NCBI GenBank assembly: GCA_050084985.1
Contig: JBITNC010000002.1
Span: 30,938,001 to 31,002,000, forward strand
DNA from: Nageia nagi
Taxonomy: Eukaryota; Plantae; Pinophyta
Length of the DNA stretch: 64,000 bases
Reading direction: 5' to 3'
The notes beneath the pieces are model-generated. The model saw only the letters and a list, made by a program, of their open reading frames with translations. It was not told the DNA's origin and did no database searches. The position numbers and the translations under genes were made by a program. Below are positions 1-64,000 of this stretch, one piece after another. Numbering within the stretch: the stretch's first letter is position 1; each line of letters begins with the position of its first letter.

Positions 1-625
1 TAATCTTTCCTTTGATGTTGCTTTTAAAGCAATCATTTCTTCATTCATGATAAGGAATTCCCATGATTCCTCTTTGCATATTGTTACTTTTAGAAGACAA
101 CTCTCAAGATCTTTTTAATATCTCCATTTCACCATGAAGTCCATCAATGGCTATCTCATTATCTTCTATCTCCTCCTTGAGATAGTCATCTTCACAAAGT
201 ACTATCTCACTATTCTTTCTCTCCTCCTTGAGATATACTTTGTCATTCACTCTTGGTGAGTGATCTTCTTGCATGAACATGGAGTTTATAGCCTCCATTT
301 CTTCTTCATCAATGACCTCTCTAAGATCATCATCCCATATTGTCTCCATAAGACAATCATCATGTTGTGCTTCCTCCATGAAGCATTCCTCATCTTCTCC
401 TCTCTTCTCAACAAGAAGAAGATTCTCACAAACACTCTCCTCCTTAAGAGTTTCTTCTTGGTGATCTTCACATTAGGTGTCTTCACCATCAACTTGAGTA
501 ATGGAATCATCATCCCATATGATTTGAGCCTTTTCTTCATTCACTCCATGTGAGTGAGTTTCATCTACTCCATGTGAGTAGTTTTTAGCCATGGAACACT
601 CCTCCTCAAGGGTGTTTTCATCTTG

Positions 626-1165
626 TTATTTATCAAAAAAGAATTCTTGCCAACATTGGTTTGACTCCTCCTCATTCTCCATCATAAGAATGGGTTCACA
701 ATATGCTTCTTCCACAAAGCATTCATCATCATATGGCTGAGATGGTGTCTTCAATGAACACTCTTCAAATGTCTTCTCCATGAGACATGGATCATCACAA
801 GGCCAATCTAATTCCTTTCCAAGGAATTCTCCTTCATAGTTTTCATCATATGTGTCTTCATAAGATTCTCTCAATGCTTTCCAAGCTATTGTAGCTGATT
901 TACAATTAGCAATGATGGGAAAAACATTCTCTTTCATGGCTTTTCTCAAGTCCATGAGAGCTAAGCAATTTTGATATTGCTTTTCCTTCTTTTCTCTTTT
1001 CTCCTCTCCTTCAAGAAACTTCCAAGATGGAGGTTCATCATACCCATCTTCTATAATGCTCCAAAGGTCCTTAGCCTTGAGTAAGGTCTTCATTATTATG
1101 CTCCACCAAGCATAATTTTTTCCATCAAACTTGGGTACCTCCAAGTTTTCAAGCATGATGTCCAT
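626..1165 (-). CDS. Copia Gag N-terminal (DUF4219/UBN2-like) ORF with acidic tail
   Basis: Part of ORF 626..1258; likely start MDIMLE at 1165. Motifs PKFDGKNY..W...M..LL...DLW.I.EDG and I.NCKSA..AWKAL...Y are typical Copia Gag. Confidence 0.75.
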   Translation of the reverse strand: MDIMLENLEVPKFDGKNYAWWSIIMKTLLKAKDLWSIIEDGYDEPPSWKFLEGEEKREKKEKQYQNCLALMDLRKAMKENVFPIIANCKSATIAWKALRESYEDTYDENYEGEFLGKELDWPCDDPCLMEKTFEECSLKTPSQPYDDECFVEEAYCEPILMMENEEESNQCWQEFFFDK

Positions 1166-2827
1166 TTTAGAAAAATAATTTTTACTGAACAAACCTTCGA
1201 TGGGATAGTCATAAAATGGATGGCTTAAACTTATCCAAATGGGCTGAAATTTTAACAAGATGTTCTACACATCCATATATATATTTAGTCCAAATTTCAC
1301 TTGAAAATGAGTAATAGAGAAAAAGATATATGCATTGCAAGTTGACTGATTTTTCCAGGCCTGCACACGTTTTTACTGAACAGAACCAGTATTTTTGCAA
1401 AAGTAATCTTTGATTACTTTTTCTCAATGTCTTTCACTCTCTGTAATCAAAATCAGATATTAACAGAGATGAAAATAGGTCACCATTTAACATACAATAT
1501 GAAGTTCACCTTGACTTTGTAGAAGCACAACCTACACAATGGAGTTGTTCTCCTCTCACAGTATAGTATATTTCTTTGGATTTTGTAATGATGCTATACC
1601 ACATACGTATCAGGAACATGATTACATACTTCAAAAATTGGAACTGATAAATCAATGAAATAATAGTTTCTAACCTCAACCTCCAAATCCATCTTATTAA
1701 CTCATCACATTGCAACCGCTTCTATTTTTGTATTGGCCTTACGATTATTGACTTCTTGTTCACTTTCCTTGTGAGATGCTTCCCATAGTTGATCTTCTAT
1801 TCCAATTTTTTGTAGCTCTATAAGCCTCGCTCAACATCAATAGCATCATGAGATGTAGGAGATTGATTATTTTGACCAATCTAGTATTGAAGCTGCTCCT
1901 CAGCAACATCCTTCTACGGATGCATTGTTTCTCCTCCACAAGCTTCACGTCTCCTCCGCTCCTTCACATGAGTAGTGAGTCACCAAATGTCAGCTCCTTT
2001 AGAGTCTCCTCTAGCAATGTAATGTACCTCCTTGAGCTTTAGACCATGAAATGAATCCACCATGGTTTCAATTCGATCTATGGCCTCAGCAACGTACGTC
2101 TCCTCTTCATGCGTGAGTTGTTCCTTTACCCATTGTCACCTGCTATGAAATCTGCAATCTACTCTCCTCTTCACTCTGCTGGTGTCATCTTGGTGGCACC
2201 TTTCAAGAATGGAAAATAAAAAATAGTCATCTTCCTTCATACAGACCAGATCAGGCCATGAAATGTTTCTCCTCCACTGTTTCTCCTCTACACCATGAAC
2301 ATCTCCTCTTCCACGTAGCCTCGTGTGCAGCCTCCTTCAGATCGTGTGCATGCCATGAAATGTTTTCCCTGTCCATGTGAGCTTTAAGAAATATTTCTCC
2401 TCCTAGCTTCACACAGGTTTCCTCCTCTGTGTGGGCCACCAAATGCAGCATAGCAATACTTCACCCACGTATCTCAGCAACTCTTCATGCCTCCTCTGTG
2501 CGAGTCACCAAACATGTGAATGGAAAATGAACTAAGTTCAGATCACCAAATATATGGCTTTCATGCTCAACACAGTGCAACACTCCTCATGTGGGCTTGT
2601 TCAATCTCTCCTATGGCATTATACAACAATGAACAAATCCTTACTACACACAAATCCTTCTTTGCTCCCACTGGAATAAGAATTTTAGAGGCTTTGGATC
2701 TCACACTTGCAAGAATTTGATAAATTCTTTGCAATACATCCACAAGCTCAATAACTTTGATGATAGTCCTTGAGAAGCTTGATAAGATCCTTCAAGACTT
2801 CACCCACTCTAACCCAATAATCAACAG

Positions 2828-2840
2828 TGCTCTGATACCA
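2828..2840 (-). promoter_or_regulatory. Primer-binding site, tRNA-iMet
   Basis: + strand tgctctgatacca = minus TGGTATCAGAGCA, the canonical iMet PBS. Confidence 0.9.
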
Positions 2841-2842
2841 AT

Positions 2843-3158
2843 TGAGAGAACTATAATGTTCTATATTACTCATAAAAATGAGTTACATATATAGGCTTTG
2901 TGAGCCATTACAAGACAAGCTAAATGGTTGAGATGCAATATTCTCACACCATAACAAATATCACAAATAGCAGACCTACGTGAACTACAAGACAATAAGT
3001 GATGCCTATCCTAACAAATAGGCTAGGTATGGAATATGGTCAACATAGACCAAATATTCCTCACAAGCTAATATTAATACTTTAGGAAATACTCTTAATC
3101 CTAATTAATAAATCCTAATAACTTAGGACTTAGGGATATGTAGGGTATAATTCCAACA
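2843..3158 (-). repeat. 5' LTR of Copia element (~316 bp)
   Basis: TG...CA termini on the minus strand, 2 nt from the PBS. The partner LTR is not in the window. Confidence 0.75.
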
Positions 3159-3228
3159 GAAATATCCCACTGCTTCAATTGAACCTACTAGATGTGTTGA
3201 ACATATAAAAGAGAATGTTAAGGTTAGA

Positions 3229-3967
3229 ATGCTAGAATATGTAGATTCATCAGATGAATATAGAGCAAAAAAATGTATAAGAATAAGAAATAAAGGACAA
3301 ATTCATCGATTACAACTACCAAATGTTGATCCAGTTGAGCTACCAGATGAGAGTGTTGGTGATTTGCATTTAACACCTAATGTTGTACATTTATACAAGT
3401 CTACCTATGACCATAAGGCATACGGTGCATGGCCAATTGGAAAACCTTTTCCAAAAGCTTATGAACAATTCACTTATTATGGTCATTCATATATGATTAA
3501 ACCTTCTAATATACCTAATTTGGGTATTGGTTTGTTTATATTATCAAATGTACAAGTTCATCCATTCACTAAAAAGGACCATTAATGCCATTTTATGGGC
3601 CAATATGTAATGTTATATACTAGAGGATAATAACATCATATTTATGTAGTATGGATAAATATGGTATGTGTGGAAATACAACATCACAAATAAAAGATAC
3701 AAAATGTATGTACATTGATGGTCGACTAAAGATACATGGAAACATTGCAAGATATATGAACAACTCCAAAGGTATAGGCAGTCTAGCAAATTATGATTTT
3801 ATGGAATATGCAAATGATAAATATGAATTTATGCCTATAAAAATGAAAAGTTTATAGGTGTGGATCCTTTTGTAACTCTTAACCCTAGTGATGAGATCTT
3901 AGTGCATTACAACATTGATAAACATATTCTAGCATGTAAGAGATGTATGGATTTAGGAGATCCAAAT
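3229..3967 (+). pseudogene. SET-domain protein exon of CACTA copy A (frameshifted)
   Basis: Joined frames give IKPSNIPNLGIGLF...LMPFYGPI...YIDGRLKIHGNIARYMNNS...ANYDF...LNPSDEILVHYN, i.e. the SET motifs GxGLF, (RF)INxS and (G)xELxxxY. Confidence 0.8.
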
Positions 3968-4292
3968 GTATTTATTAAACCAAGATAAAAGTGTAAAGAG
4001 AAAAGAAATTATAGTAGATATTGAATAATGTTTGTAGTGCTAGGCATGTAGTTATGGCTTTAGACTATCTTATTTGCTATTTTATTGAAGATCCTTAAGG
4101 GATTTTATTTTTTGAAGAACATAATTATTGGAATTATTGATATATTTTACTTAAATTCATGTTATTTGTGTAATTTTTACTTAAACTTATGTACTTTTTA
4201 AACTTATTGACATATACTTATTAGATATTATGAATACTTGTTAAATTCAATTTTTTAACTATATTAATTATTTGTAATAAGTAATTTCATAG

Positions 4293-7200
4293 GCACATCA
4301 TACTACAGTAGATACACAAGATGAGTCAAATACAATATCTTATATGCTAACCTTACATCAAAAAAATATTCATTGGAAAAAAAGGAAGAAACTAAAGAAT
4401 ATATTAAGTAGGGATGAATATGTAGAATTCATTACAAATCCAAATCCAATGGCTCTTATTCAAATCATGAATTCAGATAGTGAAAATGATGAAAGACATT
4501 ATAACACTCATGATCAACAACAAAATGCAATGCATGATTTATTTCAATCAATCTATACAAATGAAGATGATACAAATGTAGGCATGAATGATAATCCTCA
4601 TGCACATGATGATGGAAGAGGAGGTGATTTAGAAAATGACAACATGTATGTTACTGCCAAAATACATTTATACAATGGAGCATTTATTTCCAAGTTGGAA
4701 GAGCTCCTACTTATCATGAATATAAAGGCCAAAAATGGATGGTCATATACAAGTGTCAATGATCTTCTGTAGTATGTATTTATTTTTATAATGTTTTTCA
4801 TTTTTTGTAAATTTATTGAATATTTTTCAAACTTTTTGAAAAATTATTTTCAATTGACAATGTCATACCTTCTTCATGTAGAAAAGTATGAAAATTTTTG
4901 AAGGATGTAGGGGTACCATGTGTTTCATACCATGCTTGTGTTAATGATTACATATTATATAGAGGATGATATGAAAAATTGAGTGTACATCCAAAGTATG
5001 GTGCAAATAGATATCGTCTAGGAACTATAGGAAAAATGTTCCTTTGAAGGTTGTTCACCATCTTCTAATTATCGATAAATTCATTAGAATATATAAGTGT
5101 GATTCATTTGCATAGTATATGGATTGGTATGCAAAAAATAGAAGTGAAGACAATGTATTATGAATTCCTAAAGATTCCAGAGCAATGAAACATATAGAAA
5201 ATATGTGGTTCGATAAATTTTGGGATGAACCTAAAAGTCTCAAGTTGGGTTTAGCAATTGATGGTGCCAATCCACATTCCATACAATCATCTAATTATTC
5301 AATATAGCATATTTTTAGAGTCAATTATAACATACCTCCATGGATGTCCTTTTTTATTTAATTTTAACTCTTTTAGTTCCTAGACCTAATCAAGTGAAAA
5401 ATATGGATATCTACCTTGAACCATTAATTGATGAACTAATGCAATTATGGAATGGAATTCAAAATTTTATTGACATAAGTAGACCCATCCAACAAAGATC
5501 ATTCACATTGTATGGCATACTATGTTGGACTATACATGATTATCCAAGTCTTAGTGTTTATTCAGTACGTATATATAATTTCTATTACATTTACATTTAT
5601 ATTAAAATATTTAATTTCTTAAAATTATATATAGTAATTATTATCTAATAAAAATGTATTATAGGGTTACGTACAGAAGGTTATCATGTTGATTCATGGT
5701 GTGCAAAAAATCTCATAGCAAGATATTCAGAACACTTGCAGAAGATGGAATACCTTGGCCACAAAAAATATTTACCATTAGATCATGAGTTTCAAAATAT
5801 GAAATCATAGTTTAATGGTCAAATTGATCACACAAAAATTCCAAATATGCATCTCCCGAGGATTGGTTGAAAAAGTAACAAGAAAGTGAAGAAATTTTTT
5901 GGATAAAATCCTTTGAGAAAGGTATTGTTGAAGATCTATAAGATGTTATTGTTAAAAAAGATGACTTACCTCAAGGTAAAATTTAATAAAATACTATATC
6001 AAATATTCTTTTTAACATCTCATTAATTCAATTATTTTATCAATTAAATGTTTACATTTGCATATGTTTTTAGATATGAACATATTATCCATATTTTATA
6101 ATATGGAATACTGGAAGGATTTATTAGTGACATATTTATTAGATCATATGCATATTGTTAATAATGTTGCATCTTATTTATACCAGTATACAAAAAGTAA
6201 AGAATTAGATAATATTCAATTGAGATATGACTTAAAGGATACCAAAACAAAATGTACCTTTTGGGTAACAAAATGCAAATGGAACAACAAATGCACCTAT
6301 TCTAACCTCATGGCTTATGACCAAAGATGAAGTGAACATTCTACATAATATTTTTAGAGCCATTAAAATACTAATGGAATATACATCATCTCTAAGAAAA
6401 GCATTCACAATTGATGGAAAAATGACAGGATTGAAGTCTCATGATTATCACAACTTATTGAAGGTATTCTCATATTATATGCATATCCAAAACCTTAAAA
6501 ATATTTATACTTATATATTTTTTATTCATCTATATTTGGATTAATATAAATTTTCTTATAGATTATTTTCCACTTGCAATTCATGGATGTATGACTTTAC
6601 CTACTGATTTAAGATATGCAATTGGTTGACTATCATTATTTATAAGGTATTTCATGCTATTTATGATACTATTTAATGAAAATATATAGTGCATTTATTG
6701 TTATTTTGTAGTTTCCAATATATTTTAAATACATATTATGATATTAATTGTATTTTCATAACTAGGTGGTTGACTTTAAAGGAAATACATGTCAATGAAA
6801 TCCCTAGATGGTGAAGAGAAATTGTGGAAATTGTTTGTAAATTTGAAAAAGAAATGCATGTTGCTTTTATGGATATATAAGTTAATATATTGATCCACCT
6901 AGTATATGATATTGAAATAGTAGGTGTTATAAGTACTAGAAGCATAGTTTTTATGGAAAGATTTTTGAAAGTACTTAAATGATTTGTTAGATAAAATTTA
7001 ATACCAGAAGGATCTATCTGTGAGGGATATATTATTCAACAATCTTTTTTTTATGTAAGTGATTTTCTATCTCAAATTCATGATTTAGCTCCAATGATAT
7101 GGTTACAAGCAAACAAAGACAATTATAAATTAGAAATGGAGGTTTTAGAAACAAATGAGAGATCATATGCTCTTAATAAAGGTACTAAATACATTTTAGA

Positions 7201-8160
7201 TAATAGTAATTTATAATAAGTACTATGTACATGCAATTTTAATTTAATTTAATCAATAATTACTAATAAGTTCATTTTATGTATTCAAAAAAATTATAGA
7301 TTGTGACATATATGAATATATAAACTATTTTATCACGATGAATATGGAGTTTTGTAAAGAATGAATTGAATTGTATGAAAGTAAAATAAATGCAACCTAG
7401 CACAACATATTTTGTTCTATAGTGAACATCCAAGGAGTACACCTATACCTTCATATGTAAGAGATGAAAATTGGCTAAAAGAGTGTCCAAGGTCATGGAT
7501 AAAGCAAGCAATTGAAGAGAAATTAGCTAAAGGTGTAGAAGAAAAAACCTATGAAGATGCTTTAAATATAGCTTATGGATGTAATTATGAGGTAATTATT
7601 CATTAATTCTTATGGACCTAAGTTTTTTTTATAAATAATATATATATAATACTTGTACCAATATAACATTTACATAAAAATATGTGCAAGCATTATCTTT
7701 TCCTGCAATGTGGGCATACGGTTTATGCTTCAAAATTGAAAAGAAAGATAGTAATAGAATGACCTTTGACTATGGAGTGATGGTTGATTTTGATTAAGCA
7801 AGTCATGGAAGTACAAAAGATAAAAACTTGATAGAAGGAAAAATACAATATGTTGGAAAAATTCAAGAAATCATATAATTGAATTTTAGATCATTCAAAT
7901 GTGTAGTATTCAAATGTAAATGGTTTGAAGGATTTGTAAATAGAAGATCCATATTTAATGATATACCTGGTGGTTATTATGCAATCGACTCTACATGATA
8001 TTTACCTCAAGAAAAAGAGCCATATGTTTTACCACAACATTATAGTCAAATATTTTTTGTCCATATTTACTAGATGAAAATATGTTGTTTGTAATTGATT
8101 GTGATCCGAGAGGGAAACATGTTGTACATATTCTTGATGAAAATGGTAACAATTGTGATT
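4293..8160 (+). pseudogene. CACTA TnpD/TNP2 transposase (Transposase_21, DUF4218, DUF4216), intron-containing, decayed
   Basis: GWSYTSVNDLL; HACVNDYILYRG; LGLAIDGANP; NYNIPPWM; MDIYLEPLIDELMQLWNG; WTIHDYP; DHMHI; GLKSHDYH; FMERFLKVLK..PEGSI.EGY; FKCKWF..EPYVLP. Confidence 0.92.
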
Positions 8161-9499
8161 AAAATATTATATGTATATTTGAGTAATTAAACATTATATA
8201 TATTGATATCTTTATTGATTTGAGGTTGACTTGCATATGAATTTGAATTATAGTATTTTTTTGAATATTTTGCAATTTTTAGATTACTTCCAATTAATTA
8301 CTCATTAATATATTACGCATATTACATGTATTTTCATGTTTAAGATGTTCAATCAATTCCATATGTAATAATTTCAAATGTGAAAGTGTATATACATGCT
8401 TGTGGTGGTCAATTTAATATTAGCATACCATGTTAGGGTTCTCTGCTTAGTCTTTCACTTGAGATATCATTATTTTCTTGTGTCAAAATGGGAACTAGGA
8501 AGTAGAGATCATAGGATGGACATGAAATATTCTTCATCAATTCTATGTAACATTAGCATGGTAGACCATACAGTAAAATGTATATTATGAAAATGCATAA
8601 TTCAAAATGTTAAGATTTACTTGATCAAACATCAACTAAAAATTCAACTAATGCATCAATCAAAATGTCAAAAATAACTTGAAAAATACATCAATACATG
8701 TATCTTGTAATGTGCCAATCAAGGCATCAACATACAAATAAAATGTAGTTTTGATACAGATTTGCAATCCCCAATGCTTAAAGAGTCAAAGCATCAAAGA
8801 AATTTTTGTTAACACATTAAATGATGCAAACTAAGTAAAATTCAATAGCAAATTTATTTGTATATTTTTAAATTATGTTATTCTAAATATCATCACTTAT
8901 AAATATTCTTATAAAAATATCAATTCCCAACCTTTCAGAAATGGATCAATGGTGACCTAAAATGGATTGTCGATGGTCCTCTTTTAGGGGAATTTGATAA
9001 TGAAATTTAAATTGCTATTTAAAAAAACTAATAAAAATATATAACAAAATTAAAATCAGCATTCACCTAAGATAACACAATCAAATTTATATTGATTCCT
9101 CCCAATGTGTAAGTACATTCATTTTAACATCTCTTCTTCATTATGGGACCCAAATAGGGATTACAAATTAGTGTGAATATGGAATACATTATCATAATAT
9201 TAAATGGTCCTTCTCCAACTTGCAATCACCTTGAATCAGATCTAAATCTTTAATTATTAAGTTTATGCTTCAACAATACCATAGACGAATCAACACTACC
9301 TCTCAACAACCTGCAATAATCTCGAAATGAATTACCTTCAAAATAGAATGGAAGAAGAAAATATTTTAGCCCCTAAAATTACCCTTGATTTTTCACATTC
9401 CAAGAAAACTACCATAAGAAATGGACCATTGTTAGTCCTCATGTGCTCACAAATGGATGACTAGCGATTCACTTTTTTCACAGTTATCTCACCAAATTT

Positions 9500-11045
9500 T
9501 ATAGACACGTCTAATTTTTAGCATGAAAACCAATGATGATAATTTACACTCCTAAAATTAATCTTTGAAAATGACCCTTTTTGAATTATCCCTTTGGATT
9601 TACCTCTTGATTTACTTCTACCTCTTTCTCTTGATCGCCCTCTACTCACAATGATAAGGGTTATGCTATAACTTTCACATGAAGACTTTCTTCTCATATC
9701 CTCACATAGAATAATTCCAACAACTTCATCAAAGACTAAGGTAGTGTTAGAGTCAGAATTACTAACAACCATTACAAGACTATTCCAACTTTTAGGAAGT
9801 GAGCATAATATTAGCAAATCTCTAATCTCATCAACAAAATTTATCTTAATCAAAACCAATTAGTTTATCACAGTATTGAACTCATTTACATGACCTAGAA
9901 TTGAACTTTTTTCATTCATCTTCATGTTAAATAACTTTTTCATTAAGTATTCCTTGTTTGAGGTGGATGTATTTTCATATATATATTTCCAATGTATCCA
10001 TTACTTCTTAATTTATAGTTTTTCCCTTTGTAATGTTTAAGGCTACACTTTAACTTAAGAAAAGTCTCACAATACCCAAGGCCTTCCTATCCAAGAGATC
10101 CTACTCTTCATCACTCATGGATGAGGGCTTATTTTATTTCTCTTCAAAATGTTGATAGAGGTACTTCTAGTACAAGTAGTCCTCCATTTATATTTTCCAA
10201 AATTAAAATTTTTAGCCATTGAATGTCTCTACCCTTAACCTCCCTTCTTTTTTCATTTGCTCCACTTGATCCAAAATCTACACATAAGATTTATCAAGTA
10301 CCCAACAAAAATATAGCTATGATACCACTTTTTAGTTTCTATTATTTTCAAATAAAACTTTGAGTAATTTACTCTCAAATATTTTAAAAAGAATTCAAAA
10401 AATATAACCTTAAACAAAACTAAGCACACAAGGAGAAGAGACGAGTTTAACATGGTTCAGTCAATGTGGGCTACATCCATGGAAAAACTTTCAATCCTTT
10501 GATTACCATCAATCTTCCAAGCCACCAAGAGACAAATTGATAACATAAACTTATTGTAACCCTATTCTTGGTACAAAAAAACCTCACTACAAAAATCTCA
10601 ATCTCTCTCCAACAAACTTGCATTAAACTACAATACTTCACATCATAAAAAAAATATTTTACATCAATCCAAGCCCATGGATTTATAAAAGTCTTACCAT
10701 ACCAAACTAGCCTAAAAAAAGTCAAATAAATCCTTGGAAAACATACCAATAAAGTGTAACTCCAAACTCATGAATTAAGACATCATGAAGAGTGCATTTG
10801 ATTTCCCAATTTGGAGTTTAATATCCTATGTTTGCTAACTAATTATCATAAGATCAATTATGACCATGTGATCAACCTTCTATAAATCAATTGATATTCT
10901 AGCACCCAAAATGCCCTTATCTTGATTGATATATCGATCACTAATCAGTTGAGCAATCATGCATGATCAATCCTATGCCTACTGCTTGGAAATAAATAGT
11001 GTGAAAACTCAAACTTAGCCACTAAATTAGGCTCCATACTCAACA
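9500..11045 (-). mobile_element. Truncated Tnt1-like Copia (5' LTR ~10330-11045, PBS, decayed gag)
   Basis: Minus strand starts TGTTGAGTATGGAGCC at 11045. PBS TGGTATCATAGC at 10316-10327. Gag FNG.NFNFWKI.MEDYLY and LLILCSLPKSW..VVGIILCEDMRRK..RGRS (ORF 9518..9859). No pol seen. Confidence 0.8.
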
Positions 11046-12369
11046 CATTAATCTATAATATCATATTCATTAATATATAATTCAATTAATTCATTATTTT
11101 TATCAATTTAGTTGAATTTCATTAATTTATATAATATTTATTAAAATATTTATTTGAAGGAAAAACTATAATTTATATCTCTTTTGCATGATCAATTATA
11201 AAATATAATCAAAGATTTACATATCAAATATAATGAGATTACAAAAATAATGTAATCGAATTTCCAAAGATAAATAAGATAAAATAAAATCTAGAAAAAA
11301 TTAATTCATAAAATAAAAAATATGAAAAATAATCAAATACTTAAAATATTTACACTAAATGATACTTTTTATAATCAATTTATCATTTTAATACAATATT
11401 ATTGAAATTTAAAATTTTAATCAATGTTAAGAACACTCTCTCTAGATAAATCTTCATATAATTAAATTCTATGATAAAATCATCAAACATGTTTTATTCT
11501 ATAATCTCTTATGTATGAAAAGTTTTAATCCCATCATGTATGAGTGATAAATAATATGTGGGGATTCATTATTTTTCATCTTCTTAGCAATTGATTGAGC
11601 TAGTCATTGCAGTTTTGATTATAGGAGCATGGCCACATTAGAGTCTATTCTGTTGAAGTTGCCTCCAAGTCATTCCTCAGAAGTATCCATCTATTTGGTA
11701 ACAACCTTCATAAATTCATACAAAAATGGTGGTTCATGATTCTTAAAAATCAATGAAACTATTATCCATTTTCTCCATGACCACATAAATGTCTTTATAT
11801 TTCTCACTATCATGATTATTAAGATTCATGTGAACCTTTTGCACATATTTAAATTTAGCTACCATTTGTAAATGCATGTGGCCCAAAAATACCCTTGGGC
11901 ATGATATTCCTTCCTCTGTAGTTCAATTTAGATATTTGTTTAGTTTTCAATTGAAATACTTCCACTATATAATTATCAAAAGCTATGTTTATAAAGGGAA
12001 ACTAGTCATAATCTCATTAGGTACCCACAAAATTTAGAGCATGATTTCCAATTTAAGGATTTATAGATGATTCTAAATTTTGATATTTTAGACATTCAAT
12101 CACTTTTAGTTTATATAAATTTTAATATTATAGATCCAATTCAAATCAGTTGTATTATTTTAATTTTTAAATTATTTATGGCTAAATATTTGATTCCTAG
12201 TTGTTAATGTAGGAACATCTTTCAACTAATGTTTAAACATGACTTTAGTAGTGCATTTCAAGATGAATATCTTAATGGTCTTCCCACTTCAATTTTTTAT
12301 TGATACCTTGAACTTAATGAAGTATTAAATTTTTTTTTTTTGCATCAATAAATATACTCCAATATGATG

Positions 12370-12650
12370 AACAAGATAGCTTGCATGATCAAGAAGGTCA
12401 ATAATGCATATATAATTATTCATCCTATGAATAATGTAGTAAGAGTCCCTCATGCTATTAAAGTATTTATAGCCCTCATCCATTATTCCTACATGGAAAC
12501 ATGCAAGTAGAATACATACAAAGGTTATGTTGTTAGGGTTGGCTCCCAAGTGCTTGATCAAATGAAAGAGTTTGAGGGCATCCTTGTTGTAGCCATGGAT
12601 TTCATATCCTCCAACCATTGCATTCTATGAAACTATGTTTGCATCATGTC
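12370..12650 (-). pseudogene. PLS-class PPR gene fragment
   Basis: ORF 12325..12618 (MVGGYEIHG..DALKLF..PNNITFVCILLAC.HVG..DEG.KYFNSM..IIDLL); duplicate of ~13230-13510. Confidence 0.85.
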
Positions 12651-12809
12651 TACTAAAGAACTCATAACCACAACATGTGATAGAAATATTCTTTTAAAGA
12701 GTCTTTTATGTATTAAAAAACCTTGTTACAAATTTCCCATTTTGGGGTATTTTTTAAAAAGGTTAGGAAAGGTGATTTTATAATGTTCTAATGCTACTAT
12801 TGTTTGTTG

Positions 12810-13510
12810 CATTCCATGAAACTATGTTTGCATCATGCATCTTAGCAAACAATTCTTACATCAGGTTATTGTACTCTTTCTCATTTTCCACAATTCATAA
12901 GTATTTGTGGGTGTGATCTGTCTCCTACAAGAAAATCATTTACCCTTTTGTGAACTTCAATTCAACTACATCCAAGTGCCTTCTTGATTCCTCAATCTTT
13001 AATAAATGTCCTTACTCCTTCATCATCATCATAGTTTCCCACTTCAACATAAATATTTGAAACAAGGACATAAGATGGAGCATATTTAGTCTCCAACAAA
13101 AATAATATTCTTGCTACAAATCCCACAATTCCTACATTCTTATGTGATCTAAAAGCACTAAGGATAAATACCCATACACACAATTCAAGCTTTTTGGGCA
13201 TATTGACAATAACTTTCATAGCTTCCTCAAGATAACTTGCATGAAAAAGAATTTCAACAATGCATGTATAATTATTCATCCTACAAACAATGCAGTAAGA
13301 GTACCTTATGCTATTAAAGTATTTACAGCCCTCATGTACTATTTCTTCATGGTAGCATGCAAGTAGAAAACATATAAAGATTATGTTTTTAGGGTTGGTT
13401 CCCAAGTGCTTCATCAAATGAAAGAGTTTAAGGGCATACTTATTGTAGCCATGAATTTCATATCCTCCAACCATTGCATTTTATAAAATTGTGTTTGTAT
13501 CATGTCTATT
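12810..13510 (-). pseudogene. PLS-E/E+ class PPR gene fragment
   Basis: ORF 12992..13474 with terminal PPR motifs and an E domain (VW..ILSA.RSHKN..YVLVSNIY), continuing through stops as GIKKALGCS*IEV...FLVGDRSHPQ. Confidence 0.88.
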
Positions 13511-14679
13511 AGGGAATTCATAACCACATGTGATAGAAATACACTTTTAATGAGTCTTTGATGTATTTATCAACCATTTTGCAAATTTTCCAATTTAAAA
13601 TCAATAATTTATTTAATTAAAACAAACATGGTTCCAAGTTCATTCTTTGAATATGTCTCATTATTTTGAATTGCAGGGAATTTGCAGTCATTGATTTGAA
13701 GTATCTTATTAAAAAATCTCATCTCACTATGGTATATGCTAGATACTACACATTTACTTTTTTTATTTTATGGGGGTAGTACAAGTATATGTTGTTGTTT
13801 TGTTGTGATTTGTTGACTTAAATACTAATACTTGTAATGTTAATCATATGCCCTCATAGAAAACACCGTAAATATGAGGAATTTAGGAGCATGCATCAAA
13901 TACATGATCATAGAGAGCTTTACTTAGATGGTGGAGGAGAATGGATTGCTACCAAGAAGATTGATAGGATATAATAATTTTTCTTTATTTTTAAGTGTGC
14001 ATTAATCAATTAAGTTCAACAGGGTGATAAGTAGAGGTTAAATGAGCATAGGAACTGATATTATGAATGTATTGCATCAATTCCTCCTCTACTAAGAAGT
14101 AGGAGGCCAATAGATGGCATATGTAAGCCATCCACATATAATCAAAAGAAATATGAGGCATAAAATAAATATATAAATAAGGTGCTTTAGAGACAATATA
14201 ATAATGAACATCATAGAGTTGTTGAAGGTATCTATTTTCAATATGATGTCCATGGTAAAAATAATTTACCAAAACCAATCATGGATGAACTACAAAAAAG
14301 ATGGAAGAATATAATTCTGAGGATAGAAAAAAAATTATTGGATCATTTAAAATAACAATTCACAAAGGGATATGTTAACTTTATTATAAAGGGGAAGGCA
14401 AGTGATTATATTTCATTTACATTATAATTTATGTTCTTGTATTGTTGTTTTATGTTATCCAACAAGTATGTAGTAATTTCTCATAGGTTGATGCAAATTT
14501 TGCAATATCCATAGATAAAATACTAAGAATTTTTAATCATGTTTTTAAAAAGTGTTGTTATTATACAAATAAATAATATTATTGATTATTAACATCATAT
14601 ATTATCCACATCATGTATAAGATTTGTCAAATGTACAAGGATCTTTACATCTGAATGATTTCGATGGTTAACATTCAAG

Positions 14680-15235
14680 TCATGAGGTAATTGATTTTTT
14701 TAATTATACTTGGCATTAAGTGCAAATACATAGTTTAATTTTGAAGTAAATTTATGACCTTAATTTTTTTAAATATGGAGTCTCAACCTCTAGGAATATA
14801 TAATTTTATAGAGGCTCTTTTTTTTTCCACATCATCTACAAGATGAGCAAAATATTGAAGGGTCTTCACATAGAATGAATTTAGAGTCAATAGACAATAG
14901 TATAGATGATGATGATGAGGTGAATATATATATATTTTAATTAGAATTTGAATTAACTACAAAAAAATTGTTTGAGAGTGAATTCACTTGATGGCCTTAA
15001 TTTTTGATACTATGTAATCTCAACCTCTAGGATTCTTTGATCTTATGGAGACTTTTTTTTCCATGTTGTCTACAGAATTTCACAAATACATGAGGGTCTT
15101 CATATTAAATTGAATTACAGTTAAATTTGACTTCTAGATATAATGATGATCAGGTAATTGATTTTTATTTTAATTACACTTGGAATTAAGTACAACTAAA
15201 TTGTTTAATTTTGAATTAACTTGATGGCCTTTAAA
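14680..15235 (+). repeat. ~230-bp exon/intron-like module repeated ~2.5 times
   Basis: gatga(g/tca)ggt..tttttaatta..gaattaa..ttgatggcctt recurs at ~14683, ~14914 and ~15146; tctcaacctctagga occurs twice. Confidence 0.7.
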
Positions 15236-16129
15236 CCATGATTTCTTGATATGAAGATAGGACATAACAATAGTGGACCATTTTCCATAAAAAAGGGTTA
15301 AAAGGTGCATCTACTCAATCCTCATGGTAATATAATGGCATTTAGAAATATGCATAATGATGATCTTGTTGGCAATAGCCATGGTATCTCTATCAAAGGG
15401 GGGCACTTTTTCATAGAGTTGATGACATGTCATTTCAATGGTTACAAGCTACCCATACCTAATGGATATGCTACTACATTAGGAGAATATCTTTGGGGAT
15501 TTATCTTATGGGAGACTAAATTATTGCAACTTGATTGCAAACCTTTAGTTTTAATCCAATACATATAATCATTCCTACTTTTAGATAAAATATTTACTTT
15601 AATACTAATTGTTGTGTTTCAAAAAAGTTAGTTTTTTCATTAATTATTCATTTTATATCTCATGAAACCAAATGATGGACCATAATGAGATAAATGTATA
15701 AAGGAATACAAAAATGCAAGAAATGTTGAGCAATCAAATAATGTAATATTTACAGAGGCCCATCATGATGAACATGCAAATGCAACAAATGTAGAGTAAG
15801 AAGGTAGTATCAAAACTAGCATAGAGGTGAGAGATCCAATTCACCATCTAGTTGAAGTTGAATTATAGTTTTTTAAACTAATGTACACCAATGCATCATT
15901 TTTGTATGATATGCGATAACATGCAGAAAGGAATGAAGCATAAGGAGGATGTAATTGAAGGAGAGGAACTTAAAGAGGCAAGGTTACTAGAACAATATGT
16001 TGTAGATGTTTCCAAATGGATCTAGGAAGTTACAAAGATTATACAAGATACCACAAATACTACAAAATATGAAAATAAAAAAGAAAAGGTATTCTTACAC
16101 ATTTGTAGGGCATCCTTTTTGTATTCTTC

Positions 16130-16830
16130 CATATTTTTGCATACATGTATATCAAGGCATTCACCTCTACAAAATTTGATGAAAATCCATTTTCAACTAC
16201 TCTTTAATGGATGTTCAAACCTTCTTCAAGAGCTCCCATGGTGATCCATATTGTATGAATACTATCATAGGTTGTAAAGTTTGAATTTACAACTAACAAT
16301 TGCATATCTTTAAATGTCTTTGGAGCCTTTTCAGAAAACCCATTTTGTGCTTATCCATGGATCATTACATGTGCTTAAATGTCTCTAGAATTGTATGTGC
16401 TTAAAGTATTTAGTGCCTTTTTAGATAACCCATTTTGTGCATATCCTAGTATCATTGTAGTTTATGAGATTGCATTATGATGAGGCATTTGGTCAAACAA
16501 TTCATGAGCCCTTACAATGTATCCAATTTGTACATATACTATGATCATTGCATTCCATGAAACTTCATGCACATAATCTATGGAAGTATTATTACCATTT
16601 AAGGAAAGCCTAATATGCTTAACAACATTTAAGGGAATCCTTGTTGTAGCCTACATAAACATTTATGCAGCCTTCTTGTAGCCTACATAAACTTTTGTGC
16701 AGCCTTGTTGTAGCCTACTTAAACTTTTATGCATAACTTTTTTGTAGCCCACATAAACTTTTGTGCATAACCATTTCCAACTATGCTTAATAATATTTAA
16801 GGGATCCTTTTTGTAGCCATGAATTGCTCC
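16130..16830 (-). pseudogene. Scrambled PPR fragments, including a 32-bp minisatellite
   Basis: Minus-strand motifs GYAQNGLSKKAL, HELFDQMPHHNAIS and QNGFSEKA. Unit ccttgttgtagcctacataaacttttgtgcag x4 at ~16639-16770. Confidence 0.75.
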
Positions 16831-17049
16831 ATAAACATCATATGGAATTTAGAAAAGGCTATTATCCTTTCATGCCACATACTAGCTTAGGATACATTTT
16901 TACCATGTAGTCACTTATTTTGTATACATTTTTTTTTCAATAGGTTTATTTTAGTTTAAGGGAATCCTAATTTGCATTTTTATACATAAAAACAAGAAAA
17001 TGAGGAAAAACATGTAGAGGAAGATGATGGTGAATGTAGTGGCACTATT

Positions 17050-17820
17050 TTGCCACATGGGAAGAATGTTGTTTAACTAGTTTGAATAAGAAATTTGCTT
17101 CTAATACAAATATATATTTTGCATTGATAGACCAACAAGTTGGTGGAGGGGTAGCTGCTGGTTTAGTTTTTTGTGTACTCATCATGGGTTGGTTACATGC
17201 AAACCCTAGTATTTTGCCTAACCAAAAGTAACTCGATGGAATGATACAACATGGATGTCAACAATGGAATAGACTGAAAGAGATTTCATCATTTAAAGAA
17301 AAATTTCCAAATGCACATTTTGATATGGATTCAGTTCTTGAGCATAAGTTCAATCTTGTGACTATGAAATTATGAATTCCAAACAAGGCTTGCTTAAGCC
17401 AAAGGGCATCTTGTGAAAGTTCAAAATATTAGAGAAATAATTGACAAAACATGGAATGCCATATAAAATACTATAGGAATTTACATAGTTGCATAGGCCG
17501 ATCATTTCTTCATTTTGATAGTTGAATAAAAAACATGTTATATTTTTGATACTCTTGGTTAAATACTAGATGAGAAATGTAATAAAGGATATGTATTGAA
17601 ATTTGATTAAGAGATAGAAGTGTGGGAGAAGGAAAAAGTGAGAAAAAATGAGGAGCGGTACTATAATGTAAAATATATATAAGGAGTGTTGCAATCATTT
17701 CGTTGATAAGTTTTTAACAAAGTCACATATGCATGACCAAGTGATTGAGTTCAAAGCTAGGATATTAAATAATCTTGATCTAACGAGGAATTTGACCATG
17801 GATTTCTCTCTCACAAAACT
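17050..17820 (+). pseudogene. Diverged copy of the C-terminal domain of the plant At3g11760/At5g04860-type family
   Basis: NIYFALIDQQVGGGVAAGLVFCVLIMGWLHANPSILP..LDGMIQHGCQQWNRL...KFPNAHFDMDSVL; IYIVA*ADHFFIL.VE..CYIFDTLG..DEKCNKGYVLKFD; KECCNHFVDKFL. These parallel my recollection of the family motifs IDQRS..AGESACT..FPDKHFDL, WNDHFF..IDTLGERL.EGCNQAY.LKFD. Confidence 0.75.
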
Positions 17821-19029
17821 AGAGGATGATGAAAATAGGTAGGTATTGAACTTACTCATTGATGTTTTATGAATCTTTTTCTTCCTAACAATGTTATTTT
17901 AATCCTTCTCCTATGAAAGGAATTTATGGATTGAATATCTAAAGGTAAGAAAGGATCAATTAGGAAGACACTAGGTCTTATATGTATATCTATACCAACC
18001 ATGGGATAACTCCTCCTACTGTTAAAAGTGATGAAGGTAAGAGATCATATTGGTATGACTCCAAGCTTTCTCTTGGAGATATAAAGCCCATAAGGACTTA
18101 TAAATTGCTAGAAAAAAATGCTATAAAAAAGGGAACAAGCCATTTCAAGTGGTGACTTTGAAATACAACATGTATAAAATCCTTATAGGAAAATGTTTTA
18201 CCTCAAAATTTTCTACATATAATTTGTTACATATAAATTTAATAACATAAATTTACAAAAAACATATTGAAGTAAATAATAGTCATGTATATCATTATGA
18301 ATGCTAACATACAAATCCTACTATATGTCATTATGATTATTTAACATTTCACTTCACTTTCATTTAATTTGGTGTGCATTCTACTTTTCACTTAATTTTA
18401 GTTTTGATTTGGAAACTTATAGATTTTGAATTTTATGGCAGGTAACCCCCAAGGAATGGATAGTGGAAACATATAGGTAGAAGAAATAGGGCTAAATATA
18501 AAGCTATTAGAATGCCACAAAACCCATCTCTCCATAACAAAATGCTTATAGAAGTAGAAAAGTGTGAAGGAATAGTCAACTATATTGGAAAGCATCCCAT
18601 TGCATGGGAATAAAATAGAGGAGTGAAAACTATGGAGGAAGATATACAAGAATTTTTACAAGGAGGGTTATAGTAAATTGATTTATCAATTGGATGATAT
18701 TACAAAGGAGGAATAATACCAGTACATATATTATCCATATGTGGCCTTTTTCCCACACAACAGAATCATGTGCTTCATTCCTGATCCATTGAGCATGTAT
18801 ACTCCAAAAGAAGACAATGTTTAAAAATTTAATTGTGAGAAAACTATTTTAAAATATAATTATAAAAATGGCATGTATATTTGAGATAGAGATTGTATAT
18901 TTATATATTTTTGATAATGACATGTATGAAATGACATGTATATAATCGGTCTATTTTGAGTAATGTTCAATTTTATCTTGTACTTGTTTGAAAACTCATG
19001 ATTAATTATTATTGCATGAAAAATAATCA

Positions 19030-19852
19030 GAAAAATATCCAAAATACCCTTGTAATTGAATGTAATATAAAAAATACCCTTAAATTTTTACAAATATCAA
19101 AAATACCCCTATTACTTTTAATCTCCCATTCCATTCAAACATAAAAAAAAATAAATTTTAGAAAATATATCAAGGGATGCAGCAAAATGGAGGAGGATGA
19201 GATATCAAGCATTGCTGCTACTGGAAAATATGTTGAAGAATACAATAAAATGGAGTTTACTTAATGAAATATTTATCAGCTAAAGATATCCTTTCTTTCA
19301 CTCTTTACAATCAAATGTTCTATTAGACTCTAATTTCGATCCCTAGGGCTTGGAATCGATTGGAGAATTTATTTTTTCTTCCTACATCCCCTACTGCTAA
19401 GAAGAGGTAATTTCAAAATAGAAGCATAGATTTGAGGTAATCAACACCAAGGATGTGGTCCAACATAGCGACTTGTTGCATCTCTACCATGGCATGCTAC
19501 CCTTTGTTAGAACATTCAAGACATTCTTCTCAACTTTAGGTGATTCCTTCATATCATCCCATAGCTTCAAGGCTTCATTGCTTGAAATTGCAAATTTATG
19601 GGTGAAAAAATGTTGGCCTACACCACCATTGAGATATGAATATAGGTATTTTCCATGCAAATCATGAACATTCAACTTTCAAGCAATCTTTCCTTGCAAC
19701 CTTGCCGAAATTGAGTTACACCCAAATAAAAAGAGAGCATGCACAAAGGTTGTAGAAAAAATATTGTATTTGAGGGGTATTTGGATATTTATGTAAAAAT
19801 AGGGGTATTTTTTATATTACATCAAATTTGGGGGGTATTTTAGATATTTTTC
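19030..19852. mobile_element. Non-autonomous MULE/MITE (~820 bp), Pack-MULE candidate
   Basis: ~85-bp inverted repeats: 19030-19115 (gaaaaatatccaaaataccct..tgtaatataaaaaataccct) and 19768-19852. Possible 9-bp TSD AAAAATAAT at 19019-19027 and 19853-19861, offset by 2 nt on the left. Confidence 0.8.
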
Positions 19853-19869
19853 AAAAATAATTATCTTTC

Positions 19870-20390
19870 AATGTTTGAATACTCATGTGTGAAGATTCCT
19901 CAAAATAGTTTGCATGAATGAGAAGGTCAATAATGCATGTATAATTATTCATTCTAGGAATAATTATTCATTCATGCTATTAAAGTATTTACAATCCTTT
20001 GAATGGAAAAATTACCATTTATAATTATTCATTTTCGAAAAAATTATTTTTCAATGGAAAAAACTATCTTTTAATGTTTGAATACTCATGTTTGAAGCTT
20101 CCTCAAGATAGTCTACAGGAATGATAAGGTCTACAATGCATGCATATATTATTCATTCCAATAATAATGCAATACAATTCATTCATGAAAGTATTTACGA
20201 CCCTCATACACTAGGACTACATGGTTGCATGCAAGTAGAACACATACAAAGTTTATGTTGTTAGGGTTGGTTCCTCAGTGCTTCATCAAATCAAATAGTT
20301 TAGTGGAATCCTTGATGTAGCCATGATTTGCTCATATCCTCTAAGAATTCAAGTTCATGAAATTATAACTATATCATGCATATTACATGG
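19870..20390 (-). pseudogene. PPR fragments (partly duplicated), same family as 12.4-13.5 kb
   Basis: gcatgcaagtagaacacatacaaagtttatgttgttagggttggttcc and catgtataattattcat match the 12.4-13.4 kb PPR pieces. Confidence 0.75.
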
Positions 20391-20440
20391 TGCCACATAC
20401 TGGCAAAAGTTTCAAAGAAAGATTTACACCTGATAATTAC

Positions 20441-20600
20441 ATATACATATATTATGGGCATATATATAGATATATTATAGGAATATATATATAGATATAT
20501 TATAGGTGTATATATAGATATATTATGGGTGTATATATGCTATGCTATATTGTGGGTGTATATGATGATAATTTACGGGTGTATATATGTGTGTTGCCAA
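20441..20600. repeat. TA-rich ~22-24 bp tandem repeat
   Basis: atatatagatatattat(a/g)gg repeated several times. Confidence 0.75.
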
Positions 20601-21699
20601 AAATATCAAGGTTTGTATATTATATAATGGCCTATATATATCCTATATTAGGGTTTGTGATCAATGAAAGATTCATTTTTCAAATATTTTTATCATTTTT
20701 CAATCTAATATTGACTAAGTATATGAGCCAAAATCATGGTTACCAAGAGTTCCATTGGAAAGTAATTATTTTGGCTCTTATTCTCATTCAATCTCAATCA
20801 GGATGGGGAGATCAAAGGTTCCATATCCTTTTGTGTCTCTTTTTTATGGGGATTATTAGCTTAAATGATTTTTTACAAATTATTTGCCTCCTTTTTTCAC
20901 AAGTATCTTCAATTGGACTCTATTTAGGAGATCTGGAAGATTATTATAAGGTTTCTTTAGAATATTTTCTTTATGGTTTATTGGCATCTCTACAATTATT
21001 CATGCCTATTTTCTTTATACATTATGATTCATTATCACAAATATTATAATTCATGATCAAGTGCATCATATGATATTTTATGACCAATCACCCTTAATAT
21101 GCCCATTTTACATCCAATATACATAACCTAATAATAAATCAATCTTTCATTGATATTATGATGTCGATAAATCTTATAATGAAACACAACTTCCAACATA
21201 CAAAAATGAGATATATAAATATCAATAAAATAGATATTATGATGACACATAATAAAATCTAGAACTATGAATAAAACTATATAAGAATATATGAGGGTCT
21301 TAAAATAAGCATAGGTTTTTGCAGTTGAGTTATGCCTTCATTAATAATAGTATCATATACATCTACATATGCTAGTAGAAATAAGAGTACAAAAATCTCC
21401 ACTATAAGCCAAATGGTCAAATTCACAGCGATCATTAATGTATTTATTAAATTTTAAAATTAATCTTGACTAATTTGCTTAAATATTAATTTTGATTCTA
21501 ATTTTCCCAAACATAATATTTCTCAACAATGCTCAAGAATGATAAAGACCTACATGTTGATTCTTATTTGATATGATTATTTGTAAGAAAACATAAAATT
21601 AGCATTGAAATCAGCATTTATAAAAATTGATTTCTATAAAAAAAACTTCTTGCCTTAAAATTGTGTTGTCTTGGGTTAACCATGCTCTTTTAATATTGG

Positions 21700-24210
21700 A
21701 TAGATATAAAGAGGAGTCTTTTGGCCATCCACATTTACATCAACTGATTTCATCTCTCAAGTTCCACTCTTCTTTTTACATGGAGGACTCATACAGCTCT
21801 TTTTTCTTTTCAAAAATATTTCAACTACATTAGAATCAAGTGGGAATCCAAATTGGGGGTACCAAGCTTGCATATCCACAACCATACTTGCAAATTGATT
21901 CTTACTTCTATGAGTATCATAAGCTTTCTCTAACAAATATTTTAACCATGTCTTTCCATCATCAACATCTGATATCTTGGGAGATGAAGGATCAACTTGA
22001 GATTCTTTACTTTGAGAGCTATTAACATGAGGTGAAATTATGTTGTTAGAAGAATGTGGTGTATTAGGTGCAGTATCATTGTATTTCTAGTAAAATGAGT
22101 AGTTTCAATTGACAAGTTCATTATTTTGAATACATGTTCCACTTGCAATTGCATGTGTAATAATCTTCACCTTGAAGGGTATTAAGATATTGTATTAATG
22201 AATTTGATTGACTCCTCACCCACTATGAACCAATGACATCTTCATAAGGGAGTTAATGAGAATCAAGTATCATACAAGACTTTTGTATTATACTTTCTAG
22301 AATCCTCTCCTTGTAATTATTCCAAAATCCTCATGTCTTCAATTTATCAAGGATTTTATTATATGGATCAACAAGTTCAAAAAGTGTGTAAAGTAACAAA
22401 TCCATTCTTCTATCATATTTTCTTACCTTTTGACATTAAAAACTAGATTTCAAAGTACAATGATATGACTTTATGGTTGAATTTATTTCTTGGTTGGAAT
22501 GGGGAATATTTTTGTAGCATTTTGCCCACATACCTTTAATAAAAAACATAGAATAAAAATAATGAATGCTTAACAAGTAAAACAATTATAAGCATAAACA
22601 TGTTATAAGTGAATTTACGAATTCTATCACCCTCAAACCAATTCTTAGTTAAGTAATTTATAAAATCCTTCTTATTATGGAAATCAGCATAAAACTTAGA
22701 TATAGTTGCTAACAAAGATGCATAATCCTTGCATTTGGATATTATTTCATCTAACCCTAAAAATATAACTCTTCCAACCTCTATACTTAATTCCCTTCTT
22801 GTAGACATTATTTAACCAAGCCTATTTCATATTCCACATACACAATAAATGTTTGCAACCAAACACTCTCCTAGACATACAAGCAACAATAAAAATAAAA
22901 TTTTAAGATGAACATAAAAAAATAAGACTCATAAAATCATAAAAATATTTTTTCAACTTTGTTTTGCATGTTTATAAACAAAATACAGGAAACAAACCTG
23001 ATGGCTTAAATTTTTGCAACAACATCATCAGTAAGAAATGCATTCACATGCCAACTTGGTTGGTATTCTATATAATATTTTTTCAATATTTCTAGCCACT
23101 TAATTATGTTATCAACATCATTTTTGTATGTGACAACACATGCCACAAGTAGACCACTTTGTAGGGCATCAAACATAAGTAATGTTTAAAATTGGTACTA
23201 CAATAAAGTAAAACATTAAAAAATTAGCAACGTACAAAAATCAATAATGTAGATAAATCAATTATGGAAAAAATCAACAATACAAAATAAACAATAATGG
23301 AAAAAAATAAACAATACTTATACCATAAAAATTTGTACTAAAGGTTGAACCTATTAAAATTATGTTCTTATAGGATATTTCAATCATCTTTTACAACATC
23401 CATTATGTTTGAATACCAATAACATATTTTCCAATGGCATGCTTAGTGTTATTATATATGAGAAAAATTTCCTTATTATCCTAGAACCAATTATCTATAC
23501 TTGTGGCATCATAATTATCCTTCTTCCCCCTCACCCCCCCCCCCTCATTAATCTATTGTATATGTTTTGAACATCCTTCCTTACAGTGCAAGTATCTTAA
23601 ATTGCAAGTACATTTTACAAATACTCTTTCATAAATTGCCTATTACATATGGTATCAACAAAAATACCATCTATTAGCAATGATTCAATCATCGAAATAG
23701 TCTCTTTCGACATATGTGGAGAAATTTGGCCCTTCCATTTTTATTTTGCTTCTATAATGCACTCTAGGGCAAGGTTGTCCATCAAGTGCAACATGTTCAA
23801 AATTATTGTATATGATAAATGCAACTTCTGATAAACTTTCAAATACCTTAATAATAAAATGACATTGACAACCCATTTTCTTAGTAAAATGCCTCTTTCA
23901 TTTTAGATGAGGTAGGTCATTTAACTTATCCTTAAATTAGTAAGCATGTCAATAACTACATACAAAATAAATAGTTTAGAATCATATTACTTACCAAGAC
24001 ATGATCATGCAATGAACAAATTGGAAAAAAAAAAATTCTTACATGACACATTTGGTTGCCTTCAATTTGTAATTGCCTTTTAGACCATTTTTATTTTTTC
24101 CTCACACAAAAACATGCATTGTGCATCAATATTAGATTCTTCACCCTTTTTGAAATCATCCAACCTGCATAAAGTTATCATTGCTATTGAATTAGTATTT
24201 CCTCTTGTAC
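21700..24210 (-). pseudogene. MULE (MuDR-type) transposase with SWIM remnant, intron-containing
   Basis: GCQCHFIIK...IIYNNFEH..DGQPC; VIGIQT*W..IGSTFSTN; LLMFDALQSGLLVAC..NAFLTDD; LCMWNMK*AW; YLTKNW; CNCKW. Resembles the At4g13970/At1g60560-type MULE-SWIM lineage (from memory). Confidence 0.82.
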
Positions 24211-24379
24211 ATGGTATTCATGTCCAAGTTCAGTCATTGCGATAAAAGAGTTATTTTCCTTAGATATCTTGTACAAGTGTATTAAAACTTATATGTCATT
24301 TCAATGTCATTATGTATCATTTAACTGCATAAATAAAATATATAAGACACATTATACCATAGTATAAGGTAATCCTTGG

Positions 24380-24620
24380 TTTCAAACTTTCAATGCAACC
24401 ATTGAAGGATATGCAATTCTTGGCTACAGTAAGGATGCACTTAAACTCATTGATATACATTATTGCAAGGGAAATTATTATCAATGCATTGATAGACATA
24501 TGTGCAAAATATGGAAGAGTACATCAAGGATGCCCTCAAAATATGGATCAAAAACTTAAAGCCCAAGAATTTTTAACAAGATGCATGATGTAGATACAGT
24601 TTGATGCAATGCAATGAACA
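24380..24620 (+). pseudogene. PPR fragment near right end of the MULE
   Basis: INALIDICAKYGRV. The string aagatgcatgatgtagatacagtttgatgcaatgcaatg matches the reverse complement of the ~12810-12850 'KMHDANIVSWNA' motif. Confidence 0.7.
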
Positions 24621-25039
24621 ATTCACTTTAAAAATATATATTTGATGTATTTGACATATAGCATAGCTAGAGAACAAATATAAGCAACTAAAGTTAAGAT
24701 TAATGAGTAAATTGGATTAATAAAAAAAGTATAGAATTTTAGAGGACCTCCATGAACCTTTACATAAGGAAAGATTTAAGATTTTAGCCAAATATTAGTA
24801 CTGTATCTAATTTGTTGTTGTTAAATTACTAAAGGCTTACCACAAAACTTACATCAAATAGGACTTGGATCACTTGTTAACCTATCTTAAAAAGAAATAA
24901 AATACAAAGTTTACTTGAGAATATATACACAACTCCTATTAAATTGGTTTATATCAAAGATTATCATCCAAAAATATCATTGCTCCTCTAACCAGATCAC
25001 TTCATTCTACTCACTTCATATTATATTGCATTATCTTAG

Positions 25040-26950
25040 TACTCTCCCTTTTATTTACTATGAACTCTATAGGTAGCTCTTCTTGTTACAATATTATTAT
25101 TTGTATTTGAGGTAACTCTATTCCTCTTTGTTTTGTTGTCCTCATTTTTCTTCTAGTTCTTCTTGCAATGGTGATTTCTGAATTCTTTCCTTGAATATGC
25201 ATGTTACATTTTGATTCTACTCCCTTCTTTTGCTCCTTCATTTTTTATTCTACATTAAAAGCACCTTATAATTGCTTTTTCTCCTTATTTTGTGCAGAGT
25301 GCTTTGAAGTTTTTCCCTTGGAGTACCTCTCTCTTTTTTCCTCTTCTTCTAATGAATTTTTCATTTTGTTTCTCTAAGATACTCTAGTAGTTTCTATGGG
25401 GTTTTCCCTAATTTGAACCTCTTGCACATCCTTTTGAATTTCCTTCAAAATAATTTTTAGTTCTTGGTCCTTCTCTTGAATAGCCTCTTCATCCCCTCTT
25501 TTCCTCTTTATACTCCTAGTTATCCTTTGAGAAAGTTATGTTTTTACCTCCATTCTTCCTCTTTTGGCCTTTACGTATTTCTATTACTTTTATTTCTCTA
25601 CCAAATTGGTCACCTCTTTCCATAAAGTTTTAACTTTTAGAATGGTTTCTGTTGCTAGTGTTTCTTCTATTGTACTCTTGACCATCTCCCCCATTTTTTT
25701 ACTTTGCTTATCTCCTTACATTGATGTTGCATTCTCCTCCCCATTATCATTTTTCCTTGAGCTTACTTTACCTTTCCCTTTGTCCCCTTTCAACCTTTTT
25801 TCCATTGCTTGTATAGGTTTAATCTTTATAGTGTCCTCCTTTCTTGGCTCTCATTTCTCTTGTGTGGCTTTCTCACCCCCTATTGGATTTCAATACCCTT
25901 GCTAGAGGGGTGTTCTCCTCTTCCTCAAAATTTTCAACCCCTAGGTTTGTGTTCTCCCTTGCATTGGATATCTTACCTCCAACTAAGATTATAACCCTCA
26001 ACATCCTCCTGGATCTATCTGCCAAGGTTCTCTCATAAACCAATTTTGATCACTCCACTATGAAGTGAGCATAAATGATTTTGTACCTTCCTTCCAAAGT
26101 TATATATCTCATACGAGCTTTGGCCACCTCCTTCCATGGATCTAAAATGCAATTTCTCAAGATCCTATATGATACTTTTCACAACTTATCCCTTGCGTAT
26201 ATGTGTGCACAAACTTATCTCTGGCTACAAGCTTATTGATTTTTCCTTCCTTCTTACTTTTATTCCTACATTTGGTAGGTGGATTGCTTGGGCTATTATC
26301 TCTATTGAGAAGAATAACTCCAAATCATTTCCATTGCCAATACCTCATTCGAAGAATCTACCTCTTATATTGATATTTTTTCATCTCAATCCTTGTATAT
26401 ATTCATGAACCTTTCTAATCCTCCCTTACATAGAATATGCCATACTTATGTATTTTACCTAGTTTCCTCTATTGAGTTTAAATCCCTTGTTACCAATTCT
26501 TCACCCATGTCTAAAGCTACTATTTATTATTTGGGATTCAAATGTGAAATGCTTTTCTCCCACCTCTCGAGCTCAATTTCATGCGTTGAGCATTTGGGTG
26601 TTTGTTAGCATGGTTGGTGTTGAATGATGTCTTTTTGGTTTTAATTCATCTATTCCATGTGTCATTTTTCCTCAATTCAGAATGATGGTTTTCTCCCTTC
26701 ACATGTTTCTCCAACTTGAAGCATTCCATCAAGTTTCTACTCATAAGCTTGTCATTATTAGGAATTCATTATTGCTCTAAAGTCACATTTGAGTCTTCAA
26801 ATCACTTATTGTACATTTCCAAATGTTTCCTTTAAAGTCCAATTATTGGTGCTTATTAGCTTAAGATATACTCCATTCAAAACCATTACAATGTTGGATG
26901 TTTAATTTCAATCTTCTCTCTATACAATGTTGCCTTCTTCTCTTCCTTCT
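25040..26950 (-). mobile_element. Gypsy 3' fragment (integrase tail plus extra ORF), decayed
   Basis: Minus strand NGVYLK (~26860-26880) resembles an integrase end. It is followed by a broken ORF with MRYITLEGRYKIIYAH and a K/E-rich tail, then a purine tract AAAAGGGAGAG at ~25042-25052. Confidence 0.45.
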
Positions 26951-27731
26951 TAACTATAGATTTATAACTTTGCTTTCTTATTTTGTTTCGATATTGTATT
27001 CTTTTAAGTGTTAACTAGCTTGCTAATTTTTTCATTGTTCATGCAACAACGGTATGAATATTGCAATGGGTATGAATAGTGAAATGGGTATGATTACAAT
27101 AAACTTGGTAAAACTTGAAGGTAGGATCAAATATTACGATGGGTATGATTACAACAAACTAGAAAATTGTTCATGCACAAAGATAAAAATATTACAATGG
27201 ATATGAATATTCCATAACAAAAATCAACATGCATGCACAAAAATGAAGAAAAACACAAGCCCAAATCTCATTTTAGCAACATGCATTATGAAAAAAATCA
27301 CATACATGGAGGAGTCGAGCTTTTGCAACTAGAGAGGGTCGAGCAATTTAATTTGCATGTAAAAAATCAAACATGGGTTGGTACATAGCCTTAATTGAAA
27401 AAAGCTTGGTGAATTTTTTATATTTCTAGATATACACCCATGATAAATCGTAGTGAAGCAAGGAATAAAATAGCAACTGGTTGGCAAAATCTCCATATAC
27501 ACCCATAATAAATTATCAATATATGCCTAAGATATATTCAGGTAGAGCAAAGGAATTGAGCGATGGTGGTGGTGGTGAAATGTATATACTCACATGTTTT
27601 TGATATACACACGTGATGTATGTATGAATTTGGATGGAGGATAGCCTTCTCTAAAAAATATAATACCAAGTTTTAATAATTAAAAATTTATAAATATTAT
27701 AATTTTCAAAATAAATTACTAAATAAATAAA

Positions 27732-29428
27732 ATTAGGGGTTAGGGTTTAAAGGTTAGGGGTTAAGCAGTAGGGTTAGGTTAGGGTTTGGGGTAAGGGTTA
27801 GGGATTTGGGTTAGGGGTTAGGATAAGGGGTTAAGGGTTAAGGTTAAGGTTTGGGTTTAGGGTATGGGGTTAGGGTTTGGGGTAAAGACCCATGGGTCAA
27901 TCTATGGGTTGGTCCACTTAGTGGTTAGGGTAAGGGTTAAGGTAAGGGGTCAAGGGTTAGGGTTTGGAGTTATGGTTAAGCTTATGGTTACGATTTAAGG
28001 GTTAAGGTTAGGGTTTATATTTGGGTTGAGGTTAGGATTTTAGGTTTGGGGTTAGGATTAGGGTCTAACAGTTAAGGTTTAAGGGTTGGGGGTTATAGTT
28101 AGGTTTTAAGGGTTAAAAGTTTGGGTTATGGGTTAATGTTATGATTAAGGTAAGGTATTAAGCATTAGGGGTTTTAGGTAAGGATTAATGGTTTGGTTTG
28201 GTGGTTAGTGTTCAGGTTAAGGTAAGGAGTTAAGGGCTAGGGTTAAGATTAAGGTTAAGGTTTAGGTTTGGGGTAAGGGGTTAAGGGTTAGGGTTAAGGT
28301 AAGGGGTTAAGGGTTATAGTTAGGGTTTGGGTTATGGTTTGGGTAAGGGTTAGGCATTAAGATAAGGGGTTAGGCACTAAGATAAGGGGTTAAGGATTAG
28401 GGCTAGGGTTTGGGTAAGGGTTAGGGGTTAGGGTAAGGGTTAAATTAAGGTAATGGGCTAAGGATTAGGATTAAGGTTTAGAGTTATGGTTAGGCTTATG
28501 GTTATGATTTAAGGGTTAGGGTTAGGGTTTGGATTAGGGGTTAAGGTTAGCAATTTGGGTTAAAGGGTAGAGGTTAGGCTTATAGGTTTAGGTTAAAGGT
28601 TAGGGTTTGGGCTTAGGGTTCAAGGGTTTTCATTTAAGGGTTAGGGTTTAAGGATTATGGGTTAGAGTTAGGTTTTAAGGGTTAAGGGTTAGGGTAAGGG
28701 GTTAAGGATTAGGGTTAAGGTAAGGGGTTAAGGGTTTAGGGTTAAGATTAAGGTTAGGGTTTGGTATTAGGTTTATGGTTTAGGATAAGGTTTAGGGGTT
28801 AGGTTAAGGGTTAAGGGTTAAGGTTAAGAGAAGGGTTATGGGTTAGGAGTTAAGGTAAGGGGTTAAGGGTTAGGGTTAAGGTAAGTGATGAAGGATTAGC
28901 GTTATAGTAAAGATTAGGATTAAGGTTAAGGTTTGGGGTAAGGTTTAGGGATTAAGATAAGGGGTTAAGGGTTAAGGTTAATGTAGGGATTAAGGGTTAG
29001 GGTTAATGTAGGGATTAAGGGTTAAGATTAGGGTTCGAGGTTATAGTTAGGCTTATGGTTACAATTTAAATATTAAACTTTAGGTTTGGGATAAGGTTTT
29101 GGGTTTGGGTTAGGGGTTTAAGTTAGAGGTTAGTGTTTAGGGTTAAGGTTCAAGGGTTAAGGTTTAAGGGTTGGCAGTTATAGTTAAGGTTTAAGGGTTA
29201 GGGTAAATGGTTAAAGGCTAAGGTTAAGGTAAGGGGTTAAGGGTTAGAGTTAGGCTTTATGATTATGGTTAGGGTTATGATTACAATTTAGGGGTTATGG
29301 TTAGGGTTAATGGTAAGGGTTAAGTGTTTGGGGTTAGGCATTTAGGATTAAGAGTTTGGGTTAAGGGTTTGAATTAGGGGCTAGGGTTAGGGGTTAGGGT
29401 TTATGGGTTAAGGTTTAAGGGTTGGGAT
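27732..29428 (+). repeat. Degenerate interstitial telomere-like array (TTAGGG/TTAAGG/TTTAGGG variants, G-rich on +), ~1.7 kb
   Basis: Continuous ggttagggtt/ggttaaggg variants. Confidence 0.95.
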
Positions 29429-30179
29429 TATAATAGCATTTTTTAATAATTAAAAAATTATAAATATTATAATTTTAATAATACAGTATTTAATAAAAAA
29501 AATTAGAAATTAATAATTAAAAAATTATATAATAAAAATTAAATACTATTAATAATTACAAAATAAATAAATAAAATTAAAAATTAGATAAATTTATAAA
29601 TACTTATGTATAAATAATTTTTTAATTTTAAAAATATTCTAAATAATGAGTAATGAAATTCCTAATTTTCTAAAATTTGATAGTAGGTGAGTTAGTGGCT
29701 TACATCACTATGTCCAAGTGAACTGATGTTTTCTTAGATGAGGAAGACATGCCTTATATTCATCAAAATACGATGGATGTATCTTTAGATGATGATGAGA
29801 CTTTTTATATTTCTCAATTGAGGATAGATGTTTCATTAGATGAGGATGAGATGGAGATGCCACCAAATTGTCACCAAATTATCAAAGGAGAAGTACATAT
29901 GATGTATATGTCATTAATTGACACATAAATTTCATTAGATTGTAGAAATGTAAGATCATTTAAATTTTTACTTTGATGATATTATGTGAAATAGTTAACT
30001 TAATATTATGATTAATATTAAAGTAAGGATCAACATCCCATTGAATAAGGATGGATATTGATGAAGATGATGATCATGAGGTAATTAGCATGAAATTTTG
30101 ATTTTATTTTAAAATTTTATCAAATTAAATTAAAATCATTATATTAAAATAAAATAAAATTCATCATATGAAGAGAGAA

Positions 30180-30892
30180 TAAGATGAAGAGGGATGAACA
30201 TGCAAAAGAACAATACTTCAAAGAGTAGTGGCATTTATCATTATAAATGAAGAGCCAGTTGATCTACCATTAGAGAGTATTGGTGACTATTCTTTGTTAG
30301 ATCATCTATAACATTTATATGATGATACATATGATCATGAGGTATAAGGTGCATGGCCAATCGATAGACCTTTTCAATAAAACTTTTGATAAATTCAGTT
30401 ATTATGGTTATTCATACATGATCAAACCTTCAAAAATTTTTGTGGTATTGGCATGGGTTTATAATATTTATTATGCATGTTTTTCATGGAATAGTACCAC
30501 CAACATTAATGTCATTTTGTGGACCAATTTACAAACAAGGTATTTACAAATAATTATCAAGGTATATGTTCAGTATGTTTAAATATGACCTTTGCAGAAA
30601 TGATCATTCAACAGAAGATTGAGTATAATTTACTTACATTGATGGTCGACCAAAAATACATGAAAACATAACAGGATGCATAAACAACACCAAAGGCACC
30701 ACACACATACCAAATTATGAATTTGTGTAATTTAAAAATGATTAAGAAGATTTTATGTATAAAAGAATGTGTAGTTATGTAGGTGTAGTTCCTATTAGAT
30801 ATCTTTCACCTCATGATGAGTTATGGATCCATTATAATTACACAAGACCTACTCAAAAACATAAGGAACATTTAGAGTTAGGAGATCAAAAT
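30180..30892 (+). pseudogene. SET-domain protein exon of CACTA copy B (frameshifted)
   Basis: YSYMIKPSKI/CGIGMGL...LMSFCGPIY...YIDGRPKIHENITGCINNTKG..PNYEF...YVGVVPIRYLSPHDELWIHYNY; colinear with copy A. Confidence 0.78.
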
Positions 30893-31084
30893 GTATGAAA
30901 TATAGATATATTTACTATTTAAAGATTGTATGAAATATGGATATTATTACTATTTGATGATTGTATTGACATTCTTACTATTTGATATTTATATGGATGT
31001 ATAAAATTGATAGTATAGATGTTTATTTTTTTAACTATTTTAATGGTTAATTTGTACATAAAAACTAATTAATTAATTCTATAA

Positions 31085-34000
31085 GCACATGAATATGAAA
31101 GAATGACTTATACACTATTTCATCAAAAAAATATAAGTAGGAGAAAAAGGAAGTGACTACACAATGTATTAAGAGTTGATGCAATGAACAATTCCTGAAA
31201 GACCCAAATCCAATAGCTCTTGTTCCTATAGTCATGGATTTAGTTACTGATAATGATAAAAGAGAGAATAATCCTCATCAAGAACAAAGTGTAATTAATG
31301 ATTTACTTCGATCAGTCTATCCAAATGCATATGATGATGAAGACATGAATGATACTTATCATACACATGATAATGTAAGAGATGGTGATTATGAAAATAA
31401 TAGTATGTATAGTGCTTCCAAAACTCTTTTATATGAAGGAGCACATTAATCCAAGTTATAGATGGCCCTACTTTTCATTAATTTAAAAGCTATTTATGGA
31501 TGGTCAAATAAAAGTTTCACTGCTCTTATGAAGTATTTAATATTTTTTATTTTCCAATATTTTAATTTCTATCAATTTATATATTTAATTTTTATCATTA
31601 TTTAATAATAGTTTTATTGCTTTGTATGGTATTATAGGTTACTAAAAAAAAGGGTGCTTACAAGAGACAATACCATCCCTCCTTGCAGAAAGGCATGCAA
31701 AATTTTGAAGGATGTAGAGGTAGAGTGTCATTCATACAATGCTCCTATTAATGACTGCATATTCTATAGAGGATCATATAGAAAATTAACTGTATGTTCA
31801 AAATGTGGTGTAAATATACACCATTCAAAAATGATATGGAATAATATTCCTCAAGAGAATGTTTGTAGCTTTCTAATCATTCCTAGGTTTTATAGAATAT
31901 TTTGGTGTAAGTAAATTGTACAATATATGGATTGGCATGTAAAAAATAGAAGTGAATAAGGTGTATTACAAATTCTTGTAGATTGTAAAATAATGAAATA
32001 TATATAAAATATGTGCTCGATAAATTCTAGGATGAACTTAGGAGTGTCATATTGGTTTTAGCAATTGATGGTGTCAATCCATTTTTCATACTATCATCTA
32101 ATTATTCATTGTGACCTAATGTTATAGTCAATTATAACATAGCTCCATGGATGTCCATAAAAAAAGAACATTTAGTATTAACTCTCTTAGTTCCTAGACC
32201 ACATTAGGTGAAAAATATGGATGTTTACATTGAACCATTGATTGATGAATTGATGAAATTGTGGAATGGAATTCAAAGTGTGATTGATACAAGTACACAT
32301 ATCCAACAAAGGTCATTTACATTATGTGGTATCCTATGTTGGACTGTACATGATTATCCAAGCCTTACTATTTTTTCATGTATGTATATATAAAATTGTT
32401 ATATCATAAATATTTGATTTTCTTTTATCATATGATAATGTATTCTCTAATAAAAATTATTGCAAGTCTTCATATAAAAGGGTCCACAACATGCAAAAAA
32501 TCTCACATCAATATATATTTGAAACACTTGCAGAAGATGGAATACCTTGGCAATAGAAAATATTTGTCAATGGAACACCCTTTTCAAAATTTGAAATCAC
32601 AATTTATGGTGAGGTTGACTACACCCCCACTCCCAATTACACATCTCCTATGGATTGGTGGGTAAAGTACCAAGAAAGTGTAGAAAAATATCAAGAAAGT
32701 GTAGAAAATTATCAGGAAAGAGCCTTTTATGAAAGTACTATTGTAAACCTAGATGATGTTATTGTTTGCAAATATGATTTACTCGAAAGTAAAATTTAAC
32801 AAAATATATGAATATATTTATTTATTTGAAAAAATGCATGTTTGTAATATTTAAATTTCATTATTTTATCAATTAAATGATTTATTTTATGCATGTTTTC
32901 AAGCATGAAGAGACTATCAATACGGTATAAAATTCCATACTAGAAGGACTTATTAGTGGAACATTTATTGAATCTTATGCATATTGCAAAGAATGTTGCA
33001 TCTTATTTGTACCAGACCTATCAATATATAATAAGCAAAGAATAAAATAATCCTAGTCTGAGAAATGATTTAAAAGATACCAATACAAAGTGTTCTTTAT
33101 AGAGAACTCATAATTTGCACTTGATTATGACCAAAGAAATGATCATTCTACACAATGTTGTTCAAACCACTAAAACACCAAGTGGATATGGATCATCTTT
33201 AAGAAGAGCATTTACTATTGATGGTAAAATGACAAGATTAAAGTCTCATGATTACCACAAATTCTGAAAGATATTCTCATATTACATGTTTATAGAAATC
33301 TTTAAATTCATATTACTATATATTTTATTCAAAATATAGTGATTAATATCTGTTGTTCAAAACTTTTGATGAATTTATTTATAGAATATTTTTCCACTAG
33401 CAATTTGTAGATGTGTGAGTTTACCTTATGATTTAAGACATGCAACTGGTCGACTATCAATGTTTATAATGTATTATGCCATGTTTATATACTAGTATTA
33501 TTCTATGATGAAAATAACATGTGTTTATTGTTGTGTTCAAAGTTTAGCATACATTTTGACATTTTCATAAATATGTGCTTAACTTCAAAGGAGGTACATA
33601 TGCATGAAATAAAAATGTGAGGTAAAGAAATTGTTGAAATAGTTAGTAAATTTGAAAAAGAAATACATGTTGCTCTTATGGACATACAAGTGCACTTGTT
33701 GATCCATCTAATAGATGATATTGAAATAACAAGCATTATAAATGGTAGAAATATTTTTTATGGAGAGATTTTTGAAAGTGCTAAAAGCATTTGTTAGACA
33801 AAAATCATGACTATAAGGATCTATAGGTGAGGGATACATTGTACACGAATCTAAATTTAATGCAAGTTAATATATTTCTCAAATTCATAATTTTTCCCAA
33901 AAGATGTGTAATACATACGACTTAGACAAATTAGAATAGGAGGTTTTAGAAATAAATGGGATAATATATTCTCTTGTAGGTACGTCTAACAATATTTGAG

Positions 34001-34956
34001 ATTTTAGTAATTTATAATAGTATATATGTACATGCATTTTGAATTTAATTTAATCAATTGTTACTAACGAGTATATATGATGATATTCTAATTTTGCAAA
34101 TTATGATCAATATGAATCTATAAATCAGTTTATCATGATAAAAATGGAATGTTGTAAAGTGTGGATTGAAGTGTACAATAGTAAAAAATGTAATTCCAAG
34201 AGAACATGCCTTGTTTCATAGTGTAAATACAAGGGTTTCTCTACCTTCACATCTAAGAGTGGAATATTGGTCAAAAGAGTGTACAAGGTTATGGATGAAA
34301 CAAGTAATTGAAGAGAAACAAAGAAGAGAGGAAAGGATAGATGAAGATGCATACAGTATAGCTATTGGATGCAATAAAATGGTAATTATTATTTTATTTA
34401 TTTGCATATAAGTTTTTACATTTTTATAAGACTTTCATGGCTAATTAATATAAACATAATGATTGTACCAATAACATTTTTATGTAAATATGTGCAAGCA
34501 TTGTATTTCCCTGCAATGTGGGCATATGATCAACACTTCAAAAATGACACAAATGATGAAAGAAGGACATTTGGTTATGGAGTGATGGTTGAATTTGACA
34601 AAGCAAGTTGTGCAAGTACAAAAGATACAAAATAGATAGAAGGAAAATTACAATATATTGAAAAATTTGAAGAAAGTATTCAATTGGATTATAGATCATT
34701 CCAGTGTGTAGTATTTAAATGTTAATGATTTGAAGCATTTAATATAAAAACAACCTTATACGATGAACCTAGTGGTTATCGTGCCATTGACTCCACATGA
34801 TATTTAGCTAAAGATAAATAGCCTTATATTTTACCACAACATTGTAGTTAAATATTTTTCATTCCAGATGTATTGGATAAGAAATAGTGGTTTGTAATTA
34901 GTTGTGAACTAAGAGGAAAATATATTGTATGTCTTATTGATGAAGATGATAATTAA
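31085..34956 (+). pseudogene. CACTA TnpD/TNP2 transposase, intron-containing, decayed
   Basis: GWSNKSFTALM; NDCIFYRG..CSKCG; GLAIDGVNPF; MDVYIEPLIDELMKLWNG; WTVHDYP; LKSHDYH; MDIQVHLLIHL; FPAMWAY; PYILPQHC. Confidence 0.92.
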
Positions 34957-35183
34957 AGATTGTATTGTTGAACTATAGAAATATGTTTTAATGTTATCTT
35001 ATGACACATTAAATATATCTAACCATCAATATATTTTTATTTTGAATTTAAATGAGTTACTTGAATTTTATGACTGTATGTACCATTATGAAATACCTAC
35101 TACATTTTTTGTGATTACATTTTTTTTAGAGATTACTTTAAATTTTTAAATTTAATGTATTTGAAGTTAATACATTTAAATTT

Positions 35184-35751
35184 AAACCCTAAACCAGTAA
35201 AAACCTTAAACCCTTAAAACCCTAAGGGCCTAAACTCTAAACCCAAAATCCTAATCCCTAAAATCTAAAACCCTAAAATCCTAAAATTTTAAACCCTAAA
35301 TCTCTCAAACCTAAACCCTTAAAACCTTAAACCCTAAATCTCTCAAACCTAAACCCTTAAAACCTTAAACCCTAATCCCTAAACACTTAAATCCTAAAAC
35401 CTTAAACCATAAACCTTAAAGCTTAAACCCCTAAAAGATAAAACTCTAAGCCCTTAAAGCCCTAAACCCTAGAACCCTAAACCTTAATAAACCCTAAAAC
35501 CTTAGAACCCTAAACCCTAATAAACCCTAAGTCCCTATAACCTTAAACACTAGCAAACCTTAAACCCTAAATCCCTAAAACCTTAAACCCCTAAAACCCT
35601 AAACCCTAAATCCTAAAACCTTAAACCCCTAAAACCCCCAAACCTTACAACCCTAAACCCTTAAAACCCTAAAACCCTAAAACCCTAAACCCTACAACCT
35701 TAAACCCTTAAAACCCTAAACCCCTAAACTCTTAAAAACCTAAACCCCAAA
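35184..35751 (-). repeat. Degenerate telomere-like array (CCCTAAA variants on +), ~570 bp
   Basis: aaaccctaaa/aaaccttaaa variants, including a 38-bp tandem duplication at ~35291-35366. Confidence 0.95.
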
Positions 35752-36191
35752 CTATTGTAATTTTTTAAAAACACCCATAAATTTTTACATCAACATCTAA
35801 ACAAACCAAAATAGTTTAATAGTGGGATAAAACATCATACCTAACATCATGTTGTGTCACATTTGGCATCATGTGGCATGATATTTAGCATCACATGGCT
35901 TTATATTACATTAGATTTAAAGACATAATGTGTCAAAAAAAATATCAATATGGGTTAATGTTAACATCATGCAATGATAAATTTAACATCAAATTGTGTC
36001 ATAACTATCGACAATGTGTCACATTGATAGAACCTCTATGTTGGATTTAGCATCATACATGGCATCAAATACAACCTCACTTAAAGCAAGAAAAATCAAT
36101 GACATAAAATAGATACTATTTACATTATAAGTGTTTCCCAAGTATTATTGATGCATGCCCTTACAGTATACTAAGTTTGCCTTGTAGTGAT

Positions 36192-36404
36192 TTGATGTTA
36201 TAGCTGACACCAAGTGTCTCTAGATCTTAATGTTAGAGTTGATGCCAAGTGTCTCTAGATCTAACATTAGAGTTGACACCAAGTGTCTCTAAATATGATG
36301 CTATAGCTGATGATAAGTGTCTCTAAAGGTGAATCTATAACTAATGTCAAGTGTCTCTAAAGGTGATGCTATAATTGATGCCAAGTGTCTCTAAGGGTGA
36401 CATC
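36192..36404. repeat. ~33-35 bp tandem repeat x6
   Basis: Core aagtgtctcta recurs six times; unit approximately gatgctatagctgatgccaagtgtctctaaaggt. Confidence 0.85.
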
Positions 36405-37243
36405 ATAAGTCTCCATTGTTGATACGACATTTAGCATCAACTATGGCATCAGTATACAAATCAAAATTTAAAAACAATTACACAACATTTTGACACTTAC
36501 ACTGATGCAAAATATAATTAATTTAATAGTGAATAAACACATTTTTTTCTTAAAACAAAATATACCTAAATAGGGAAACGAAAAGGTCATCACATGAAAG
36601 TCAATAATACTCACATAGCAAGAAAGAAAAAAGCAAGGGCTAAATGATGGCCAATAATATTTGCATAGCAAGAAAAAGTGAAAAGCTAAGTAAAATTAAC
36701 ATGGTTTAAGAAAAGTTAATATTTAAGAGTGAGTCTACAAACAACAATTTTTCAAAGAGAGCTACATACATGCTCTAAAGAGTACCTTTGATTAAGATAT
36801 CACATGGTCGTGTTAACAATTATGATAATATTTCCACACCAAATCAATAGCATTATAACTCAATAAATATGTTAGGTTTCTTAAAATAACTTTCAACTCC
36901 AAGGCACTAAATTTAGTAGGCTTTAGGACAATGAAATAAAATGAAGACAAACACACCAAGGCAAGTCTCCCATAAATGAAATAGATGAGCAATACTTGAA
37001 AAAAATGATTACATGTAAGGCTTGCACTGGCATTTCCACTTCAACATAATCAAAGAAAACATAAAATTTAACAAATTCAAAATAAGCTAATAACTTCAAG
37101 TAAAGAGATGCTAAAGCAAAATAATTGATACTAAAACATTTGGGAACTCTAGAAGAGAACCTCAAAGAAAATCACTATGAAAGTGGAAGAAAGGGTAGAA
37201 GGAAATCTACACCACTAATGGTATATGAGTCAAATTGAACAGA

Positions 37244-38891
37244 TGTATATACATACATAGTCCAACAGCCTAGCAACTTCTCAGTGCATATTATCCTTAC
37301 TTATCTATAGGATGAGTGTTTCAGCAAGTTTTTGAATAGTTTTGATGGGAAAATATACTACGTATAGTATTTTTTGGAGTATAAGAGAGAGTCATGTTAG
37401 CAAAATAAAGATTCTTCTAAAATCGAACCTCAGAAGTAATGATGTTAGTAGTTAGTGTTAAAATTTCTACAATGGCTAAGTGTTCTGAGGCATAAAAGAG
37501 AGTGATGCCAGCAAAATAGAGATTCTTCTGAAATCGAACCTTGGGAGTAATGATGTCAACAATTAGTGTTAAAAGTTCCATGATGGCTAAATGTTTCGAT
37601 GCATAAAATAGAGTGTATGTTAGCAGAATAGATATTCTTCTAAAATCAAACCTTAGGAGTAATGACATCAATAGGTAGTGTTAAAAGTTTCACACCAACC
37701 AAGTGTTCTAAGCCATAAAAGAAGTGATGTCAATAGAGTAGAGGCTCTTCTAAAATTGGACCTCAAGAGTAGTGACATTAGCAGGTAGTGTTAAAAGTTT
37801 TGCGATGGCTAAATTAGCTAATTTTAGAGCACAAAAGAATGTAACATCAGCAAAATAGAGTGAATCCCATTTTAGCCAAAAGAATGGGTCCGAAGAAGGA
37901 TGATGTCACAAATAAGATCAAAATCTTTTGAATTTATTTATTTCATCTCACAAAGGCACAAAAGGAGGTGACATTTCAAATTAGATGGTTCAAAAATTGA
38001 ATATGTTAGATGTAACAAATAGGATCTCCACCCAAGCAAAACTTCACTAAAGAACTCTAAAGCATGTGCCAAAGATCAAGAAGGCTCCAGAATAACCACT
38101 AGAAAATGAAGAAACTTTGAAATCACCATAGTTAGTCAAAGAATCTTTCATAATTGTAATACAAGTTCAAATAACACCCAGGAAGCATGTCCATCATGGT
38201 TTAAAGGTCATTATAGTTTAGACTTTTTAATTTTAGGAATAAAATGACATGTGGTAGAATAGTTAGCTATTTATTAAAAGAAGGCCAAAATATTTGGGTC
38301 ATTTTGTAACTGTTTTGTTTCAATCTTTTTGCAACCTCTCTAGTTTAGTATAAATTAGTGGAAGGCAAGGAAAAGGGGTTGGAATCCCTAGTATTACCCC
38401 TTGTATTTGTTTTTGAATACCTATCGTTCTATTAGTTATACAATGCCATCTTGACCTTTCTTGTCCAACGCTTAGTGTTATTATTTTAATCTAGTTATAT
38501 TGTGGCAAGTAATGGATATTTCTTAAATAATAACAAGTTGTTGGTATAATTGTGTCTACTTATATGGAAGAGTTAAGCTGAAGAATAATTTAGAGAATGA
38601 AAGCTTACACTGTGGTTGTTACACTAGATTCTTGCCAAGGTTTCACACTATGTGAAAGCCTATGCTGAACTGTGATTCGCCCCTTTTGCTTTACTCTTAT
38701 TTCCTATCTCTTTTGTTTCATTTCTTGCACTCAATCCTCTTTCATTTCTTTTTTGTTATTTTCTCTTTTCATCTACCTAAATAGATAAGGAACCAATCTA
38801 CTTCAGATATCAGGTTACTATGTTAGCTTGTTCATGATATATTATGATTGTATTGCTCATGGGTGCAGCTATTACACAATTTTCATCAATA
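37244..38891 (+). repeat. 5' LTR
   Basis: Starts TGTATATACATACATAGTCCAAC, ends catcaa(t)a; alignable along its length to 48392-50061. Confidence 0.92.
37382..37860 (+). repeat. ~111-bp tandem repeat (4 copies plus a partial) inside the 5' LTR
   Basis: Unit aaaagagagtgatg.cagca.aatagagattcttctaaaatcgaacc...tagtgttaaaagtt..atggctaagtgttc; same array at ~48530-49005. Confidence 0.9.
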
Positions 38892-38901
38892 GTATATCTT
38901 T

Positions 38902-38919
38902 TGGCATGCTCAATGGGAC
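38902..38919 (+). promoter_or_regulatory. Primer-binding site (decayed tRNA-Arg type)
   Basis: tggcatgctcaatgggac, consistent with a deaminated TGGCACGCCC.GTGGGAC as seen in Tat/Ogre elements. Confidence 0.7.
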
Positions 38920-39189
38920 CTGAAAATTTTCATTATTGACTCTACTAGAAATAGTATTGATGGTATGTATCAAGGTAGATTTATATTTCCCATTACTTCT
39001 TCCCGAACCTAAATTCTTTAGTTGCTATTAAAGTTTGTGGACAAGATCAAAATCCAAAGCAGCTAAAGAGGTCCCAAATTTTAAAGAACTTGGTACTCCT
39101 TGAAGAAAGACCTTGATCAAGTTTAAGTCTTTGAGTACTATAAACACTTTAGAATCCCTATTCAAAATAGTACCATTCAACCTTCATAC

Positions 39190-42100
39190 TAGGATGACTC
39201 CTCCTAAAATGGCTAATCTTGCTCCAAATATGTACCTCTCATGGGATGATGGGGTACCTTTGGCTCAAGCTGCACTACATGATATCCTAGGGAATGTCTT
39301 TAAAAATCTACCTAAGTTCGATGCCACAACGGAGAAGATAGCCTATGAACACTGTGTGGATGTAGTCGATTAGGCTAAGCTCCATAATATTTAGCATGAA
39401 GATTTCATGGTAAGATTGTTAGCACAATCTTTCAAGGGTAGGGTTCTTGATTGGTATAGAAGCCTTGATAATGGATCTATAACTTACTGGGCTCAGTTGG
39501 TAGAGCCTTTCATCTTGAAATTTAATTAAGTAGGAGAACCCTTCTCCTTACTAACCCAATTCACCTCTATCAAAAAAATGAACAGGAAAATATTCTAGAT
39601 TTTAATATTAGGTTCCAAAAATCTTGGAAAAGGGTTTCAGTATTGATTAAGCCCTAGTAATCTCAAGCTTTGATGTATTATTTGAGATCCTTTCCCCTAG
39701 ATCTCTCTTTGGAAATCCAAAATTTTGGAGTAACCACTTTTTTAGAGGTCTATAGACAAGCAACATTTGCTAAAGCTTGTCTTATTTTATTAGGAAAACT
39801 ACCCAACCGCATGCCAATGCCATACTTTCCAATGCTACCATAAAATCAAGCAATAAGAACCTCACCAATTTGTATGGCCCCTCCCCTAGCTAGTATTCCT
39901 ACACCAACTCAATAATTCCCATTAGCCTTGCCTACCCCAAGAGCTCCTCTGGCTCTTTCGACCTCATGTCAGTTAGAGATAAATTAGGTAACTTCTTATC
40001 AAAGCAAGATACAAGAATTGAAAGCTTTGTGTAGGAATATGGCAAACTAGATCACCCTCTTGAGTAGACAAAATAATGTCAAGAGATTCCCATATCCAGC
40101 TGTAGAAAAAGCTCAAGATCAGCATGTGTTATTAGATGATACAGATCAAGATTCTTCTTTCAAATAGATAGTAGGCTTATGTTTAGCTTGCAATGATGCT
40201 CATGAACAAAATTCTTGCTCTATATATTGATATCAAGAGTATTTATCTAGAAGTGGAAGGATTCCTCCACTTGGCATGGCTAACGATGTGAGTTGAAATA
40301 TAAATTTTATGAATTTCACCCCAGCAAATGTAGGTGTTTTTGCTATAGAAACAAGGTCTACAAAGAGGCCTCATGTATCAAATCTACCAGATAAAAGAGC
40401 TAAAACTTCAAAAGGATACGATCCAATAACCTCCAAGAAGCTTGATACAACTCCCAGTTTGGCAAACACGACATTCCAAAGAGAGGTTGCACCTCATAAA
40501 TTTCTAGTTTTGGAAGCTAGACAAATGCCTAAAATTGATGAAGTTGATGATCAGATGATTCTAAAGTTAAGGTTCCCCTCACTCATCAAGCATCAGAGGA
40601 GGGATGATACTCAGTAGTTTCAACAAAGTTTTGTTGAAAAAGAAAGTAAGCCTTCAATCATTCAAGATTTTAATATTATCGAAGAATTAAAGAAAACTCC
40701 TTCGAAGATATCTTTATTTGATGCTTTAAAAATTCCTAGGCAAATCGATTTACTTAGGGCATATCTTACAATATTAAATGAAGGAATGGATAGGGTATTG
40801 AATTTGTTTGAGACATCCAAGTATCTGAGGATGGAAAAAAATAAACCATAAGCTTTTTATATGACTTTAGAAGTCAAGGGGTATTTGCTAAATAATTATC
40901 TAGTTGATTCTGGAGCAACCACTATCGTCATGCCTAAAGTATTATGTGATGTAATGGGGCTACCTTTCACCCCAAAGCTTTCCAGTGAAGAGTTTAGAAG
41001 AGATGAGGTTTGGGAAATGTTCTTTGACAGAGCCAGATCTAGAAATGGATCAGGTACAGGGATTATTCTGATTGACCCAAAAGTAAAAATGCATAAGTTC
41101 TCCTATAGGTTCACATGATGTGCACCAATAATGTGAATGAGTATAAATCCCTTTGCCTTAGCCTGAAGCGATTAAAATGCATATCCATTATGTGAAAATT
41201 AAAGGAGACTCAAAGTTGATTATGAACCAAGTTATAGGCAAGTGTTCTATTAAACATCATTATTTAAAGTCTTACAAGAATAGAGTGTGGGATCTATTTG
41301 AAAATTTTGAGGCTTTGCACATACAATCTATTCCAAGGAGGATGAACCATGAAGCTGATGCATTGGCTCAAATGGGAGCTAGTTTCAACCCCACCAATGA
41401 CTAGTTCTAGAAAAGGGGGGTTCAACTTATCTTCAAACCTTCTATTTCAGATAACGATTCCTTTTGGCAAGTCTTTAGAGACAAGGATCAAATTAATCAA
41501 TTTTTATTACAACAGTCTATGTCTCATATGGTAGGAGAAGAAGATGTCAGCATCTTTCAGGAACAAGATATAATCCAATTGAACAATAATATAATTCCTA
41601 AGGATCTTATCCTATTTGAAGGGTTGTTCGATAGAAATAATCAGGTAATAAGAAAAAGTATAATTATAAACCTTGATAATCATAAGGAGTATGAAATTCT
41701 TTCCAGAAAATTTTTAAAAATCAGCATATGTAACAACCCTAATCAAATCAAAGAGATTATTCAATTATACCAAGTTTTTGTTGATATAATTTCTTGGTTG
41801 TATGATGACCTAAAGGTTTTTAATAAATATGTAATTTAGCATACGATAGAATTGATTGAAGATGCCAAGCCTATCAGACAGAAATAAAGGCCAGTAAACC
41901 CCAAGACTGAAGTGGCAATGAAATAAGAAGTTTTGAAATTATATAAAGCTATTGAAATTATATAAAGCTAATATCATATATCCTATTAAACATTCTACAT
42001 GGGTGGCAAACTTAGTTCCAATCAAAAAGAAAAATGGAGAGATTCAATTATGTGTGGATTTCAGAGGTTTAAAGAGTGTCATTAAAAGATCATTATCCTT

Positions 42101-44458
42101 TACCGCCTATGGAACAAATATTGAATACTATGGTTGGAGCAGAAAGATTCTCATTACTAGATGGCTTTTAGTTAAAAAATGAAGATCAATTCAAAATGGC
42201 CTTTACAACCAAATGGGGAACGTTTACTTTCCAAATAATGCCTTTCGGACTATCAAATGTAGGAGCAACCTTTCAAAGAGCTATGGATTATGCTTTTGGA
42301 GATATGGTAAATAAAAATGTGCTAGTATATTTAGATGATATCACTATTTTCTTCCACGATAGAAGTTCCCATGTGTAGCATCTAGAGCAGGCTTTTATCA
42401 AATGTAGGAGGTATGGAATTTTCTTAAATCCAAAAAAATCTATTTTTGCAATGGATGAAGGAAAGCTTCTTGGACATGTCATTTCAAAAGAATGTTGGGC
42501 TATAAATCCAGATAGGATATAAGCAATAGACAAACTATCTCTCCCTTCAAACAAAAAGGCCTTACAATCTTTACTATGATAGATTAACTTTGTAAGAAGA
42601 TTTGTTCAAGAATTTTCAAACATTGTTAAACTTATTACTCTTATGTTAAAGAAAAATGTTGTGTTTGAATGGACTAAAGAAGGAAAAGAAGAATTTAAAA
42701 GAATCAAGTTTGCAATAACTAGAGTGCTTGTCTTAAGAAACCTAGATTTCAGCAAGGAGTTCATTTTGTATGCATATGGCTCTAGTTCAAGTATTGCAGT
42801 CATCCTAACATAGAAATTTGAAAAGAATGAAGAATATCCTATTTCTTTTTTCAATCAAACTATGAATAAGAGCAAAGAGAAGTACACTTTCTTAGAAAAA
42901 AAGTCTTAGCAATACTGAAATTTTTGGAAAAGTTGAAACATTATATAAGTCAGAGCAGAGTCCTAGTCTTGACCATACATCTGAATGTTGGATTTTATAT
43001 AATGCAAGGAGAAATTGGGGAGAGGATACCTAGATGGATTTCTAAAATTTTAAGATATGATGTGGAAATCAAACCTGCTAAGCTCATAAGGGGAAAGGCC
43101 CTTTGTGAACAATTAGCCAAGGATGTCGTAGAAGCAAAAGATAGTGTGTATTTCACCAAACAAGTAATTTCAAAAAAGGAACTAGGTATGGAGGAAAGCA
43201 ACTAGATAGACCAATTAAACAGGTATTTTGAATTTGGGAAACACCTCGTACATTTGAACATATCGCAAAGGAGAAGATTTAAAATACATGCCCAAAACTA
43301 TACAAAAATTGACCAAGTGCTGTATAGAAGGAATCATGATGGAATATTGCTGAGGTGTATACCTTCATCTAAGATAGCAAAGTTGATCGAAGAGTTTCAT
43401 TCTGAAGTATCCAGAGGTCATTATTCTAGTTATACAACGATAGGTAAAATAATTCAAGCTGGTTATTATTGGCCCACTATGTTCAGAGATGCTTTTGCGA
43501 AGGTTCAATGTTGTGAAAAATGTCAAAGGTTTGTAGGTACGAAGAGAAAGGTAGCTTCACCATTAGAACCAATCCAAGTAGAAGAATTGTTCCAATAGTG
43601 GGGATTAGACTTTATTGGGATTATCAATCCAAATTCCTTGATCGAGCATAAATTCATCCTCATCGCCATCGACTATTTCACCAGATGGGCTGAAGCAAAA
43701 GCCGTGAAAGAGGCAAATCAAAAAATTATTTCTAAAATTCATTGAAATTTTGATTACCATGTATGGAATCCCTCAAACGATCATCTCTGACAATGACTCG
43801 GCATTTGTAGGGATAGATATCACCAATTTTGCTATGAGATATGGAATCTACTAAAAAACTTCCTCAAATTACTATCCACAGGGTAATGGACTTGCTGAAT
43901 CGACAAATAAGAATTTGTTAAGGATTCTCAAGAGGACTATAGAGGATAATCCCAGACCTAGCATGAGAAGTTGAATTAGGCATTATGGGCAGATAGAATC
44001 ACTATAAAGTTGGCTATTAAGGCCAATCCATATGCGTTGGTAAATGGAAAAAGGGCTTTGCTGCCAAGTCCTATAGAGCTCCTAGTTCTAACAATATTTC
44101 AAGAGTACGGTGAGGAATTTAAACCACTTCAAGTACAGATGAACAAACTATTACATATGGAAGAATCCTAGAATAAGGCATATCTAGATTTACAAAAGAA
44201 AAATGAAGTTGTAAAGAAATGGTTTGACTCTCGAAAAACTTTTCTAGACATCTTTAAAGAAGGAGACCTTATCTTAAAATGGGACGAAAATAGAGCCAAG
44301 CTTGAAAAGCATAAGAAGTTCGAATCCTTATGGTCAAGACCATACGTCATAGCCAAATGCATTGGGAGAAACACCTTCGAAGTAGCCAAATTGAATGGAT
44401 GGAGGTTACCAATTTCAATAAACGGGCAACATTTGAAGCACTACAAGCCCACATAGGC
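39190..44458 (+). pseudogene. gag-pol: Gag, aspartic protease (partly deleted), archaeal-type RNase H, RT, RNase H, integrase
   Basis: LPKF..EH; VDSGA; WEMFFD..TNN..EY..GDSKL..N.EADALA; LCVDFR; MPFGL; YLDD; H..GH..YYWPTM..C..CQ; WGLDF; SDN; YYPQGNG.AE; NGQHLKHY. Many stops and frameshifts. Confidence 0.93.
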
Positions 44459-44851
44459 AAGAGATTACCTTTAAAAGAGAATTTACTACCCTTGTAAATA
44501 TTGTAAATATGGTATGTTTTGTATTTAATTCCCAAGACAACAGTATGTTTTGATCAATAATAATATTAATGGCCTAGGGCATTTCTAGCACCGTTGGAAT
44601 CAGAGTTCCCAAGAAAAGTCTAAGAATATAAAATCAATTATTAATGCAAATGATGTAGCAGTTATATTGCATGACTAAAAAAGCAAATGTGAAGCATGGG
44701 AATTTAACATAAAAGAAGACAAGGCGGTGCATTTTAAAACATACAAACTCCAGAGCCTTCGAATAGTTGCAGTTATTTGATTTCCTAGCCTTCGTCGTTG
44801 GAAATTGTTAAGTCAGAGCCTAGTATACTTGGAAGCACAATCTGAAAAACT

Positions 44852-47800
44852 ATGGTGCCTACTTTAGGAAAGGTAGTTAAAAGGGTTATTGATTCAATGG
44901 ATTTGTTTTGGGATACCGAAATAATGACTCAAAATAAGAATTCAAAGGGCACCGTAGAAGGTACGTGTCGTATTTTTGGTTTTAATCATATTGCTCGTGC
45001 ACCAATGGGGTCAGGGATCATGTATTTTATCCCCCATAGATGCTTTCCAATTCCAGAATTGATAGAGTTGACAAAAGGGGCGTTTGATCCTACAATGAGG
45101 GTCGCAAGGGATTTGCAGGGGAAGGTAATTCTTAGCATAGACCCCACATCCCTAGCAAGTGCTTTTAATCCACCAGCTCCATTTTCTCCCCTATCTTGAT
45201 AAATTGGGATATAAGGCCAAGCTCAAACCTGAGGGCGAATATCCTTAGTTGAATAGAAATGTAGGAGCTATAAATTTCCTAAAAGTTCCAAATTCAAAAG
45301 TGTTGCTATCTAGTTTCTCCTCGCATTTACAATTGTTGTTATCCATGTTGTCAGTAACAGCCGGAGAAAAGATCAAATAAATATATTTCACTAGCAAAAC
45401 TAGCAATAGCCTACCAAATCTCTCATCCAAATTCTCCTATCATTTATGATTGGGCTGTTGCTATTTTAGATAAGATTTTAGAGAAACTAGAAGAAATTGA
45501 TCAAGGGTCTCACTTCGCATTTGCATCGTACATTGTTTGGTTGTTGATCCACCAAAATTTGGGTTTTTTCACAAAATTGACCTTAACTAGGCTTGAAGGA
45601 GATGGGTCCCTCAGGTCTGTAGATAGATGGACTAAGGAAGTAAGGCCGTTGGCTGATTACTATGGCTTTGTGAAAAATTTCTTAGTTCTAGCCATGAACT
45701 TATTAGCTCTTGAAATTCCAAGGCTATCAGAAGCTTCAAAATTGTATCTTTAGATGCCTCATGGGTAGACTAGGGATTGGTTCTTCGTCGAAGAAGGAAC
45801 ATTTATTAGACTTTAGGGTTTTATTGCCACCCCTTTCTTATTGCCTATACATGTCACTGATTGCATATTCAATATGGAGTATGAACGATAGATAGATTAT
45901 GTAGATACTAAATATGGAGCTACGGATAAGAAGAGATTGGTTTACGCTCTACCCCACAAGGTGCATGACTTGGTACTTCAAAGTCGAGGGGAGGTGACCA
46001 ACTGAAGGAGAAGCTGCTCAAGTTGAAATTGAAAAGGATCAATCTATATAGGTTATACGATCTTAAAGACGTGTTTGGCAAAAGGTTGAAAAATCAACCC
46101 AATCCTCCTAGCTTCAAAGCGGAATCTAAACCTAAGTTAGATTAATGGAGAAATCCAGAAAATAAAGTTAAACCTATGCCTATGTCCTTGATTGCTAAAG
46201 ATTTGCTACCACCATGGATGAGTTTTTATGAAAGGAAGGTAGCTTTCAATCCAAGGATGGGTTCAATCCCCAAATAATCTTTGGCCACATTGAGAAGGCT
46301 TAAGTGGAGTGAGGAGAAAATCACCACATTTAACCAATATCGAATCGAATTAGGGAACAAATTCACTCCTCTTGAGTTTGACCTCGATGATGTGTTTGAA
46401 GATATGTGAAAAATGGAACACCCTTCATATGACCCTGCTGAAGAGTATCCAAAAAGTGAAGATGATGAAGAAGAAGAAGATCAACCAGAAGCCCAAAGGA
46501 CTAGCCTAGAAGAACAAGCTGGAGAAGAGGCTAGAGAGGCTACCCCCCAAGCTGTACAAAAGACACCAAAAGGGAAAGAACTGTATACAGCAAAGAGGAA
46601 AGCTCAGAAGGCCTCCCTTCCACTGAAGAAGAAGAGGAGGACATCCACTCCAACAGGTATGCTCTCTTTCTCTCCTACTTTCCTTCCAGATACCCCCGCT
46701 ATTCAAGTTGTCTCACCCATCTCTACTCCAACCCCCCTTTCCACAACTGTAACAGCCTCTCTAACACCCACCACACAACCAATTCCATTGTTACCTGCAC
46801 CTTCCCAATGGCATGATCCTACTCATTCCACATCTATTTCCCTTGTTACTCCTCTCACTAATATCATCACCATACCATCATCACCCCCACCATCACCACC
46901 ACCATTCGCAGTAAATCCCATTAGTGGCAGCGGCCTAGGTCCCAGCCAGGCCAATCTTACGACATCAGCAAAACAAGTTTTGGCCTCCCTTCCCTAGGAT
47001 TTGGGTGTCAGTTCTCTGTTTATCACCATATTTGGGCAACAGGTGTCTATTGATAGTATTATGTAGCAATACCAACAGATGAAGAGCAATCAAGAAGAAT
47101 GGATGCAGAGGAAATTAAAGAAGATCCCAACATCGGATAATCCAATAAGGCTTCGGACCTCTGTAGATTCAAAAAATAAAGTGCTAGAGATGGCCATAGC
47201 CCAAGACCTCCAAGAGGGACAAAGTGATTTGACTTTCATGAACACCCAAGTGAGAATAGACATGAGGAGCATTCCCTGAAGTGATAAGAATGAGCTCTTG
47301 CAAACTATTGTAGACCTGAATATATCAGAGTTAACCAAGTTGGAAGCCAAGTACTTAAAAAGGCTCATGAAGCAATAAAGAAGCAGTTAGCTACACAAAG
47401 TATCAAGTTGAAAGCCTTCGATAATGATGTAGCTATTTTGAGAACAAGTTTAGCTTTGGCTCCTACTATTGATAGCACAAATAAAAAGGATGCCATTATT
47501 GCTAGAAAGGATGCGAAAATCGTCATAAGGATGGCAGAAGTTGCGTTAAAAGATTCAATCATTGATAACCTAAGTGCTAATATAGCTCAATTGCAACAAA
47601 GCATAAGCGAACACAAAATGGACAAAAATTTCTTGTTAGTTGTAAAGGCAAAATTTTGGGAACAGAGGTCCCAAGAAATCGAAGACTTGATTCGTCTTAG
47701 GGACCATGTGGAGATGTGTTTGTTAGAATTGAAATGGCTTGAAGTAGATGTCAGTAGGAGTGAAGGTATTTGCTTTCCTATATTAGAGGAAGCTAAGAGG

Positions 47801-48312
47801 GCAAACAAGAAACTAAATGAAATTTCTAATGAAGATTTACAGGCCCTAAATATTGAAGACTGAGTGGAGCTCATGGCGGTAATTAATTACCCAATGCGGG
47901 AAAAATGGGTATGTCAAGAGATCAGAAATAGTGTGTTAAATCAAGTGCAAGAAAAAGAGACTCTGAAGGCAAAACTGAAAAAAAAAATATCCACATTCGA
48001 AGTCCCAAAACTGTGGAGGATTAATGACTCATCGATCCCTGAATCAAAATTCCTGGAAAATATTCAAAAAATTAGTAAGCAAGCTAATGATGTAGAAGCG
48101 TTGCTATCTTCTTTTGATGAAGTAAATTTGTTAAAACTCTTTGATTCTTGGGCAAAGGCTAGGGTTAGCTTACGGTAATTGTTGCAAAAACATGTACAAA
48201 CATCTTTTGAATTTTTGAACACTGTAACTTTAGCTCAATCTAGGTTAAAAGACTTCTTTGGGGTGCATGTGAATTGGGGAAAGGTTCGGCAACTCCTAAG
48301 TCTACAGAATTG
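44852..48312 (+). pseudogene. Extra 3' ORF of the Tat element (~3.4 kb; acidic, Pro/Ser/Thr-rich and coiled-coil parts)
   Basis: Chain of same-strand ORF pieces (44852, 45541, 46413, 47079, 47408, 47864) between integrase and the 3' LTR. Confidence 0.7.
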
Positions 48313-48391
48313 AAGCTTGGTCTCTCTCCTTTTTTACTAAGTTTTGCGTTGGGTCCAAAATGTCTTATATGAAAAGCAAATGTCACCAAAA

Positions 48392-50061
48392 TGTATATAC
48401 ATACATAGTCCAACACCCTAGCAGCTTCTCAACGCGTATTGTCCTTACTTATCTATAAGATGGGTGTTTCAGCAAGCTTCCGAAGAGTTTTGATGGGAAA
48501 ATATACTAAGTATAGTATTTTTCGAAGTATAAAAGAGTGATGTCAGTAGAATAGAGATTCTTATAAAATTGAACATCGAGAGTAATGACGTCAACAAGTA
48601 GTGTTAAAAGTTCCACGACGGCTAAGTGTTCCAAGGCATAAAAGAGAGTGATGTCAGTAGAATAGAGATTCTTCTAAAATCGAACCCCGAGAGTAATCAC
48701 ATTAGCAGGTAGTGTTAAAAGTTCTACGATGGCTAAGTGTTCCGAGGCATAAAAGAGAGTGATGTCAGCAGAATAAAGATTCTTCTAAAATTGGACCCCA
48801 TAAGTAATGACATCAGCAGGTAGTGTTAAAAGTTTCGCGGTGGTCAAGTGTTCTAAGGCATAAAAGAAGTGATGTCAGCAGAGTAGAGGCTCTTCTAAAA
48901 TTGGACCCCAAGAGTAGTGACATCAGCAGGTAGTGTTAAAAGTTTCGTGATGGCTAAGTCAGCTGATTCTGAAGCACGAAAGAATTTAACATCAGCAAAA
49001 TAGAGCGAAGCCCATTTTAGCCAAAAGAATGGGTCCAAAGAAGGATGGCATCATGAGTACGACTGAAATCTCTCGAAGTTATTTGTTTCATCTCACAAAG
49101 GCATAAAAGGAGGTGACATTTCAAATCAGATGGTCTGAAAATCGATGATGTCAAATGTAACAAATAGGATCTCCACCCAAGTAAAACTTCACCAAAGAAC
49201 TCTGAAACATGTGCCAAAGATCAAGAAGGCTCCAAAACAACCACTAGAAAATGAAGAAACTTCGAAATCACCATAGTCAGTAAGAGAATCTTTCATAATT
49301 GTAATACAAGTTCAAATAACACTCGAGAAGCATGTCCATCATAGTTTAAAGGCCATTATAGTTTAGACTTTTTAGTTTTAGGAATAAAATGACATGTGGT
49401 AGAATAGTTAGCTATTTATTAAAAGAAGGCCAGAATCTTTGGGTCATTTTGTAACTGTTTTGTTTCAATATTTCTTCAACCTCTCTAGTCTAGTTTAAAT
49501 TTAGTGGAAGACAAGGAAAAGACCTATTGTTCTATTAGTTATACAATGCCATCTTGACCCTAGTATTGCCCCTTGTATTTGTTTTTAAAGACCTATTGTT
49601 CTATCAATTATACAATGCCATCTTGACCTTTCTTGTCCAACGCTTGGTGTTATTGTTTTTAATCTGGTTATATTGTGACAAGTAATAGATATTTCCTAAA
49701 TAATAATAAGTTGTTAGTATAACTATGCTTATATGGAAGAGTTAAGCTAAAGAATAATTTAGAGAATGAAAGCTTACAATGTGGCTGTTACACTATATTC
49801 TTACCAAGGTTTCACACTATATGAAAACCTACATTGAACTAGTGATCCGCCCTTTTTGCTTTACTCTTGCTCCCTATCTCTTTTGTTTCATTTCTTGCAC
49901 TCAATCCTTTTTCATTTCTTTTTTGTTATTTGTTCTTTTCATCCCCCCTAATAAATAAGGAACCTGCCTACTCCAAAGATCAAGTTACTGTGTTAGCCTG
50001 TTCATGATATACTTTGATTTTATTGCTCATGGGTGCAACTATTATACAATTTCCATCAACA
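48392..50061 (+). repeat. 3' LTR
   Basis: TGTATATAC...CATCAACA; matches the 5' LTR. Confidence 0.92.
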
Positions 50062-50679
50062 ACATAACTAAGCAAGATGAAGCATGACATGCAATAAAAA
50101 TGCTTGCATATGAAGATAGACCACCACATCAAATGAACAAAGAAAGCAAGGTGAAGAATTGGAGCATTCTCAATATGTGAGACTTGCAATAAGAAGGAAG
50201 CTATGTTCCATGGGGACATGTAACAACCCTCAAAATCCCTATATCCTTATTTCGACCACTTTGGGAATGGGGGGACAGGTACAAAACATTTCATCATCAT
50301 CCCACTCCAATGGAAACTCAACCAAAACGTTTCCTTAATCAAAGGGTACACCTAGCCGTCCTAGAATAGGTGGGAGGCTAGTTTTTCTTTTTTTTAACTA
50401 TTAAATGATTTTCGCATATGTTGTCTTAAGGTTTGATGTGCTATGCAACTCCTGAATCTTTTAAATTTTTAGTAGAAATAATATTTTTGAAAGGACTTGG
50501 TTTTGATATCTTGTACATGCAAGAAATATTCACAAGAATCAGCACTACTACAAAATTGTGAACATGTTGCGCAAGCTAGAAAATATAAAATTTCAATGCA
50601 TGCAATGAGCCTATCAATTGCAAGTTGCCATTTGCTAATCTATAACATAAACAAACAAGTTATCAAGTATGAGATATTG

Positions 50680-50920
50680 TTAATAAATTTACAATTTTTA
50701 CAAACTTACAAACAAGCATACTATTACAAGTTTTACAATTGTTGCGACTTACAAGCATATTGTTACAACTTACATAATGTTTGTTACAAATTTACAAACA
50801 AACAAACATTTTGTTACACTTACAACTACAAGCATCCTGTTACAAATTTATTAAAATAAGTATATTGTTACAAAATACGAACTTACAATTGTTACTTACA
50901 AGTTACAACTATTACAAGTT
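50680..50920. repeat. TTACAA-rich degenerate short repeat array
   Basis: (a/g/t)ttacaa recurs many times at irregular spacing. Confidence 0.65.
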
Positions 50921-52942
50921 TAGAAATACTTTCATATATAATATGTCTGATAATGAAAATGATTTGAATTTCTGAATTTCACATGTTTGATAATTTGATT
51001 ATATTTGCATTTTAATTTTAATGATTAATTAAAATTTCATAAGGATATTTAAAAATAAAAATAAAAATCAATTTTTTTTAAATTTTTATAGTTTTATTAT
51101 ATTTTAATATTGTAATACCCCTCCCATACTCAAAATTGAACCCAAGTCCTACCAATCTCAAGAACGTGTCTTGTCGTACCACATTGTACTCATCCTTAGA
51201 ACTTCATGGAACATAGGAAGGAAGCAAATTCACCAAATCCAATGCCCAAGGCGATCATCGAAGCACATAGGAGAATGATCAAGCCAACAAAAAGTAAATG
51301 GATGGCATAATTTGAAAATGTTGATCTTAACGAGGGTCTCCGATTCTCGGGCAAAAAGTTCTAACTATGTTATTTAGTCATTAAAATGCATGGGCACGCA
51401 TCTAAAAGGAAGAAAGCCCTACTTTTGGTAATGTCTTTGTAGTTACTTCTACTAATCCTTACATTTAAAAATTATGCACTTAAAGCATCCATTTTTTTAC
51501 TTGTACAGATCGAACAGTTTCAAGTGCAGAATGATGTTGAAGGCTCTCTGTGTAAGTTCATATGTAAAATATCATATTTTAATGCACGGATAAATTTGTT
51601 TTGGCCCCAAGTTTTGTTTAAGCCAATAGTAATCCAGCTTCTTTGATCCAGGAAAAACCATAGAAATATATTGCAAGTGATAATGGACCAATGAGAATGG
51701 AGACAAACAGAGTGTTTCTGCAGGCATTCCAGCATTACTTGCAGAAATTAAGTGAAAGCTTCAATCCAATTCAAGTAACCTCTAATGTATGCACTTGATT
51801 CATCTGTACTCGTGCACATTAAAATTAGTATCAATATATGCAACAATGCAAAAGGTATTCTTCATCATATTTAAATCTTTATCTGTGCATATAATGAAAC
51901 AATTGAAACCACTTCCACGGATTGCGCCCAAATTTTAATACACTCGAGGTTTCCTTAGGCATAAAGGACAATTGTGAAATGCTGAGTTATATACAATTGT
52001 ATGAAGACAACCATTATAAAGCATTGAAGATGAGAAATTCCTTTGTAATGAATCTACTATTTAATGTAAACAAAATCTTGCTGTTGCTTTGCTTTACACA
52101 AATATATAGATTGAATGATTTTGGTTAGAACAGGCCAACAGACAAATTATGTTCCAGAACCTGAATCCTAGCTTCCTAAGAAAACATCAATATACAGGAT
52201 GTCCACTGACAATCGGTCACTGACGACTTGACCACCAGCACCAGAAAGATATGGAACACAAATGACTTGATAAATTAGGAAACTCAAGGTGACCACTTCC
52301 AAGCATTCCAGTAAGTTTTAAAAACAAACTACCATTTACATACGCGGTTGAAACTAGAAACCATGATTGGAAAAAAGGAACATACGAACCAAATGGGCAC
52401 AAGAGAATGACCTAAACAAGAAACATACATGAATATATCAAATAACTATCAAAAACGTTCAGCATTTTTAACAACCATAAAAAATGAACAAATAATAAAA
52501 ACATCAGAATTGTAAACACTACTGTTTGCAATAAGAAATTTCTAGCAAGATGAGTATGGGTAGAATCTGACAAAACAAAAAGAAAATCCCCTATTTTAGC
52601 TGTTGATTCAAAGGTCATTTGAAGAATAAGTCTCTTCATGCTCGGTCAAGCAAACATCAGCATAACTGACACGTATTCAACAGGATATAGACTCCTGCCT
52701 TGAGCTATTCCAGCCAAGGGCATAAAGTTGTCTTTCTTCCAACCACGCAAAAACTCAATTCAGAGAGCCTTCAACAATAATCCCTCAAACATAAGGATGT
52801 ATCTCTTATGGCTTAACATCTGTAGTGTAGAGTGATTTAGGGAAAACAATCAAGACAACTATTCCTTTCCACAATGCAAAAACTTGTCAAAGATCAATAT
52901 TATTGAGCCCTGCAAGCCACTTTGAAGCCCAGCACTGCTAGC

Positions 52943-53722
52943 CTTGGTAGTCAAACTCACCGGAATTCGTCAAAAATCACAAATCCCGAGTCCCAGCCCG
53001 GCGAGTTCCAGGGACTCGAACTAGCGAGTCTGGAGATTCGCTTAGTCTCGGCAAGTCTGGCCGAGTCCAGCGAGTCTGGTGAAAAAGTAATTCTGAAAAA
53101 TGACTTAAAAACATTAAAAAAAACATTAATTAGGTATGTGTATACTCGTTGGAAAGGTCTCTTCAAATGCCACCCAATGAAAAAATAATGACCTCGATTG
53201 AATGTCTCTATAAAAAGTTATGCCTTCACAAAGATGACTAATCTATTTTGTGACAGGTTCAACAAAAAACAATTTTAACAAAACCATTAAGAATGCTCCA
53301 AAGTCCAAACACCATGCAAGCATGAGAATTCACCAAATCCTCACTCCAATGAAAAAGGGGAAAAACAAAAAGAATGAAGTTTGCAGCCATCATAGATTGG
53401 CTGATTTTGTATTTTGCAGCCATCATAGGTACATTTTGTATTGTGAAGTTTTAACATTTTGGTGAATAAAAACATATGCCCCTTCCTATCCGTAATTTGT
53501 AATTATGTATATTGTAAATTGTATAATGCTGATGTTATTGTTGAGTAGGTAGGCTTCTAGAAGACACTAATAATAGTAATAAATAATATGCAATTGAAAA
53601 AACTTATATTTTCAGTGAAAAAAATATATCTTTTCATTTTTCCGTTTTGCCAAGTTGAGCCGATTTTTTCGTCAAGTCTGGAGTCCAAATGAACCTCGGC
53701 GAGTCCAAGATTGACTACTATG
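52943..53722. mobile_element. Non-autonomous hAT element (780 bp)
   Basis: TIRs CTTGGTAGTCAA / revcomp CATAGTAGTCAA; 8-bp TSD ctgctagc (52935-52942) vs cttctagc (53723-53730); subterminal CGAGTC motifs. Confidence 0.85.
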
Positions 53723-54780
53723 CTTCTAGCACCTGAGCATCTCAATGAACAAAAAAAAAGCAGCCACTCCATTACTAAAGAACAACTGACCATTTTGAAA
53801 GCACACTACAAACACGTCATAATATTTATCTTCCGGCTGAAATATTTTCTTGAAATGGAGAAATATTAAGTAAATAGATTTTCTTCGTTTGCCTAGAGAT
53901 CAAAAAGTAAAAAAAGCAAAAATTATAGTCTCGCACAATACATGGTCAGTAAGTGGATTTCAAATTCTCAGATAACAATATTATTGGATTTACTAACCAG
54001 TTTGAGAATATTACAGAGTGAATTTTGAAACAAATACGCATTTAATGACTGATCAACATATACTATGCTTTTATGAAGCGAGTGATCTTCCACTAATTTA
54101 AAATATGTTTTCAAAAAAAAAAGAACCTAATTTAAACAGAATAAAACACCAAAACTCAAATACAGAATCTTCAAAAAACTACTTGATGGTGTCATGCATG
54201 TCTTGCCTATATAATCTGGTCCATTGGACATAACACCACCCTTGAATCACATGGATTAACAGAATGTTACAAATATCAAACCATGCAGCCTATAAAAATA
54301 TTAAGCTGCTCATTGTCAATGATCCTGATCTTTAAGTCATCAAAGAATTTGAATCACAAGACAAAGTCAAGTAGCCATGCAACTGCTTTCAATGACCACA
54401 AGACTTTCCCAGAAAGACGGATTATCTCAAGATTTAAACAGATTCAATGTCAGAATTGTTGGGTAAAATGGTGTCTTCTTGCAACTTTTCCATTTCATCC
54501 TGCATCTGAGACAATGCCACAGCAACCTCAAGAATTGAAAAACTGAAAATTAACTGACCTTTTGAATACCCAAAAAAAACAATTTATGCCAAGTAGTATC
54601 ACATAGCAAAATAAGAATAAAACGACAGTCACATGGCATATTGCAATTTGTTTTAACTGGCTAAGATTTTAATCAAACTTCCAACAGGGGAAAAAGCTGA
54701 ATGCAATTGCCAAATTTACATCCAGTAGGTAAACATTTACACATAAGTACCAAACGACCTTACATTCAAAATAATGACAA

Positions 54781-54834
54781 TCAATCTCGAGAAAGGCTTG
54801 CCTTCTCTGCAGTTGGTTTTTTCCCCGTATATCT
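54781..54834 (-). CDS. RER1: Protein RER1, last coding exon (RYTGKKPTAEKASLSRD*)
   Basis: Acceptor ttttctcag at 54835; in frame with the upstream exon across a 140-bp GT-AG intron; typical RER1 C-terminus after GKQ. Confidence 0.85.
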   Translation of the reverse strand, partial: RYTGKKPTAEKASLSRD

Positions 54835-54974
54835 CTGAGAAAACGAGTAACACATAACAGTACTGTCAAATTGAGATGTTAACAAACATAGGCACCAAAA
54901 TAAAAAGCTCTCTGTTTGCGGAATATCAATAAACATTACTATACATAACAGTAAGCTGAATGCAGAAGCATTAC

Positions 54975-55155
54975 CTGCTTGCCCACTGAGAAAGGTACAT
55001 ATTTGTATTTGATCATGTGCAGTATTTGTCGTTTCATAGTTAGGAAAAAAAGCATGACCCAGTAGAATAACAATACTGGCCAAAAAACTGGGACATCAAA
55101 TATTGAAGAAAATGTCATCGAAAAAGCAATAACAAATGCCTTTGTTATAGAGTAC
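54975..55155 (-). CDS. RER1: Protein RER1 (ER retrieval receptor), penultimate coding exon
   Basis: [60 protein letters not shown]; 181-nt exon bounded by tacag| and |gtaatg; no disruptions. Confidence 0.95.
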
Positions 55156-57005
55156 CTGTACAACATACAGATAAAATAAGTGTCAACTGCAGTCTCATCT
55201 TTCTAATAGGTGCTGAAATAGTAACCATCTGTGTCAAAACTGTGAGAAAGCTAACATAAGATTGGAAAATAGCTCCAAATGCACCTACTATGTAAATGAT
55301 ATGATTGCAAGAGTTTACACATTATGAATGTGTGATCAATGCGACTCAAATAATATAAATAGTCATGGTACTTTGTAGAAGCTATAGATGAAAGAGTCTT
55401 AGCAAGTAAGCACAGAAAAATCACATCATTATTACATTTGCTTGCATCATCACTTTTAAATCCACAATATTTATCATATTCATATATGTTATTATAAAAA
55501 AAAATAGCAGTATTTAGCTGAAATATAAACCCAAAAAACTGATTGGCTTGAGCTTTGGCATTAATTATGATTTACACTGTCTAGGTAAAAAAGTGCTGAC
55601 GTAAACTTATGAGTTGTATACAAAAGTGTGAACTTTCTATGATTTCTTGAACCCTGAATACATAAGCAAGAACACATGATTGAAGACATGCACTTCTACA
55701 GAAGCCCCATGTTTTCCATGTTCCACCTCCGCAATATATGCCTTTTCTCCAACAAATGTGTTATATGAGCATCTATAACCTCCCAATACCCCAATCCACT
55801 CTCCAGCAGCCCTTCTGCGAACATTGTTTTGTGCTAACTGAAGAGAATGAACATTACCGTGTATCTTCTAGATCTTATCCATCCTCATCAAGATGAAGTG
55901 CAAATTCAATGATATGCTTTGGCTAAACATTGTCATGGAGATTTCATACATTCAACTTCATTTTTCTCAGCTTGTCCAATCTGTATCCAGATTGGTAGGT
56001 TTAAGACTAACGCACAACATATAAGACTAAATGCAGCAGCTAATTGCATGCCTCTTCTGAGCACTCCCTTTTCTCCAGACTTTGTTATGGCATGCTAAAA
56101 AGTAGTGTATATTCTTGTGAGCTTTGCAGAAACCAATTTAGAGAAATGTAAATAATAAGCAAAATGAAATATGGTATCAATCAAGATCCATGAGCTTGGC
56201 ATAAAACTATATATAAACATTTATAGGGTTTTGAATTTTCAAAGACTCAATCTGTAGATATAATCACCTTTCAATTCTATTTCTACCCATCAGTTCAAGA
56301 ACTACATTCCATAGTCCTTTTATATGACTCAGACAAAAAATGTGGAAGCCAATCTCACACCAGATAGATACTGTTCTAGAATATGGAGATGTAACATCCT
56401 TTATTAGGACCTACAAATGTTGATGTTGACTTCACCCAATTGCATTGATGGACATATCACACAGATGATGTAAACTTGTGCTGAATGTGTGGCTTGCGCT
56501 GATAAGGATAAGCATGATGAGAGTATTATCTATAGCACAGATACACTTAACCTTTTAAAAAGGGTACACATGACACAAGGAAAACCAAACATGATCGGCT
56601 CCCAGATATTTATTAGGAACCAACATCCAAAGGACATTAAGAGGCCAATAATGGCATAGGAAATATCCAGATATTTTGTAGCATTGAATGTTACATAAAT
56701 ATAATGAGGACAACTTAACAGAGAGGGCTAAGCAAGTACACGATTACATTCACTAGAAAGTAAGTTGTCATATGCTAACAAAAGACATCTCGCAATATTG
56801 GGTGTGCAAAAAGTAAGCAATAATAGATTGTTACAATTCTTGGATATTTCTGCAATTGTGCTGTTGAGGGTTTATGTATATGCACAACTCTGTACAGTCT
56901 CAACGATTGTAGATTCTCCAATTACAATTTTGTTGGAAGAAAACAACATTGTCTGCTGTTGTTGTGCAACAGGAATCTTGAGTTTTGAATCAATGCCATT
57001 CTCAG

Positions 57006-59333
57006 CATAGTTGACTTTCAAAAAATCACGATTTTATGAGGGGGCCGATTTTTTTACTAATAAATTGCTGATAATTGATCCAAAATTTGGATCCCTTCGA
57101 CATTCAGTAATCTCCATTTCAGTGTGTTCATTGTGATCGCCTTGTCTTCAGCTTTCCGACGCTTCTTTCGGATCGTGAATCCGAGTCCGTATGTGGAAGA
57201 TATGATATTAATTCTGTTTGTGTATTTTGAGAAAAAAAAATTAAAAAAAAAAGGATTAAAAAATAAATAATATAATCAAATGTTTTTTGGCGGCCAACGA
57301 AGAGGGGACCCACCTGCCACCGTGGAGTTTGACCGCAGGGTCAAGGCCTACGTGGAGGTCAAGGCCTGCGTGGAGGGAGGATGCGGCGGGTGAATGCGAG
57401 ACCGCCAACCTTAGCCGACCGCGTTTCCAACCAAGCCGCCCGTGTTTCCAACCAAGCCACCCGCGTGCCAGCCTACACCGCCAGTCAATAGGAGGTTGAC
57501 TTCTTCCCAGTACGCGCCACGTGTCGCCACCACAATGCACCCGCCCAATGTTAGGTTTTTTTAATGTATTTTTGATGTTTTCAAAGGTTTATGGTGATTT
57601 TAATTCGCCTAAGGTCCTATTATTAGGCTGAGTTAATTCTGTAAGCCTGAAACAATCCAATGAGCGTATTATTTCTATTTTAGAGTTCGTTTTGGGGAGA
57701 TTTTTACAACCATTTGAGCCCAAATTTGACAGGAAGATCAAGGAGGTTAATGGGTATCTGAAAATAGGTTTTGTATCAAATTTCCTAGTTGTAATACTCT
57801 CCAATTTTAGCCCCCAAAATTGTATAAAAGGGGAGCAAATTGGACGTGAGAGGAGGAGGATTTCAAGAAAGTTGTTTTCAGTTCTTGTTGTGATTTTCAG
57901 AGCTATGAGTGTGTTGTGAATGTGAGAGGAGGTTTTGAAGGACCACGGAGGCCTTGTAAAGTGATTCCACCCACTGATAGTAGAGAGCTTTTGAGCTGGA
58001 TGTAGCCCACACTGGGTGAACCAGGATAAATTTTGCTTGTCTCTTTCTATGGTGAATGGTTTTCTCTTCTCTGTGTTTACAATTTTTTTCCTGATTTTCC
58101 TTTACAAGCACTTAATTGTTTTAAGTGTGAATTGATCCTAAGAAAAGGTTAAATTGAAATTTTAATCTTATAGTTTATGGATCAATAATTTCCAAAAAAA
58201 TACGCAATTTTTAACCTTAACTAAATCACAATTTTTCCCTGTTTAAACGCAATTTACTGGAATAAACCGTGGGCACTTAAAGACCTTAAAAAGGCAACTT
58301 TTCTAGGCTATTTACATCCGATATTTTGAGGAAAAAAGAGGCAGAAATCGCAATTTTCAGTGCGAACTCATGCCTGTCTTTTTCCAGAATCTAGGTGCTT
58401 TTTTCAAGTCATTGTTACTTCAGCGGTTTGGAAGAAGGCTTCTGAGGATTTTGCGTTAAGTGGTTATGGTTTGCAGACTTTCTATGCGTTTTTGGCATTC
58501 TCAAGTTAAATCTGAACACATTCTGCATTCTGCGTACCCATTGAAGACTCACAAAGATCAGCTCTTCTTATCAGTTGTTTTCTTCATAATATTTGTTGGC
58601 TGTTGCGTCCAGAAGTCGTTTTTTTCTCTGTTTAGAAAATGAGCGTGAAAATAAATAGCCACTGCAAGCAAGGCCAACATGCCTGGCATCCACGCCACTC
58701 TGGCGCTGACATTGTCCAGTAAGGGCTCCGCAACCGTTGTGTTAAACCTCAATGCATCGACCATTGTTGAAGGGAAGCCCTCTCACAGTCAGCAATTGAA
58801 ATGTATTAATAGATATCCCTCTTTGTAAAAAATAAACAGGCTGAATATTATTGACGAGAATAACGAAACATGAATTTGGCTCATTCATCAACAATGCAAT
58901 AATCAAAATGGGCTCCAAATAGGGCACATAGGGTACACAGAGGTATTAAAGTTAAATGTTTCGATAAACAAACTTTAGTCAATAAAAGAATTATATAAAC
59001 GTTTGTCACTTTTTAATTAAATTTATGAGTAATAAAATGTATTTATAATTAAATGAAGTAGAATATTTGTAAATAATATTATTTAGTATAAGTTATAACA
59101 AAGTAAATATTGTAATATATAATATTTACTTTGTTATATATATAATATATGGGAATGTTACATGGTAATTAGATGAGTTTATTTTACGGAAAAATATTTT
59201 AAAAATGCAGTTTTTTGTTGATTGTTCTGATTTTTTACTGAAATTTAAAATTTGGCCTGGAACCGATTTTATACCGATTCTTAAAATTTGGCCTGAAGCC
59301 AATTGTTTGTCATTCACGATTTTCTAAACTATG
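57006..59333. mobile_element. Non-autonomous hAT-like element (~2.3 kb) with nested fragments, in the RER1 intron
   Basis: Termini CATAGTT / AACTATG; 8-bp TSD attctcag (56998-57005) vs attctcgg (59334-59341); CCGATT/CACGATT subterminal motifs. Confidence 0.72.
57549..58190 (+). repeat. LTR-like fragment nested in the hAT element
   Basis: Abrupt TGTTAGG start, a TATAAAAGGG box at ~57823 and U5-like composition. End and TSD not resolved. Confidence 0.4.
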
Positions 59334-60419
59334 ATTCTCGGTTATTTATATGATGAATCCTAAATTTACTTGTTGACGATAATTTATATCCCATAGAAGA
59401 CTAGTGATTATCTGAATCTAGGCTCATTTAAATGTTATTCTGATTCCAGTTACCGTGATAAACAGTTCCATTCTGTCAATGATTATTATAGACTAACTGG
59501 AAGATCAGTCAGACTCTATCCTACTAAGGGCTTCGGAGATTATAAATGGTATCTGAGCAAATACAAGAACATTAAGAGAACAAGGCTAGCATTAAAGAAG
59601 TCGGACAAGGAAGTGAACTAATGAAGCTAGGAAAAGTGTTCGCCAGTAATAAGTGATTTCCTATCTGCTTTAGGAAATCAATTACACTCTCAAACATGTT
59701 CAGTATGGTTGGCATTGCTCTCTAGATGATCATTATATTGATGTTGATATTGCATGAGAGACTTTCTGCGAGAATGCTAATCTAGTATAATTATTTGCAT
59801 AGCAGATAAATATCTCATACGTGTTTGTTATTCTATATCACCATTTGGGAGAACATTGCCATAGCTCGGAAGTTAATGATTCCAAAGACATTGGAAAGTA
59901 GAGAATGACATCAACACACTCACTTGGCTAGTGAAATGAGCCAATACTGTTTCACAAATGTTTCAAGGACGAATTTCATAGCAAAGGCTCACAAATTAGG
60001 CCTGCCAGTTTAAGGTTACCAACTTGAACACAACCTCAAACAAAACTGGTATAGATTGCCCATCCATGGTGGACAATGCACCTCTTGGCATCAAATTTTG
60101 AAATCATAGAAATATTTCTAGCTGAAGCCTAACAAAGCACTTCCCTTGGTAGGCAAGTTGAATTGCTTTGAAAACCCTGTAACACAAGCATGGATTGGCT
60201 TAAAGTATACATGAACTTTGCATCCTTAATCTGATTTCCCTTGGCACGTGCCATGCATGCAATCATAATTAAATTCAATGGGATCCACGTGCTCCACTAC
60301 TCTTGACGTGTCCACAAAAAGTGGAAAAGATGGAAAAGCTCCGCATAGAAGACAAGATGTAGACCAAGGTACAATGGAACATTAACCTCAAAGGTACTCT
60401 TCCCACATGATTGATGATG

Positions 60420-61400
60420 ATTTATTTCAAGGCTCATAGCGGAGCAGGATGGTATGCCCATTAAAACCTTTTAAATCATATTTTTGCATGAACAACCACA
60501 CTTTGCAATCAAACCCTGTTTTGGTGTGATATTTCATGGTGCTGCTTGTATTTCATGCTAATTTTCAGCATAGAAAAAAAGTTACTGATTGAATGTGATG
60601 AATCCAATGAATGGGGTTTGTTTCTTTATTCAATACTTTTAAAGAATGTCACAAATCTTTGATTTGCACAACAAGAAAACTCACATCAATATGTTCCAAG
60701 ACACACATGGAATGGATCATGTTCAATAGAGTTGTGCAAAGTTTTGCAACTACGTTGGATGTAATAGAAATTCCCAACCCATGCACATGGATGTTTAGAA
60801 CCGTTCATCTATAGAATACACATTATTCTCTGACTGATCACCTTTATCTGCCCATCCATCTATAGGTGTAAGGTAGTCAAACTAGTCAACTTTGGATCCA
60901 TCATGATCCAAGGTGAACCAAAAGATGCTCACAATCAAGTATCCCCATTTTAGACTTTCTTTTTTGGTGAGCCAAAAATTGACGTACACAAGATCAAAAT
61001 ACAGTTCTGCATGGTCTTCTGTCTATAGTATTTTGGCCATCTTCCAAGCTTTTCCCCTAGCACAAAAACACACATCATTATCGTGCTTCACAATGGGCAA
61101 AAACTCATAGGATATGGAAACCAAGGTTAAATGACTTTCAACGTTTGATAAGCAATGACTGTGGACTATACATCCTTGCTTTATTAAATTATTAAAGGCT
61201 TGGTAATGGTGCAAGCAACATAGGATCTGATATACTCAATGACATCATTTTTATTATTTAGCCAAAAGAAGAATCGTTCTATTAGTACTAATGTCTTCTC
61301 TGCACTGAACTACCACAGTCCTTGTCGATAATACGCTTCATAAATCATCTTTTGAAGCGCATTCATTGGTACATTATGATGTTCAATGGACTTGGTGCAT
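60420..61400 (-). pseudogene. Ancient Gypsy integrase remnant
   Basis: EKTLVLIERFFFW..DVIEYIRSYVACTITKP; KMAKI; MDGQIKVI..SKHPCAW..PFHVCLG; KVWL..LRYEP (GPY-like). Confidence 0.72.
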
Positions 61401-61609
61401 GAATGCCAACCACTTTTAATGGTGGGCAGTTTGCAACTTGAGTCATGTTTGCAAGAGCCATCATGGTTTGTAATCAGTTTAAAGGATTGTCTCCTTGCCA
61501 ATATATGACAAATGTTTAAAGAACAGCAGAAAGCTCTCTGTTATATTGAGAAAACAATCCAACTACATCATTGAATATTGCACTTGAATAGGCAACTAGA
61601 TGTTTATGC

Positions 61610-64000
61610 TGTAATGTCCCCTTTTTGACATCAGCTACCTGTGGGGTCCTAGCAGCTAGTGTTAGAAGACTATTAGTGGATGGCCAGCGTAGGAGTGGTA
61701 ATTATATATTTTAATTAATAAGATTTCTGAATTAGTCAGTGTTGGTTGTAAATCATAACACACCTGGAAAGACTGGAGCTGAAAAGGGTATTAATGAGTG
61801 AGTTAACTTAGTCTCATGAACTGAATCAATGATCAATCAAGTCAGTTGGAGAATCCTAGGTTAGTACACCTGGTGAACTGCAACTAAATGTAGTAAGTAC
61901 ACCTTGGATTCTAAGTAAAACTGCTGACGACAAATCAAAGAATCCATGCAGCATAGTGGCTCTCTAGTTGGCATTTTATATAAAAAGTTGGGATAAAAGG
62001 AAAATATTTTTTTTAATAATTATTGAAAACAGAGATATTGAAAGGATCTTGAACCTTGTACAATGTAAGATACGAAGTATTGTTTCAAAAAACTAAGTAC
62101 CGCTTAATACAAAATTCCTCCTTTCAAAGGTGGTTCTACCAGGAGTCCTCCTGGAAAAAACATGGGACTCAAGACCCCAAAGGACCCTTCCCCACAGAAG
62201 AGCTAAGAAGAGATACCCCTTCCAATGCATGCCTTCCTCCACTTGAAATAGGGCAGGGGACTGCAAAAACACAATTCCCACCCAACAGGACCACATTCCC
62301 ACCAGAGGACATCAGTTCATATTAACACGGGCCAAAGTATTCCAATTGATCATCCTTCATGAAACAGGGCACAAGATTCTATACAATGAATCTCGTCCAT
62401 AGACAGATGGATTGCTTGAGAGAACTAGTTCAATCGTCCCTTCATCCCTCTACGGCAAAATATTTGGGGTTTCATTCTTCCCCTTCTCCTTCTCGTCCGT
62501 TGCTCCGAACAAGTATCCAGCAGCCTAAAGGTCAAAACCTTCTTCAATTTTTATGCTTACTTCACCCTTCAACTTCTGAGAGAAGAGAAAACCCCATAAC
62601 AAGCCTCATATAAAGGGCATCCCCAACTCAACACGATAGAAAACACTAGTGGAGCACAAATGGAAGCCCCAAAAGGAAAATCCAAAGGTGCAGACAAAAA
62701 CACAGAAAGAAACAACCCAGAGAGGGCAGCAAACACCAACAAACCAAACCCATGAGAAGTCCAAAAAGACCAACCAGGAGGAGGGAACCCTATACATGTT
62801 GGTTCATGGCCCATCTGGAGCAGAACACTATGTCAAAAAAATGATTGGCCAGGAACCCGAATCTCCACCAACATTTATAGGCAAAGCACTTCTGCCTTCG
62901 AAAAAGGACCCCTCCTTTGAAACCCCAAGTATATCCTGAGAGTTAAAGTCCATCTTCTCAACCGACAAGGGAGAACAACTAGCCGTTGCATTTCATGAAT
63001 AACTTCCATATGAATAATTACCACCAACTCCATAAGCGGTTTAATGCAAAAAAGACCTTCAACCTCAGAAGGAGAAAAATACGATCCCAAGGATAAATCC
63101 AAAGGACTTCTTGGAACCAGCAGTGGTGCAACACAAAAGAGGGCTTTAGTCTTTGTAGGAGAAAAATGCGATTCAAAAAAGTCAAATGAATTTTCTCCTC
63201 TTGCATGATGTATTCTTTGTTGCACATGAACCATCCAACCCAACTCCATTTTGACCAGACAGGTCTAGGTCGTTGTTGTCTGAACACTCCTCCCCACCAT
63301 AACCAACAGCTGCATTCCCATGAATAACTTCCACAAGAACATCAACCACCAACTCTATGGAGGGGAGATCATGAAAAAATATAGGGATATCCACCACAAG
63401 AGAAACCCCATCTTCTTATGAATAACTTCCACAAGAACATCAACCACCAACTCTATCGAGAAAAGATCATGGGAAAATATAGGGATATCCACCACAAAAG
63501 AAAGCCAATCTTCTTCAGAACCTGCAAAACCTCCACTACTGAAGCCATCTCTTCCACCATCCCCAAAATCATTCCGACCACTCCTGACCTTAGGTTTGCC
63601 TACGCCTCTGAAAACCCTACAAGATCACATCACAACCCTTGAATCTGCCATCCCATATAAACAATGATGTTGATGATGATAGATATAGACTAATCATAAC
63701 ACAAGATGATAATGAAATTGCAAAAGAATATAATCTTTTGCATATTGAAAACAATTAATTTTATTCCCTGGTATGAGTGGCTATATACAGAATTGTGGAG
63801 TCTTGAAGACAGAACCCCTCATTGAATCATTACCCAGGTGGTCCAAAATCAGATTTTATCATCAGATCAACTTAAGGATGAAAACCCTTAATGTGTAGAT
63901 CAAAACAGCAAATTATCATTATTATTGTGGGTGTGTGGAGCAGATTTGTAGCACCATTCTAGTCATTGAAAGCATTTTTGGATTTGATATATTTATTACA
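61610..64000 (+). mobile_element. Long LTR (Gypsy-type), running off window end
   Basis: Starts TGTAATGTCCCC; non-coding; internal ~98-bp duplication at 63319-63515 with a partial third copy at ~62994. Confidence 0.6.

Follow-up and report, generated by a model that had tools for sequence, protein, structure and literature searches.

Transposons that carry chromatin-modifying genes of their own are rare, and they bear on how mobile elements escape from, or manage, silencing by the host. In the maize CACTA element En/Spm, epigenetic control involves TnpA, a second, DNA-binding protein that attaches to the subterminal repeats and helps silenced Spm to become demethylated and active again. SET genes have been described in HarbingerS elements, Phytophthora MuDR elements, and Helitrons (Kojima and Jurka 2014, Repbase Reports, as cited in PMC12730594 and 10.1101/2025.02.11.637652). 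Within the CACTA/EnSpm superfamily, Plavaka elements of Bostrychia moritziana carry an accessory gene, PAG2, with a Pfam SET domain (bioRxiv 10.1101/2025.02.11.637652). In Arabidopsis, the accessory protein VANC of the Mutator-like VANDAL elements alters the epigenetic state of its element (Hosaka et al. 2017, as cited in PMC12730594). Among SET domains themselves, loss of the histidine in motif III is common to the PR type; some PRDM proteins are active methyltransferases without the canonical residues, and others are apparently binding modules (PMC4146578).

The window analyzed here is a stretch of 64,000 nt from Nageia nagi (GCA_050084985.1, contig JBITNC010000002.1, positions 30,938,001-31,002,000, forward strand), and positions below are counted from its first letter. 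We consider it probable that two copies (A and B) of one CACTA family with a TnpD-type (Transposase_21) transposase lie in the window, both old, non-functional, and decayed through methylation, and that their common ancestor carried a divergent PR/SET-like gene of about 250 codons upstream of the transposase, encoding a stand-alone accessory protein in intact master elements.

Organization of the two element copies

Copy A (3229-8149) and copy B (about 30150-34952) were colinear and 68-71% identical; in both, the Transposase_21 pieces follow the SET-like module on the same strand after about 0.2-0.35 kb (Table 1). Two segments were aligned by blastn: the SET-like module (A 3321-3971 against B 30245-30896, 68.5% identity) and the transposase region (A 4339-8149 against B 31107-34952, 71.3% identity over 3990 columns). 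No blastn alignment between the copies ran past the ends of these SET and TnpD segments, so the conserved region stops directly after TnpD and the flanks are not shared. The spacers between the two genes reached only 47% identity in a global alignment, compared with 67% for the SET-like module, and gave no blastn match in copy A (3989-4338).

Table 1. Features of copies A and B and of the arrays around copy B, in positions of the window
Feature	Position	Strand	Basis and remarks
Decayed SET/PR-like gene, copy A	3229-3988	+	About 250 codons; family profile, phmmer, alignment to intact relatives
Spacer between SET-like gene and transposase region, copy A	3989-4338		22% GC (AT-rich); cannot be aligned with the shorter spacer of copy B
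Decayed TnpD-type transposase region (Transposase_21), copy A	4339-8149	+	PF02992; split by introns, stops, and frameshifts
G-rich telomere-like array, left of copy B	27733-29423		TRF; units of 6, 7, and 13 bp, TTAGGG/TTTAGGG-like
Decayed SET/PR-like gene, copy B	30150-30898	+	Three-frame translations, family profile
Decayed TnpD-type transposase region, copy B	31107-34952	+	PF02992; blastn colinearity with copy A
C-rich telomere-like array, right of copy B	35182-35752		TRF; inverted relative to the left array (pairs I3-I23)

Both copies carry a CACTA transposase of the TnpD type, as judged by matches to Transposase_21 (PF02992). In copy A these fell at 5340-5645 (E 1.6e-14; 54.1 bits against a cut-off of 28.6) and 5185-5304 (E 5e-5), and in copy B at 32208-32390 (E 6.6e-13; 48.8 bits) and 32378-32662 (E 4e-6). 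A scan of 17 ORF pieces of the window, taken from both copies, gave no match to a TnpA-type gene (Transposase_24).

The same gene, in the same position and on the same strand, is present in two diverged copies with different flanks, as expected of a transposon-borne accessory gene. An initial annotation, made from the letters of the window, had claimed that the module belongs to the family and is not a one-off capture; its shared position in the two diverged copies places it in the ancestral element. A host gene that merely adjoins a transposon was excluded by the two copies having different flanks.

The outer ends of the element were sought around copy B. The left and right arrays there form inverted-repeat pairs, and copy A has no such arrays; those of copy B may be where the subterminal repeats of the element lie. 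Outside the arrays the search turned up no terminal inverted repeat of CACTA type, and around copy B no matching CACTA termini with a 3-bp target-site duplication; the best flank-to-flank inverted alignment there was weak, and CACTACAA sites occurred at chance level (5 against 2.2 expected). Both copies may be truncated. Since terminal inverted repeats and target-site duplications were not found, it is the colinearity of A and B alone that places the SET-like gene inside the element.

The SET-like module in the window

All strings that the initial annotation had quoted were located in the sequence. The frame of copy A is broken into three pieces (3151/3229-3582, 3576-3854, and 3857-3985) that end at a stop at 3986-3988, the lesions being two frameshifts (near 3575-3585 and near 3855) and an in-frame TAG at 3621-3623. 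IKPSNIPNLGIGLF lies in the ORF at 3229-3585, MPFYGPI in the frame piece from 3576, YIDG..GNIARYMNNS..AN at 3624-3854, and DEILVHYN at 3857-3985. The module reported for copy B was recovered at about 30150-30898 with its motifs (YIDGRPKIHENITGCINNT and DELWIHYNY) in the same order as in copy A, spread over at least three frame changes and interrupted by about 10 in-frame stops before the terminal stop at 30896-30898. Three residue-level observations of the initial annotation also held: NHS is replaced by NNS in copy A and NNT in copy B, the C-terminal Tyr of motif IV is retained in both (DEILVHYN and DELWIHYN), and pre- and post-SET Cys clusters are absent.

For detection of related sequence, a family profile was built from four intact relatives of 198-272 aa. 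It matched copy A at 3151-3582 (E 3.8e-21) and 3624-3854 (E 1.6e-12), with a weak but colinear match at 3827-3985 (E 0.5), and copy B at 30629-30727 (E 7.9e-7) and 30746-30895 (E 2.5e-4), with further weaker colinear pieces at 30301-30619; nothing significant was found elsewhere in the 64-kb window. Chance resemblance of the motifs was excluded by these E-values. A phmmer search with copy A 3151-3582 returned 24 proteins out of 1.84 billion (best E 3e-25), and P0002, a B-type relative, begins MKREQDEEG as copy B does.

Scanned against Pfam, the SET pieces of the window themselves did not match SET, and phmmer of the copy A piece 3624-3854 against solved structures gave no match. Because of this the SET assignment made in the initial annotation comes through intact relatives, two of which score above the Pfam SET gathering threshold, and finds zero Pfam matches in the window's pieces taken alone. 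At the level of sequence comparison, the modules of copies A and B are shown to be homologous to a family whose intact members pass Pfam SET.

Identity of the intact relatives

Intact relatives are all ORFs of 198-340 aa, each with its own stop. With the Pfam SET (PF00856) gathering cut-off at 22.4 bits, P0009 scored 28.2 bits over profile positions 2-104 of 105 and P0007 scored 25.5 bits, that is, 3-6 bits above the cut-off. SET was the sole Pfam family to recur, with matches at E ≤0.1 in 18 of 137 family members. In a language-model search, SET clusters made up 24 of the 30 neighbors of P0007 and 20 of the 30 neighbors of P0009, the top named neighbor being a Streptophyta cluster of 263-aa proteins labeled 'SET domain-containing protein'. 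Searches of a word index with P0009 and P0007 found almost nothing beyond the two queries.

The motifs of the family read GxG, FxGPxY, GNxAxFxN(S/N)S, and ELxxxY, and cysteine clusters before and after the SET region are lacking here too. For motif I, the GxG occurs as LGIGLF in copy A, GLGLY in P0009, and GIGLF in P0007; in the largest subfamily the first Gly is Asn in 106 of 129 sequences, and the second is kept in 103 of 129. Motif III (canonically RFINHSCxPN) retains its Asn in 54 of 66 sequences and departs from the Asn-His pair at the His, which is found in none of the 67 sequences covering the position (Ser in 44, Ile in 6, Asn in 4, and others). The Tyr of motif IV is present in 24 of the 26 sequences that reach it. 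The family looks PR/SET-like by these motifs, having lost the NHS histidine and kept the motif IV Tyr. Intact ORFs survive in three or more subfamilies sharing only about 30% identity, with invariant residues at SET positions (the Gly-Asn of motif III and the Tyr of motif IV), and this conservation of ORF and motifs across such distances argues for past selection, as far as the sequences can tell.

Structural comparison was less informative. Against solved structures, the four-relative profile found the PR domain of PRDM12 (3ep0) as its best match, weakly (E 0.0027) and in two colinear stretches, whereas a wider profile of 10 relatives found no SET or PR chain and only a spurious homing-endonuclease match. 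PF21549 (PRDM2_PR) gave no match at E up to 1. AlphaFold2, run once on 10 and once on 137 sequences, ended at mean pLDDT values of 36.1 and 36.8, with no confident model, and a SET fold with its pseudoknot is thus unconfirmed by structure prediction. The lack of a confident model, the failure of the wider profile to find a solved SET chain, and the missing NHS histidine could speak for a resemblance to SET that arose by chance or belongs to another fold. Such a reading is highly improbable, given that P0009 and P0007 both exceed the curated Pfam cut-off, the former over nearly the whole profile, that 16 further members match SET, that the language-model neighbors are SET clusters, that the best solved-structure match is itself a PR domain, and that motifs I, III (in part), and IV stand in the correct order and spacing.

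The ends of these ORFs also bear on whether the gene was ever separate from the transposase. In copies A and B the two genes are close and on the same strand, a conserved AAT|GTAT immediately precedes the SET stop in each, and En/Spm proteins are produced by alternative splicing; on these grounds, splicing from a donor site toward the end of the SET ORF could have fused that ORF to the transposase in frame, so that a mobile element would encode a SETMAR-like protein. We regard this as very unlikely: both copies and all intact relatives stop soon after a conserved LGxP tail as stand-alone products of 198-340 aa, conservation between A and B does not extend to the spacer, and no long fusion appeared among the 24 matches in 1.84 billion proteins (gene calls made without splicing). 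Since each intact relative has its own stop, the stand-alone accessory protein of the favored reading is inferred from them.

Decay, selection, and copy number

Both copies are dead, copy A through its two frameshifts and one stop and copy B through its approximately 10 stops, and CpG observed/expected is about 0.15. The dN/dS comparison proposed with the initial annotation was carried out as pN/pS between the copies. For the SET-like module it was 0.86 (0.65-1.18), with out-of-frame controls of 0.85 and 0.78, so that no frame-specific constraint is visible; the power is low, most of TnpD being equally neutral. The Transposase_21 core gave 0.42 against controls of 0.75 and 0.66, and all TnpD pieces pooled gave 0.75 against controls of 0.67 and 0.78. 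The divergence between A and B is mostly post-insertion decay. Because most of TnpD is neutral by the same measure, pN/pS between these copies cannot tell a functional accessory gene from cargo.

GC content was 0.30 in the SET-like module and 0.27 in TnpD, a similarity that gives no compositional sign of recent capture. Thousands of contigs at least 80% alike, all short (up to about 350 bp), covered 30 of 30 bins of positions 3100-8200 in four DNA runs, two of which come from other organisms or from air metagenome DNA; none of the contigs is long enough to bridge SET and TnpD. Since all 30 bins were covered, repetition extends to the SET part as it does to the remainder of the 5-kb stretch. 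No RNA holder of the element sequence was found. The one other locus retrieved, which is metagenomic, belongs to another SET subfamily, and was seen in three near-identical versions (L001-L003), carries an intact 339-codon SET ORF with no TnpD within 3.8 kb; 5 nonsynonymous changes and no synonymous ones separate these versions.

Several of these results would suit a gene that was only ever passive cargo, that is, a host or foreign SET-like gene captured by the ancestral CACTA through Pack-CACTA-type transduplication and copied along without serving the element. Plant CACTAs are well known to capture genes, the SET-like module lacks the frame-specific constraint of which the transposase core keeps some, a related SET ORF exists without a neighboring TnpD, and the Streptophyta cluster of 263-aa SET proteins could be the host source. 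Against this, a whole ORF with start and stop, not a mere fragment, occupies the same place in both copies. The 139 family hits, none of which came from NCBI or UniRef, are mostly fragments and in many cases singletons of their cluster, resembling repeat debris and unlike a conserved host gene. The selection test is also a weak witness for cargo when pooled TnpD (0.75) equals its own controls. We judge capture without function to be unlikely, while a good deal more plausible than either the fusion or a non-SET origin.

Discussion

In the favored reading, the ancestral element had a small gene without introns (about 250 codons) that preceded the transposase gene on the same strand by 0.2-0.35 kb and whose product would be a minimal, divergent SET-domain protein of PR/SET-like type. 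Intact master elements would express it as a stand-alone accessory protein. With AdoMet bound, this protein would methylate a lysine of some chromatin protein or, alternatively, it might dock onto histone tails or partner proteins in the vicinity of the element, as catalytically silent PR domains do; in either case the element would be more readily expressed or transposed. The protein may take the place of the second, TnpA-type protein of CACTA elements, for which no gene was found among the pieces scanned.

A more specific proposal is that intact masters encode an active, histidine-less PR/SET lysine methyltransferase that replaces TnpA and marks the chromatin of its own element, for example with an H3K4- or H3K36-type mark like that of PRDM9, sustaining transcription and transposase access against silencing by H3K9me2 and DNA methylation. 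We hold this to be doubtful. If true, an active PR/SET enzyme on a CACTA element would be a plant, transposon-borne counterpart of the animal PR-domain enzymes. The initial annotation had read the module as a self-encoded chromatin modifier, possibly for anti-silencing. Homology to the SET family and carriage by the ancestral element are supported; the role as a chromatin modifier for anti-silencing, which we only infer, finds no support in dead, CpG-depleted copies, in a SET pN/pS equal to its controls, in a motif III without the NHS histidine, or in a related ORF without TnpD.

Copies A and B are only fossils; what gives them value is the family they point to, not the two loci themselves. 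A high-copy seed-plant CACTA family with a SET/PR-like gene would add the best-studied superfamily of plant DNA transposons to those with chromatin-modifying genes, would offer a concrete protein in which AdoMet binding, substrate, and effect on silencing can be addressed, and would show a PR-like, histidine-less SET lineage outside animals. To our knowledge, PRDM genes are regarded as animal-specific. The likeness to their PR domains lies in a SET relationship without the H/RxxNHxC histidine, an SSIPxxGLGxF-type start, an FGPY-type second motif, and an ELLVWY-type end; the difference is that PRDMs are zinc-finger host genes, whereas the Nageia nagi gene is a plant transposon gene without zinc fingers.

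Among transposon-encoded proteins with an epigenetic role, TnpA is likewise a second CACTA protein besides TnpD, and the SET-like gene seems to replace a TnpA-type gene here; TnpA, however, is no SET protein, and its gene lies around the TnpD ORFs and downstream of them. VANC is the model for the anti-silencing reading, and differs, as far as the citing account describes it, in having no SET domain and acting through sequence-specific binding and loss of DNA methylation. SETMAR, the primate fusion of a SET gene with the Hsmar1 mariner transposase, also unites SET and transposase in one locus, but as an immobile host gene that captured a transposase, whereas here a mobile family carries SET, most likely as a separate ORF. 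HarbingerS, Phytophthora MuDR, and the SET-capturing Helitrons are set apart, by the descriptions given in the citing papers, as belonging to other superfamilies (PIF/Harbinger, Mutator, and Helitron) and other hosts.

The novelty suggested for CACTA elements narrows in view of Plavaka, since SET was already known there, in the CACTA/EnSpm superfamily of a red alga; for Transposase_21 CACTAs of seed plants, no report of a SET gene was found in the literature. Plavaka is likewise a CACTA-superfamily DNA transposon with a SET accessory gene beside its transposase, but it is a giant of 17-19 kb from another transposase branch, whose PAG2 combines a DNA methylase domain with SET and is accompanied by two further accessory genes. 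The Nageia nagi element instead pairs a plant TnpD (Transposase_21) with one minimal, stand-alone SET/PR-like ORF, and by homology copies A and B add a seed-plant case to the few transposons with a chromatin-enzyme-like gene.

Two colinear copies of one element

The AT-rich window (GC 25-40%) was found to contain two copies of one element, A (3229-8149) and B (~30150-34952), which are colinear and both on the + strand. By blastn, A 3321-3971 aligned to B 30245-30896 at 68.5% identity and A 4339-8149 to B 31107-34952 at 71.3% identity, with no A/B similarity past the ends of these alignments; repeat families D10-D20 recurred at a constant A-B offset of ~26,807 bp. The initial annotation had described a methyltransferase-like SET module upstream of TnpD, and all of the strings it quoted are present in the sequence. 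Its placement of the module at the matching position in copy B was borne out by the blastn colinearity, with the same order and strand. Because gene order, strand and approximate spacing are common to A and B despite their unrelated flanks, the SET gene must have been in their common ancestor element; within the window it belongs to the transposon, as the annotation had held in calling it a family component. Copies A and B are fossil members of one CACTA family; its ancestral element had a PR/SET-like gene upstream of TnpD (features are collected in the table below).

Features of the two copies, their surroundings and a related locus
Feature	Position	Strand	Details
Copy A SET module	3151/3229-3582, 3576-3854, 3857-3985	+	Three frame pieces, then stop
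Copy B SET module	~30150-30898	+	At least three frame changes, about ten in-frame stops
Copy A Transposase_21	5340-5645	+	Pfam E 1.6e-14
Copy B Transposase_21	32208-32390	+	Pfam E 6.6e-13
Telomere-like array left of copy B	27733-29423		Inverted relative to right array
Telomere-like array right of copy B	35182-35752		Inverted relative to left array
Long direct repeats	37243-38899, 48391-50069		81-89% identity, ~11,146 bp apart
111 bp tandem repeat within each long direct repeat	37381-37799, 48534-48959		~3.8 copies
Other dispersed repeats	12372-12671, 13228-13527, 19855-20329		83-88% identity
Inverted pair	19030-19102, 19780-19852
Intact SET ORF of related locus	3852-4871 (of L002)		339 codons

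The SET module of copy A carries two frameshifts, and an in-frame TAG (3621-3623) is its single premature stop. In both copies (3229-8149 and 30150-34952) GC is 27-30% and CpG o/e 0.13-0.17, which is read as long-term cytosine methylation followed by deamination; such depletion implies that A and B succumbed to silencing instead of evading it.

Logan contigs from four DNA runs (two coded organisms from a single study, a further organism, plus an air metagenome) were placed on 3100-8200 at ≥80% likeness, in 30 bins. Between 7,600 and 31,000 short contigs, of ~200-350 bp, none spanning SET and TnpD and with a depth not usable to rank parts, covered 30 of 30 bins, SET bins included, so the whole stretch including SET is a high-copy repeat in those samples. 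Contigs aligned to copy A differed from it mainly by transitions, in keeping with the same methylation-deamination signature. With 3100-8200 compared to runs X1, X9, X12 and others, parts of it were also present in air metagenomes of several studies; a suggested origin is pollen or plant debris carried in the air from the source species or its relatives. Plant-type telomere-like repeats, together with this airborne occurrence, would suit a plant pollinated by wind.

Assignment of the module to the SET family

When scanned alone, the window's own pieces gave no Pfam SET match, and SET piece 3624-3854 matched no solved structure. HMMER searching of 1.84 billion representative proteins with piece 3151-3582 returned 24 proteins (best 3e-25). 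Two intact relatives, P0009 (272 aa; 28.2 bits, profile positions 2-104 of 105) and P0007 (261 aa; 25.5 bits), exceeded the curated Pfam SET cut-off of 22.4 bits and aligned colinearly with the window's pieces. A profile from four intact relatives, run against all stop-to-stop pieces of the window in six frames, matched copy A (E 3.8e-21 and 1.6e-12) and copy B (E 7.9e-7 and 2.5e-4), with weaker, also colinear, pieces in between and no significant match in the rest of the window. The proposed identity of the module as SET was in this way supported at the level of profiles, and the assignment can be considered sound on that evidence.

Profile searching of a 5.8-billion-protein collection gave 139 family members, nearly all short fragments and many, by the cluster sizes of the first matches, in one-sequence clusters; where named by their source they are 'hypothetical protein', and none is an NCBI or UniRef entry. 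SET was the sole recurring Pfam family (18 of 137 members scanned individually). Among language-model neighbours, SET clusters accounted for 24 of 30 for P0007 and 20 of 30 for P0009, the top named neighbour being a Streptophyta cluster labelled 'SET domain-containing protein' (263 aa). AlphaFold2 gave no confident model (pLDDT 36-37) with either a 10-sequence or a 137-sequence alignment.

Across the family the GLF core of motif I is kept, with the full GxG in copy A, P0007 and P0009, and is followed by an FxGPxY motif. Motif III reads GNxAGFxN-S-(S/C), with Asn in 54 of 66 sequences and the canonical His in 0 of 67; the replacement of NHS reported earlier was seen as NNS in copy A and NNT in copy B. 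The motif IV Tyr (ELxxxY), also reported as retained, is present in both window copies and in 24 of 26 sequences. With a profile built from the four most intact relatives, the best solved-structure match was the PRDM12 PR domain (3ep0), a weak match (E 0.0027) in two colinear stretches, an SSIPxxGLGxF start and an ...ELLVWY end; the broader family profile matched no SET chain among solved structures. PR domains are a SET branch without the H/RxxNHxC residues, and some PRDMs are reported active despite this; others seem to act as binding modules (PMC4146578). Loss of the His therefore lowers, but does not abolish, the case for catalysis. In one SET subfamily (P0040, P0051, P0078) the N-terminus is extended by ~150 residues, which include a CxCxxC motif (VVCGCSKCKG) as well as a basic stretch. 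The window's copies lack this extension, which may be a small addition for binding metal or DNA.

Selection and a related locus

Copies A and B were compared codon by codon (MAFFT alignment, Nei-Gojobori counts, 95% bootstrap), with the two wrong frames as controls. In the coding frame, pN/pS was 0.86 (0.65-1.18) for SET (controls 0.85 and 0.78), 0.75 for all TnpD ORF pieces (0.67 and 0.78) and 0.42 (0.25-0.72) for the Transposase_21 core (0.75 and 0.66). As in-frame values approximate the controls outside the core, A and B have diverged mostly by neutral decay that followed insertion; constraint is picked up solely in the best-conserved portion of the transposase, and for SET the test says nothing either way. 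Open frames of 198-340 aa persist in subfamilies only ~30% identical, whose invariant residues fall on SET motif positions, and these point indirectly to past selection on the SET family.

Another SET subfamily is represented by one locus in three metagenome samples (L001-L003, 98-99% identity), where the ORF is intact and no TnpD similarity was found within 3.8 kb on either side. This is one data point against SET-TnpD linkage beyond the window. The ORF is the only long one in ~6.4 kb of AT-rich sequence (L002). A stop and a frameshift already interrupt its N-terminal extension (in relatives, ELDLFYDTP..CGCSKCKG), and the three versions differ by five nonsynonymous and no synonymous changes, small numbers consistent with neutrality. 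The main rival explanation, that the SET gene is passive cargo from gene capture, is considered rather unlikely.

Element architecture and possible function

No CACTA termini were found. The arrays flanking copy B consist of degenerate TTAGGG/TTTAGGG-type units of 6, 7, 13 and 15 bp, and none occurs at copy A. These arrays may represent the element's subterminal repeats, in a layout that would suit CACTA, or alternatively a palindromic satellite in which B is embedded. Elsewhere in the window, the long direct repeats resemble the LTR pair of a large LTR retrotransposon, and the other dispersed repeats and the inverted pair are probably parts of a MULE-type element.

The A/B conserved region stops right after TnpD, and no TnpA-type (Transposase_24) match was obtained among the pieces scanned. 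In both copies and all intact relatives, the SET ORF closes with a stop that follows a conserved LGxP tail, and the SET-TnpD spacer is unconserved (47% identity; 367 bp in A versus 211 bp in B), so that a stand-alone SET protein is the simplest reading. An in-frame splice of the SET ORF to the transposase has also been proposed.

In intact master elements, the SET gene would encode a small nuclear accessory protein, which may have taken the place of a TnpA-type second protein. This protein would methylate lysine on chromatin proteins or, alternatively, bind histone tails or partners in the manner of silent PR domains; either activity would favour expression or transposition of the element. An active, element-serving methyltransferase is judged improbable.

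Comparison with known transposon-borne SET genes

SET genes have been described in HarbingerS and Phytophthora MuDR families (Kojima & Jurka 2014, as cited in PMC12730594), and Helitron captures of SET genes are on record. The initial annotation knew of no precedent in CACTA elements. This stands for seed-plant Transposase_21 CACTAs, for which full-text searching found no report (Repbase Reports and most subscription journals being outside its scope), but not for the CACTA/EnSpm superfamily, in which Plavaka of the red alga Bostrychia encodes PAG2, with a DNA methylase domain and a SET domain (bioRxiv 10.1101/2025.02.11.637652). Transposon-borne SET genes are thus already known and, with the absence of earlier reports not proven, the seed-plant Transposase_21 CACTA case is an addition to them.

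Follow-up and report, generated by a model that had tools for sequence, protein, structure and literature searches.

A SET-domain exon directly upstream of the TnpD transposase exons in a decaying CACTA family of Nageia nagi, and a putative splice that would join them

Two decayed CACTA copies and their coding regions

The window, by which we mean the whole stretch of DNA analysed, comprises 64,000 nt of Nageia nagi (GCA_050084985.1, contig JBITNC010000002.1, positions 30,938,001-31,002,000, forward strand). It holds two CACTA copies, A and B, each with a SET exon directly 5′ of the TnpD exons. Copy B is flanked by inverted subterminal arrays: a 5′ telomere-like array of TTAGGG/TTTAGGG variants at 27733..29430 (+ strand) and a 3′ telomere-like array at 35172..35751 (− strand) that is inverted relative to it. 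An array of the same kind also lies upstream of the gene in family copies L006/L007. An Rfam search of the window returned no match.

Translation revealed that both copies are decayed by stops and frameshifts and that copy A is, moreover, 5′-truncated at ~3136. The copies in the window are dead. We aligned them with six more independent family copies recovered from metagenome contigs, giving eight DNA copies including A and B, and every family copy examined is broken by stops and frameshifts. Thousands of contigs from several organisms match the SET-CACTA stretch. Domestication would show as immobility, low copy number and purifying selection; what we find instead is this abundance, a Ka/Ks of ~1 between subfamily consensuses and broken copies throughout, and the family is a high-copy, decaying and mobile one, not a domesticated gene. 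The same Ka/Ks of ~1 is seen in undoubted TnpD coding sequence, and the ratio is therefore uninformative.

Of the SET exon (exon 2), copy A retains the 3′ two-thirds, at 3136..3967 (+); its reading is split among three frames, is interrupted by stops at 3583 and 3855, and ends ..LGDPN. Its counterpart in copy B, at 30245..30892 (+), is ~68% identical, decayed and ends ..LGDQN. Pfam found no SET match in the SET pieces of the window, nor in P0001, which is 73% identical to the copy A exon and reads through the copy A frame break. A search of 1.84 billion protein representatives with P0001 gave 53 relatives, and PF00856 (SET) was matched by 13 of the 26 scanned (best E 6.5e-09), P0003 scoring 28.2 bits against a cut-off of 22.4. 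A profile of the SET relatives matches the PDB SET domains of LegAS4 (3e-07) and MLL1 (5e-04). The AF2 model of P0003, a relative and not a window copy, has a pLDDT of 77 (>90 in the SET part) and matches the structures of MLL1, ATXR5, SET7/9 and DIM-5 (probability 1.00; TM up to 0.73). Candidate counterparts of the SET cofactor and catalytic motifs (GxG, the NHS-type motif and the ELxxxY tyrosine) in the family are G.GLF, YIDG..HGNIA.YINSS/NNS (with the His replaced) and DEIL.HY. Judged by the Pfam and PDB matches of its relatives and by the predicted fold of the modelled one, the upstream ORF is a genuine SET, lysine methyltransferase-like sequence, as the sequence-only reading had proposed. 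The SET ORF is also distantly related to a Ginkgo gene model (Gb_21150). Exon 2 also holds a Cys-rich stretch beside the SET domain; the 5′ half of the exon gave no match in Pfam or in a PDB sequence search, and neither this half nor P0001 gave a usable match in the ESM Atlas.

All 53 SET relatives are at most 415 aa long, and the full-length ones aligned stop a few residues past the SET motif. Family ORFs P0043, P0078 and P0080 share one stop with copy A, after VFIKPG/R.

Upstream of the SET exon, copy B preserves a remnant of exon 1 at 29750..30080 (+), which encodes acidic repeats and ends ..DEDDDHE at a phase-0 donor, GAG|GTAATTAG (GT 30081-30082). In L006 (8811-9206) and L004 (99-452) exon 1 is still open over >100 codons, Met codons among them, and it has no match in Pfam. 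Its canonical phase-0 donor makes the SET exon symmetric (0-0), and the canonical phase-0 sites of exons 1 and 2 suggest that the gene is spliced with the frame carried through. The same donor could also join position 4293 in frame if the SET exon were skipped.

Downstream, the first TnpD-coding exon of copy A (exon 3) occupies 4293..4771 (+). It comprises 159 open codons, in frame with an ATG at 4344, that end in KNGWSYTSVNDLL at a phase-2 donor TA|GTATGT (GT 4772) kept in L003, L006 and copy B. Its product has an S/T/N-rich start, a KKRKK motif and GWS..S..LL at the end; neither a protein homologue search with 4293-4769 nor a PDB sequence search with exon 3 gave a match. The remaining introns and exons, at 4772..8207 (+), are decayed and colinear with L003 to 8207. 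Pfam places Transposase_21 (PF02992) at 5340-5645 (E 1.6e-14), and the colinear pieces of L003 carry PF02992, PF13960 and PF13952 in order, the last below its cut-off. The TnpD exons of copy B, at 31085..34952 (+), are likewise decayed and 71% identical to those of copy A. These domain matches (Transposase_21, DUF4218, DUF4216) identify the gene downstream of SET as a canonical TnpD of the CACTA type, again in agreement with its first identification. The copies examined showed neither a second, TnpA-like gene nor a Transpos_assoc domain on TnpD.

The spacer and its candidate splice sites

Between the SET and TnpD coding regions of copy A lies a putative phase-0 intron of 325 nt at 3968..4292 (+), delimited in the multi-copy alignment by GT at 3968-3969 and AG at 4291-4292. 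The donor context is ..LGDPN|GTATTT and the acceptor reads TTTCATAG|GCACAT, the exon starting at 4293. Its counterpart in copy B spans 192 nt at 30893..31084 (+), from ..LGDQN|GTATGA (GT 30893-30894, with a TGA stop at 30896) to CTATAA|GCACAT, where AA occupies 31083-31084 and the exon starts at 31085. We re-read these sites from the DNA of both copies and found them where they had been placed.

Similarity between the copies had been described as dropping at the donor and resuming at the acceptor. The first half holds, as the BLAST match ends at 3971/30896, 4 nt past the GT; the second does not, since similarity resumes only at 4339/31107, 46 nt (A) and 22 nt (B) beyond the acceptor, which itself is marked only by a short A/B island, TAATTAATT..YAYAR-GCACAT. 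Similarly, the phase-0 frame compatibility of the two sites is real in both copies, but it does not exceed chance: of the 15 GT/AG pairs that can be formed near the ends of the two ORFs in copy A, 8 are frame-compatible and stop-free, and a phase-0 GT within the last ~7 codons is expected by chance ~30% of the time. We therefore rejected frame compatibility as evidence in itself.

Splice-site conservation, which the sequence-only reading had put forward as a check, was read from the multi-copy alignment: the phase-0 GT at the SET end is kept in 7/8 DNA copies and the acceptor reconstructs to CAG. Indels of 16, 56 and 14 nt, none a multiple of three, occur in the spacer, and family depth is lower across it. 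Read through from the SET exon, the copy A spacer encodes VFIKPR and then a TAA stop (3986-3988), directly followed by ATTAAA. The codon at 3986 is TAA or TGA in five copies and CAA or AAA in two; copy B is not alignable here and has its own stop at 30896. In most copies, then, a stop lies six codons past the donor. Taken together, the alignment and translations support a spacer that behaves as non-coding. The donor at 3968 (AAT|GTATTT) is weak, with T at −1 and no G at +5, and the first 66 nt after the exon boundary (3968-4033) are 92% conserved between subfamilies, equal to the exons.

At the other end, GCACAT is preceded by CAG in L003/4 and L006/7, by TAG in copy A (4290-4292), by CAA in L005 and L002, by TAA in copy B and the run X10 consensus, and by AAG in L008. 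C>T or G>A changes from CAG explain every triplet bar AAG. The ancestral triplet was probably CAG, within a good acceptor TTTTRCAG|G similar to TATAG|G and TTGTAG|G, the acceptors that are certain within TnpD. We considered whether the AG merely belongs to a TAG stop at the border of the ORF, and rejected this on the presence of CAG in two subfamilies. Of the aligned copies, A and L005 alone have the ATG at 4344, with ACG in L006 and ACA/ACT elsewhere; it was rejected as the TnpD start, being derived from ACG by CpG decay. Not until 4467, 58 codons downstream of 4293, do all copies share an ATG. Copies A and L008 nevertheless have an open frame all the way from 4293, and the chance of 52 open codons is ~1.5% at the local base composition. 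An out-of-frame ATG in strong context at 4321 is conserved in all copies, which is awkward for a 5′ leader. Because of the ancestral CAG, the derived state of ATG 4344, the non-triplet indels and the upstream exon with its Met, splicing into an exon start at 4293 appears likely.

A probable single transcription unit and its possible products

The SET and TnpD exons were probably expressed as one spliced unit. An exon 1 with Met and a phase-0 donor, together with a TnpD exon that begins at an ancestral acceptor and lacks a conserved ATG, would suit an En/Spm-type unit, in which the transposase ORF is reached only by splicing from a shared 5′ exon. We propose that the whole coding capacity would form a single transcription unit between the inverted telomere-like subterminal arrays of a CACTA/EnSpm element. 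Exon 1 would supply a Met and acidic repeats up to its phase-0 donor, exon 2 would supply the Cys-rich stretch and the SET domain with phase 0 at both ends, and the TnpD exons would follow, the first (4293 in copy A) beginning at the ancestral CAG|G and lacking its own start codon. While the family was active, some transcripts may have been spliced from the weak AAT|GTATTT to 4293, yielding a SET-linker-TnpD fusion whose junction would read ..GATCCAAAT joined to GCACATC. Retention of the intron would instead yield a SET-only protein ending at the stop six codons later.

This explanation, including splicing of the 3968 donor to 4293 in some transcripts, is one that we favour tentatively, at somewhat less than an even chance. 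Use of the 3968 donor is what we infer, and with it the existence of the fusion. Of the spliced SET-linker-TnpD protein first suggested for this DNA, the exon start at 4293 has gained in standing through its CAG acceptor and the lack of a conserved ATG, whereas no SET-transposase protein was found: among the protein representatives searched, none of the 53 SET relatives carries both on one chain, the longest having 415 aa. That absence is weak evidence, as transposable element genes are usually masked before annotation. A search of sequencing runs found none recorded as RNA that contains the stretch, and no 3967>4293 joint is among the joints listed from three runs of unrecorded kind and one presumed RNA run, all with short DNA-like contigs; the exons were searched separately, each on its own. 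It also speaks against the fusion that exon 1 joined to TnpD without SET is equally in frame, that in most copies a stop follows six codons past a weak donor, that in-frame GT..AG pairs arise readily by chance and that 3968-4033 is as conserved as the exons.

The same observations bear on a reading that we regard as possible if doubtful, in which exon 1 is shared in En/Spm style and is spliced either to a terminal SET exon, with its stop at 3986 and polyadenylation in the spacer, or straight to 4293, so that SET and TnpD never occupy one chain. Its exon 1 donor, GAG|GTAATT, is strong and of the same phase 0 as the 4293 acceptor; the early stop in most copies, the ATTAAA right behind it and the exon-like conservation of 3968-4033 all suit a terminal exon. 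SET relatives elsewhere are stand-alone proteins, and maize En/Spm offers the precedent of TnpA and TnpD by alternative splicing. However, the kept phase-0 GT and the similarity break at that GT are left as coincidence, and TnpD, with an acidic exon 1 leader only, would lack a recognisable N-terminal DNA-binding module.

It is improbable that SET and TnpD are two separate genes, the former with its own stop and the latter with a promoter in the 325-nt spacer and a start at ATG 4449 or 4467, the GT and AG being there by chance. In-frame GT..AG pairs are indeed common, SET is followed by a stop, and AT-rich TATA-like strings lie ~28 nt upstream of 4293 in copy A, but L003/4 and L006/7 have not retained the TATA-like string. 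Moreover, >50 codons, including the KKRKK conserved between A and B, are open before the first shared ATG, the strong out-of-frame ATG at 4321 is conserved, and the ancestral CAG|G acceptor would go unexplained. Least probable by a further step is a captured host-gene fragment in Pack-CACTA style, never functional for the element and with splice-like sites as host leftovers: the distantly related Ginkgo gene model and the Ka/Ks of ~1 would fit it, but that ratio is shared by certain TnpD coding sequence, the SET exon keeps its place in subfamilies at 68% identity across thousands of contigs and several organisms, and it is preceded by its own Met-bearing exon.

Comparison with known systems

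Even without a fusion, the family is unusual in being a CACTA without a TnpA-like gene, with telomere-like arrays and with a SET exon that probably lies in the transposase transcription unit. The copies seen being dead, its value is evolutionary and comparative, not functional in the Nageia nagi genome.

En/Spm expresses TnpA and TnpD from one promoter via alternative splicing. The present family resembles maize En/Spm tnpA/tnpD in its Transposase_21/DUF4218/DUF4216 superfamily, its subterminal repeat arrays and, probably, a single promoter from which splicing is needed to reach the transposase ORF, the splicing here being deduced from sequence. It differs in having a SET exon as the upstream partner, in the lack of a detected TnpA-like gene or Transpos_assoc domain, and in subterminal repeats that are telomere-like. 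The P element switches products by intron retention, the retained intron giving a short protein and splicing the full one. By analogy, the weak donor and the stop shortly behind it in the putative intron would here give a short protein on retention and the full protein on splicing; the P element transposase is unrelated.

Few transposons carry chromatin-modifying accessory genes, and such genes are relevant to the ways in which elements evade or direct silencing by the host. HarbingerS is a DNA transposon with a SET accessory gene, as described in an article citing the original report (Kojima and Jurka 2014, cited in PMC12730594), and PAG2 of Plavaka, a member of the EnSpm/CACTA group, is an accessory gene with SET and DNA methylase domains in the red alga Bostrychia (bioRxiv 10.1101/2025.02.11.637652). 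Both, like the present family, place SET coding sequence beside a DNA-transposon transposase. By the descriptions given there these are separate accessory genes, whereas here, in a land-plant-type CACTA with DUF4218/DUF4216, the SET exon and the transposase exons probably lie in one transcription unit and one frame.

If SET and TnpD did form one protein, it would be the first SET-transposase fusion in a mobile element, and the element would carry a domain of the lysine methyltransferase type to its telomere-like ends or insertion sites. We hold with slightly more reserve than the splicing model itself the proposal that the transposase of an autonomous plant CACTA family was made as a fusion with SET. 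Such a family would be a mobile counterpart of SETMAR, in which retention of the intron would supply a SET-only regulator. SETMAR is a single-copy domesticated host gene of primates that combines SET with an exonised Hsmar1 mariner transposase. The likeness to SETMAR that had been drawn for this locus holds for a possible architecture only, with SET upstream of a transposase and a possible in-frame splice between them. Were the fusion real, it would show that this architecture can arise within an element, without domestication. Unlike in SETMAR, both parts lie here inside a high-copy mobile CACTA family whose copies are decaying, and their joint transcript is putative.

Two decayed copies of a high-copy CACTA family

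The window (67% A+T) holds two copies of one CACTA family, and their mutual similarity falls into paired blocks at 3321-3971 and 4339-8149 (copy A) and at 30245-30896 and 31107-34952 (copy B). Identity between the copies is 68-71%, and precisely between the two blocks lies a gap that cannot be aligned. The TnpD gene lies 3′ of this gap, with a Transposase_21 match at 5340-5645 (E 1.6e-14); in a colinear relative Transposase_21, DUF4218 and DUF4216 follow in order. Both copies are decayed: SET as well as TnpD is interrupted by stops and 1-nt indels. Copy B is flanked on both sides by inverted telomere-like arrays of TTAGGG/TTTAGGG variants (27733-29430 and 35172-35751), also found at ~5540-8850 of L006, a related metagenome locus. 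Such long, degenerate telomere-like arrays form the subterminal repeats of the family, with the SET and TnpD unit alone between them; no TnpA-like gene was seen between the arrays.

A search for related loci recovered eight metagenome loci (L001-L008) at 76-89% identity to copy A, colinear with it from 3158 to 8207, directly across the SET/TnpD gap. Over the stretch compared, L003 does not differ from L004, nor L006 from L007, so that six are independent, making eight independent copies with A and B. The stretch 3000-8300 is matched by thousands of short contigs (80-99% identity) from three runs of different organisms and also occurs in air metagenomes, which argues that the family is very high-copy and common to several related, probably wind-pollinated, plants. 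Ka/Ks is ~1 throughout, even in certain coding sequence, and selection tests are therefore blind.

Other repeats are present in the window. Segments at 37243-38889 and 48391-50059 are 86% identical, each with a 111-bp tandem repeat (~3.8 units), and are probably another repeated element. A dispersed repeat of ~370 bp occurs in three copies (12372-12743, 13228-13596 and 20104-20366; 75-85% identical).

The SET exon and the exon upstream of it

Searched alone against Pfam, the SET pieces of the window gave no match. The database protein P0001 (154 aa; 73% identity to copy A) spans one of the frame breaks of copy A uninterrupted, and a phmmer search with it against 1.84 billion representatives returned 53 relatives; the Ginkgo gene model Gb_21150 is among the relatives of the SET ORF. 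Pfam SET was matched by 13 of 26 scanned relatives (best E 6.5e-09), a profile built from the relatives matches solved SET domains, and the AF2 model of one of them, P0003, matches MLL1, ATXR5, SET7/9 and DIM-5 with probability 1.00. Transitive homology through these relatives bears out the SET reading of the window exon; in the family the NHS motif reads NSS or NNS. Aligned full-length relatives terminate just past the SET motif. The sequence-only reading had proposed SET plus transposase on one chain; none of the 53 relatives, all of at most 415 aa, carries a transposase.

Other copies reach ~800 nt farther 5′ than copy A, as far as the telomere-like arrays, and contain an additional exon (L006 8811-9206; L004 99-452; a remnant at ~29750-30080 of the window). 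This exon 1, an ORF of >100 codons, includes Met codons and encodes acidic repeats in tandem (DDDPIPPLIHERR.NISS..). Neither it nor the Cys-rich 5′ half of the SET exon (..CGCSRCKGW..) has a Pfam match. The exon 1 ORF terminates at a canonical phase-0 donor, GAG|GTAATT, retained in copy B at 30080|30081, and ~90 nt past it TATTAG|GCC starts the SET exon, again in phase 0. With phase-0 sites at both ends the SET exon is predicted to be symmetric (0-0), so that exon 1-SET-TnpD and exon 1-TnpD would both be in frame. In copy A, family homology ends upstream of ~3136, and exon 1 and ~330 nt of the SET exon are missing.

The putative joint between SET and TnpD

The sequence-only reading had placed a phase-0 intron between donors at 3968 (copy A) and 30893 (copy B) and exons starting at 4293 and 31085; on re-reading, all its strings and coordinates proved correct. 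The triplet ahead of GCACAT is TAG in A, TAA in B and in a consensus of loose ends from sequencing run X10, CAA in L005 and L002, AAG in L008, and CAG in L006/7 and L003/4. All except AAG derive from CAG through C>T or G>A decay, as seen throughout the copies (CGA to TGA or CAA, ACG to ATG or ACA), pointing to an ancestral acceptor TTTTRCAG|GCACATC, which resembles the certain acceptors of TnpD, TATAG|G and TTGTAG|G. Given this CAG ancestor from the multi-copy comparison, we rejected the idea that the AG is merely the end of an ORF-bounding stop codon.

From 4293 the frame of copy A has 159 open codons up to the GWS..S..LL motif. ATG 4344, present in A and L005 only (ACG in L006/7, ACA or ACT in others), is a derived CpG product. 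None of the in-frame ATGs at 4335, 4350, 4368, 4431 and 4434 is found in more than two copies, that at 4449 is in 4/6, and the earliest common to all is 4467, 58 codons in. Besides this lack of an early shared ATG, the frame is already open at 4293 in A and L008 and encodes a KKRKK stretch that copy B has too, and an out-of-frame ATG at 4321-4323 in strong context (CAAGATGAG), which opens an ORF of just 5-9 codons, is kept in 8/8 copies. These features suggest that an internal exon fits better here than a first exon. The spacer has stops in every frame and indels of 16, 56 and 14 nt; identity between subfamily consensuses falls to 87.5% across it and 71 columns hold gaps, whereas exons reach 91-92% and are nearly gap-free. 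Family read depth is at its minimum in the spacer. The initial 66 nt past the GT, however, are conserved to exon level.

At the end of SET, AAT|GTATTT is kept in 7/8 copies, a 33-nt deletion in L003/L004 (aligned to 3954-3986) taking out the putative donor and the SET ORF tail; in the database ORF P0043, Ile replaces Val at this position. The flanks are as conserved as the GT, which therefore does not stand out, and the predicted site is weak (T at -1, no G at +5) beside the sure donors of the same gene (GAG|GTAATT, AA|GTATGT, CAG|GTATGT). Nor is an in-frame GT..AG pair special, as 8/15 local pairs qualify. Past the donor, the SET frame of copy A reads VFIKPR before a stop at 3986, and that of copy B stops one codon past the GT. 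Six codons past the donor, a stop is found in most copies (TAA in A, L008 and L002; TGA in L006/7 and L003/4), and the ORFs P0043, P0078 and P0080 terminate at the same point; L005 has CAA and L001 AAA. The ancestral codon could be a stop or CGA.

Taken together, splicing into 4293 is likely, and the entire element resembles a single transcription unit. That the partner is the SET-end donor, giving the SETMAR-like SET-TnpD fusion originally claimed, is a tentative reading to which we give somewhat less than even chances; no SET-to-TnpD joint was found among the joints listed, in short DNA-like contigs from four sequencing runs, and no run catalogued as RNA contains the stretch. Splicing from the canonical exon 1 donor, in frame with SET skipped, comes close behind in probability. 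What is left is divided between two separate genes and a dead captured fragment.

Comparison with known SET-carrying transposons

Our literature search turned up no report of a CACTA element with SET in land plants. Transposon-borne SET genes are already known from HarbingerS, as cited in PMC12730594, and from Plavaka PAG2 (bioRxiv 10.1101/2025.02.11.637652).
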